In this document: positions 1 to 64,000 of the stretch, piece after piece
Numbering within the stretch: the stretch's first letter is position 1
Layout: each line of letters begins with the position of its first letter
NCBI GenBank assembly: GCA_032718475.1
Contig: JAUCBJ010008780.1
Span: forward strand, 19,270-83,269
From: Nemertoderma westbladi
Taxonomy: Eukaryota > Animalia > Xenacoelomorpha
Length of the DNA stretch: 64,000 nucleotides
Reading direction: 5' to 3'
Program-made: the position numbers and the translations under genes
Notes under the pieces: model-generated
What the model saw: the letters and a program-made list of their open reading frames with translations, nothing else
Database searches by the model: none
Told to the model about the DNA's origin: nothing

Positions 1-14
1 TTAGCCCAGTTATA

Positions 15-2552
15 TTGATTGCTCGGAGTTTAGTACAACAAATGTGGCTTGAAAACCACTCATGGGACGATCCACTTAAGGGAGAGTTGTTAAAGAAGTG
101 GATGAAATGGGAAGATTCTCTACCAGCTATCGAGAACTTTATAATTTCCCATTCATATTTTGGTCATGTTCTCCCTACGTATTCCTATCAACTCCATGTG
201 TTTGGAGACGCCAGCGATATGGGAATAGGTATAGTAGCCTACCTAAGGGTGGAAACTCCGGACGGAATCAAAGTTGCCTTGGTTACCTCTAAGGCATTGA
301 TAAACAATAAGTTGAAAGTTCCTCGAGCGGAGTTAAAAGCGGCTCTATACGCTACAGCCATCGGCCGGAATGTAACAGAACAGATCGACTATCCACTGGA
401 GAAAACTGTCTATTGGACCGACGCTTTACTCGTGTTGGAGTATATAACCAATGAAGTCTGTCAGTTCAGTGTCTTCGTTACCAATAGAGTAGCTATTATA
501 CTCAGTCGCACAACGATGGATCAATGGAGACATTGCCCCGGAACGATTAACCCAGCAGATATCGCCTCCAGGGGAGCAACTCCACAAGAACTGGTAGATA
601 CTCCAGACTGGCTAGGTGGACCCGACTTCCTCTACAAAGAAGAAGAAGAATGGCCTCCTCATCTTACTACCACAGAGATTAGACAGGCCAAGGGAGCGGA
701 GAAAGTCAAACCTAAAACTCGGGCGAGTAAATCGAAGTTATTCAAACCTATGGTAGATCTGTCTGTACTACATACTTCCGGAGACAACGCTTTGGATCAG
801 AAACCCACAGCCACAAATAAACTTGTTGTGGAAATCCGTGATAAGGATTGGAAATCTGGAATACCAGACGTCTCGCAAGGACTCTCACCTCTTCTGCAGA
901 GAGCGATACATCACTACAGTTCCTGGAATCGGCTCTGTAAGGCCGTTACATATTTAAAGAGATGTTTTCACCATCACTACTCCGGGATGAAGGCCAAAGG
1001 TGATACCGCTCCAATAACATCAGTGCAGGTCCATGTTATTAAAGATCTTCCCAAATATAAGATACCCGACAGGTTTCTGAAGGAGAAGATCAGTTATCAG
1101 GAGCATGAAGAAACCAACAAGCAGATGCTGAGACTCCTGCAATGCTATGAAGATTCCGATAAGTATTTCCTGTTGTTGAGAAATCCACAGATGCGCTTAA
1201 GGGATCGTTTCTCTAGCACAATGATAGATGGGTTGATATGTGTTGGAGGAAGATTAACGAATGCTCCATTATCCTTTGACACTAAGTTCCCCATACTCAT
1301 TAGAAATCTTGAAATACAAGTCAAGATGATTGTAGATGTTCACAGCAAACTTTATCATGCTGGTAGGGAACGAGTTCTTAGCGAAATTCGAACTCGCTAT
1401 TATTTTTATAAACCCCGTAGAGCTCTGAACCAAGTTCTTAGGAACTGTATACCCTGTAGGAAAGCATTCAGTAGGCCTTTAACACAGCGAGAGGCAGAAT
1501 TACCTAGGGAACGAGTAAGCTTCTATGAACCACCCTTCACTAATACCGGTGTGGATTTATTTGGCCCTATTGAAGTATATCGTGCTAGGACTATAGTCAA
1601 GAGATGGTGTGTAATCTTTGTTTGTATGACTTGTAGAGCTATCCATCTCGATATGGTGAACGATTTATCGACCAACAGCTTCCTATTAAGCTTACGACGA
1701 CAGATCGCTCGCTTTGGCACTAGTAACACGATGAGATCTGATAAGGGAACTAACTTCATTGGTGCCAACAATGAAATCAAAGCTTATGTCAAAGATTGGA
1801 ACCAAAGACAGGTGGACGATCAGCTACGAATAACAGCGTCTAGCTGGACCTTCAACGCCGCCGACGCCCCTTGGTGGGGATGAAGTTGGGAGAGATTAAT
1901 AAGAAGTGTGAAGACAGCATGTCACTTTATAGTGCCTTGCCGCGCGTATCTCACCGACGAACTTTTGCGGACGTTAATGGAGGAAATCGCCGCCTATCTC
2001 AATGAGAGACCGCTTATGCCAGTCTCATCGAGTCCCGATTCCCTGGAAGCGCTAACACCCGCGCACTTCCTACTGAAGAAACCTGTAGCCATGCTACCAC
2101 AATCGGAAATCACAGACGGAGACGAATACTGCCGGCAAACTTGGCAACTCATGCAGTTGTTATCCCGTCGTTTCGCTGATCATTTCAAAAAACATTATCT
2201 GCCCACGCTACAACTTCGAACTAAGTGGTTTGCGCAGCAAGAAAACGTCAGCGCTGGAGACATGGTTCTTATTGTGGATGTAGATCTTCCACATAAGCGG
2301 TGGCAGACAGGTCGTATCATCGAGACTCACATCTCTGATGATGGTTTGGTGCGATCGGTAGAACTCGTCGTCATGCGACGTTACTTCAAGAAATCGGGAA
2401 TTGTCTTCGAGACGCAGCAGCTCAATCGCCCAGTTGGTCGCTTATGTTTACTGGAAAGAGACAGAGAACTCTCCGGAAACTATGGGAGACAAGATACTCT
2501 TCCCACGACCACCTCCCTAATCCAACAAACATCTAGGGACTCCCCAGCTTAG
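15..2552 (+). pseudogene. pol: BEL/Pao pol C-terminal part (RNase H, integrase HHCC + DDE core, DUF5641-like tail) with one in-frame nonsense codon
   Basis: Motifs LHVFGDAS, VPRAELKAA, WTDA, NPADIASRG, H..YHAG...CIPC, GVDLFGP, SDKGTNF, APWWG*SWERLIRSVK. TGA at 1881-1883; ORF 1908-2552 is in the same frame. Confidence 0.93.
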
Positions 2553-3099
2553 TAGCATATGGAGTGGGTGTGTGACCATATTATTTTATATTCTTATTAT
2601 TTTATATTTATGTATGTATTATTATGTAATTTTATTATAATCGTTTTATTTAATTTTATTTAGTAGCATGTTATTTTAGCGATTATTTAGTAGATTAGTG
2701 CAATATGTTCGCGTTTATTACGTAATTACTTATATTATATATTTAGTGCGACGTCGAGAAATAATTATTTTTCTCTTTCCTTACTGCCCGTATTACATTA
2801 CGAATACGTAACTACAGTAAGATGAAATGTCCGTACTTATTAAAGTACCATAAAGCCACTACTATATTCAAGTATTATTGGTAGGCAGAGTATTAGGAAT
2901 GCAAAGTTCAGATCCTCGTGTCTCAGCTAAACCAAGCTCTGGGTAGACCTTGGAAACGACTTGCCTCTTCACACTGACATTGCTTTGTGCGATATTGCTC
3001 TCATACCGTATATTAAATAATATATATAGTAGCGTGATGTCCCTTTAACAGTAGCGTATAACGCAAAATAAATCTGTTTAACCCTTTGACCATCTGCAA

Positions 3100-3362
3100 T
3101 TCTAGTCGATTAAGATATCGTGGCACCCACCGATATACTTGAAAGACAAAATTCTAGAATCAGTGGTTAACGTCCCCAGACAAGTTCTGGAATAAACTGG
3201 TGCCCATCCTAAATATGAATTATTAATCTTTACAAAATATGTCAAATATCAGATCCTTTAAAATTCTAGTCGATTAAGATATCGTAGCACTTACCGATAC
3301 TCTTAAAAGGACAAAATTCCTAGAATCAAGGATCCCAGTCCCCAGACACGTTCTGGAATAAA
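3100..3362. repeat. Direct duplication (~95 bp core, ~165 bp period) in the 3' non-coding region of element A
   Basis: TCTAGTCGATTAAGATATCGT...CCCAGACA.GTTCTGGAATAAA occurs twice; also duplicated in element B (~18580-18840). Confidence 0.8.
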
Positions 3363-4183
3363 ATTGTGTCTATTTTAATATTAAATAATAAAATTTACGG
3401 GAATAAATTTAAATTCATATGTTTCAATGAATTTAATAAATTGTCATTTTATACAATTTATAACATTCCCAAAATTCCATTAATTAATAGATCATGGGAG
3501 TGGAGATTCACTCTATTAAGTGTATTTGTGTGCGAGAATCTCCAATATATAGTCAATAGCCGATAAAATTCATAAAATCATATATAGAGAGGATATTGAC
3601 AATTAAAGAATTACTATTAAATAGCATCCCAGATCTGCATGCATGAGAATTACCCTAATTCTACCGCTAGCTTTCCATAATGTCACCATGGCAACAACCA
3701 CGCTAGAATTAGAAGTGAGTTAAAAGAACAATAGAAAGCTTGCCCCATTGAATAGCATAGTGAATAAATAGCGCACTGCTAGTATCCAAGGATACATAAT
3801 AAATACAGTGACATTCTGGAAGGTACTGACTAACGGACAAATGGCCCGAATGTGTGCAGTTTATGGCAGTTGTGTTGAATTTGTGCGTTTGTAGGTGAAT
3901 GTTACTACTAAGGTGTGTTTACAGTAGCGAGTCGCAATTGTGAAAGTAGCCCTAACCCTCCAGAAAGAACCTGAAGTACATCTAAGCCTTTGGGACGGAC
4001 AGTGGAGTGACTTGTGCCGGTTATCGTTGTCGTTGTGTAGCTACATCGTTGGCGAAAGCACAGCGACGACGGTACATCGGCGCTGAGGATCTTACACTGT
4101 CCGGGGGCAAAAGAGGGGTAGGCAGCGACGCCCGCTAGCCTAATATATAAACTCATTATAATATTGATAAACTCATAGCAGAT

Positions 4184-5671
4184 ATGACTGAGTTGATAGA
4201 AGATGATCTTGGTATCAGGGAGCGATATACTCTACCTTTACAAGCGTTTGTCGATAGCTTGATACGCGGCGACGCTGGTCCAACTACTACGGAGGATGAT
4301 GGTCGTTATATCGAACCGCCAATGTCCCCGGAGCAACTTCTCGCTATACGCATCGTAATGGTACGTATATGGACTTCTTAGCTACTGGTCATCCTATCGA
4401 CCTACACGATATGAACGATATAGACACCAAAAGGGAAATGGTTTATTTAAATATCATACCCAGCGGAAGCGGAACGATAAACTGAGACTCGAACACGAAA
4501 ATTATATTCGAAACCGACTCGAGAGTGCAGATGTCGAAGAGCCGGATAAACGCAGCGACTTCACCAAATACCTGGAATTCTTGAGAGAAACCTATCTCGA
4601 TATTACCAGTCAACAGAATCTAGAAACTCGATATCCTCAAGGTATACATCATGACCGCATGGTAGAACTCAAACGGCTCTATTCCACTATGATGTATCTT
4701 ACCGCCGATCGACCGCTACCTGTTGTACCGGATAGCTTCGAACGGATGGAGGAATATTGTAAGCTGGAGAAAGATCACTCGCATTTCCCCTACAAGACGT
4801 GCGTTTTTGGTATTATTGCGATGAATGTCCAAGACCCAACCAACAAACGGAAAGACATAAACATCCGCGGAGACGTTGCTTTAAACACGGTTTTACTCGC
4901 TATATTTACGGGAGTTTCAAGCGAAACTTGTTCGATGTATCACCTACGCTCGTTCGACTCAGACGATCCTTAAATAAACCAATGATCAGAGTTTTGGAAT
5001 ACTCGATCAGATCTCCTCATTCCCTAGTGAGACCTCAGACTCTTGATCCTATTAGTATGACGGATCCTCCCGAGCTGTATTCACTGTTCAAAGATCTAGT
5101 GTTACCCTAACAATTAATCGGTAACACTCCGGCAGTGAGCTCTAGTTAGCCGCCCATCTTACCTAGCCGTATTGGGACGCGGACACCTAATATCGCCATT
5201 CAACCATATAGTCGTCCCAGTTTAACGCGATACAACCCTTCATCAAGGTGGAGGAGAGCGTTGTACGAAACGAGTTAAACGCTATTCTACAAAGATCAGA
5301 AAGGAAACCTGCGTTTGTTCAGATAAACGTAAGTTGTAATAGCAGGTCCAAGCGGTAAACAAAGTAAATTTATCTCAGTTCGATCGGGAAATCCAGAATC
5401 TCTAAGAAGTTATCGAACTTGGACGACCCTATTCTCTGCGAGAGTTTTTGGATGAACGTATCCAGCTACGAGCGGAGGAAAATCAGCTCGAGGAGAAGCA
5501 TATCGAAACGGCGGATACCCCGACCATAATCCTACACCTTCTGATGCAATCATATTGCACCCTTCACCCAGGATTTATAGCCCTCCTAGTAAAGTGGCTC
5601 CCCCCAAAGAGAAAAGGACTCTTGTTAGCCTCAAAAAACTGCGTAAACGCCGTCCGTGTAAGAAAGACTAA
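4184..5671 (+). pseudogene. Frameshifted accessory 3' ORF of element A (unknown function)
   Basis: MTELIEDDLGIRERY... matches ORF 17139-17768 of element B. The last ~55 codons match the basic C-terminus of ORF 14697-16472. Confidence 0.75.
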
Positions 5672-5740
5672 CTGTTTAGAGTATTTCTATATTTTAGAAA
5701 CTGTGATTTGTTATATTTTATAGACTTAAATCCCATTTTC

Positions 5741-5749
5741 TGGGAGCGG
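5741..5749 (+). promoter_or_regulatory. Polypurine-tract-like site preceding the 3' LTR
   Basis: TGGGAGCGG directly before TGTAAAGG; identical motif in element B (14619-14627, minus) and GGAGCGG after pol at ~50561. Confidence 0.7.
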
Positions 5750-6927
5750 TGTAAAGGCTTTTGCATAATCAGCCGGTTATTTTCCCCGTAAAGTACTCTT
5801 TAGTTGGTTTAACAGGCATAAAAGGCCGTGTCCTTACTGTATTGTTGTTTTAGAGGACATAAAAGCCATTTCTTCTGTATGTGTACTTTAGCGGACATGA
5901 TTAGCAATTCTATGACGCAATACGCCGGATCCTCTTGAAACAGTGTAGAGACCATGACGACGGCTAACAGCTGATATTGCCACGTGGAACATCTCTTTGT
6001 TCTTTGTTCTCTCTTTGTTCGGTCGACCAATCAGAGCGTTTTTTGCCTCTGTGTTGGAGATTGTATATAGAAACTAGTGAAGTGAGTCAGTATGTGATTT
6101 TGTCCACAGCCTACAACACCGGCGTGGAACCTCCGTGTTTCAGTCTTTAGTTCAACATTAGTAGGCTTAATTATAGAGCGTATATCCGTTATCTCAACTT
6201 ATCACACTAATCTAATCTCATAACTTAATCATAAATCATACTCACTCATAACATACTTTAACATTACTGCTTTTGCTGTCGGTTATTCATTATATTTGTT
6301 GATGGAATATTATATTTGAAATACGTATCAATAATCAGACACCCCAATCTTCTTGATATACTAAAGGTTAGAGAGACCGGTTACATATAACGATTGTGAC
6401 TTATATTAAGTGGTTTGAAGTGAATCTAATGCTATTTTATAGGCCCTACATGTATTGTCTGTTATTCTCTTTGTATGTGACTAAAATTAGTGAAGGTCGG
6501 CAGATTGGTGTGCAGCATTGTGCAGTATTGTGTATGATTGTGATTGATAACGAAGCATCTCCTAAAGAATGCGCCATATACGTGAATCTATAGCCATCCC
6601 GTTGTGTATAGTTTAAGTCATAACTCTGTTTATATATTTAAAGCGCCACGTCCTAAAGGAACTGTTAATATTTCCCGAAAGTGAATAATATTTGTCAGAG
6701 ATTATATATATTAAGATCAGTCGAATAATACAGTAGGCCTATCCCGCAATTCGATTAGGCTTCTGAATCCAGTCTCCCGGGTATATCCAGCGGGTGAATG
6801 ATCGCGCATAGACTGGTTTCGGCTAATGTAGTGTATCAAATATTTGTCGTAGGCTAAAGACTATCTATTATCTAGAAGACATCCTAATTTGGCAGGTTAA
6901 ACTGCTAAAGGTCTGAAAGCGCGAACA
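5750..6927 (+). repeat. 3' LTR of element A (~1178 bp)
   Basis: Starts TGTAAAGG, ends GCGCGAACA; 3' two-thirds homologous to element B LTRs. Confidence 0.88.
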
Positions 6928-7250
6928 AAGTCGTTAAGTTATAATTACTCGCACATTACTATTTTAGTAACTTTATACAGTTTTAAAGCTTTCATTATAT
7001 TATAAGTTTCCTACAATATAAACTATTGTTCTTAATTAATTAATTAGTTCTTAACCCAGCAAGTCCCGGACCATGAATGCTTCAATGAAATTTCTTGAAA
7101 TTTTTATTGTGAGCATAAAGTGGACCTATTAAGAAAATTCCAAACTTTGGTTAACGTACATATATGGGAAGATAGATTTTACATAGGGTCTACAAATGTA
7201 GACGTTAGGACTTCAAGGGTACAAAAATACACTTATTTTGTGCAAAAATA

Positions 7251-7817
7251 TGTGCAGACAGTGGTGCGGACACTGGTGCAGTCAGTGGTGCAGACACCTG
7301 GTGCAGACAGTGGTGCAGACAGTGGTGCAGACAGTGGTGCAGACACTGGTGCAGACACTGGTGCAGACAATGGTGCAGACAGTGGTGCAGACACTGGTGC
7401 AGACTTTGGTGCAGACAGTGGTGCAGACACTGGTGCAGACACTGGTACAGACACTGGTGCAGACAGTGGTGCAGACACTGGTGCAGACAGTGGTGCGGAC
7501 ACTGGTGCAGACAGTGGTGCAGACAGTGGTGCAGACACCTGGTGCAGACAGTGGTGCAGACAGTGGTGCAGACAGTGATGCAGACAGTGATGCAGACACC
7601 TGGTGCAGACACTGGTGCAGACAGTGGTGCAGACACGCGTGCAGACAGTGGTGCAGACAGTGGTGCAGACACTGGTGCAGACAGTGGTGCAGACAGTGGT
7701 GCGGACACTGGTGCAGACAGTGGTGCAGACACCTGGTGCAGACAGTGGTGCAGACACTGGTACAGACACTGGTGCGGACAGTGGTGCACACACTGGTGCA
7801 GACAGTGGTGCAGACAC
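7251..7817. repeat. 12-bp minisatellite (GGTGCAGACA[C/G]T)n, ~47 units, occasional 13-bp variants
   Basis: Directly visible tandem array. Confidence 0.97.
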
Positions 7818-7819
7818 AT

Positions 7820-8590
7820 GCATCATGCTGCATGAAGGCCTTTTAGCAGTTTCAACAGCCCTTTTCAGCATTTATCATGCTGCACGAAGGCATCTGAACA
7901 GTTTCAACAGCTATTTTCAGCATTCTCATATTGCACAAATCCCTCTGAACAACTTCAAATGTTATTTTTTAGCATTTATGCTGCATGAAGGACTTTGAAC
8001 AGTTTTATAACTTTCAACAGCAATTTTCAGCTTTTCTCATGTTGCACAAAGCCATCTGAACAGTTTTATCAACTCTTTTCAGTATTTCACCTTCTGTGCG
8101 AAGGCCTGAAAGTTTCAAAACTTATTTTCAGTCTTTCTCAAGCTACTCGAAGACCGCTGAACAGTTTCAACAGCTCTTTTCAGCATTTATCATGCTGCAC
8201 AAAGCTCTGAATAGTTTCATTTCAAAATCTTTTTTCAGCGTTTATCATGCTGCACAAAGGTCTCTGAGCAGCTTTGAGAGATCTTTTATGTATTTTTCAA
8301 ACTGTGCGAAGGCCCCTGGGCAGTTTTATCAGTTCTTTTCAGTTTTTCTCATGATACATGATACCCTCTGAACAATTTCAACAGCACTTTTCAGCATTTA
8401 TCATGCTGCACAAAGGACTCTGAACAGTTTTAGTGGCTCTTTTCAGGTATTTAACATGCTGCGCGAAGGCCTGAATAATTTCAAAAGCTCTTTTCAGTAT
8501 TTAAAATGCAGCAAGAATGTCTCTAACCAAAGCGTTTTGACAGCTTGTTTCAGTATTTGTGATGCTACTTGACTGCTTGAAGGCCTCTAA
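7820..8590. repeat. Degenerate ~50-bp tandem repeat
   Basis: Recurring TCATGCTGCACGAAGG...TGAACAGTTTCAACAGCTCTTTTCAGCATTTA-like units. Confidence 0.85.
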
Positions 8591-8632
8591 ATAGATTTGG
8601 TGGGGTTGAAATGAACATAAGAACCCAGCGTT

Positions 8633-8905
8633 CATGTCAATATTGACATTAGATGTCAATATTGACATGCAATAAAACATACTGTATCATTAAAATTATT
8701 ACAAACAACAATATACATTGGTTGGATTCAACAATATTTTAATTAAAATAGATATTCTCTTTACAAAAAAACATTTTCTACTTTTCAAATCACAATATTT
8801 AAAAAATTTATGATCAAAACATGTCAATATTGACATCATGTCAATTTTGACATGGAACATGTCAATATTGACAACATGTCAATATTGACAAAGTGCCCGA
8901 CTGTA
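8633..8905. repeat. Array of palindromes TGTCAATATTGACA, probable MITE remnant
   Basis: Six copies (one imperfect) of the 14-bp palindrome; ends CCCGACTGTA, resembling a Tc1/mariner-type terminus. Confidence 0.65.
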
Positions 8906-9769
8906 CAGTACCTACTCTATGTCAGGTGAAATTATGAGCCCCTGTATCCTGTATCCATATTCCTGTATGAAATGTCTTCTGAAATTACAGTATATACTGT
9001 ACTACAGTAATTTCAGTGATATTTTGTACCCCTTAAGTCCTAAGGTCTACATTTGTAGACTTGCTCATTCAGGACATCACGAATTCTAATTACATGTTGT
9101 TGGGAGCTTCATAATTCATTTATATGTTCAGAAATTATCAGGGATGATAATATTTGCATCTCCAAGTCACATGAGGCAACTTTCGTCCTAAAATTAGAGT
9201 TGAATTGACTCGCCCTTTTTTTGCATAAATTCACTAAAATTGAGCTTTTGTCAGATGTTAGTATTGCGAACATGAGGGCTAAAATTTACTTTAAATAGTA
9301 CTCCCATGCCTCTAAGTCTGATTTATAGTGAAAATACTAAATAAATTGGTACAGCTTTTAATTGAGAGCACCATATTGCATGGGTCTACAAATGTAGACC
9401 TTAGGACTTAATGGGTTAATTAATTGAATTCTTCTAATTATGTAACAAATATTGATTTATTAATTAGATTTATCACATTTTCTTAAGGATTTATATTAAT
9501 GAATGATTTATTGTTATATGTATAATTTATTCAGTGCCTCTGTATAAAGTAATTAATTATTTTTATTGTCTGAGTTAGAAAAGTCGCCTTCCTAAATTAC
9601 TGGTAGTCGAATTTCAATAATTCTTAGAATCGTTTAACATCATGTACATTACATCTTTATCGTTGAGTCGGGCATTGTCATGCTCTCGGTAAAGTTGTAC
9701 ATGTACATAGTGTAATTACGTTTTATATGGGTTTTAGGTTAGCGTAGTGTAATATTGTATTTGTAACCA

Positions 9770-9918
9770 AGTAACATAAAGGACCCCCTTGGAAATAAGC
9801 TGCAAAGCTTTAGGGGTAATCCTATATGTTATATTGGACAATACCTTTATACCGGTAAATTGTTTGGTGTATTTGTTATTGTTTTTACATAATGTATAAA
9901 TAAATCTATCTATCTATC
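9770..9918 (+). mobile_element. CR1/L2-group LINE (or derived SINE) 3' tail
   Basis: CCCCTTGGAAATAAGC...GCTTTAGGGG stem motif, then AATAAA followed by a (TCTA)n tail. Confidence 0.55.
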
Positions 9919-10243
9919 AGTAAATACTCCAAATTCAAATGCTTTTATGTTATAATGCATGATTTTGTTATCTTGGAAGTAATTTACAGTGCATAGTAAG
10001 CCACATCAAAGTTTTGATTTTTGGAATCACGTTCTTTACATTTGGAAATGTGGGAAGACAATACTTTTCCGATGGGATTTTCGGTGCAAAACAACTAAAA
10101 ATACATTTCTACATTGGATTTTAATTATGGTAAAAAAAAGGTTCTACCACTGAAATGAGAGTAATATTTTCGTAAAGTACAGGATTTCGAAATGACCATA
10201 AGGAAAATAATTTATGATATATTTTTTCAAATATAATGCTTAA

Positions 10244-11328
10244 CCCTATTACCACTGGGGTGTTTTGACCATTAGCACCCCTGGGGGGGGGGGGGGGGGG
10301 GGGATTCGGCCCACCCACTATTTGTAGTCGTCCAATGAAATCCTACAAAATTTGGGCTGTTGGTGAAACAACTATAGATGAACACTACCAAACCTTAAAA
10401 AGTTAAAATTTCATAAGCAGCGACTCATAATTTTGATGAAAAATAAAAGTAGTCCCAGGACAAAATTACAAAATTTTTCGTTTTCTAAAAACTAATAGTG
10501 TGGCAGTGTTGGTTAGATTTAGTAGGTTTTTCAAGACGCTGAATCGAATGTGATTATATTCCACTTCCAAAAATTGAAGTTAATGCTATTTTTCGTGCAC
10601 CTAAGAAGTGGGCGTGGCACTTCAAATTTTGAAAAATACGAGATTCGGAAAATAAACCAAAATTGAAATTTTAACGAATTTATATAGGTTTTCCAGACCG
10701 CTGAATCGATTGAAAGTAATATAGAAGCCTGAAGACTTAGAAGTTAGCCATTTTTTGAAATCAAAACTTTAGTGTTTTTTCCGAATAAAGTAATTTTGAA
10801 AATTTGAAGTGCCACGCCCTAATTTTGGTGCACCAAAAATGGCGAACCACTAAGTCTTCAGGCTTCTATATTACTTTCAATCGATTCAGCGCTCCAGAAA
10901 ACCTATAAAAATGCTTCGAAATCAGAACTTTAGTAAATTTTCCGAATAAAGTAATTTTGAAATTTTAAAGTGCCACGCCCTAAATTTGGTGCTCCAAAAA
11001 TGACGTACCACTACACTTACATACTTGTATAGAGCATTAGAGTGATCCAAACCAATAAAAATAGCCAAACATAAATAATTACTAAATCACGAATGACTTT
11101 GTAAAATTCGAAAATTTCAAAAAATTTGGTGCTGGAGACCAAATTTTGAGGTGGCACCCACATCAAAAAGTAGAAATCCAATTGCAACGGCGTTTTTTGC
11201 AAAAGATGCGGCATTAAATTTGGCTAATTCTCACAAAAAATTGGGCCGGTACGTAATGTGGTTGCATAGTTACAGCAACTAAAAACTAAGAAGGGGCCGA
11301 TTCGCCCCCCCCCCCAGTGGTAATAGGG
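10244..11328. mobile_element. piggyBac-type MITE
   Basis: Perfect 17-bp TIR CCCTATTACCACTGGGG / CCCCAGTGGTAATAGGG, TTAA on both sides, internal inverted and direct repeats. Confidence 0.9.
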
Positions 11329-11609
11329 TTAAGCCTAAAGATCTGGTGTCATTGTGTCCCTATATGAGTATATAGTAGATCGTTTGATCAAAGTTGATAG
11401 CAAGAAAAATTACAGTATTGGACGGACGATCACAATGGAAGCTGGAAATTTTCAGATCACATATTAATTGTTGATTGCAGTGTACACCAACGGTTAGTAA
11501 AAATTAAATTACAATTTTAAACATTGCCGTTTAAAATGGCCTAACTCTGAATTTAGAAAATCATGTAGAGTTCGGCCATTTTAAACGGCACTGTTTAAAA
11601 TGGCTTAAG

Positions 11610-12495
11610 GGGGGGGTACACCATTTTCGGTCAACTCTTCGATTTGTCACTCTCAGCGTTTCAAAATTGTTTGGTTTTGGCTAAAATTTGGCTTATAGGT
11701 GCCTAAGATGCTATTCTACATGACAGGTCAGAAAAAAAATTTTTTCCGCTATTTAATATTAGTTAATACTAGTTAACAATAAAAAAAACTTGGTTGCGCG
11801 TAAAACCCTAAGGCTTTTACAGTTTTGATTCTAATCACATGAAAGTTTTTTTATATGATAGATCAAAGATGGGGCAACATAACTATCAGGCGAAATTTTG
11901 TTAAAATAATTCTGCACCGCTAGGTGGCGCTGCAAATTTATGCAAATTTTTAGGTTTTTTATAAATAGCATTAAATTTTATTAACAAAAAATTTCGAAAA
12001 GTTGCCTGATACTTTTATGCAGGGTGGCTATCTAGACACCCACAGGAAGTTTCAGACTAATTACTCAAAAATTGTAGAAGTAGTAGGGTTTTGAAGTTGA
12101 CAATTTCATGAAAAAAATATTTGGAGATAATCGACCTTTTATTATACATAGTAATAGTAATTTCAATAGGATTCCCTAAATGGAAATTTACATAACTTAA
12201 AAACTAAAAGAGCTATTAAAATGCGGTTTTCAGATTTGGAAACACCATTCAATGGTGCATTGTAATAGACCATAAAAAAAATTTCGACATATTTTGGACC
12301 AAAATGGTGTAAAAATGTAAGATTCAAATGTATTATTCAATGACAAATGAAATTAAATTATTTAATTGTACTGGCTCGGAACATTGAAAATTTATATATT
12401 TCATTTTCAAAAATAGATCTAGTTGACAGCAAATTTTTTCAGCTTTCCATTGATATTTATAACTCATTTTTTTCAAAAAAATCACTTAGCACCTT
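11610..12495. mobile_element. Possible Kolobok-like DNA element remnant(s)
   Basis: TTAA-GGGG... left end and ...CACCTTTTTAA right end; the two ends do not match each other. Confidence 0.25.
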
Positions 12496-12789
12496 TTTAA
12501 CGCCACCCGACGATTCCTAACTCAGTTGTTCGATTCAACCGCGTAATCTTTTTCCAACTTAAATGGAGCAAGTGACTGACTGACTTCTTGCTTATGTTTC
12601 ATGGACGCGGAGGCAACTACTGACTGGCTGATACAATACAGCAATAGGCCTAACTACACAAAATGCAGTATTATTGCCTAGTAACCGAATTATACCTACT
12701 ACAATACAATATTTTTAATAAAGCAGCATACAGTATATTTTATCTTTTTTATTTTTACAAAGTAACAATTTATTTTTTCTAGATTCAAG

Positions 12790-13407
12790 ATGCCAATGTC
12801 CACAAATAAAGTCAACTGCCCCATCTGCGATAAAGAGATGCGGAGCAATAATTTACCCCGCCACATTAAAACTCATTTCGCGCAATATAGATGCGACTGC
12901 AGCTGGACCTGGTCCTCCAAAAAGAAGACTATGGTTGCCCTAGACCTATGGTTGCCCCCGACAAGAACTCCTATACCCAGTCCGACTATTACGAGTGCTC
13001 AGATCGCGAAACCATTTTCTGCATATCTCACACTGATCGGTATTAGTACCTTGCCGATCGAGCAAGATCCGCGCCATCAAGAGGGCGCTCCACAACTAAA
13101 CTATTATCGCGACTCAGACGAATTCATCGAAGAAACCCCAAGGAGACGAACATCAGGCGAACCAAACCCGCGGGTTTGGAATACGTGAATGGATCATCGA
13201 CCCAGTTCGAAGGAAAACTTCTGGGTTAAACTGGAAGAAGGATCATATGAAAGGCAAAGGCTTACCCAAATAGAGCCAACAGCTCAGCGGAACCCTAGCC
13301 AGGAGTTAAGCGCCAGTCTAGCGCAAGCTATATCACCCCACATCCAACCTACAATGGACATGCTTAGTAACTTACAGCTAAAGAAAGCAGCCCAGGTAAG
13401 GACTAAT
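12790..13407 (+). pseudogene. gag: 5' part of gag of BEL element C, interrupted by element B
   Basis: Frame ...KKAAQVRTN continues after the insertion as TNSNPSRQEQ (27553+). N-terminal CPIC...H...H zinc finger. Confidence 0.7.
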
Positions 13408-14618
13408 TGTTCGCGCTTTTGAAGACCTTTAGCAGTTTAACCTGCCAAAATTTATATGTCTTTTAGTTAATTAAAACACCTTTAGCATACGACAATATTT
13501 TATGCTAATAAACAAAACATTAGCCGAAGTCAGCCCATGCGCGATCATTCACCCGATGGATCTACACCAGGGAGGCTGAATTCGGATGCTTAAATTATAT
13601 TATTGCAGTGTAAGGTTGCAGTGTGAACCTACTGTATTATTCGATAGATCGTTAATAATTAATCTCTGACAGATATTATTGGCTTTCGGGAAATATTAAC
13701 AGTTCCTTTAGGACGTGGCGCTCTATCTATTTAAACAGAACTAGGACTTATACTAAACGCAACGATACCGCTTATGATTAAAGTATAAGGCGTATTCTTT
13801 AGGAAATACTTTGTTACCAATCACAATCATGTACACTATTCTGCCGACCGTCAGTATATTTGACCACACATAAAGAGAGCAGCAATTGACTCATGTAGGG
13901 TCTGCTAAATAACATTAGATTCAATACACACCACATTAATATAAATCGCAATTGTTATGTATAGCCTGTCTCTCTAACCTGTAGTGTATCAAGAAAATTG
14001 GGAATTTTGGGTGATTTATCCGTATTCTTCAAAGAGCAATAATTCATCAACAAATAGATACAATTAACAACTGACGGTAAATAACAGTACAAACAATATG
14101 ATTAGTGCAGTTAAATTAAATGATTGAGACTCGTTAAGTTCGTTAGTTAAGTGAGTTAAGGTAACAGTTATACTTTCGGTAATTTAAGCAGTTTTACTAA
14201 AGTTCTTCCCAAAAGCCGGTGTTATGGCGAAAAATGGGAACACAACAACAGAATCATATAAAATCATATGACTACTTGACTATACGAGGATACCAACTAC
14301 CCTTATTCCCCGAAGCTCCCGTCCAACACAGAGGATGAGCATACAGATAGGAAATTCAGTTCAGTAGCTCTGGGATAGGTCAAAATCAACGCCCACTCAA
14401 ATTCTATTGGCCGATACGGACAGCAAGGCTAAGGCAACCTCCCTAAGCTGGTTGGCCGCCGATCGAACAGAACCCAGATACTCTCGTACAGCCCATCAGC
14501 CAATAAGCTGGTAGCTTGCACTATTTTACCTATAGCTCCCTTTTAGAGTATTCTAGCGACCGGGGGGGAACTGGCCAGCAAAGGCAAACGTATCAGTTAT
14601 CCCACAAAAGCTTTTACA
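13408..14618 (-). repeat. 3' LTR of element B
   Basis: Direct repeat of 26342-27552; bordered by PPT complement CCGCTCCCA. Confidence 0.97.
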
Positions 14619-14696
14619 CCGCTCCCAGAAAATGGGATTTAAGTCTATAAAATATACAAAATCACAGTTTCTAAAATATAAAAATACTCTAAACAG

Positions 14697-16472
14697 TTAG
14701 TCTTTCTTGCGCGGATGGCGTTTACGCAGTTTTTTAAAGCTAGCAAGAGTCCTTTTCTCTTTGGGGCGAGCCACTTTACGAGGAGGGCTATAACTCCTGG
14801 GTGAAGGGTGCAATATGATTGCATCAGAAGGTATGGGATTACGATCGGTATATCCGCCGGTCGAAGTACCGGGTTGATTGACATCAACGTCCGGGGAGAG
14901 GGGTCTAACGGCTTTGAGAGCTCGTTTCAAGACAGCCGCTCTTACGGGTCCTGTACGAGTGGTCTGCACGAGGGCCGTGGGTGGACCATAGGTAGTTAGA
15001 AACTTCCTTGGTTTAATGGTTCTTTCCAACTCGCGTTCGCGGGCTCGATACTCGTAAGGCCGTCGATATACTTCCTGTAACTCGGGGTGTGAGTTGACAA
15101 ATAAGTCTCCATAGGCAGGGTCTTGACGGATAAAGTTTATTAAGTTGTAAGAATGGATGTCACTCGGATTAATGCTCCTGAGGAATTTGCGTACATATTT
15201 AGTTGAAATACATTCTCCAACGCGCTTCAATAGTTCATAACTTGATAGGCGTGATTTCTGCTCGACGGAGGCAAACAAATAAGGATGGAACGCATAAACT
15301 CCTTCGTAAGCGCGTCCAGGGTAATAGCGATGGCGTGAATCACAATGTAAATCAGCGTTCGCTTCCCAAGCTCTGATATAACGTAGTACAATCATTTCAT
15401 CTACGCTCTCTAAATCATGATTAAAGGGACAATCAAAGCTGGCGTGTCCTTTTAATTGACAATGATGGCATTGAGTCATAAATTGGGGGCAGACAGCAAA
15501 AATGTGCAAATTATTAAGCCGACAATATGCACAATAGATTTCCATCGACGGTTGCTCGTGGAAATAGGAACAGAGATCGTTGGTGTCCATAGACGTAATA
15601 TGGTCTCTCGATGCGCACAGCCGACAACGTTGTCTAGAAACATAATTGGCATGGCGATAATCATACGCAGTAAGACACTGTGGACCTTGATACCATTCCA
15701 ATATGTAGTCGCTATCGCTACTCCGAGACATGGGGGGCTGAATCTCTTCAGATTCTAAACATATGGGTTCGTCTTCCCCTTGTATAGTTGAGGTAGGCGT
15801 GGCTGTCTCCTCAAGTGGACCTATCGTCTGAATTTCCACGACAGAATAACCTGTGGGGATCCGAGGTCTTTGGATAACCGAGGAGTGCAGGTTTATTATA
15901 CAAATGTCTTTGAAAATAGCGAATCCAGCGCTATCTAACTTCTCCGCAGCCGAGTCTCTTAAGCTGAGCTTGGTCAAAGCGCGGTCTTTGAATTGGCTAT
16001 CCACGTTGCGAAACGGGGTTAAAAACCGTCGGAAACATTCAAAGCAGATGAATTTATTATGTTCATCTAGCTTAGCGAGTTTGGTCCCAAGGATTAATGG
16101 ATGGGCGCGTATAATGCGACTGCACACATCGGCTAGCCAACCGGAAAGTGCGGTGTTTTCGAAGATCGTGTAGATAGCTAAGGAGGGACGGAGTGGAACA
16201 CTCATGAAGCTATACACGGCGCCAGGTGCGGTCAACGGTCCGTCAAAGTATAATCGAGAATAATGGTCTCCGTATACTTGTTGATAGTTGATGGGATTTC
16301 CGACCTTGAAATTCCATCCGTATTCCTGAAAAGCAAGATGTCCGATGGAAGTTCGTTGCACCTTTGTAATGTTGCTAGACGCATTAGCATACATGGTGCG
16401 AAAGAAACCTCGGCTTTCTGCCCAGGGAACAATCAGCTGAGTATCCACGAAAGGGTATGGAATGTTCTCCAT
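14697..16472 (-). CDS. Accessory 591-aa protein with Cys/His zinc-knuckle cluster and basic C-terminal tail
   Basis: Uninterrupted ORF. CRLCASRDH..., CAYCRLNNLHIFAVC, CHHCQLKGHASFDC (CX2CX4HX4C). C-terminus KKLRKRHPRKKD. Confidence 0.8.
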   Translation of the reverse strand: MENIPYPFVDTQLIVPWAESRGFFRTMYANASSNITKVQRTSIGHLAFQEYGWNFKVGNPINYQQVYGDHYSRLYFDGPLTAPGAVYSFMSVPLRPSLAIYTIFENTALSGWLADVCSRIIRAHPLILGTKLAKLDEHNKFICFECFRRFLTPFRNVDSQFKDRALTKLSLRDSAAEKLDSAGFAIFKDICIINLHSSVIQRPRIPTGYSVVEIQTIGPLEETATPTSTIQGEDEPICLESEEIQPPMSRSSDSDYILEWYQGPQCLTAYDYRHANYVSRQRCRLCASRDHITSMDTNDLCSYFHEQPSMEIYCAYCRLNNLHIFAVCPQFMTQCHHCQLKGHASFDCPFNHDLESVDEMIVLRYIRAWEANADLHCDSRHRYYPGRAYEGVYAFHPYLFASVEQKSRLSSYELLKRVGECISTKYVRKFLRSINPSDIHSYNLINFIRQDPAYGDLFVNSHPELQEVYRRPYEYRARERELERTIKPRKFLTTYGPPTALVQTTRTGPVRAAVLKRALKAVRPLSPDVDVNQPGTSTGGYTDRNPIPSDAIILHPSPRSYSPPRKVARPKEKRTLASFKKLRKRHPRKKD

Positions 16473-17138
16473 ATTCCTGTTGCACGCCTAACATGTTTTC
16501 CGCCATCGATGGGAGAGGGCAAGGAAAACCTATGACACATTCAACAAGGTTTAAAATACGATCTCAGTAGGAGGATTATGTCATTCGAAGATTATCTCCA
16601 AATTAATTTATCCCCAATTATTAAGGGAGGTGAACAACCAGATTTATGACACACAATGGTACCAGTTGTTCACAGACTAGCCGCGTATCCTTTTAGTCCT
16701 TGTATCGGGTTGTGGACCTAAGGAAATTATCGGTGGTTGATTATGTAATCAACGACAAAGAGATGGGCGTTGATATTATAAATACCAACACAATGGTATA
16801 TGGACAGGAGGTGCGGACACGAATATAGGCATCCAGATAAACAGTAAAGGGTGGGGAGATTTATTAGGAAGCGGTATGATTCATACCACGATACCACTAT
16901 GATTGGTCGATCGATGAAGGGAGTAAAGAGGAGGAAGGAGATATGGTAGTATCCATAAGACACCACAATGGACATGTTTTCCGTTACCTCATCATTCATT
17001 CTTATCTGCTTACTGTGACACTGATCACAATAATTACAGGAAAACGATGAAGGAAGAGAAAGTTACAGCCTCCCGAAGGAGACCGCCCGCGAGCACCCGT
17101 GCCCCGGGGAAAACTATTCACATTATGGACCCTAGACA

Positions 17139-17768
17139 TCAACTCATGTCTCTTCTCCAGTGGTTCCCTTCTATTAGTTCAAAGCTATCTGAGACAACAG
17201 ATAGTGGACGATCTGCGGTAAGATACATCATGGTGAAATAGAGTCGTTTGAGTTCTACCATGGGATCGTGATGTATACCTTGAGGATATCGAGTCTCTAG
17301 GTTCTGTTGACTGGCAATATTGAGATAGGTTTCTCTCAAAAATTCCAAGTAGTCGTTGAAGTTAATACGCTTATCGGGTTCTTCAACGTTTTCTCTGTCG
17401 AGTAGGTTGCGAATAGAGTTCTCGTGTTCTATTCTCGGTTTATCATTACGATTCCGCTGGGCATGATATTTAAATAAAACCATTTCCCTTTCGGTGTCTA
17501 CATCATCAGTATCATGTAAATCGGTAGGATGGCCGGTAGTTAAGAAGTCCATATACGTACCATTACGATTCGTATAGCGAGCGGTGAATTTTCTATAGTC
17601 CGATTCACGCGTAAGTTGTTCCTGGGACATCGGCGGTTCGATATAACGACCATCGTCCTCCGTAATAGTCGGATCGGCTTCACCGCGTATCAAGCTATCC
17701 ACAAACGCTTGTAAAGGTAGAGTATATCGCTCTCTAATACCAAGGTCATCTTCTATCAATTCCGTCAT
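17139..17768 (-). CDS. Accessory 209-aa ORF of element B (unknown function, possibly truncated)
   Basis: ATG-initiated ORF conserved with 4184-4750 of element A; preceded by conserved TAGCAGAT. Confidence 0.7.
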   Translation of the reverse strand: MTELIEDDLGIRERYTLPLQAFVDSLIRGEADPTITEDDGRYIEPPMSQEQLTRESDYRKFTARYTNRNGTYMDFLTTGHPTDLHDTDDVDTEREMVLFKYHAQRNRNDKPRIEHENSIRNLLDRENVEEPDKRINFNDYLEFLRETYLNIASQQNLETRYPQGIHHDPMVELKRLYFTMMYLTADRPLSVVSDSFELIEGNHWRRDMS

Positions 17769-19387
17769 ATCTGCTATCTGAGTTTATTAATATCAATATG
17801 AGTTAATATTTTAGGCAAGCGGGCGTCGCTGCCTACTAGGCTTTGCCCCCGGACAGTGGGTTTCTCAGCGCCGATGTACCGTTGTCGCAGTGTTTACGCC
17901 AACATGTAGCAACAGCACGACAACGATAACCGGCACAAGTCCCACCACTGTCCGTCCCAAAGGCTTGAATCCACTTGAGGTTATCTCGGTAGAGTTAGGG
18001 CTACTTTACAATTGCGATTAGCTACTGTAAACACACTTTAGTAGTAACATTCACCTATAAACGCACAAATTCCATACAATCATTACTTACTGCACACATG
18101 CATGCCATTTGTCCGTTAGTCAGTGTCTTCCAGAATGTCACGTTATTACTGTGTATCCTTGGATACTAATAGTGCGCTATGTATACTCTTATGTTACGCA
18201 ATGGGGCAAGCTTTTTATTGTTCCTTTAACTTGCTTCTAATTCTAGCATGGGTGTTGCCATGGTGACATTATGGAAAACTAGCGGTAGAATTAGGGTAAT
18301 TCTCATGCATACAGATCTGGGATGTTATTTTAGTAATTCTTTAATTGTCAATATCCTCTTTATGCATGATTTTATAAATTTTATCGGCTATTGACTGTAT
18401 GTTGGAGATTCTCGCACTCTAGTACACTCAATATAAATCTCCGCTCCCATGATCTATTAATTACTGGAATTTTGGGAATGTTATAAATTGCACAAAATGA
18501 CAATTTATGAAATTCATTTGAATATGAATTTAAATTTATTCCCGTGAATTTTATTATTTGATGTTAAATTGACACAAATTTTATTCCAGAGCATATCTGG
18601 GGACTTAGGATCCTTAATTCTATAAAATAGTCCTTCTAAGAATATCGGTAAATACTGCGATATCTTAATTGACTAGAAATTTTAAAGGATCAGGATTTTA
18701 CAGATTTTAATAAATATTAAATTAATATTTAGGATGAGCACCGATTTATTCCAGAACTTGTCTGGGGACGTTAACCACTGATTCTAGAATTTGTCTTTCA
18801 AGTATATCGGTGGGTGCCACGATATCTTAATCGACTAGAATTACAGATGGTCAAAAAGTTTAACAGATTTATTTGCGATTTACGCTACTGTTAGAGGGAC
18901 ATCACGCTACTATATGTATTATTTGTTATAAGGTAGAAGAGCAATATCGCACGAAGCAATGTCAGTGTGAAGAGGCAAGTCGTTTCCAAGGTCTACCCAG
19001 AGCTTGGTTTAGCCGAGACACGAGGATCTGAACTTTGCATTCCCAATACTCTGCCTACCAATAATACTTGAATATAGTAGTGGCTTTATTGTACTTTAAG
19101 AAGTACGGACATTTCATCTTACTGTAGTCACGTATTTATAATATGATACGGACAGTAAGGGAAGAGAAAAATAATTATTTCTTGCCGTCGCACTAAATAT
19201 ATTGTAAGTAATTAAATACGTAATAAACACTAATATATTGCACTAATTTACTAAATATTCTAAAATAACATTCTACTAAATAAAATTAAAGAAAACGATT
19301 ATAATAAAATTACATAATAATACATACATAAATATAAAATAAAAACAAATATAAAATGATATAGTCACACGCCCACTCCACATGCTA

Positions 19388-22300
19388 TCACGTTATGGAG
19401 TCCCTAGATATTTGTCGGATTAGGGAAGTAGTCGTAGGAAGAGTATCTTGCCTTCCATAGTTTTCGGACAGTTTTCGGTCTCTTTCCAGTAAACATAAAC
19501 GACTAGCTGGGCGATTGAGTTGTTGTGTTACTTTCTCCGCTCCCTTGGCCTGTCTAATTTCTGCCGTGGTAAGATGAGGAGGCCATTCTTCTTCTTCTTT
19601 ACTTAAGGAGTCGGATCCACCTAACCAGCCTGGAGTATCTATCAGTTCTTGAGGAGTTGCTCCTCTGGAAGCGATGTCGGCTGGATTAATCGTCCCAAGG
19701 CAATGTCTCCATTGATCTACATTGGAGTTAATATCGTCATTATCTGAGGAGTATGGTGTTCCCTCAGTTGGATCGTCCACATCACTGCTCTCCACTTCCC
19801 ATTCCTTTACTTGGTATACCTGTTGTTGAGGTAATCTCTCTTTGAGAGTTCTACGGGAAGGGCCAGTGAAGTACCAACCTACTCTAGTTCTTACCGCATA
19901 AGTTTGTAATGGCTGTGGTTGAGCAGGCCGTTTCTCTAATGTTTCGAGCGCCTCGTGCGCGTTTTGGCCGATGAGTATTTGCACTCCAGGATAATCTGTC
20001 TGGAATCGAGGTATCTTAAGATGTTGGATGCTCTCATCTTCGTCCCAATTATAAAGGTCTGCTTGAGTAGTAGCAAAGTTCTTTATAGCCACCATTTTTA
20101 CTGACCTTATACCTTGTGTTCCTAACTTATCCTGGGGGGTGGACAACACACCTACATAGTAATCTGCCGTTAGGGTAGATTTCCAAACCTGCATAATTCC
20201 TGACATATTCAATTTAGTCCGGAACTTGGGTTGTCCAGCAAAGATATCTTCGGCTAGTTCTTGATCGATGAATGTTCCTGTGCTGCCGGAGTCAAGTAGG
20301 GCGTTCACTATGTAACTCTTGTTGAGACCATGAACTCGAACTTGCACTACAGGAAATTCTCTTATTCCTATGTTGGAAGTTGGAACTTTCCAAGATGGTT
20401 GTTTGTCAAAAGGAGTTGGAGTAAACTCGTCAGTGTCCTTTTCATCCGTAAGTGCTCGATACACTGTGGTATTTATTAGATAACAGGATTCGTTGGCATC
20501 GGAGAATTCGTCTGTATAGAATCCTTCCCACTCAGAACCTTGGTCAGTGTCGTTCACATCACTGAATTGGACATGTAGTTCGGGCTCACTTACCTGACTC
20601 GGGTTGTCTCGTTCGAACTCACTGTGTAACAAGATGTGATGTTTCGCGCCACACTTTGCACACTTTACGTCGGAGTAACAGGTTCGCCGTTGGTGTCCTG
20701 ATCTGAGGCAATTATAGCATAACCGCTTATTCCACAGGACTGTACGTCTGTCTACAGGTGATTTCTTTAGAAATTCAGCACACGCACTCAAACGGTGGGG
20801 CCCGTCGCACAGCGCACATTTTGGTTTGATGTTACTCACCTTAACTTGGTTAACGTTCTGCACTCTCGTTCTTTCTTCGGGCTTTCTTCCGTGAATTCTC
20901 TTAGGAGACGTAGGAGGAGTTGTTGTTACCTGTTCTCTCCTGTCACTGGTTCGAGACTTGTATTTACTTATGTCTTTATAGGTCTTGTTGTCATAGTAAG
21001 ATTTTGCTGTGTCTTTCCCGCTGTCCTCTTCTTGAGAAGCTTGGCTTTCGCCGTCGTCAGTATAACACACTGGTATTATCCTTCTCCTAGAAACGGGTTT
21101 CTCACTTACCTTATTTTCCGATGTTTTCTCTCTGGACTGCCTTATGAGTTGTAATTTTACTTCACTATCTAAGAAGGACATGAGATCAGCCATGGTAGGA
21201 CTTCGTCGTTGTTGTTCATTCATGTACAACACTTTCTTGTCCCAGCGCGTACATACTCCACCCTTTGGTAAAGTAGAGACTACGGCTCCAATGACCATGG
21301 AACTCTGATATTCATGCGACTTACCTAACCAGTCCAGTTGTCTACAGATCTCTTGAATTTCATCGGAAAACTCTATAATCCCGCTACTAAGGAAGTGTCG
21401 GGGGGCTACTAATTTTGCATACAAATACTTAGCTATGTTATCCTTGTTACCATACCTGATGTTTAGTGTATCCCAAACTTGTCTTAATCCATCTGGATGT
21501 CCAATAAACTTTAACGCCATTAACTTGGGAGGTCCTTCCAAGCACTTGATGAGGAATCTAAGTTTCTCTCCGTTAGATAGTACAGAGTTCTGTATGCTAT
21601 CTTTGTAATATTCGTTGAAAGGTAACCATTTCATCTCATCTCCATTGAATTTGACGATCTCTCCCACTTTGACCGCTTGGCGGGCTTCTGTTCTAGCCAT
21701 CTGACGCGTAAAGCTTTCTTGGGCCATCGTGTTATTTAATATCGAATTATCGGTATATAAATTTCTCGGATCATTATCAAGTCTATAGGGAATATCATTA
21801 ATAACAGGTCTATAATCACCCTTAATAGGGTTTGCTATAGGAGTTTCAACTTCACTAGCAGTGTAGATGCGTTTAGGCTCCACACCTTGCGCATGTAGTA
21901 CTTCAGACCTAACAGGTTGACACAAAGTTACAGGGGGTATTGGTATGCCCTTTTGTATATTGACTAATTTGTCGCGTTCTAGCGCGATACTTTGCTGCAC
22001 TTCTTGCAACTCTGCTCTACTTTCCCTCACTGTTCCCTTATGTTGGTGGACAGTCTCCTGCATCTGTCCCAGCAGGAGATTCATCCCACGCCGTCCCTCT
22101 TCCACCCACTCAACCGCCGAAGCGGGAGTCGCCAACATAGTAGCGGGCTGACGCGGGACGACGGGAGACAAATTTTTAATTTCTCTCTCTGCTATCTGGA
22201 CAGGGATATTCTCTTGGACTGTTCCACCGGGTACAGGCAGTGTAGTACTATGTAAAGGGAATTTTGAGTTAAGCTCTGGAAGTACAGGGGTCTCTAACAC

Positions 22301-24076
22301 AGAAGTGACTTTGGGAACGACAGGCCTAATTATCTCAGGCTCATCAACTATCGTAGAGAGTCTTTGGACCTTAATACTTTGGGCCGTAGGTTCTATACTA
22401 CTCAAGTCTGTGCTAGCTAGCTGTCTTCTAACAGCTGGGGGCAAATCAGGCAATTTGCGACGGTAAGATGTTTTTCTACGCCTACTTAGATGAGATCTAT
22501 TTCCTCCGCCTTCAGGATCGGTAGTGTCGCCTTCCTCCGAGGATGTGTATCCCTGGCGCTTGGGAGTAGATTTTCTCATCATCTGCATCTGATTAGCAGT
22601 AAACTGTTTATTTATACTGTCTTGCGTCTCTTGCAGATTTTCCAACTCTAGTTGGATAGTCTCCTCAGACGCTCTCCGTTCTGCTTCTGCCACTGTTGCC
22701 TTTCTTTCGGCTTCCGCCGCTTTTCTTTCTGCTTCTGCTTCTGCTGCTTTTCTTTCGGCTTCTGCTTCTGCCGCTTTTGCCTTTCTTTCGGCTTCTGCTT
22801 CTGCCGCTTTTGCCTTTCTTTCGGCTTCTGCTTCTGCTGCTTTTCTTTCGGCTTCTGCTTCTTTTCTTTCTGCTTCTGCTTCCGCCGCCGCTGCTGCTGC
22901 TACCTTTCTTCTCTCTATCAGTTCTTTCTTTACTTGTTCTTCTCGGACTCTAGTGAGGCGGAGTTTTTCATCACATTCAGCTTGGTTTGCAGCTAACATT
23001 TCGGCATCGATTGAGTCCAACACAAGCTTGGTTCCTTCACTATTAGGGGAAAGTCCAGACAGCCGTCTCCTCAACTCTTCGTCTCCTAGGAATCGCTGAT
23101 AGTCGGACAAATAAATGTCGATAGCGTCTCTAGTTCGCGGTTTCTCGGCGGTCTCTTCGCTTTCCGCTTGAGAAAGGGTGACATCAGTTTGTTCTTTACA
23201 GGTTGATCTCTCAGCCAGCTGGGATTTCCACTGGGCCGTTTCCTGTACTTTGAGATCTACCCGATGTAACCAAGTTTTGACAGCAACCTGCAGCGACGTG
23301 TCCTGTCTTCTTTTGGAAGTTTCCTCAAAGGCTGAGAGGATTAGTCGTATGCATAGGGTTCTTTCGCGTATTTGATATAGCAGCTCTTCCTGCTCTTGAG
23401 GTCCTTGAGGTTGTCGAAACAGTTGTTCTTCCAATCGATCCAAGGAGCCGAAGAATCCCTGCACATATCCTGCTGCCGACCTCTTCCAAACAGCTGGATC
23501 CATAGTATCTTTAGCCACTCCCATCCTGTGTATATCTTCCCAAGTAGCCTCGGACAGATCCAACGGGAGTCCGAGTCCGGGAAAGTTCCATTGTGATTCA
23601 ACAATAGACATCAATTCTTCCCTGGCGTATCCCGCATAATTATCTTGGGTCGCTCGCTTATTTCTCGCCCAGTCGGCTTGATGTTCCTCCACCGCAATAT
23701 ATATAGTAGTTAGCACTGCAGCAGGAAGGGTAAGAAGGGGGTCCGAGTATACTGTAGCAGCCATCTGCACTCCGCGTTCGGGGGTCAGCTCTACAGTATC
23801 CGAACTGCTGGAGCTATCAGGTCGCTGGGAAGTAGGTTCTTGACCAAGATGTTGCTGCGATAGGACAGCTGCCTCTTGGTTCCGTTTGACCTGTGCCCGA
23901 GTGCCTATGATGGACCTATGGTGGATTAGCCTAGGGTCTGATACTACTGGAGGGATGACCTTTTTTGCAGTAGGAGGTGAGCTGAACTCCTTTCTTATTC
24001 GCTCCACACTCCTATCTGAGTCACAGATAGTTGTATCGATCAGACTGTCTGACAGGTTTTGCTGAGTGTCAGACAT
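19388..24076 (-). CDS. gag: BEL/Pao Gag-protease polyprotein (1562 aa) with RT, most of RNase H and integrase deleted in frame
   Basis: Coiled-coil AEAERK repeats, DUF1759-like KFNGDEMKWLPF, three zinc knuckles (CALCDGPH..C, CYNC....H....C, CAKCGAKHH), protease LLDSGS, then DQWRHCLGTINPADIASRG fused to the pol C-terminus seen in element A. Confidence 0.93.
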   Translation of the reverse strand: MSDTQQNLSDSLIDTTICDSDRSVERIRKEFSSPPTAKKVIPPVVSDPRLIHHRSIIGTRAQVKRNQEAAVLSQQHLGQEPTSQRPDSSSSSDTVELTPERGVQMAATVYSDPLLTLPAAVLTTIYIAVEEHQADWARNKRATQDNYAGYAREELMSIVESQWNFPGLGLPLDLSEATWEDIHRMGVAKDTMDPAVWKRSAAGYVQGFFGSLDRLEEQLFRQPQGPQEQEELLYQIRERTLCIRLILSAFEETSKRRQDTSLQVAVKTWLHRVDLKVQETAQWKSQLAERSTCKEQTDVTLSQAESEETAEKPRTRDAIDIYLSDYQRFLGDEELRRRLSGLSPNSEGTKLVLDSIDAEMLAANQAECDEKLRLTRVREEQVKKELIERRKVAAAAAAEAEAERKEAEAERKAAEAEAERKAKAAEAEAERKAKAAEAEAERKAAEAEAERKAAEAERKATVAEAERRASEETIQLELENLQETQDSINKQFTANQMQMMRKSTPKRQGYTSSEEGDTTDPEGGGNRSHLSRRRKTSYRRKLPDLPPAVRRQLASTDLSSIEPTAQSIKVQRLSTIVDEPEIIRPVVPKVTSVLETPVLPELNSKFPLHSTTLPVPGGTVQENIPVQIAEREIKNLSPVVPRQPATMLATPASAVEWVEEGRRGMNLLLGQMQETVHQHKGTVRESRAELQEVQQSIALERDKLVNIQKGIPIPPVTLCQPVRSEVLHAQGVEPKRIYTASEVETPIANPIKGDYRPVINDIPYRLDNDPRNLYTDNSILNNTMAQESFTRQMARTEARQAVKVGEIVKFNGDEMKWLPFNEYYKDSIQNSVLSNGEKLRFLIKCLEGPPKLMALKFIGHPDGLRQVWDTLNIRYGNKDNIAKYLYAKLVAPRHFLSSGIIEFSDEIQEICRQLDWLGKSHEYQSSMVIGAVVSTLPKGGVCTRWDKKVLYMNEQQRRSPTMADLMSFLDSEVKLQLIRQSREKTSENKVSEKPVSRRRIIPVCYTDDGESQASQEEDSGKDTAKSYYDNKTYKDISKYKSRTSDRREQVTTTPPTSPKRIHGRKPEERTRVQNVNQVKVSNIKPKCALCDGPHRLSACAEFLKKSPVDRRTVLWNKRLCYNCLRSGHQRRTCYSDVKCAKCGAKHHILLHSEFERDNPSQVSEPELHVQFSDVNDTDQGSEWEGFYTDEFSDANESCYLINTTVYRALTDEKDTDEFTPTPFDKQPSWKVPTSNIGIREFPVVQVRVHGLNKSYIVNALLDSGSTGTFIDQELAEDIFAGQPKFRTKLNMSGIMQVWKSTLTADYYVGVLSTPQDKLGTQGIRSVKMVAIKNFATTQADLYNWDEDESIQHLKIPRFQTDYPGVQILIGQNAHEALETLEKRPAQPQPLQTYAVRTRVGWYFTGPSRRTLKERLPQQQVYQVKEWEVESSDVDDPTEGTPYSSDNDDINSNVDQWRHCLGTINPADIASRGATPQELIDTPGWLGGSDSLSKEEEEWPPHLTTAEIRQAKGAEKVTQQLNRPASRLCLLERDRKLSENYGRQDTLPTTTSLIRQISRDSIT

Positions 24077-25453
24077 GTTTAGCTATACAGTTGAATGTCT
24101 ACTACTATAGTTTCAGTTAAAGCAAGTCTGGTAATTCAGTATGACCGCAAGCCTAGCGATTTATTACCGGTACCGTTACTCAGTGTAACGTGATATATAT
24201 ACAATATATTAGAATACCGGTATGCTTATAATATATATAAGTATTATTACAGACTAGATTTGTCACAGAGTACCGGTATATAAGTTTAGCACAAATATAT
24301 ATAAATATATAATAGGCCTATCGTGAATACCGGTATACAGTTTACACTTATAGTACTGTAGTATATATAAGTATAATTATGAACTAGAATTTATTACAGA
24401 GTACCGGTATGATTTTAGCTCAAATTTATAGAAATAAATATAATAAGCCTATGGTAAGTACCGGTATGTCAATTATTTTTAGAATAATTGAATTCCTGAA
24501 TATTTTTGGGTTACTTAGCTACTTTAACTTACTTTATTACCGTTATTTAAGCAGTAGTCCAACTGATAGTGAGACCTAGTTGTTGTATGACAGGCCTACT
24601 ATTTATAAATCGTTTGAGTTGATTTATAATATTTATATACCCGTTTAAAATGGGTTTTGTCAATATTTGAAATAAATGTTATTATTTCTGGGGGAGTCAC
24701 TACACAGAAGCTGTGCGCTCTCAGTGAAGTGCTATTTATTTGACACTAAAACTGATAATTCTAATTTACCTAAGTTACTTAATACTACAAATTACTTACG
24801 ATACGGGTGAGATTAATTCTCTAATTAAAACACAACAAAATATTACGTACGAAATTTTGTAGGGTAATTTTAAAGGAAGTCTACAAACCAGCCTAACAAA
24901 GGGTTAGATTTCTGGTTATTACAACGGACAGGGTACTACGGTATTTGAATAATAAGTAGTAGTAAATATATTGCACTGTCTAGATAGGAAAATACCACCG
25001 CCTGACGACCTATAACCGTATCACTAAAGGTACTACGTTATGTATCACGGATTGTTCCTACCCAGAAGCTAATAGAGCTAACGAATGTGCCTATCAACCA
25101 CTTTACAACACAAATATACTGCCTACACTAATTACTTCGGAAAGCACTGTACACTAAACCCTAAATTAGGTACAAGTACCGGTATAACAAATAATCAGTA
25201 GTTAAATATACTTGAACAGTTAAAAGAACCACGGCATCTGCTGGAGTGACCAGGGCACAAAGTCACCAGTCTTGTCCTACGCCAAGCAGCCCGTGTAGTA
25301 CCGGGGTTAATTTAACTATAACAGTATGTATAACAAACACAATTACTGTAGGGATAAACTTGGGGACATGAATGTTGCGAATAATCGCATAAACTCTGAA
25401 CAATAAATATTACGCTACCCGCACAGAATACTCAAACGAAATACAAACCAAAC

Positions 25454-25920
25454 GCTGGCAGACTACTATCAAGCCTAAACAAACTACAGTATGTGCAGAT
25501 TCTGAGACTGTTAGTTAGTATGCGTTCTAACACGGTAGTACGACTTATTCTTTAAGAGGGGATTGACCTTACAGCATATGGCTGCCCCAACTTACTAACG
25601 GCACTTTATCAGACCAACTCTACACACGCAGCAATCCCTTCAGACCTAAGAATAGCTAGACAACAATCCAGCCTACAAAATATTTGAGTAATAACTATTA
25701 CGGTACCTGAACAGACCACACAAACAAACACAGGCTAAAACACTGGCAGACTACGATCAAGCCTAAATAAACTACAGAGTATATGCAGATTCTGAAACTG
25801 TTAGTTAGTATGCGTTCTAACACGGTAGTACGACTTATTCTTTAAGAGGGGATTGACCTTACAGCATATGGCTGCCCCAACTTACTAACGGCACTTTATC
25901 AGACAAACTCTACACACGCC
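25454..25920. repeat. ~180-bp direct duplication in the 5' leader of element B
   Basis: CTGGCAGACTAC...ACTCTACACACGC at ~25455-25630 and ~25743-25919. Confidence 0.85.
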
Positions 25921-26145
25921 GCAATCTCTCCAAACTCAACAACAGTCAGACAGCAACTCAGCCTACAGTTATCTGAACAATCTGAGCAGACTTACACGTC
26001 TTCAGCTCAATATTAACTTACTAGGAAATAAAACCGACAGAAATAAGTAAGCTCCAAAAGAAACAAGGGGTGTACAGTCCCTAATCTCTTAAACAGCCTA
26101 CCGGTATACAATAATCAAAATCGAATAATACTAAATGTACTTATA

Positions 26146-26275
26146 GAGCAGTACCGGTTAGGACAGTTGGGCCTACAGACCTACAGAAGTACCGGTTCTG
26201 GCAGTTGGACCTACGGACCTACAGCAGTACCGGTTCTGGCAGTTGGGCCTACTGACCTACAGAAGTACCGGTTCA
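26146..26275. repeat. ~37-bp tandem repeats containing GTACCGGT in the leader
   Basis: AGTACCGGTT..G.CAGTTGG.CCTAC.GACCTACAG units, 3-4 copies. Confidence 0.8.
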
Positions 26276-26330
26276 GGTTTACCGGTCACTACGGTATTTT
26301 GCAACCTTATTGCCTACTGCAATAAGATCG

Positions 26331-26341
26331 ATAACTGTTAC
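26331..26341 (-). promoter_or_regulatory. Non-canonical primer-binding site (GTAACAGTTAT), complementary to LTR-internal ATAACTGTTAC
   Basis: Abuts the 5' LTR end, no TGG; 11/11 inverted match to 27095-27105. Confidence 0.55.
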
Positions 26342-27552
26342 TGTTCGCGCTTTTGAAGACCTTTAGCAGTTTAACCTGCCAAAATTTATATGTCTTTTAG
26401 TTAATTAAAACACCTTTAGCATACGACAATATTTTATGCTAATAAACAAAACATTAGCCGAAGTCAGCCCATGCGCGATCATTCACCCGATGGATCTACA
26501 CCCGGGAGGCTGAATTCGGATGCTTAAATTATATTATTGCAGTGTAAGGTTGCAGTGTGAACCTACTGTATTATTCGATAGATCGTTAATAATTAATCTC
26601 TGACAGATATTATTGGCTTTCGGGAAATATTAACAGTTCCTTTAGGACGTGGCGCTCTATCTATTTAAACAGAACTAGGACTTATACTAAACGCAACGAT
26701 ACCGCTTATGATTAAAGTATAAGGCGTATTCTTTAGGAAATACTTTGTTACCAATCACAATCATGTACACTATTCTGCCGACCGTCAGTATATTTGACCA
26801 CACATAAAGAGAGCAGCAATTGACTCATGTAGGGTCTGCTAAATAACATTAGATTCAATACACACCACATTAATATAAATCGCAATTGTTATGTATAGCC
26901 TGTCTCTCTAACCTGTAGTGTATCAAGAAAATTGGGAATTTTGGGTGATTTATCCGTATTCTTCAAAGAGCAATAATTCATCAACAAATAGATACAATTA
27001 ACAACTGACGGTAAATAACAGTACAAACAATATGATTAGTGCAGTTAAATTAAATGATTGAGACTCGTTAAATTCGTTAGTTAAGTGAGTTAAGGTAACA
27101 GTTATACTTTCGGTAATTTAAGCAGTTTTACTAAAGTTCTTCCCAAAAGCCGGTGTTATGGCGAAAAATGGGAACACAACAACAGAATCATATAAAATCA
27201 TATGACTACTTGACTATACGAGGATACCAACTACCCTTATTCCCCGAGGCTCCCGTCCAACACAGAGGATGAGCATACAGATAGGAAATTCAGTTCAGTA
27301 GCTCTGGGATAGGTCAAAATCAACGCCCACTCAAATTCTATTGGCCGATACGGACAGCAAGGCTAAGGCAACCTCCCTAAGCTGGTTGGCCGCCGATCGA
27401 ACAGAACCCAGATACTCTCGTACAGCCCATCAGCCAATAAGCTGGTAGCTTGCACTATTTTACCTATAGCTCCCTTTTAGAGTATTCTAGCGACCGGGGG
27501 GGAACTGGCCAGCAAAGGCAAACTTATCAGTTATCCCACAAAAGCTTTTACA
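26342..27552 (-). repeat. 5' LTR of element B
   Basis: Direct repeat of 13408-14618. Confidence 0.97.
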
Positions 27553-30500
27553 CTAATTCTAATCCCAGCAGACAAGAACAAGGTAAAGCCCAATCTGGCG
27601 CACGAGTACGCATATCGGAGGCAACAATACCATAAAGGCCTCAGGTAAGAACACCCATTCCTACGATCCATAATCCCAATATTTTGCATTCGGTCGAAAG
27701 ATTTACAGAGGAAGCTTGGATTAGAGCTTCAACGCGTAAACCAATACGAGCGCCGAGAAACGACACTGACTCGAGTGAAGAAGAGGAAGATTTGAGGCGT
27801 CAGAAGTCCCAAAACTGGAAGGAAAGAAGGACTAACGCGGAACAAGTAAGTATGAACCCTCGGGAAGGGACCAGTCTTAACAATCCTGCAGAGTTGACCA
27901 ACTTGATGCCCCGAAATAAAGATACCCTCAGGGACATTGGTAAGTTTGCTGCCAGGCAGGGTTTGCCGGCACAACAACCCCAGAAGTTTATGGGCAACAA
28001 CAAACATTGGAGGACGTTTAAGATGTATGTCGACAAGCAGTTGACGAATAGTACCTTTACTCCCAATGAGAAATTCAATTACCTATTACAAATGCTCCAT
28101 AGAGAACCGAGAGCCATTGCCGATACCTTCGTCGGCAATGAAAGAGCATTCGAACTAGCAATGAAGACACTTAGCGACATTTATGGGAATAAAACCAAAA
28201 TGGCGCAGTCGATAGTTGAAGATTTGGGTAAGGGCGGAAAAATTATGACCCCTTTGGAGCTGTTGAACTTAGCCAACGCCATCTCGAACGCTTTGGATAT
28301 TTTAAAGACGGTGAATCTACCTCATCATGGTGATCATGCGGAAGTCTTGAAGAGTATAATAAGACGCCTAAAAATGCGTTGTAGACAAAAGTGGCAAAAA
28401 CTAGAAAATAAACTGGAGGGTCAGGACAATGTGTTGACTCTCAGACTTATTCATGATATGATAGCCACAGACGCGGTAGCAGAGATGAAGTCGAATTTTT
28501 CAGAAGAAAACATGAGAGAGACCAAGCCTGTTATCGGAAGGTCAATGGTGAGGTTTGATGAGGACAAATCAACTGTAACGTTTAACTCAATAGACAAATA
28601 CAATCCAAGTCCAAGTAGCTTCATCCTAGGGTCAGATAGACCCAGGACAAAGCAACAGGAGTTGCCGGACGGTTTTGTAGGTTGTCAATTCTGCCTACTA
28701 AAGGAGGTAAGATCAGATGACCATAAGTTAGAGAGCTGTAGACGCTTCAAGGAGCTGACTTCAGAACAGAGGAGGGTTCAAGTGCGGTCATTAGACACCT
28801 GTTGGGCATGCCTTGCCCCAGCTCATGTACGGCGCCAGTGCCCAAACAGTAAAGACGGACGTGTGGAGTGTGGCAGATTACATCACAAGCTGCTACATGC
28901 GGATTTCCATGCTCCAACAGACCGTTATTTACAGTGGAATCCTCAAAGGAAGGGAAGCTTAATACCCGCAACAATAAGGAAGAATACCTACGCCGGCATC
29001 CTAGACAATGGATATCAACCAGGTTCATCGGATGAGGACGGTGAAGCGAGCGCGAGGGAGGTAACTTGCGAGGGATTTACCATCGATAGCTTGTCAACCA
29101 GCGCGAGGACGTATTTATCATCGGCCACGTCAGAAATATTCAGCATGATACCGGTGAAACTTACTGGAGACAAAGGGTTGAAAAGAATATATGTAATGTT
29201 GGACACCTCTTCCACATTATCATATATAGACGAGGAAGTGGCGAGGGCTGTTTCCAGCTTCCAGGATGCTGAGGAGATAAAGATAAGTAAAAATCCATGC
29301 ACAGGGTAGGAGATGTCAAAGGACATAAGATTTCTGTCGAAATAGACTCCCTACTTCCGAGAGAAGAGCACACTCGCCAGGAAAGGAGAGCTTTGCCGCT
29401 GGATGGGTTTAAATGTTTGGCTATGAAGGGGTTCGGAAGGCAGTTAGGTAAGGTGCCACTAATGAGTCCCATAGCACAAGAGTATTTTGACGAGCTCAAA
29501 ATACCAAGACACCAGATAGGTTATAGAAATGTGTCTATGTTGATTAGAGAGGAACAGCTAATCACGCACCAAATATGGGAAATGAGACCAGTTGAGCCAT
29601 ATGTAAATGGGCCACACGCCCATAGGACCATACTAGGTTGGTATACACGCATACCCATTCCATACGAGTTTCCAGGTGGCGACAAGCTGAAGGATGGACA
29701 CGACGATTCGCAGTCTACATCACAGCCATCGTTAGTAGAACCACCAGATGTTGACGACTTTATGAGAGCCTGTATTGATCACTACAGCGACTTTAGCGAG
29801 TCGGAGGTGGAGTTGAGTCCTGATAATGTTAGATTATTGGAACCGCTCTAATACAACCGAACAGATAGTGAACCCGAGGACTACTGCTATCAGACCCATG
29901 GGTCTGGTTCAGTCTCCCACGCCACTTATTTGAGTAACGTCTTGACATATACCAATATAGTGGAAGGACAGGTGGCGAAATTTCGAGACCTCGACAATTT
30001 CCAATTCAACGAAGAGGAGTTGCAAAAGGAATTGATGCAGCAAGACCTCGAGACAGGAGCTAGAACCATCGAATGGTTGGACAAAGACGTGATGGAACCT
30101 GGTGGATATGACTTAACTATGTCTACAGACTAGTAAAGATCTCTGGAGATGATGGAGGACACAATATGCCTGTTACCAACAGCACACTTCGAGGTTGGAA
30201 TGTTGTGGCGTCGGCAACCCCCTAAATTGGAAAATAACTACAACCTAGCTTTGAAAAGATTAACCGGAGTAAGAGCGCAGTTGTTGAAGAATCAGGATAT
30301 TAGGGAGAAATATTGCGCCCAAATTAACAACTATCTAACCAAGAGATTTGCCAGGAAGGTAGAGAACCCCGACATTGAGACGGACCAGACTTATTATCTC
30401 CCGCACCATTATGTAACCCACCCTGATAAACCAAACAAGGTACGAGTAGTTAATGACTACGTAGCAGTCTATAAAGGTATGTCTTTAAACTCCGAACTAA

Positions 30501-32760
30501 TGGATGGTCCTAATCTCAACAACTATTTAATAGGGATACTGTTACTCTTTAGACAGCGCCGATTTGCCTTCACTTGTGACATCGAGGCAATGTTCTACCA
30601 GGTGAGAGCCTGCAAGGCGGACCAAGATAGTCTCAGATTTCTCTGGTACGAGAATGAGGACCTATCAGGCCCAGTAGTTACATACCAGATGTACGTCAGA
30701 ATATTCGGTGCCCGCGACAGTCCCAACGGCACGCTGTTTGTCTTAAAGAAAACGGCGACAGCCCAGATTGGAAATTACCCGGTAGACATAATCGAGTCCA
30801 TCTTAAGAAACTTTTATATGGACGATGGGTTGGTGTCAAAGGACACGGCAGAACAAGCCATAGATGTGGCTCACGGTCAACAGGAGTGCCTGGCTATGGG
30901 AGGGTTCCCGCTAACCAAGTTTACCACCAATTCGGAGGCTTTATTGGAGTCATTCCCGGTGAAAGATCATGGGAGCGGAGACATCAAGTTGGGTGTAGAA
31001 CCCATCCCTATGGCGCGAGTACTGGGACTCAGATGGAATCCGAACACGGATAAATTTCAGGTGAGGGTAAGATTTGAGCCCAGTAGCCCAGACAAAACCT
31101 TGACTAAGAGGATCTGCTTGTCGACCATGAGCAGACTATTTCACCCGATGAACTTTATCAGTCCAGTAATATTACAAGCACGAATATGTATGAGGAAAAT
31201 ATGGCTGTCCGACTTAGAGTGGGACGAGCCGATATCCCCAATACACGCGAAGCAGTGGAGAGAGTGGGAAGCCGAGTTGCATCTATTGAAAAATATAGAT
31301 GTACCCCGCTCCTACTTTCCAAATCAGCTGGTATTTCCAGCTGTTTAGAGCTGCACTTATTCAGCGACGCAAGTGACACTGGCTTTGGTATGGTAGCCTA
31401 CCTTCGCCGAGAGGGAAGTCAGGATAAGTTTTAAACGGCCTTTGTTACTTCTAGATCAAAGACAATGCCAATCAAATACATGACTGTCCCTCGTGCAGAG
31501 TTGCAGGCAGCAGTAGTATAGGTCGAGGTAAGTAAACAGATAAGGGATGACTTAGACACGACCTTGACATTATTCTATTGGACGGACGCATCTTTGGTGC
31601 TAGTGTATATTGCAGCTGATAATATCGCACTAAAGACATTTGTAGCCAACAGACGTGCCCAGATCGTTGACTTTTCAATGAAGGAGCAATGGAGACATTG
31701 TCCAGGAGTGTTAAACCCCGCCGACATAACTTCACGAGGTGCCATGCCATCAGAATTCTGTCAGGAAGATTCCCAGGAGTTTTGGTTACATGGACCGGAT
31801 TTTCTGACAAGGACACAGGAACATTGGTCACAGATGCTGAAGATTGTTACCAATCCGATGCCGATAGACGCAGAGGTCAAGTTAGCTAAGGTTTCCAAGT
31901 CCAAGTCGAAGGCCAGACTAGAATCACTGTAGCGGCCTGAGGAATCATTGGAGCGGCCTGAGGAATCATTGGAGTGGCCCTGAGACTTGTCGGACCAAGA
32001 GACATATGTGACTACAAGGTCCGGAAGGGTAAGTTATGACATAAAACCACCCTTACAGACTGCCCAATGTTCACAGTTTGTAAGTGACGGACAGCAAATA
32101 ATCACAAAGGTGGAGCCTTTGGTTTACAGATCTGCGGATTTGGATTCGAAGATTCCATTAGCAAATACGCAACCGTCACCAACACTAGAGCCATGTAGTA
32201 TTTATGACAAATTGATAAAATTGTCCGCCTCTTGGCTGACGATTTGTAAGAGAACCGCGTGGTTGAGCCGATATGTTTCGTCCCTTTATTTAAAATATAC
32301 GAAGCATTTAGGAGATTAAACAAGTACTAACAGTGAGCGAATTCGGAAGTTGAAACAACCTCTGACAGAGACTGAGATCGATCAAGCGGAATTAAAACAT
32401 TTGAGACATTATCAAATGTGTTCCTTCCCAAAATAATTCAATCTATTATCGGCTCAACAACCAGTTCTTTATAAACCCCTCAGGAGGTGGAGTCCACTAA
32501 TACATAAGAGTTTGATTTGTCATAGATCATAGATCATCTGTTACAGCCAAGCAAGGCGGTAGGTACAATGTACAACGCATGTCTGGTTTGCAAGAGAGTA
32601 AACGCCAGAGTATTGAAACAGGAAATGGCTGAACTCCCGAAAGCGAGAGTACAGGCATACGATCCACCCTTTATGAACACGGGAGTGGATTGTTTTGTCC
32701 CGATTGAGGCAAAGAGTGGACGACTGATGTTACGATATATGGCGCTGTGTACTACTATCA
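27553..32760 (+). pseudogene. BEL/Pao element C gag-pol remainder (gag, PR, RT, RNase H, partial IN), decayed
   Basis: KFMGNNKHW, zinc knuckles, MLDTSS, YLPHH, CDIEAMFYQV, FYMDDG, LHLFSDAS, NPADITSRG, GVDCF; multiple stops, frameshifts and a deletion. Confidence 0.92.
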
Positions 32761-33075
32761 GCCCATTATACAGTATAAAATATTTAGATAAGTCATAATG
32801 ATGTACGGCCGTAATTAGATAGGGCAATAAAATATCCAGTTTATATATTTCATCCGTTTTTTGTATAGTATGTAGTTGGAGTACATAATTTTGTAATAAA
32901 ACCTTAATAAATAACCTTATTAGTGGCAAACTCCTATAAAACCTTAATACGAATTTGCCGTTTATCTATATTAACTGAATTAATTGTGCATTTGTGCTAA
33001 TTTCCATTTATATTTCCCTCTAAATTGGCTTTATATCGAATTGTGCTTAATGTACTTTAATAATCACAAAATTAA

Positions 33076-34370
33076 TGTTATGGCCAGCAACCTATAAGCC
33101 CACCGGGACAGAATCATTACCTTATATGGTAATAATTTGCGATTTAAGGGGGAGAAGGAGCACAATCCGGCTTCCCTTTTGGCCCAGCTGTTCCAGGTTG
33201 GTCCAATGGCTTGTTGTACCAATGAGACGATTATTGCGTCATCCCTATTTCATCATCTATAAATTGGCCGTGTTCCGGTATGTGCTATGCAATATTTCCT
33301 TACCCTTATGTCCTTATTCTTTGCGATATAATGTGTAATTTCTTCTGCCCTTAATGCTGTTATTCTGCTTCTGTGTTTTGCTGATTATGAATTCTTTGCT
33401 TTTCTTTTTTTCAAGTACGTAAATTGTTGATAATGATTACTTCTTAAATACAATCTCGAACTATGATTTCTACATTTAATTCTTGATTTCTATGTAATTG
33501 AAATGCGATAATCCTACGGGATTTCTCTTAGACTGTCAGACTGTTTTGCGAATGCATGCGCCGATACGGTAGCTATTTGTTTTAACAGGGAGGGCTAAAG
33601 TACCGGTAGGTGCGGTGGGCGCACCGGGGGGAAGCGACGAAGGGAAGTGCAGAGGATCCAAAGCGGGGCGACACTGGCGGGGGCCACCGTTGCGGTCGGG
33701 GCTAGTCAGTTGAGGACCGGGGACCAGCCGCTGTTACAGTATTAGGGGGCTGACGATCCAGATTTTCGTCTCTACTTTGTAGTATTAGGGGGCAGAATTT
33801 GGGTTTAGTTAGGATTCCTATGTGTGGCTTTGTGTGACCTGTGGTTCGGTTCTTACACTGACTGTCTGAATGACTAATACTGGCATACTGATGTACTAAT
33901 GTACGGGTATTTAGTGTACTGGCTGATTGGTGATGTTAGCGCTATCTGCTGTACTACTAGCTTATTGCTACGCTATTTGTGTTGTGTTGCTAAAGAGGGC
34001 CTGAATGAATGTGAATGCTTAGATAGGCGCTGTTTCCTTGATTGATTTCCATTTCTTAGTTTATGTTTATTAATTGCTGATTAGGTCAAAATAATACAGT
34101 ATTTAGGCTGTTGCTAGTATAACCCAGTATGTAATAAATTAGAAGTACGTATTCTGGAACATCTAGTAATTTGTACGCAATTTTGTATTTGTGACTGTAA
34201 TTAATTTAGTGATATTAAATAAAATAAGAATTTGTACGCAGCATAGCGGAGAGTAGTTTAAGTGATTGTTTAGAATACTGTAGACTATTCACACTAGGCG
34301 GTTATTTGAAAATAGCGGGGCAACAGGCTGACATCAGTATCCAGTATACAGTAGTAAGTTTGCTGGTCTC
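33076..34370 (+). mobile_element. Possible LTR plus 5' leader fragment of another LTR element
   Basis: TGTTATGG start, CCAAT and CTATAAA motifs, GC-rich leader-like tract with GTACCGGT; no partner LTR in the window. Confidence 0.3.
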
Positions 34371-35424
34371 CGGTCAGGTCAGGTATTCTAGGTCATTGAT
34401 CAAGAAAACTTGCCACCTCCATGCAGCATAAAGGAGGTGCCACCTGTAGCTGCATAGACCCTCTTACTAGGGCAAATCTGGTCCTGTAACTAGGACCCCC
34501 TTCGTTCTGGGATAAGGACGCCCTTGGTCCTGGATTAAGGACCCATATACTTGGCTGCAGGGGTATATGGCCTGACCAGGCAGATGGTGATCTACCAATG
34601 GCTGGTCAGGAGTAGAGTGTTCTCATGTCCACTCTGAGAGCACTTCACTGCGACCTGCACCTGGCAGCAAGGGTACAGGGCATGACCCAGCAGATGAGCT
34701 GCAACAGCCAATGGTGGGTCATGTGCGCCAGAGTAGATATGGGTGATGGGCCTCATATCTGACTCCATTGCGACACCCACCCTGTGGAATGGCAAACCAG
34801 GGTGTGGTATTTGCCCCGAGAGCTGACTCGGCAAAAAAGCACCCCCCAACCCCCACTATGGATTACATTAGCAATGCGGAGGTCCGGCCACTAGAGGCCA
34901 GTGGAATTACCGGACACAATCGGCCTCACAGGCGTCAGTTAACTCCTGACCGGCTGCCTGTCTCACCCCCTACTGGAGAGAGAGCAGCCAACAATTCTTT
35001 GAGTCCCTTTCCTGATGACCTTTCTGGCCCAAACCCTGGGTCACCAGGAAGGCCAGATTGTGATGGGGAGAGGGATTCTGGAGTTGGAGGCTACTCTCAT
35101 GTTCCACCCCGACCAACAAAGCCATTGGTGAATCTGAGGCAAGTCACAAGACTAGCCTCAGTAAACACCCTAACACTCGGGTCCCCAATGCGACAAGGTG
35201 AGCTGACTGCCTTGGCAGATAAGCTTTCTCTTAGCGCAGTGGGTGTTCAAGAGCACCGAATGCAGACTGGACAGACTGATGAGGTTCTGATTAAGGACAT
35301 GGGGGGTGGTTGGCGACTCGCCCTCGCGTCAGCAGATGATAGTGGCAATGGTGGAATTGGTCTATTGATGAATCCAACTGCACATGCAGCATTGGACAAA
35401 ATAGACCAAATCTCTAACCGCATC
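34370..35424 (+). mobile_element. RTE-like LINE 5' end (structured 5' UTR plus start of APE endonuclease), truncated by the AGTAGT element
   Basis: RLASVNTLTL...VGVQEHR...GNGGIGLLM APE domain motifs in ORF 34768-35460. Confidence 0.8.
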
Positions 35425-36069
35425 AGTAGTAAGATGAACCCCTTTTCGGCGACAGTTTAGTCCCACTTCGCACCTTGGGTGTTAAGTAGGTCATTAATTA
35501 ATTAACCAATTAATTAATTGGTCGATTAAACAATTAATTAATTGTTTAATCAATCGATTTGTATCAAATAATGTTGCCAAAGGCAATTTAATTTGATACA
35601 AATCAATCAGATAGGGACGCGCGATGAATAAATTGTACTACAGCAAACGAAATATACAATACATAGGCACTGTCATACAATATACAATACATTTGTATTA
35701 TTTTTGCCATACAGTAGGTAAAGATAGAATTAAATATAAAGACACGAGCGGGGCCCAAAACATAAATTACCCACTCACGATAATAAAGTGGCCCAGTTTG
35801 GCCCCTGAGTCATCCCTCAATAATCTGTGGCTGTTGGGCTCTTATTAACCGTAGCATGACTAACCCAAACATCAATGCGTGAATGGGGCCTGCCTACAGA
35901 GCTTTAAATTATTCAAACCTACAGCTTCGTTATTACATCAATTCATCCAAGAAATTAGAATAAACATCTGCTCTTGCAATAGTTTGCATTCTTTCATATT
36001 GTATTGCGAAGCAGTTTACGCATGCATTAGCTCAACAACAAAGGCCATACCCAAACGCCATGTGTCAAG

Positions 36070-36138
36070 TCCATGTGAGGGTTGAACCCACGACCTATTG
36101 GAGATGTGAATTCAAAGCAACCACTACACCAAGGTGGA
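36070..36138 (-). ncRNA. tRNA-like Pol III unit (left arm copy)
   Basis: Inverted copy of 38544-38612. Confidence 0.55.
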
Positions 36139-36209
36139 ACAGTAACGTTTGAATTTGTTCGTTAACGTTCGAATTTGTAAGACTCTGATTTAAGACCTGA
36201 GGCACTCCC

Positions 36210-36440
36210 CACAACCACAGCCACATCCACAACCACAGCCACAGCCACAGCCACAGCCACAGCCACAGCCACAGCCACAGCCACAGCCACAGCCACAACC
36301 ACAGCCACAGCCACAACCACAACCACAGCCACAACCACAGCCACAGCCACAGCCACAGCCACAACCACAACCACAACCACAGCCACAACCACAGCCACAG
36401 CCTCAACCACAGCCACAACCACTGCCACAACCACAGCCTC
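36210..36440. repeat. (CACAGC/CACAAC)n hexamer array
   Basis: Direct observation. Confidence 0.97.
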
Positions 36441-36849
36441 ACCTTCACCCACTTTATTGTTAAATACGCCTGAGAAAAATTCAAGAAACATCTGGTTTAC
36501 AATAGATTATTCTTTTTTCACAACTCCATTCTAGCCTCCCTCTATAAAAGCCCCCATTCACCGCAACTGGTCATGTAAATGTTTACTGTTACTGTTTACT
36601 GTCTAAATGTTAAATGTAACTGTTTAACTGTTTTGATGTTCTTTGTTTAACCCCTATATTATTTATCCAAAGTTGAAAAAGAAAAATGAAATATAGTCGA
36701 CTATTTTCTTATTTTTAATATAGCAACATTGAAATATATATTTATAACATAACACATATACATATACATATAGCAGAGTAACATTTAAGATATAACACAT
36801 TGTAACACATAAGATATAACACATTGTAACATTTCATTCAATTGTCTAA

Positions 36850-37608
36850 TTATCTTCTGCACTGTCTCGCATTAACTGTACGACTGTTACTGTTCATAAT
36901 CCTAGGTAGATATACAACAGTTGCTGGAGATATAACTTTTCCATTCCCTACTCTGATTTTCTGTCCATTTTCATTGTCATTCTCCTCTGATGCTTCCTCA
37001 CTGTCATCGCTTCCCTCCTTTGATTCTTCCTCACTGTCATCGCTACTCTCCTCCGATTCATCCTCATCACTCTCATTTCCTTCATTATCACTCTCCTTAT
37101 GCGAATGTTTCTGCATTTCATTCAATTGTCTAATTATTTTCTGCAATTTATTTTTATTTCCTAATACATGTCTTAATATCTCCTCATTATCTGAGTCATT
37201 ATCCTCACCACTTTCATGTTCCTCGACTTCTTTCTCGCTCTCATTTTCTTCACCACCACTCTCATTTTCTTCTTTCTCTATCTCACTCTCCGTTTCATCA
37301 TTCTCACTTTCCTCTGATTTATTCTCTTCCTCACTCTCATCGTCCTTTTCACTATGTGGCTGTTTCTGTATATTCTTCAAAATATTCATGATTTTCTCGA
37401 ATTTATGTTTCATCATTTGTTTAATCTCTAGAAAATCACTCTCAACTCTCTTTTTGTTTTCTTCTTCACTAAAAATATCATCATTATTTTTTAATTTCTT
37501 TGGTAATGGTTCCATTACACCTTCCTTTCTATGTATACTCATATGACGGGATATACTGTCTCGTCTCATTTCTTTATTACAAACCAAACATCTTTCATAG
37601 CTAGGCAT
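36850..37608 (-). CDS. 252-aa protein with N-terminal C2H2-like finger and acidic low-complexity repeats
   Basis: CLVCNKEMRRDSISRHMSIH; intact ATG ORF downstream of a TATA box and Inr-like motif. Confidence 0.7.
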   Translation of the reverse strand: MPSYERCLVCNKEMRRDSISRHMSIHRKEGVMEPLPKKLKNNDDIFSEEENKKRVESDFLEIKQMMKHKFEKIMNILKNIQKQPHSEKDDESEEENKSEESENDETESEIEKEENESGGEENESEKEVEEHESGEDNDSDNEEILRHVLGNKNKLQKIIRQLNEMQKHSHKESDNEGNESDEDESEESSDDSEEESKEGSDDSEEASEENDNENGQKIRVGNGKVISPATVVYLPRIMNSNSRTVNARQCRR

Positions 37609-37719
37609 TATATAGCAATGTCAATTGATATTATGAATTTTCGCTGAATGATTTTACAAAATTTTAAATAAATAAAACTTTTATGAAAATAAATAAAACT
37701 TTTAAAAATAAAAATTAGA

Positions 37720-37755
37720 GAATGAATGAGAATGCGGTGAATGGGGGCTTTTATA
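37720..37755 (-). promoter_or_regulatory. TATA box (TATAAAAG) plus Inr-like TCATTC
   Basis: CTTTTATA at 37748-37755, Inr-like ~25-30 nt downstream on minus; mirrored TATA at 36543-36550 (+). Confidence 0.6.
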
Positions 37756-37859
37756 GAGGGAGGCTAGAATGGAGTTGTGAAAAAAGAATAATCTATTGTA
37801 AACCAGATGTTTCTTGAATTTTTCTCAGGCGTATTTAACAATAAAGTGGGTGAAGGTGA

Positions 37860-38472
37860 GGCTGTGGTTGTGGCTGTGGTTGTGGCTGTGGCTGTGGCTG
37901 TGGCTGTGGTTGTGGCTGTGGCTGTGGTTGTGGCTGTGGCTGTGGCTGTGGCTGTGGTTGTGGCTGTGGCTGTGGTTGTGGCTGTGGCTGTGGCTGTGGT
38001 TGTGGCTGTGGCTGTGGCTGTGGCTGTGGCTGTGGTTGTGGCTGTGGCTGTGGTTGTGGCTGTGGTTGTGGCTGTGGTTGTGGCTGTGGTTGTGGCTGTG
38101 GTTGTGGCTGTGGCTGTGGTTGTGGCTGTGGTTGTGGCTGTGGTTGTGGCTGTGGCTGTGGTTGTGGTTGTGGCTGTGGCTGTGGTTGTGGCTGTGGCTG
38201 TGGCTGTGGCTGTGGCTGTGGTTGTGGCTGTGGCTGTGGCTGTGGCTGTGGTTGTGGCTGTGGCTGTGGCTGTGGCTGTGGTTGTGGCTGTGGCTGTGGC
38301 TGTGGCTGTGGCTGTGGCTGTGGTTGTGGCTGTGGTTGTGGCTGTGGCTGTGGTTGTGGCTGTGGCTGTGGTTGTGGCTGTGGCTGTGGTTGTGGCTGTG
38401 GCTGTGGTTGTGGCTGTGGCTGTGGCTGTGGTTGTGGCTGTGGTTGTGGCTGTGGCTGTGGCTGTGGTTGTG
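37860..38472. repeat. (GCTGTG/GTTGTG)n hexamer array, ~100 units
   Basis: Direct observation; inverted counterpart of 36210-36440. Confidence 0.97.
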
Positions 38473-38543
38473 GGGAGTGCCTCAGGTCTTAAATCAGAGT
38501 CTTACAAATTCGAACGTTAACGAACAAATTCAAACGTTACTGT

Positions 38544-38612
38544 TCCACCTTGGTGTAGTGGTTGCTTTGAATTCACATCTCCAATAGGTCGTGGGTTCAA
38601 CCCTCACATGGA
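38544..38612 (+). ncRNA. tRNA-like Pol III unit / SINE head
   Basis: A box TGGTGTAGTGG (38551), B box GGTTCAACCC (38594), T-arm GTGGG/CTCAC, acceptor TCCA/TGGA; anticodon arm degenerate. Confidence 0.6.
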
Positions 38613-39072
38613 CTTGACACATGGTGTTTTGGGTAGGGCTTTGTTGTTGAGCTAATGCATGCGTGGACTGCTTCATAAAGTACAATATGAAAGAATGCAA
38701 ACTATTGCAAGAGCAGATGTTTATTCTAATTTCTTGGATGAATTGATGTAATAACGAAGCTATAGGTTTGAATAATTTAAACTCTATGGCAGGTCCCATT
38801 CACGCAGGCCCCATTCACGCATTGATGTTTGGGTTAGTCATGCTACAGTTAATAAGAGCCCGAACAGCCACAGATTATTGAGGGATGACTCGGGGCCAAA
38901 CTGGGGCCACTTTATTTTCGTGAAAGGGTATATTTATGTTTTGGGCCTCGATTGCGTCTTTATATTTCATTGTAGAGTATAACTCAACAAGGGGTTCCAT
39001 GGGATGCTTAATCCTTCACGCATGCCATACCAAAAACTATGGTTCTGTTTGAAATGTTAAGGTGGACCTTTC

Positions 39073-39106
39073 TATATAAATAAAACCATGTAAAGTTAGA
39101 TCATTA
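39073..39106 (+). promoter_or_regulatory. TATA box plus Inr-like site upstream of the GTSF1-like ORF
   Basis: TATATAAA at 39073-39080, TCATTA at 39101. Confidence 0.55.
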
Positions 39107-39188
39107 TCTCTAAAAATATTAAGTGAGGTTTTTAAAAGTTTTTTAAAAAGTATATCTCAATAAATTTTGTTTTTTGTCTTTTGTTACT

Positions 39189-39491
39189 ATGGAATATTTC
39201 ATATGTCCTTATGATGCCACACACAGAATTCATTCAGAAAAATATGTTACGCATTTAAGAAAATGTCGTAAGAACTTTTCGAATCAAAAAATGGTTCAGT
39301 GTCCTTTTCAACCCGCACACAGCTTTAGAGAAGCTGAAAAGGATCACCATTTGCGGTTTTGCGAATATAGGTCCAGGAACTCAATTTTTCATATATTAAA
39401 AGAACAGAAAAAAGAAGAGAAAAAAGAAGAGAAAGAAGAGAAGAAGGGAGAATGTTCAATGGCGTGGGGAGAAGAGGTGTGGGATTATTGA
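39189..39491 (+). CDS. GTSF1/Asterix-like tandem CHHC (U11-48K-type) zinc-finger protein, 100 aa
   Basis: CPYDATHRIHSEKYVTHLRKC-RKNF...CPFQPAHSFREAEKDHHLRFC = two CX5HX9HX3C fingers with the CPY/CPF signature of GTSF1; acidic Trp-containing tail WGEEVWDY. Confidence 0.88.
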   Translation: MEYFICPYDATHRIHSEKYVTHLRKCRKNFSNQKMVQCPFQPAHSFREAEKDHHLRFCEYRSRNSIFHILKEQKKEEKKEEKEEKKGECSMAWGEEVWDY

Positions 39492-40046
39492 TCACATGGT
39501 GTTTGGGTAGGGGTTTGTCTTTGAGTTAATATGCGCGTGGACTGCTTCATAAAGTATAACGCAAAAGAATACAAACTATTGCAAGAGTAGATGATTATTC
39601 TAATTTCTTGGATGAATTGATGTAATAACGAAGCTATGGATTCAAAGGGATTAGTCAAACTGGGGCCACTTTATTTTCGTGTGAGGGTATATTTATGTTT
39701 TGGGTCCCGATTCGTGTCTTTTTATTTAATTCTACCTTTACCTATTGTATGGCAAAAATAATACAAATGTATGTATATTGTATTGCACAGTCCTATTGTA
39801 TTGTATATTTCGTCTGTTGTAGTACAATTTATTCATCGCGCGTCCCTATCTGATTGATTTGTATCAAATTAAATTGCCTTTGGCAACATTATTTGATACA
39901 AATCGATTGATTAAACAATTAATTAATTGTTTAATCGACCAATTAATTAATTGATTAATTAATTAATGACCTACTTAACACCCAAGGTGCGAAGTAGGTC
40001 CAACTGTCGCCGAGAGTGGCATACTATTACTACTGCGCTTATTTCT

Positions 40047-40165
40047 GTCTTATAACCTGTAAATATACTCATTCGTTTATTGTTTTGGTTAGATTCACCC
40101 CTTCTATAACCTGTGTTTTTGGTGAAAACCTGGTATTCTTCACATGGGGGTAACTGCAAAGTGAA
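40047..40165. repeat. Dispersed repeat, inverted copy at ~47600-47720
   Basis: GAAAACCTGGTATTCTTCACATGGGGTAACTGCAAA is reverse-complementary to 47602-47638; homology extends ~120 bp. Confidence 0.75.
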
Positions 40166-41929
40166 ATATAACGGCAGAAAGACTGGTATTCTTCACATGG
40201 TCCTTTAATTAACTCATATTTGGGTTTAAAAAGATTGTAATTACGGATTGGATTATACAAACAAATACGTACAAACAAATACAAATACTAATATTGAAAT
40301 AACTCATATATATTTAATTTAATTTGTTTAATTACTGTAAACAGCAATAACTGCCATATAGATAATATACCAGCACCAATAATTATATTTTTTATTAATT
40401 ATATTTAATTATATGTGGATATGTACAAGTATAACGCCCCGAATTCAATAATTATCCGCCAAACCCACCCTATGGATCCCCGCCCCATCTCCGAACCCTA
40501 ACCCTCGCAAAGACCGCCATCCACCACGGAGGCAGAGGGAGCTGGACTGGAGGAGCGCAAACTGCAGCCACCGGCAAACACCCCTGAGGACACATGCGAG
40601 GCCCCTTAATTATTTTGCACTTAGGAGTTCGTATTATTCCCACGTGTGGTGCCTTCCCGGCACGCCAAAATCTCCCCCTCTGAGTCATAGTTCGCTCCTC
40701 CCATCTTGGCATCGTCTACCCAAACACTACCCATGGTGCCATTCCTGGCTGCTCGCCCAACCTGATGATGCTCCCCGCGAAATCCATCGCCGGCTCCTCG
40801 TGCACCCAGGTCCGCTTGCCGGGTTTATCCCCAAAGGCCCTTGCCCCGCTGGCCGTCACCACTCTCCCGCCCACCCAGTCCGTATCTGAGTGGCCGATCC
40901 TCTCGATGGGCGGCATCTCCCCGAACTCGTCGCCATCTTCCTCCGTTGCTGGGAGTGGATCCAGGCCCAGTATCCCGGTAGATCCACCGTGCTCCTTTCC
41001 GCCTTGGCCTCCGCCCGTTACTCTCCACCCTTCCTGTTCCCTTGGTCTCTTCCTCACAAAATCACCCTCAGAGCCCGCTGGCATGGGCATCGCTTGCAAT
41101 CCCGATGTCGACTGTTTCGTTGATTCTTCCATCCATCCTAGCTCCTCCCCCAGAAACTCGCCCGAGCTGCCTGATCCCCACCTCAGCTTGTCCAAGTTCT
41201 GGGCCTCAAATTCGCAATCCTCTCCCTTATCCTCCGCCTCTCTCTCATCTGCCTCCCTCCTTTCTTGCCTGGCGACTTCTTCCAGTCGCTTCTCCTCAAG
41301 TCTATTCGCTTCTAGCTTCTCCCATCTCTTGTATGGTGTATCCACCTCCATGTCTACTAGGTGCCGGCTGTTGTACTACACCGACTCGCCCTTCAGCCCC
41401 GGGTGTTCTACCAGACCTTCGAAGGCCACCTTAAAGGCTCTTCTGTAGTTTAGAGGTGTTCCTGATAGCAGAAACGCCGTCGGCTCTCTTCCAATAACCA
41501 CAGCCATGAATAGGCTTAGTAAACCTATCATTACCCAATCATCCTGTAGGATATATCTCTTCTGATATATCTTTAATGCTCCTCTTCGGAACTGATACAC
41601 CTCCTGTTTCCCTGGCCTCGCTCCCCATTTCAGCGAGTTCGCCAGCTCCGCTCTGTACTCCTCCCGGAACTTACCCCAGTCCATCGGCTTGTGGCAGACA
41701 AGTCCCATGAGCTGGCCCATCGCCACTGCTTCCCATTGCCCACTCCATGCTCCTCCCGGAACTTGCCCCAGTCCATCGGCTTGTGGCAGACAAGACCCAT
41801 GAGCTGGCCCATCCCCACTGCTCCACAATGTCCTGTGTTCTGTACTACCCCCAAAGTTATTTAGTTTATTTTATTTTATTTTACCTATGTTACCCCTGTC
41901 TGTGCTATTATCCTATCTACCTTTCTACT

Positions 41930-42440
41930 TCCTTCTTACTATGTACCCTACTACTACTATGGTATGCCTACATACCCTTTACTTTCTTACTACATGGCGC
42001 TCTCGGTGCCCAAAACTTCTAACTTCTATGGTACTATGTACCCTAATACTGCTACTACATACATAATGCTACTACCTAATACCAACATACCACACCATTC
42101 ACTCTCTCACTACGTGGCGCTTTCGGTGCCCACAACCCCTCTGCTACTACCTCTATGGTATACCTACATACCATACCCTCTACTCTCTTACTACGTGGCG
42201 CTTTCGGTGCCCACAATCCCTAACTCTCTCGGTACTATGTACCCTACTACTACTCTCGTGGTATGTCTATGTACCACACTCCCTAATCTCTAACTTAACT
42301 CTCCTCTTACTCTCACTAATTTCTAACTCTTCTCTTACTCTTACTAACTTCTACTAACTTTCTAACTTCTTACTCTTACGGTACTATGTACCTCGCTACT
42401 CTCGTGGTATGTCAATATACCACACTCCCTAACTTCTAAC
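41930..42440. repeat. Pyrimidine-rich degenerate tandem repeats
   Basis: Recurring CTAC.TGGCGCT.TCGGTGCCCA and GGTACTATGTACC units. Confidence 0.75.
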
Positions 42441-45400
42441 TACTTACCGAGTGCTACGTATTATCTACTACTATTATGTTCTACTTTCTCACTACTTATT
42501 TTATTATTATTTATTTTATATTTTTATATTTGTGTGGGAAGGGCGTCTCGCCCTCATTTCCACCCACCTCAGTCCAACATATTGGACGACTAAACATTAA
42601 GGCGATTCTTCCAGTAGGCACTCTCCCACAGCCCCCCTGTAGGTCCTCTTATCCTTCGCCACACTCTCCTTGTCAATTCCAACTCTCTAGGAATTGATCC
42701 TCCCTCCTCCACCACCCTAAAATCGGGTCTTTCGGTCGCCTTCTTGATTTCCTCATGGTCCCCTGGCAGCAAAATGCCACCCTTCATTTTGTCGTCACCT
42801 GGCGGTAGAATGAAAGGAAATCGAAAGAATAGATAGAACAGAATTGATAATACTAATCCTATCCCTTTCTACCTGTCTTCTTACTTGACCTCCCCCTTTT
42901 CGGTATGCCTCTCAACCGGACCAGCGTCTCCTCCAGACACTTATCCGGACATCTCACCGTCCACTCTTCTCCATCCTCATTGTTTCTAAGTCTTCTGCAT
43001 CGATTCCATTCTCCTCCACCCACTCCTCCATCCCGTCCTCATCTCCAGGACCTCATCCTTACTCGAGATAGTAGTTTCCACCATCCTACTCGGCCTCGTC
43101 TGTAACCCTATCTCCTCGGCCACCCAGTTCTCCACCAGAGTGAAGGCTGCTCCGCTGTCGACCAGCATCAATGTTGTGACTGATCGGCTGCCCTTTCCTG
43201 TTATTCTCACTGGTACTACCCCGAGTAGTACTTTCCTATTTCTTCTTGCTCCCGTGGTGCTCGAAGCCATAGTTTGGCCTCCAGTCTCATCATATCCTAT
43301 CGGTGTTTTTTCACACTCTCCGATTCTGTGTCCTTCCACCACGCAGCGATGACATAGTCCATTTGTTTCTGCATAGGCTACCCGATCTTGTTTAGGCGAC
43401 GCTTGCCAATGCTTACAACTCATGGTCTTATGGGTTCCATCCCTATGCAATTGACATTTGTATCCTGGATTGTAGCGTTCCTTGTATAGTCCTTCACATA
43501 TTGCGCGTAGATTCATATCTACCGGTTTAGTGTTTTGATATTTGGACTTGGCCTACTGGGTATGTTGGTGTATTTTGTTTCTGTCCCTGCCACGGTGTGG
43601 CCCTACTCCCAGCTAACTGTGGACTAGCAGTCCCCTGCGTGGCCGCATGTGGTAGCGTCTGTCTCATTCTTGGGAATGGATCCGCCAGACTGTGAATGGG
43701 TTTAGGCCTGTTGTATTCAGCTTTTGGTGCCTTCCCCAAACTATCCTCACTGTAGACTGGGTCTGTAATCAACTCTGCCTCATAATTGAGGAAGTTCGAC
43801 ATTTCCTCTAGGCCCGGTTCCGCACCTTTCTTCTCCCGGGTGGAGAAGGCGAACTTCCTCCATTTGTTTCTTAGCCAGATTGGCAGTGCCTGCGCTATCA
43901 TGGTGATGTTATTTGAAGCGTTGAGTTCGTATGGCGCATCCAAGGTCTTTAGCACAATTAATGCCTTCTCAACCTTATTCGCAAAAGTCTTTATACTGAC
44001 AGGGTTGTTCTGTAGGCCACCCAATGTTATCCCCCTCAAGGTCTGCCGGATGATTTTGGCAGGGTGTCCGTATTCCCTGTCCAGGGCCCGCCATGCAGTC
44101 GTGAATCCGCCCTCGATACCTTGATACTGCCTTATGATGTCGTAGACTGGGCCCCCTATGTAAACTTGTAAATATTTTAGGCACTCCACCTGCGTCAGAT
44201 CGAATTTAAATGGCACCTCTGGCCTCGATCCTAGTCTTAAGTGCATCGACAATTGCCATTCCCATCGCCTGTGCTTCCAATGGGTTCAACGGATGCTGTA
44301 CAGACTCTCCTGTTGGGTGCGGTTCACCTGTCGGGCCTGTCGATTTTTTCTGTGTCGGATATATCATTGGGGGTAATGGCCCCCTCCATATCTCTGCATC
44401 GCACGATCTATTCTGGTCCAAGGGGTTCGGTGTTTATATTCTCGGCTGAGTGTATTGCTGATATTGTAATGGGGGAATGTCACCCTGCCCCCCCCCCCCC
44501 ACCGGTGTTATGTTTGGTACTGGGATTGATGTTAATATATTGGGGCCCACACACATATTGGCAATAACTCCCCCCTCCCCTGGGTATATGTTATATCCCT
44601 GCATATTATAGTCATACTGGTGTGCAGGTACCGGTGTAGGCCTATCCACTTCTTGCCTACCTACCAGTATGTACGCCGCAACTTCCGGATCTAATCCCGT
44701 TGTTCGCGCTACCCTATCGCCTACACTATCTCTTCCAGCATGGCCTATAGTATGTGCAGTAAGGCCTACAGTATGTCCTGCAGTCTGCCTGTGTCCTTCT
44801 GGACCGAAGTTTAATCTTCTCGAATATTCCAAGAAGTCCTCCCCATGACTACCGTACTCTCGATCGGCAGCTATATCCCATTGGGAAGTTTCTATTCGAT
44901 CCCCTCTCCTGTTTTCGTCCTCGTACCGGTACATTCTGTAACCCTTCTCCTGGTGTGTGGTATATCTCACCATGCTGCGTCTCTCCGGGGCGATGGCAAT
45001 CTCCCGGAGTTCGACTCCTGAATCTCTAACTCCATCTCTATTACCGACGGTTCACTGTCCGTCCTTGCTCTCCTGTGGCAACGCTTCTTCTATTCTCTTC
45101 TCTTCTTCTCTCTTCAGTGTAGCGATCCCCTTCGTGAGATCTCTCTTCGACCCCCCGGATAAACTCCACTGTTCTTCTTCCCTCTTCTGACTGGGCTCGA
45201 TGTCTTGTTGCTCGCACGCTCATGATGACAACCTCTCTCTCACTGCCCAGTTGGATGCTCCTGTGGATATTCGCAATCTCCCTACTATTCTACATTGTCG
45301 GGTGCCACGGTTTACCTAACTCGCCCTGCGCATTATCCGCCGACGCCTGTGGGACATTCCCTGCCCCCCCCCCTCTTGCCACTAATCTCTCATGGTGGGG

Positions 45401-45509
45401 TGCCCGTAGCCCCCCCCCCCACCCATTCATTCACCACCTTTTACTTCGCTACCTCCTACTTCGCTTCTACGCCCCCTCTCTAGTCGACGCACTATCTCTA
45501 CTCCGGCTG

Positions 45510-45900
45510 GGTCTACTCACCCTTGCCTTTCCCTGTGCGACTGCATGGCCTTGCAGGCTCCCATCGGGTTGACTCACCCTCGCTACTCCCTGCCTAAATA
45601 CGTGGCCTTGCAGGCTCCCGTCGGGTTGACTCACCCCCGCTACTCCCTGCCTAACTACGTGGCCTTGTAGGCTCCCGTCGGGCTCACCGTAATCAATTAT
45701 ATTATTACCTAAATTATTTAAATTATTTTGTTCGGAATTGTGGTTATTATTTGGATTACTTTGTACATTTAAATTATAATTATTATTTGGATTATTTTGT
45801 GCGTCTAAATTAGTGTTATTATTTGGATTATTTTGTGCGTTTAAATTAATATTATTTGGATTATTTTGTACGTTTAAATTAGTATTATTATTATTGGGCA
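45510..45900. repeat. 60-bp x3 tandem repeat and Asn-rich codon repeats within gag of element D
   Basis: PDGSLQGHV repeats and (N)n repeats in ORF 45467-45901. Confidence 0.8.
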
Positions 45901-47725
45901 AAATATTATTTCCTGCAATAAAAGTTTGATTAGGGTTGTCTATTACGGTACTATTAATATTAATTCCTTGTAACGTATTATTGTTATCCCCCCCCCCCCC
46001 CCCCCCCCCCCGCCCGTACGGTTACACCAGTCCTGGGCCTGTCGTCCGGTGCCTGTAAGTGGGGTGTTAACAAACGTTTCCGTTACTTCTGGCTCCTCGT
46101 AAACACTGCCCAAACCAGCCTCACTCTCCGATAATCCCAACTTCGCCAGTTCCAACTGGCGCTTTTGCTTCGCCTGGTATTGCATAAGCCCCCTTAGCCG
46201 GGTATGCATATCATCCCGCATATGCTTTCCCGCTCTCTCTCTCTCTCTGTCCTCTCTCAAACTCTGGTCGGCCAATTCTGCCTCTCTCGCAATCCTCTCA
46301 ACCCTCTTCGCCTCACGCTCTTTGCCCTCCCTTATTTCTCTCTCCGCGGTTCCCTCTTCCAGTTGCCTCTCCGACTCCCTTTGATCCAGCGCCACAAGGT
46401 CTAGTTGACACGCCAGAATGCTATCTCTAACACCCTTCTTGCTTTTGCGGAGGATGTAGCGGACTCATCGGTCGCGACGCACTCCCGTCGCCTCTCTGTC
46501 CTACTAACTTTCCCCCGCTTTCTGAGGTTCTTGCTCACCGACGACACCGAATCCTCGGGGTTAACCTTGGGTTCGCCATCGTGCGGGTCCACCCAACCCA
46601 CTAACTTAACTCCCCTAGCATCCACTAAGTAAGGCCCTACGTACACTACTTCAGGCTCCATTAGACCGGATCGCCACAATTCAAACAGTTCGGTAGCGAC
46701 CTCCCTCGCTCTCTCACTCGCCAGTTCTCCCTGTCCAAAACGGAATAAATAGTGAAAGTGTTTATTCGGCTCACCTAGCCTCTGATATAGTTTAGGCTGG
46801 TCTACCTTTCTCCCTTCTTTGGCCTCCTTAAGCAGTTTCTTGGTGGCGTTGTAGGCCCGTCGTAGCCCCTCACTCGTCCCGACGTCCTCTTTGCCGACTC
46901 CGCCTCCTCTCCTCGTCCAGCGTCGTACCGGCAGCCCCACTGTCGCCGTTCCGGTGGGCCATCCGCGCCCTCGGCCTGTGGCTGGCCAGCGACTTCGGTA
47001 CTCCGACCGCCGTTGTGCGTCGACTCGTCTCCCCCTTGTGGTTGATGGCCACCCTCAGAAAATACAAGTTAATTGTTACCAGTATGGCAGTGGCGGTCAT
47101 TAACTATGACCGGTCTGCACTGACTGAACTGAATAACACAACTGACCGGTAAAGCAGTAATGTAAGATAATATATGATTAATCACACATTAAATATTGGT
47201 TTACCTCCTACACTACTTTGGCCCTCTACCCAATGTATAGAAAGGAACTGTTTAATATAAGGTGTTCTATTATTCTATAATTGAGTCTATTTTCGTGTTA
47301 CGGAGCTATTTTTCGAAATTAAAAAAAAATTAACATTTTTTTTCGAAACGGTTTTTTTCCAAATCCTAGGGTTGAGCTCCGTTTTGTAGTTCGTCTTTCA
47401 GACACTAAAGTTGCAATAACTTTTGAGTGTGTGAATGGATTTTGCTCATATTATGTGCCTTACTTTCGATTATCTTTCAACGCATGTACAAATTTAAATT
47501 AAAATCAAATAAAAACTATTTAAACTAGAATATCTAAATGCTATGAAGCAAATAGACCCATGTACCGCGCACTTATCTTGCCTCAGTTTGCTTTATTTCT
47601 CTTTGCAGTTTACCCCCATGCGAAGAATACCAGGTTTTCACTAAAAACCAGGTTAGGCCTACATAAGAAGTGAATCAAACCAAAACAATAAACGAATTAG
47701 TATCTGTACAGGTCATAAGATGTGT

Positions 47726-47800
47726 TCCACCTTGGTGTAGTGGTTGCAATTGAATTCACATCTCCCGTTGGTCATGGGTTTGATCCGATCCTCACATGGG
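47726..47800 (+). ncRNA. Third copy of the tRNA-like unit (SINE-like)
   Basis: TTCCACCTTGGTGTAGTGGTTGC...GAATTCACATCTCC...CCTCACATGG matches 38544-38612. Confidence 0.55.
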
Positions 47801-47829
47801 CCAGGGCAGTTTTCGTTTCGGCACGAATG

Positions 47830-48255
47830 GTTTAAAGGGACCAGCCAGGGCGTATCTCTGCTATCGTATCTCAGCTGCATTTTTAAGAATGCTGTGCCGG
47901 CTTGTCAACAAAATTGCACCGCCACAACTCCCTATCACCCATGACATTTGCTAGATCATCCGCATCTTTAAGGCCAGTGTCCTTTAAGATGCGTCTCAAG
48001 AAAGTCATGGGCTGTCCACCATGCTTATTCACTCCATGAGGCTGCCAAAGTACAAGATTATGCACTGGCTGGTCCTCACGGCGAAAGCAATGTCCTGCAA
48101 AGCGGAGGCGATTTTGTTTTAGTGTCAAGCTTGGGGGAACCAATGAGACACCTCTAATGTTATATAGTGTCTGGTTGGAGATGTGTGCATTGTACTTGAC
48201 ACAATGAACCCGGCGTAGCATTCTCGTGAATGTGCCATCCAGAGATTTGGTGTCC
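47830..48255 (-). mobile_element. RTE-like LINE 3' end (RT C-terminus)
   Basis: LDGTFTRMLRR...RLRFAGHCFR...DRELWR C-terminal motifs. Confidence 0.82.
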
Positions 48256-50441
48256 TCAGCAGTTAGAGCCCAGCATGGACTCCCGAGGTCCTTGAGACCA
48301 GCGACTTTTGGCTACACGGACCGGCATTTCTCCACAAGGATATGTCACATTGGCCGACCGTCTTTGATTGCAATGTCGGAAGATTACCGACAGAAGCTGA
48401 GATAAAGACGGACAAGCATTGTAAGTCGAAGGCCAAGTCCAACACACAAAGTAAACCTATGGATGAATCATTAGATGCAATGACTGAGATACCTACATGC
48501 GAACTCAATAACACAGACAGCGATTTGGGGCAAGTAGGAGTAAATCAGACTCTGGGTTTTCACTTAGACGAGGACGGAGTCACAACTCCAGAGTCGAACC
48601 GACCCAGCTCGACGATATAATTGCGGACAATGACACCCAGACTGATAGCGATTTCACCTCGCTGGCTTGTATGAAAACAGACGGAAACAGACTTTGTTAA
48701 ACCCAACAGAAATGGTGACTGACGCACAAGTAGTCTATAATTATGACATAAAACTGGACAGACTCATCCCACAACATTACATACATAAGGACGTTGCAGG
48801 AGGTTTAAGGACTCAATTTAAACCAATACCTACAGACAATTTATATTTTCAACCACCATCAAGGGTCGCAAAGAAGGCCTTTGATCGTATGGTAAATCTA
48901 TCATCTTCATGGAACATGGAACATGGAACAAGAACGACAAGTAAGGCCGCATGGTTAAAGCGACTTCTAATGTTCGCAAGTAATAGACAAGAGTACTTAA
49001 ATGGTAAGATTAGTTTCGACCGGCGTTTGTCTCTAAACGAAATAGACGAGGCCGAAATAAATGTAATACGACATTTCCAGCTTCGAGAATTCTCACAGGA
49101 ATTTAGGTTGATTGCAGCAAGGAAGGCTGTGACGTCATCAACACTAACCAAGTGGAGTCCTACTATATATAAAGGGTTGTTATGTCACAAGTCGCGCCTC
49201 CAGGCAGCCAATCTAAAAACAGATTTTCAGTACCCAATCACAATTCCCCGCATTTAGAATTGCAGCGATCCATGATACTTGACGCTCACCTGAAGCTTAG
49301 GCACGCAGGTCGCGGCCATTGTCTATCCATGTTGCGTCATCATTTCATATTGATCAAGCCTACAAAGGCCCTCACCTCAGTCTTGGCCAATTGTATCGCT
49401 TGCAAGAAACTAAATACTCGGTTGGGGGTACAGGAAATGAATAATTTGTCAGCTGCAAGAGTTCAGGCGTACCATCCCCCATTCACAAACACCATGCTCG
49501 ATTGGTTTGGTCCCATCGAGACAGCCCGAGGACGGTCAGTAGTGAAAAGATGGGGGCTGATCCTTACATGCATGGCCACTCGAGCCATACACATCGAACG
49601 CCTTGCTGACATGACTACAAATTCCTTACTTCTGGCTTTAAGTCGATTCATTGCCCGACGTGGGCTTGTAAAAGACTTTTATTCAGACAATGGCACAAAT
49701 TTTGTTGGGGGGAATAACGAAATCAATCGTACCCTTAACAAAATTGACCACAACCAAATAGCAAAACAACTAACCCCTGACCATGTTGAGTGGTACTTTA
49801 ACACCGCAGACAGTTCTTGGCATGGTGGATGCTGGGAACAGCTAATCCGCTCCATAAAGATCGCCATGACAAACACTATACCTGCGAATAAGACACTAAA
49901 TGACGACCAGCTAGTAACTTTGTTTACCGAAATTGAATCGACTCTAAACTCCAGGCCATTGTGTTTAGTACCCGACGGTGATAACGATGTTATTACTTTG
50001 ACACCCAACCACATTCATGTGCAATCTCCGACACCACTGGTGCCTGTATCAATACCCGACGATTCAGACCTTTACTCGCGAAAGAATTGGCGAGTAACAC
50101 AACTGTTAGCCAGCCGGTTCTGGGAGATATGGCTCTGTCATTACTTGCCCACTATCTCTGCCAGAACCAAATGGTACGAATCCTCCCGTAATATGCAAAA
50201 GGGAGATTTCGTGCTGCTCGCTGATGCCAACCTCAAGCGTCGACTATGGATCACTGGTGTCGTAACAGACGTACACACAGCACTCGACGGAGTTGTAAGA
50301 ACTGTAACTGTTAGGACACGTAACCTTCAGGTAATAAAAAGGCCAGTACAGAAACTAGTCCTACTAGAGGAGACGCATGATGCAACCGGTGATTATAAAG
50401 TTATTAAACTTCCATTGACGTACTGTAATAAACGCCCATAA
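48256..50441 (+). pseudogene. pol: BEL/Pao pol 3' part (RNase H end, integrase), element E
   Basis: FWLHGPAFL, H.KLRHAG..CIAC, DWFGP, SDNGTNF, WHGGCWEQL, RPVQKLVLL; frameshifted; PPT-like GGAGCGG at ~50561. Confidence 0.9.
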
Positions 50442-51874
50442 CCTCACTATATCCAGTACATTACATTTCATTTGGTCGAGGCCATCAGACCAATCCATTT
50501 TCCCTACGTGTAAATTTCCTGTCTGATATGTGTATTGTATTGTATATCCTGCATACACATAGGAGCGGTATATTATATGTTGGAAAAATTTAAAATTTTG
50601 TTGGTATTTTGAAAAGTTAAAGATAGAAGGACTGTACCAATAAAAAAAAAAAAATAAATAAAATTAGTAAAATGTTATCAATATTTTAAAATTATAGCGC
50701 TCAAGAAAGCCGATCTCGCATGTACCCGGGCCAACAGTGCAACGACCTCCCGGTCAAATCCGAACGCCCAAGCGTACCAAAACACGCGTTACCCGGGGTC
50801 TGCTGAATAGTCATTCCTTTTTAAAAATGGGATTGCACAACACAAAATCTTTTCTCTGTTGAAAAATATCTCAACTAAATGTTTACGAATTTATTTTACC
50901 TGCTAATCCTGTTTTTTATCTTCTATTTGGCTAGGCCTAACCCGTATTGTCTCTTTATTTTATACTCGATCAAAACAAACTGACTTTCAATACTAGCCTG
51001 CAGCCAGTCGTCCAAAAAATTATTATCACTAAATTAAAATCCTTCCCTAAAATTTATAAGTCAGTCAATTTCACAGTGGGGCTTAACTTGGTTTTTGGCA
51101 AAGGTTGGACCCCGTTCATGAAAATAAGTTTTTTGAGCTTAGTTGGTCCCCTAATGTAAAAATTCACAAAAATTAAAATATTTCATGGGTGGCTTTTTAT
51201 ATTAAAACTATTTAAGTAATTATTTAATACTAATCATATTACTAAATTTCATCACTTACTCCCCCAAACATATTGACAGGTTTATTTTGCTCCATTGGTG
51301 TCACATTGTACAAAAAATAAAAAAATTTAAAATTTCATGGGTGGCTTTTAATATAAATGCTATTTAATTATTTATTTAATACTAAATATTATTACCTTTA
51401 ACAAAGGATGTTACCCCATTCCTGAAAACACGTTTTTTGGCTCTAATCATGTCTCGATGAATAAAATATAAAAAATGAGAAAGTTTCATGGGTGGCTTTT
51501 AATATAAATGCTATTTAATTATTTATTTAATACTAAATATTATTACCTTTAACTAAGGATGTTTGTTACCCCATCCCATACATGAAAAAAGTTTGTTTGG
51601 CTCCAAGCATGTCTTGGTGAATAAAATATAAAACATTAGAAAGTTTCATGGGTGGCTTTTAATATAAATGCTATTTAATTATTTATTTAATGCTAAATAT
51701 TATTACATTTAACAAAGGATGATTGGTACTCTTTCCCATACGTTAAAACTAGTTTTTTGGCTTCAAGCATGCCTTGATGAATAAAATATACAAAATTAGA
51801 AAGTTTCCTGGGTGGCGTTTAATAAAACAACTATTTTATTATTCAATTAATACTAAATATTATTACTTATATAT

Positions 51875-52173
51875 GTGTAATATTATGGGTTTGTTCAGAA
51901 GTGGAAAAAATGGGAGCGCGTCACCGGGGGTTGAACCAGCGCTATACGTACGTTTCGGCCTAACAGGCCTCATCAGTAGCGCTAACCAGCTCAGCCACTA
52001 GCCCCTGACACTCACAGTCCCACCTAATCCACTTCTATTGAACGGGCAGTCTTAAGTTGCATATATTCTATCTCTAACAGCGGACCTAACGGCCTCAAAT
52101 ATAGCGCTGGTTCAACCCCCGGTGACGCGCTTTCTCATTTTTTCCACTTCTGAACAAACCCATAATATTACAC
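51875..52173. mobile_element. Penelope-like / SINE-like insert with ~70-bp inverted arms
   Basis: 51875-51946 is inverted at 52100-52173; contains a hammerhead and A/B boxes. Confidence 0.65.
51938..51983 (-). ncRNA. Minimal type I hammerhead ribozyme
   Basis: AGCGCTA-CTGATGA-GGCCT-GTT-AGGCC-GAAA-CGTACG-TA-TAGCGCT: complete core, 7-bp stem I, 5-bp stem II, palindromic stem III. Confidence 0.9.
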
Positions 52174-53789
52174 CTTTAATTACAGTTGCAACAGCTCATC
52201 TCCAATTTATTTAATTACTTATATATATATATATATATATATAGTATATAAGCCCATTCTTTATACAATGAAGGACTAGCGTAGATCAGCAGTTGGAAGA
52301 TATGGACCAGTCCACAATCTTCATAAAAAATCCCATATTTTCAAACATTTTATCTATAATCTATGTATTTATTTACTTTTTTATTCATATAATTCCTCAA
52401 CTGGTGGTCAGCAACATTGTATCAATAATCATTGTGTCTTACCTACAACTGTACTGAGTAGTTGTAGGTAATAAGACACAATGTGTACTCTCTCTATATA
52501 ATTGTTTATTTATCTTACCAATCAAACCAACCGAACCAACCATATATTAGTAGAACATCAGTAGGTATAATCTTTCACATTATTCACGGATGGATGCACA
52601 CACCTCCTATACTACATTATAATATAAAATAACAGCTACATTAGTTCATGATTGTTCTTAGTCTTGGGTATAGATATACAGTATGCTTCAGTTTAAGGCA
52701 TATTTTTCATTCATTCATTTTTAAGTGGTTCTTAAGTTAAATATAAAATACATTTAAGAACATCGATCTTATTATAAATTTATAAAACATCATAAACTAT
52801 TTAATTTTATTTCTTACATAATCTTACACACTGCCTATAATGGTGCGCCATTATCTGATATACCTTAATGTATACATGTATATAGTCTAATGTTGTTAGT
52901 GGACTGAAATGTTTATTTCGTTCCTGAAAAATGCCACATCATTCTAAGATTGGGTTAATTTTCTGAACAAGCAACATTTTCTTGAAAAACATGGTCGAAG
53001 TATAAAGTTTTAGAAAGTCATCCAAGATACGCAAATTAGCTACTTCAAGCAGTTAAGGAATATAATTCGAAACATGTATGAACTATTTTTGGTTTATAAT
53101 GGAGTATACTGTATATCAAAATAATTACATATATTTAGTATTAATTGGATAAATAAATAGTTGTATTATTAAAAATTACCAATGAAACTTTCTAATTTTT
53201 TGTATTATAATCATCAAGATATGCTTGGAGCCAAAAAAACTTGTTTTCATGAATGGGATAGGGTACCAAACATCCTTTGTTAAAGGTAATAATATTTAGT
53301 ATTAAATAAATAATTAAATATAATTTATATTAAAAGCCACCCATGAAACTTTCTAATTTTTTATATTTTATTCATCGAGACATGATTAGAGCAAAATAAC
53401 TTGTTTTCATGAATGGGGTAACATCCTTTGTTAAAGGTAATAATATTTAGTATTAAATAAATAATTAAATAGCATTATATTAAAAGCCACCCATGAAATT
53501 TTAAATTTTTTTATTTTGTGTACAATGTGACACCAATGGAGCAAAATAAATCTGTCAATTTGTTTGGGGGAGTAAGTGATGAAATTTAGTAATATGATTA
53601 GTATTAAATAATTACTTAAATAGTATTAATTTAAAAAGCCACCCATGAAATATTTTAATTTTTGTCAATTTTTACATTAGGGGACCAACTAAGCTCAAAA
53701 AACTTATTTTCATGAACGGGGTCCAACCTTTGCCAAAAACCAAGTTAAGCCCCACTGTGATTTGTTCGATTCGTCGATATTGTTCCATG

Positions 53790-55525
53790 AAGATGATAGA
53801 TTTAACATACGATCAAAGGCCTTCTTTGCGACCCTTGATGGTGGTGCAAAATATAAATTGTCTAAATTGTCCCAGGTATTGGTTTAAATTGAGTCCTTAA
53901 ACCTCCCGCAACGTCCTTATGTATGTAATGTTGAGGGAGAAGTCTGTCCGGTTTTATGTCATAATTATAAACTATTTGTGCATCAGTCACCATTTCTGAT
54001 GGGTTTAACCTACCGCGTCTGTTTTCAGCTGTCATACAAGCAGGCGAGGTGAAATCGCTATCAGTCTGGGTGTCATTGTCCGCAATTATATTGTCAAGCT
54101 GGGTCGGTTCGACTCTGGAGTTGTGACTCCATCCTCGACTAAGCGAAAACCCAGAGACTGATTTACTCCTACTTGCCCCAAATCGCTCGGCCAATGTGAC
54201 ATATCCTTGCGGAGAAATGCCGGTCCGTGTAGCCAAAAGTCGGTGGTCTCAACCTGGCAGAACTTGCTCGGCATCATCCCCCGAGATGAAATGTCAGTGG
54301 GGCTCTGAGTTCGCCGGGATAATACCGCCAGTCCTCCTTGATGGAATAATCGAGGATTCCGGCTCGTCGGTTTGCGACAAATGTTTTAAACTGGATCTTA
54401 TTTTGGTTTATATACATTAAAACTAATGTCGCATCTGTCCAGTATGTTGTCCTCAGAGTTGCCCCAAGTTCGCGATTTACGAGTTTTGATACGGTGACGG
54501 CGAGCACGGCGGCTTGCAACTCAGCCCTAAGGATTGTCATATACCGCAATGGATGGTTTTTGCCCTAGAGTTTACGAATGACGTCTCATATGATCCAGGC
54601 GCAATCTCGCGGCGAAGGTAAGCCACTACACCGAGGCCGTGATCACTTGCATCGCTACAGCAATGGAGCTCGAGATGTTCAGGAAAGTCTAATTGGTTTG
54701 GAAAATAAACTCGTCGTTTGTAAGCAAGGAAGTTGTTTCTCCCAAACTCTCCACTGATCCTCGTGTTCCTTTGGGATTGGATCATCCCACTCGATACCTG
54801 CCTGCCAGATAGCGCTCAAATAAATTCTCGCCTGTAGTATTACAGGGCTGATGAAGCAGAGGGGATCGAACAATCTGCTCATCATTGACAGGCAGATGCG
54901 CTTGGTGAGTTGCTCATTTGGTTCGACTCGCACTCCCACCTGAAAATTATCTACGTTTGGGTTCCACGCGAGTCCAAGAACCTTGGAAACAGGCACTGGC
55001 TCGAACTCGAGTTCGATATTACCGCTCCCATGTTCTTCTTCTGGGAAAGATTCAGCAAGTGAGGCAGATTTGGATACAAACTTCTTCAGTTTAAATCCGC
55101 CACCCACTAAGCAGTCCTGTAAGTCGTGAGCTATGTTAATGGCTTGCTCCTCAGTGTCACAGATCTTTAAGCCATCATCTGCATAAAAGTTGTGTTGAAC
55201 TGTGTGTATTACATCGGCAGCGAACTTATCTGCTTGTCTCTTTGCTGTTTCTTTAATGACAAACAGCGCACTGTCCTGGCTATCTCGGGCCCCGAAAATC
55301 CGCACTTTCATCTGGTATTTGGTTGGCTCACCGGATATATCCTTTTTTGGATACCAAAGAAAGCGCAGACATCGCAGTCCTCGGCCAATGCATGGACCTG
55401 ATGGTACATCGCCTCCACGTCGCATGTGAAGGCGAATAGCCGTTGTCTGAAACGCATAAGAATCCCAATAAGATTATTATTGAGATTCGGTCCATCCATT
55501 AGCTCACTGTTGAGGGACATCCCGC
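53790..55525 (-). pseudogene. pol: BEL/Pao pol fragment (RT, RNase H); 3' part is an inverted copy of 48290-48900
   Basis: GMSLNSELMDGPNL, CDVEAMYHQV, FYADDG, LHCCSDAS, LRAELQAA. Confidence 0.9.
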
Positions 55526-56479
55526 GATATTTATTTAGCAGCGCAGTCATTTACCACATGTACTCTACTCAGAGTCTCTACTCAGGCATCTTGCGCAAAT
55601 GTCAGAATACAGAAATGAAATATAATTACATAATTCAGAAGTTTATTTTGTTTTGATGTGTATTGCCTAGTATGATTACTGCAGAATATGAAAACTATTT
55701 ATAATATTGTAATTCTAAAGACTGAAACTGGAAACTATGAAAAACTACTACACCACATTAATAATGTGGGCTTATATAGTAATCGAATAATGTCGTCATT
55801 GCCGGAAGTGACGACACCAAATTTTCCTAGCAACAACATATAAATGATAAACTATTGGTCCAGCAAATATATTGTATACAGCAGCGGTAAATTTAAATTT
55901 CAGTAATTGATATAAAATATAATACCGCTCCAGGATCACGATATTCTGAACGCTATCGTGATCCTCCAGACAAACAAACAAATAATGAATAATATTAGAG
56001 CGAATAATTGAATAATAATAATTATGCACTTAAAAATACTCACTGATATTACTTACAACAAACAAAAAAAATATTATCTACTGTGAGGATCGAACTCTCG
56101 ACCTGTCCCAGTGCTACCTGGCACTAAGTTACCAAGCCACTCGGTAGGCCGAGTAGAAAATAGCTTTCCTAATACAATAAACATTTATTTCCAATAGAGA
56201 ATCAAAAAAAGTTTAACGATGTTGTTTGTTAATTCAAAAATGAAATATTACACAATTCTTTCCTTAGCACAAATCACTTTCTGGCAACTTATATAACTAT
56301 AAAAAAGGCAAATAAGTGATTTTACTAAGTAAATAACAAATTATTGCAATAATGATCCTTCATCGAAATTAATAAATATAAACAAAATACGCGGCTTAAT
56401 AAACCATTATCTATAATTAAGGTTTTCAAATTATTAGAAAATACTACTCGTATATAATTCAACTTACGTACTAAATTAA

Positions 56480-56592
56480 CAAATAATTCTTTCAATCATA
56501 CGTAAACTTTGATATTTACAATAATTCTTCAAACGTACGTAAACTTTGATATTTACAATAATTCTTCAAACGTACGTAAACTTTGATATTGA
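56480..56592. repeat. ~38-bp tandem repeat x3
   Basis: CAATAATTCTTCAAACGTACGTAAACTTTGATATTTA units. Confidence 0.85.
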
Positions 56593-56594
56593 TA

Positions 56595-57164
56595 TCAATA
56601 TATATTAATTATATTAATAAATAAGGCTTCTCTTAAGCAGTCAACGTTCCCATGACCCGGTAACGTTACCATCGGCAAGTACCGAATGGCTTCTCGCGCT
56701 TCTGGATGATCTACCAACATCGCAGCTTTGTTACTACATGAATAATACACTGTCCTAGGTTGAGATATAGCTTGTGGAACAAATCCAGTAATCCTCCTCG
56801 TCTCTTCCTGGTGTCTATCCGCAGTCTTATTGAACTCGGCTAAGCCTTCCACGAAAAGTTGTTTCGCCTTTGTCGCTCGTTCTTCTTGTCGTAATGTGTC
56901 TATCTCGTCCTGGTGCTCAGGCGTGAGCTTCTGCTCCTGATGTGGCGAAGTGAATGTTGAACAGGGACTCGAGAGTTTCAAACCTGTGGGTTTGGTGCTC
57001 AAGTCCCATGCCGCTTCGCGCCGCGCCTCCAGATCTTTGTACGCTCGACAAAGCAAAACGGCCGCTGTCGTTTCTATTAAGGCGGGAGTTGTACAATGTT
57101 TAATCTCCATGTATGGATCAAAGGTCGTAACGGTCAGCCTAACAGGCCTTGGGGTCTCTTTCAA
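56595..57164 (-). CDS. Unknown ORF fragment (189 aa)
   Basis: GC-richer open frame between AT-rich DNA and a BEL fragment; no recognised motif. Confidence 0.3.
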   Translation of the reverse strand: MKETPRPVRLTVTTFDPYMEIKHCTTPALIETTAAVLLCRAYKDLEARREAAWDLSTKPTGLKLSSPCSTFTSPHQEQKLTPEHQDEIDTLRQEERATKAKQLFVEGLAEFNKTADRHQEETRRITGFVPQAISQPRTVYYSCSNKAAMLVDHPEAREAIRYLPMVTLPGHGNVDCLREALFINIINIY

Positions 57165-57199
57165 AATCGATGCTTATCATTGGATTACTCATCGGGTAA

Positions 57200-59740
57200 C
57201 CTCCTTAGTTGTTCCTAAGAATATATAACAAGAATTGGATTCCCATAGGCCCCTTGTGGTTTGAAACATCGAGGAAACAAAAGATCCTCCAAGTTAAATA
57301 AGTTTTTGAAAAAAACTAATCCACTCTAATTTGAGCTCTCCGATGATCGGTTCATCCCACTGTGAAGAAGAATTCAAATCATTGTTGATAGATTTTCTCA
57401 TCATGCAATGATTTCTTAAAATGACTTTACCACCTACCGAAACGGGAACAACAAACTCCATTGGGTCATAGAGTCGAGCCATTAGACCGACTAAAATTCT
57501 GAGAGTCAAATCCATTTCACACAACATCAAAATCAACTCATCAATACCACCAATATCCTTGATCTTCTTATCTGGTTTGTTAGATAATTTAAGCTGTACC
57601 TTAAACCTAAAGTTATCTCCTTTGGTATCCCATATCATCCCCAAAAACTTTTCAGAATCTGGTTGTAGAACATTAAGTTCCTTATAGTATGAATTACTAC
57701 AGGACATTCCTCTTGGTCATTTATTCCATCAAAAATCCAATGTTTGACAAAAAAACCGCCACGTCCCAGCAGTTTTTTTGTATCCTTCGCTAAATCGATT
57801 AGATCACTTTGCTAGTCTTCAGATGTCATCAAATCATCAACATTGCATTGCATTTAATACCCATTGCTGCAGTGTTGTGATTTGCTTGTGTTGCTATACC
57901 TCCACTAGGTTTATCGCCAAATCCAACAGCTGTTAACATGTAATGATCAGGTGGACTATTAATCTCCATATTCCTCCATAGAAAACGATGAACATGTTGA
58001 TCCATCAAGCACATGTTTACGGAATTATTCATTTTTTTATAATATCTCCAACAAGAGCAATGTATCCTTGCCGAAAGCGAATTAATATTTCCATTAAATT
58101 TTTTACTAGATTGGTTCCTTTAGCCCAGTACTCATTCAAAACATGACCCATATAAGATGATGATGAATTAAATACTATCCTTATTGGTGTTGATTGTGAA
58201 TCCGGTATTAAAACTTCATGATGAGGGATATAATGTATCGGCCCATAGTATTTTATAATCTCACTATTACTTAATTTTCGGGCGACCTTTCTCTGTATCA
58301 TGTCCTTTATTTGATCGTCGTACAATTTAGCATACTCTAGTCCCATTTTGCTAAGGCGATTCTCTGTAGATCTTAATCTAGCTACTGCCACATTCACATT
58401 GTTCGGTAGAATAGACGGACTTTTTATCCATGGGTACCTAATTGTCCACTTTTCAGATTACTGGTTATAGGAAAGTCCATCCCTTATGAGTGCCATTCCC
58501 CATTCTGCTTCATTAGTGCAGTTGCTGTTCCCAATGGCACACCTTCCACATTTACATGACCCACATTTGGGAATACACTGAGTTCCCAAGCTTTCAACAT
58601 CAAACATTTCTCGAAGTTCATCTACAAGCCTACTATCCGATACTATCATATGATTACTATTAGACCTTGTAACCTTGCTCTCCACTACAACTACAAACTA
58701 CACTCTCCAGGATTTGGCATATTCAGGATTGGATGATTCCCTCTCAGGCAGAATCCAAATTGATTATTCAATAATTGCAAATTGTGTGATTGAGCTACAA
58801 CCCTGGGCAATAGCTTACAACAATCTGAGCCTATTAATAGGTCAACTGCACCACTGGACCTTTCAATTTCTTGAAGAGATATACCTGGAAAGAAAGAAGT
58901 TACCTTTGCCACATCTATTCGTGTTATATTCGCGGTAAATTCCAGCATGCCATAAATTCTCACATACCAAGTGACACCATATGCATCTAATAAAGGGACT
59001 ATATATTCCTTACTAACTAATTTGTCTGTAACATTCCCAACTTTCGTAACATGTAAGATAACTTCCTTTCCATTCAATCCAAGTCGTTTGGCAGTACTGT
59101 GTGTTATGTGAGAAAAATTAGCGCCTGAATCCCACAACACCGTGAGAAATTGTCCATTGCATTTAACTTTGCTTAAAGGAATAAGAACGCCATTATTTGA
59201 AACGTCGTTGTTTATAATTTTCAGAGAAGTGTGGAGTGATACTCTATCATTTCCTGTCCTACGAAGTAATGGGTGGTGAATTTTGCCACACCTCAGATTG
59301 TGACCAAAAATCAATTCACATGGTTTACGTTGTGTACAATTTCGTGATAGGTGACTTAATTGTAAACAACTGAAACAACCTCCCTTTCTACGGAGATCAT
59401 CCAATCTTTGTTCTACATTTAATCTTCGGAAAATTTCACATCATGCCGTATCATGCACATTAGAATTATGATACCAACAATATTTATTGTAATTAGTGAA
59501 TGTCAAATTTTGAGTTCTATTTCTTTCTGGAAAACCTTGTGATTTATTCCATTCTGGGAAATGTGATCTACATATCTTGAACTTGTCCTTGTGAACCGTA
59601 AACAATTTGGGCAACCTGGGCCAATCCTTCAACAATCTTGTTCATTACTGATTGATTATTCTGTAACTGTTCAGTAAAAGTTGTGAAATTCTCATGTGGA
59701 TTTTCATCCTGACTATTGCTTGTTGAGGGGTGGATAAGTC
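57200..59740 (-). pseudogene. Divergent BEL/Pao gag-PR-RT fragment (element F)
   Basis: CFSCLQLSHLSRNC, LWDSGA, CIPKCGSCKCGRC, YIPHHEV, PIRIVFNSS, FGDKPSG, LYDPM; many stops. Confidence 0.88.
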
Positions 59741-60219
59741 TCACCAGTTAAATGGTTTATGCGCCCTTTGCCCCCCCCCCCCCCCCCCCCCCCCCAGACA
59801 ATCACTACCTGCTTTATTATTTATCAAACACACTTACAGATATTAAAACCCACCCACTCCAGATGCCCAGCAACAGCAGAGTAAACATACAATAGCTGCC
59901 TCTACTCCTGTCTACCTACCAGTATTAAATTACAATGTATCTGGCAGGCAGGAGGCCATTGGCATTTTGGTCATAAATCATTATTGTTTTGAGTTTCAAT
60001 TTAATTAATTATTTCCATATTTTGTACTCCCGTCTCCATTAGAGATTAAATAACAGGTGTGGGTGTGCGTGCATGGTTTGTACAAAATTATAAATATACA
60101 GTAGTGATGTTTAATACTTGTAAAAATTATTCCAATTAATGTAATGTGTCCTTTATTAATATTTTTTATATATAAATTTAAAGTAGGACCATTTTATATT
60201 GCAAACTGAAACTGATACA

Positions 60220-61737
60220 ATGGCTCCAGAGAGAACTCATGAACAAAATCGCTTGTCAGTTTGCTTGATTTGCATGGGGAAAACTAAGGAAATGCGTAAA
60301 TTGAATACAAATCAAGTAGAAACAATTAAAACATATTTTATTTCGGAATATAGTATATTAGATTCTCGATTACCTTCGGCATTGTGCGGAAATTGTCGAA
60401 CAATAATTGACCAATATGGGAGAGGTAACTTTTCACGAAACATTGAAATGTTTGATTATAACAAGTTATCTTTTCCAAAACCAGCAACAAGAAGAGCAGC
60501 GTACGAAAAGTGTCGATGTTGTTTATGCAATTATGCGCGATGTAGTCAATTTACAAGTAGTGGTAGTAATATTTCTTTTCAGAAGAGAAAACCGCCAGGT
60601 CCTGTTTCTAAGAAGAAGCCCACCCCATCATCGAGTACTACTACTGAACAATCCTCAAATCCTACACCAGTTAAATTATGTAGTAGTTGTTTATCTGTTA
60701 TATCCCGTGGAATAGAACATAAATGCAACAAATCCACACGTCTAGAAACTTGATAGCCTTGTGAGCTGGGGGAACTCCGACATCCAGAGAAAAGTTAGCG
60801 GCCTCAATAATTCGAGGTAAACAAACAAGTTCAGCATCGGATGATGAAATAACCACTCCTGCGATTTATAGTCCCAAAGGAAGATCCGATTTAATACTTG
60901 CAACTCACACTGGCAGGCCTATATCTGTGAAGATTCGTTCCTCAAAAATTGTTGACGATTTCAGCAAAGCCTCAGCGAAAATTATATTGTTTTCAGCAAC
61001 TGACATATCAAAAATTCAACAAAATATTGGATTATCGAGTAAAGGGAAATGTGTAAAGGGAAATTGCGCACGCTTGAAAAATACAGAGCGCAAATTTTGG
61101 AGCTGGTACAATAGTGGCACACCTTCTAATAAAGCAATAGAATATGGAAACTGTGTACATGTGCCACTGTTAAAAGGAGATCTTCCACCGGAATTACATC
61201 CTCTCCTTGGGGGAGTCAATACGATATATGACGCTATGACTAAGATATGACCTGAGTCTGCTGAATGGGCCAAGGTTTGTCATATTGAAAGGGGGGCAAT
61301 TCACGGTGGTTCGTTGGATGGTAACTCATGCAGGAAGTTGCTACGCAACATCGACAAACTTGCTAATATTGAGCCAAAGACAGTTAAGTCGAAACATTTT
61401 ATTGCGGCTTTTCATGGATTGGAAACTGTTGTTGAATCCTGATTTGGGCAAAACTTTTCTTCAAATTCTAAGAACAACATCCGAGACTTCCATAGATGTT
61501 ACACGGCTTTAGGTATCCCATTCACACCTAAGATCCATGCCATTATCCATCACATAGAAGATTTCTGCGACAAAAAAACGGTTAGGCCTTTGAACTTGGT
61601 CCGAACAAGCTTCAGAATCGATACATTCAGAATTTCAGACTAGTTCCTGGTCAAAATACAAGGTACCCTTGATACACCCAAAGTACTCTGAATATCTGTT
61701 ACGAGCCGTTCAAGAATTTAACTCTAAACATTTGTAA
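60220..61737 (+). pseudogene. Chapaev-like transposase, internally deleted and frameshifted
   Basis: Chapa-type N-terminus HEQNRLSVCLIC...LPSALCGNC...CRCCLC...CSSC..H.C; later PELH.LLG, HGGSLDGNSCRKLL, TPKIH, SEQASESIH; AATAAA after the stop. Confidence 0.8.
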
Positions 61738-62401
61738 ATAAACTAAAGTAATATTAATAATATACAATAAATATTATTATTGTTAAATAAATATAAATCA
61801 ATTTTATAATAAATGGATATTTTTAATAAACTTCAGTTTTCTGCATTAGTATATTCCATGCACACATATTTTAATAATTATTAAAAATAATGATTATTAA
61901 AATACTAATTGATATTTATAATTATTTATAATAAGTAAATATCAATACCTAAAATATATTTTATCGATATTTTTTTTAATTTTTGGATTTATCGCATTGC
62001 TTTAACATATAGACACCATTTTTTCTTTCCATATCCATGGGCTAATTTATTTTTGAAAACTAATATTTGTTAGTATTAAATAATTATTAAAATACTTTTA
62101 AATTACTAAAATATATATTGATAGATTTTTTTACATTTTTGTTTCTTTGCATTACTTTAACACATAGACTCCAAATTTCCATGATATATCCATTGGCTAA
62201 TTAATTTATTGGTCACCAATATTTAGAAGTGTTAAATAATTATTAAATTACTTATAAATATAATTTTCTTCGTAAATTTTTTAAATTTTTCGCGAAATCG
62301 GATCATTCAATTTGATCGAAATGAAAGAGTCACAAAATATAACCCAAATTCTTGGGCAAATTTTTTGACAGAAATTTTTTGACAAATTTTTGATCAAATC
62401 T

Positions 62402-63470
62402 TTTGACTTTCATTTAAGATTGTCTATCTCTTGGAGTGGGTTAGAAGTCATGAATATGAAAGTCGATGTCGTTTTTTGTAAAAAATCTGAGGAGATTTTA
62501 ATAAATTATTGCTGAAAAACACCAAGGATTTTGACAAGGATTTAATACTCATTATATTCATGAAATAGCTGAGATATTTGAGGTGAATTATTGTATCACA
62601 TATTAACTTCGGCTCCAGCCGCTTTCGCAATACGATGAAACTATAATAAATATTCCAGAACACAACAATATTAATACGGAGATAGGCTACTTATCTCTCC
62701 ACTCTGAGAGCCTCAAAAAGGGGGTGTTCCGACGCTATCAAAATTCATCCATCTCCTGCGGAAAGACGAAGCAAAGAACAGCTGATTACTTCTATAAAGG
62801 AAAGTGTTACCTGTTCTTTTGACTTTCGTTTAAGATTCTCTATCTCGTGGAGTGGATTAGAAGTTATAAATATGAAAATCGATGTGTTTTTTGAAAAAAA
62901 TCAGAGGATATTTTGATAATTTATTGCTGAAAAACCCCAAGGATTTTGACATGGCTTTAATACTTAATTATATTCATGAAATAGCTGATATATTTGAGCT
63001 GAATTATTGTATCACATATTAACTTCGGCTCCAGCCGCTTTGGCAATACGATGAAACTATAATAAATATTCTAGAACACAACAATATTAACAGGTAGATA
63101 GGCTACTTATCTCTCCATTCTGAGAGCCTCAAAAAGGGGGTGTTCCGACGCTATCAAAATTTATCCATCTCCTGCGGAAAGACGAAGCAAAGAACAGCTG
63201 ATTACTTCTATAAATGAAAGTGTTACCTGCTCCTTTGACTTTCATTTAAGATTCTTTATCTTTTGGAGTGGGTTAGAAGTCATGAATATGAAAATTGATG
63301 ACGTTTTTTGTAAAAAATCTGAGGATATTTTGATAAATTATTGCTGAAAAACCCCAAGGATTTTGACATGGCTTTAATACTTCATTATGTTCATTAAAAA
63401 ACCTGTTTACCTGTTACCTGTTACATGTTACCTGTTTTTTGACTTTCGTTTAAGATTCTTTATCTTGTGG
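62402..63470. repeat. ~417-bp tandem repeat, ~2.4 copies plus a partial start
   Basis: Units start TGACTTT(T)C.TTTAAGATT at ~62403, 62820, 63236, 63440. Confidence 0.9.
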
Positions 63471-63472
63471 AC

Positions 63473-64000
63473 TGTGTGTGAGCGGATTCAATTCCGCTCA
63501 CCATCCCCATAAAAGTTGAGAAGTGGCGTTTTCAGAAATATTGAGGAATACGAGATTAATTACCAACTAATCTCGTATCAACCCCAATAATGGGGACAAC
63601 ACACAACCCCAAGGGTCCACACAAAAGAGGTTAGAGGTCAAGCTACCTCGAGAAGGGAAGTGACAGCAGCGGGGGGGGAAACACTCCCACAGAGGTGGGA
63701 GCCGAGAATTAGGTTATTAGCCAATGAGGGGCGAGGGAAGAGGGTGGGTAGTCCGCTGGGTAGTAAAGGCCACAATAGTGTAGGAGTGAATATACTATCA
63801 GCATGTATCATTTTACCGTTCAGTTATCTCAGTCATCCAGTGCAGATCAGATTTCCGTACCGTCACCGCCATACCGGTATAATGTATTATCAACTCTCAT
63901 TGTCATTGTCAACTGTGCTATCACGTATTATATATATATATCAGTCTATATCAACAACATCAAAACGACAACAACAAACTATTGCCTTTTCCAATTCCAC
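63473..64000 (+). mobile_element. Probable LTR related to the upstream end of element D (runs off window)
   Basis: TG start interrupting the tandem repeat; 63812-63880 resembles the reverse complement of 47077-47152. Confidence 0.45.

Follow-up and report, generated by a model that had tools for sequence, protein, structure and literature searches.

Proteins of the GTSF1/Asterix family (structures 6x46 and 9nhb/9nhc) are built on tandem CHHC zinc fingers, with a basic face on finger 1 and a pair of tryptophans beyond the fingers. In mouse GTSF1, binding to RNA depends on residues R26, R29, K36 and K39 and binding to PIWI on W98, W107 and W112, according to the available text of PMC9385479. 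The same text reports that mouse GTSF2 fails to activate MILI, indicating that GTSF paralogues may not activate a given PIWI protein. In silkworm, the short BmGtsf1L carries W99-D100 near its C-terminus, which binds Ago3 and a Tudor domain of Vreteno, and slightly stimulates Ago3 slicing (PMC10711660, available text).

Maverick/Polinton elements carry accessory and host-derived cargo genes (available text of bioRxiv 10.1101/2022.07.12.499685 and PMC8097293), such as the WASP and KRMA cargo of nematodes. Their commonest end motif is (AGT)2//(ACT)2, as stated in the accessible part of PMC8097293, and their arms range from 46 to 1447 bp. Transposon products directed against silencing have been described in plants, namely the antisilencing factors VANC21 and VANC6, mir820 and the Athila6 tasiRNA. 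For animals, transposon counter-defence against piRNA silencing is presented as an open question in the available text of PMC6719617 and PMC6367137; the former, a 2019 review, states there that no transposon-encoded factor against piRNA has been described, and the latter proposes a host-derived mimic without giving an example. Likewise, no transposon- or virus-encoded GTSF1 was found in the literature searched, which comprised few subscription papers and neither supplements nor repeat databases, in agreement with an earlier note on this DNA that knew of no such mimic. In the available text of PMC11125864, PMC13269885 and PMC11512509, GTSF1 and Polinton/Maverick both occur, but separately from each other.

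Here, we analysed a window, i.e., a whole stretch of 64,000 nucleotides, in which a GTSF1-family open reading frame (ORF) lies within an inverted-repeat element with Maverick-type ends. The encoded protein shares with GTSF1/Asterix the tandem CHHC fingers, the basic finger-1 face and a Trp pair at near-equal spacing, but it is only 100 aa long, has a Lys/Glu centre and is transposon-encoded. With BmGtsf1L it has in common its small size and a Trp-Asp motif near the C-terminus; BmGtsf1L itself is encoded by the host and activates weakly. The likeness is one of architecture and does not imply orthology. The element resembles Mavericks in its ends, in accessory genes near the arms and in an arm length that falls inside their range, whereas its cargo, unlike that of nematode Mavericks, is a silencing-pathway cofactor. 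Finally, the plant factors are also transposon accessory products, and a silencing target is predicted for the present one, but all of them come from plants and are narrow in effect.

The GTSF1-family ORF and its protein

The ORF at 39189-39491 on the forward strand is intronless and translates without a stop into 100 aa, comprising two CHHC fingers, a Lys/Glu-rich linker and, near the C-terminus, W93 and W98-D99. In a motif scan, both fingers (C6/H12/H22/C26 and C38/H44/H54/C58) fit exactly the pattern CPx4Hx9Hx3C taken from PMC9539491. A profile search with Pfam zf-U11-48K matched the protein in two stretches (E 3.3e-10), and the protein also matched mouse GTSF1 (PDB 6x46; E 2.6e-11) and the GTSF1 chain of 9nhb (E 2.9e-8). 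In the Atlas, 29 of 30 matches belong to this same family. A model of residues 1-74 based on a 50-sequence alignment reached a pLDDT of 82, and its top two PDB matches were 6x46 (E 2.2e-4) and a SIWI-GTSF1-Maelstrom chain; a single-sequence model, with a pLDDT of 44, was set aside. When the surrounding cassette was shuffled 2000 times, an ATG-initiated ORF of at least 100 aa arose in 8 cases. The ORF is a GTSF1-family gene. This confirms, by translation, Pfam and structure matches, the two-fingered GTSF1-family protein claimed in the earlier note, and the charged linker and acidic Trp tail it had seen are indeed a Lys/Glu linker and a Trp-Asp motif at the usual family distance.

The same note had described the ORF as open among decayed neighbours. 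The first part holds, but several neighbouring transposon ORFs of 400-1562 aa are open as well. Direct repeats of 1.2 kb at 13408-14619 and 26342-27553 (99.7% identical) enclose a minus-strand 1562-aa ORF with DUF1759, together with ORFs at 14697-16472 and 17139-17768 of no clear family; we take 13408-27553 to be a young BEL/Pao-type LTR element with extra ORFs. A second inverted-repeat element at 51072-53759, whose ends read CACAGTG and which has a 4-bp duplication, ATTT, would fit Chapaev elements, and the ORF at 60220-60753 resembles a Chapaev N-terminal zinc domain, without Pfam support.

A HMMER search of 1.84 billion representatives gave 477 matches. The best 150 are 30-48% identical to the 100-aa protein, except for one with 57% identity over a single finger only, so that none of these 150 exceeds 48% across both fingers and no near relative emerged. 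The named proteins among 20 homologues checked were animal GTSF1-like or uncharacterised animal proteins, and no viral or transposon name occurred in the best 120 of 430 profile matches. Single-protein word-index searches found no homologue, and neither ORF of the element was present in a protein collection searched for exact sequences. No relative was found in viral contigs, scanned with the ORF and three alignments, or in metagenome contigs, scanned with the ORF; these scans require short exact words and therefore do not prove absence. A BFVD fold search of predicted viral structures returned 0 matches at E ≤0.001.

The positions aligned to mouse R26/R29/K36/K39 are H15/K18/K25/K28. Three of the four are basic, which is the commonest state among tandem-finger homologues (81 of 119). 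W93 and W98 lie at +35 and +40 from the last Cys, compared to +36 and +41 in three mammalian GTSF1 sequences. An acidic Trp motif is present in 80 of the 119 homologues at a median of +42 (quartiles 37-45), and the Trp-Asp of the ORF is at +40. Both binding surfaces, i.e., the predicted RNA face (K18/K25/K28) and the Trp pair, are kept.

The protein ends two residues past the Trp, whereas the homologues run on for a median of 150 residues (n = 80), although 5 of these 80 also end within 5 residues. Moreover, the segment from the fingers to the Trp consists of 49% Lys+Glu against a homologue median of 16%, with 0 of 79 homologues as rich, and contains no proline, as in 2 of the 79. The central region is thus not an ordinary one, a Lys/Glu repeat standing in place of the usual sequence; as this region is variable in the family, its state bears more on function than on membership. 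Finger 1 is ordinary, while in a set of 120 only five have a finger 2 more divergent than this one, which also lacks an Asn found in 84% of homologues. The altered centre and the diverged finger 2 would speak for an altered function.

In a quick tree of the fingers (59 columns), 70 of 116 inner branches were unsupported and the protein was not placed; long-branch attraction probably explains why it grouped with P0018, and this pairing was rejected. Other short GTSF-like proteins ending at the Trp motif were noted (P0047, P0131, P0157, P0025, P0094 and P0018), and an alignment holding three of these six gave no match against viral contigs.

These features allow a reading in which the protein simply works as a cofactor. 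As an activator of the Gtsf1L type, it would enhance or redirect slicing by PIWI, e.g., against competing transposons or to a host benefit that helps the element persist. The predicted RNA-binding residues and the Trp-Asp motif retained at family spacing are consistent with this, as are the homologues that likewise stop close to the Trp and the architecture of silkworm Gtsf1L, a slight Ago3 stimulator in the available text of PMC10711660. Given that three basic positions of four is the commonest state and that a short, Trp-ended, activating host paralogue exists, such activity is conceivable. It should be noted that, for the same reason, shortness is no mark of a decoy: the earlier note had suggested that a "minimal" GTSF1 could act as one, but small size does not imply this, since BmGtsf1L is short and Trp-ended too, yet stimulates Ago3. 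Against a working cofactor stand a central region without parallel among the 79 homologues measured, the Asn missing from finger 2 and the little that an element should gain from strengthening its own silencer. Overall, we consider it unlikely.

An inverted-repeat element with Maverick-type ends

The ORF lies within the right arm of an inverted-repeat element of 4.6 kb at 35425-40034 that begins with AGTAGT and ends with ACTACT, as the earlier note had reported. The left arm (35425-36565, forward strand) measures ~1.14 kb and contains a 6-bp tandem array at 36209-36438. The right arm, on the reverse strand, is split into an inner part (37733-38974) and an outer part (39488-40034). The outer part repeats the segments 38614-38763 and 38897-38974, with 18 other bases lying between the two, and closes with the terminal 300 bp. 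By segment, the arms are 88-100% identical: two inner right-arm segments (126 and 140 bp) match the left arm at 100% and the outer ones at 88-96%, the identical non-array segments lying within 36069-36565 versus 37733-38615. This difference between inner and outer segments suggests that the element is a recombinant of two family copies or was recently converted.

The ends correspond to the Maverick/Polinton motif, for which (AGT)2//(ACT)2 or (AG)3//(CT)3 was looked for, and long terminal inverted repeats are present. None of the core genes that Mavericks carry within 12-25 kb (pPolB, integrase, ATPase, protease and capsid genes) was seen in the ORF lists or Pfam results for the 4.6-kb element, and no perfect 6-bp target duplication was found at its ends; with the ends shifted out by one base, 4 of 5 positions match, which is at chance level. 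A recombinant of two family copies would also account for the absent duplication. On account of its size, the lack of a core gene and the lack of a perfect duplication, we describe the element as Maverick-ended without assigning it to the group. Its arm pattern was absent from viral and metagenome contigs in short-exact-word scans.

Apart from repeat-derived or short frames, the element contains one other ORF, of 252 aa (36850-37608, reverse strand), with an N-terminal C2H2-like motif recognised by eye and an acidic low-complexity region. No family was found for it: Pfam gave a sub-cutoff compositional match only, the Atlas matches were all <0.9, and a short-exact-word scan of viral contigs gave no match. 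By eye, the N-terminal Cys-x2-Cys zinc motif of an ORF at 12790-13188, around which no arms were found, resembles that of the 252-aa ORF.

A repeat head that resembles a tRNA, and in which A- and B-box-like motifs can be recognised by eye, also lies in both arms (36071-36141 and 38542-38611), with a further match at 47723-47799. This head is the deepest stretch of the region aligned below; neither ARAGORN nor Rfam called an RNA gene there, and it is likely a SINE fragment.

The GTSF1-family ORF and its promoter-like region form a 513-bp cassette (38975-39487, forward strand) that occurs once in the window and sits between duplicated arm segments, with the stop codon of the ORF coinciding with the beginning of the repeated arm segment. 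In a motif scan, a core promoter was predicted at 39073-39106 on the forward strand, with a TATA box at 39073 followed after 28-30 nt by an Inr-type TCATT; the ORF starts at the first ATG beyond it. The "own TATA/Inr" of the earlier note is therefore present before the ORF start, but taken by itself this pair of motifs hardly exceeds chance (8 matches at 6 places in the window, against a mean of 3.4 and a maximum of 11 after shuffling). The 252-aa ORF has a site of the same spacing (TATA at 37755, Inr-type 28 nt on).

This arrangement raises the question of a mere passenger, i.e., a host GTSF gene or processed copy that became trapped in a duplicated arm and, though useless, multiplied along with a high-copy non-autonomous element. 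The duplicated arm segments on either side and the stop codon at the arm junction fit such an origin, and decay could account for the low-complexity linker and the diverged finger 2. On the other hand, the promoter-like spacing resembles that of the 252-aa ORF, and no poly(A) tract was seen 3' of the stop in the window sequence.

Variants in public sequencing runs

To follow the cassette beyond the window, contigs of 4 out of 8 listed public runs were aligned to 38480-39410, the ORF being covered over codons 1-74. Of the cassette words, 0.55-0.93 are present in three DNA runs, which come from two samples of a single organism; one of these runs may be the source of the window. Two runs from different samples, X1 and X2, both yielded ORF pieces identical to the window together with divergent ones. 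Among the pieces listed (24 of 2069), at least 8 are 4-20% divergent and free of gaps. Run X7, of the same species label, showed low-depth coverage of the arms and none of the cassette. A marine metagenome RNA run (X4) gave 0 contigs on 38480-39410, and the two marine RNA runs share just 0.04 of the words.

Contigs of X1 and X2 cover the aligned portion of the cassette, and the joint with the arm downstream of it is likewise present in both, at depths like those of the window-identical ORF contigs (352 vs. 269-355 in X1, 140 vs. 192 in X2). The structure is therefore no assembly error. In addition, two X2 contigs show a loose end resembling the last bases of the ORF directly before the same arm position; these loose ends hint that a divergent copy may share the ORF/arm junction, with the proviso that 0.8% of 18263 window 25-mers score equally well.

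The earlier note had stated that its case would fall if the ORF were the only host GTSF1 locus or an isolated retrocopy. Both are unlikely given the identical and 4-20% divergent variants in two samples, and the missing poly(A) tract past the stop also argues against the latter. As for a multi-copy, element-linked status, several variants do occur in X1 and X2, while the element link of the divergent copies is merely hinted at. Some divergent variants could come from pooled individuals or host paralogues.

The variants might even be intronless host GTSF paralogues throughout, with window-type copies alone tangled in the element. Several GTSF paralogues often coexist in one host, as with the three of mouse and the four of Drosophila, which makes such a family plausible. 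A low-depth contig of 298 nt in X2 aligns with the ORF over just 95 nt (39256-39350), at 80% identity, while its sequence on either side does not align; it may be an exon of the host parent gene or a distant copy. However, the window is almost all transposon sequence and the loose ends hint at a divergent copy with the same junction, so that we regard a host gene family as improbable.

All of the 11 indels listed lie outside codons 1-74, with 9 in the arm and 2 upstream of the ATG. Among the substitutions listed (40 of 93, ranked by support), 13 fall in the ORF. Within codons 1-74, 6 of these 13 are synonymous against 18-25% expected (P 0.016-0.083), giving a crude dN/dS of 0.25-0.39; none creates a stop, and a zinc-ligand codon is touched only by one synonymous change. 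The dN/dS comparison proposed in the earlier note thus points to constraint, but with 13 listed sites over codons 1-74 the synonymous excess would be a weak selection signal, since the listing favours well-supported changes and the sites cannot be counted as independent.

These data bear on the passenger reading from both sides. The summed depth over the ORF is just ~1/17-1/20 of the arm depth, and as read depth here is no copy number, this says only that the arms are abundant and that a minority carry the cassette, as would be the case for a passenger. The synonymous excess is borderline, and the apparent constraint could be inherited or due to chance. Nevertheless, variants up to 14-20% apart remain gap-free, without a listed indel or ligand change, and we judge a useless passenger to be rather unlikely. 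The ORF is real and probably selected transposon cargo, and divergent, apparently constrained variants in two samples make the case stronger than in the earlier note.

Possible action on the piRNA pathway

We hypothesize that the GTSF1-family cargo likely acts on the host piRNA defence, possibly as a competitor. In the form that we favour, the cargo is selected and predicted to dock on target-engaged PIWI-piRNA, where it would compete with host GTSF1; we hold this tentatively, with less than even confidence. That the protein is a piRNA antagonist is a possibility to which we give slightly less credence. The full scenario, capture of GTSF1 by a Maverick family and its conversion into a PIWI decoy whose finger 1 and Trp-Asp hold piRISC while the centre fails to activate, is more doubtful still.

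In this scenario, a host gene would have been captured into the Maverick accessory region and would have spread with the element family, kept open by selection. It would be transcribed from its own TATA/Inr site. The protein would contact RNA through finger 1 and PIWI, or a Tudor scaffold, through the Trp-Asp motif. Anchored at these two points, it may hold target-engaged piRISC with weak or no activation, since a Lys/Glu repeat here takes the place of the centre that wraps around PIWI and determines the choice of partner in other GTSFs. It should be noted that a broad block of piRNA silencing would be costly to a germline transposon, as argued in the available text of PMC6719617, which weighs against a decoy. 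The retained residues, which functioning cofactors have as well, also speak against it.

What is new here is the occurrence, in two samples, of identical and divergent variants of a transposon-borne GTSF1-family ORF. If the gene is a passenger, this would be ordinary gene capture. If it is an activator, a mobile element would, unusually, carry a core part of the host silencing machinery. If it is a decoy, the transposon would encode a suppressor of piRNA silencing, of the mimic kind that has been proposed but not found in the literature searched. The transposon-borne, multi-variant GTSF1-family gene is thus a concrete candidate for piRNA counter-defence.
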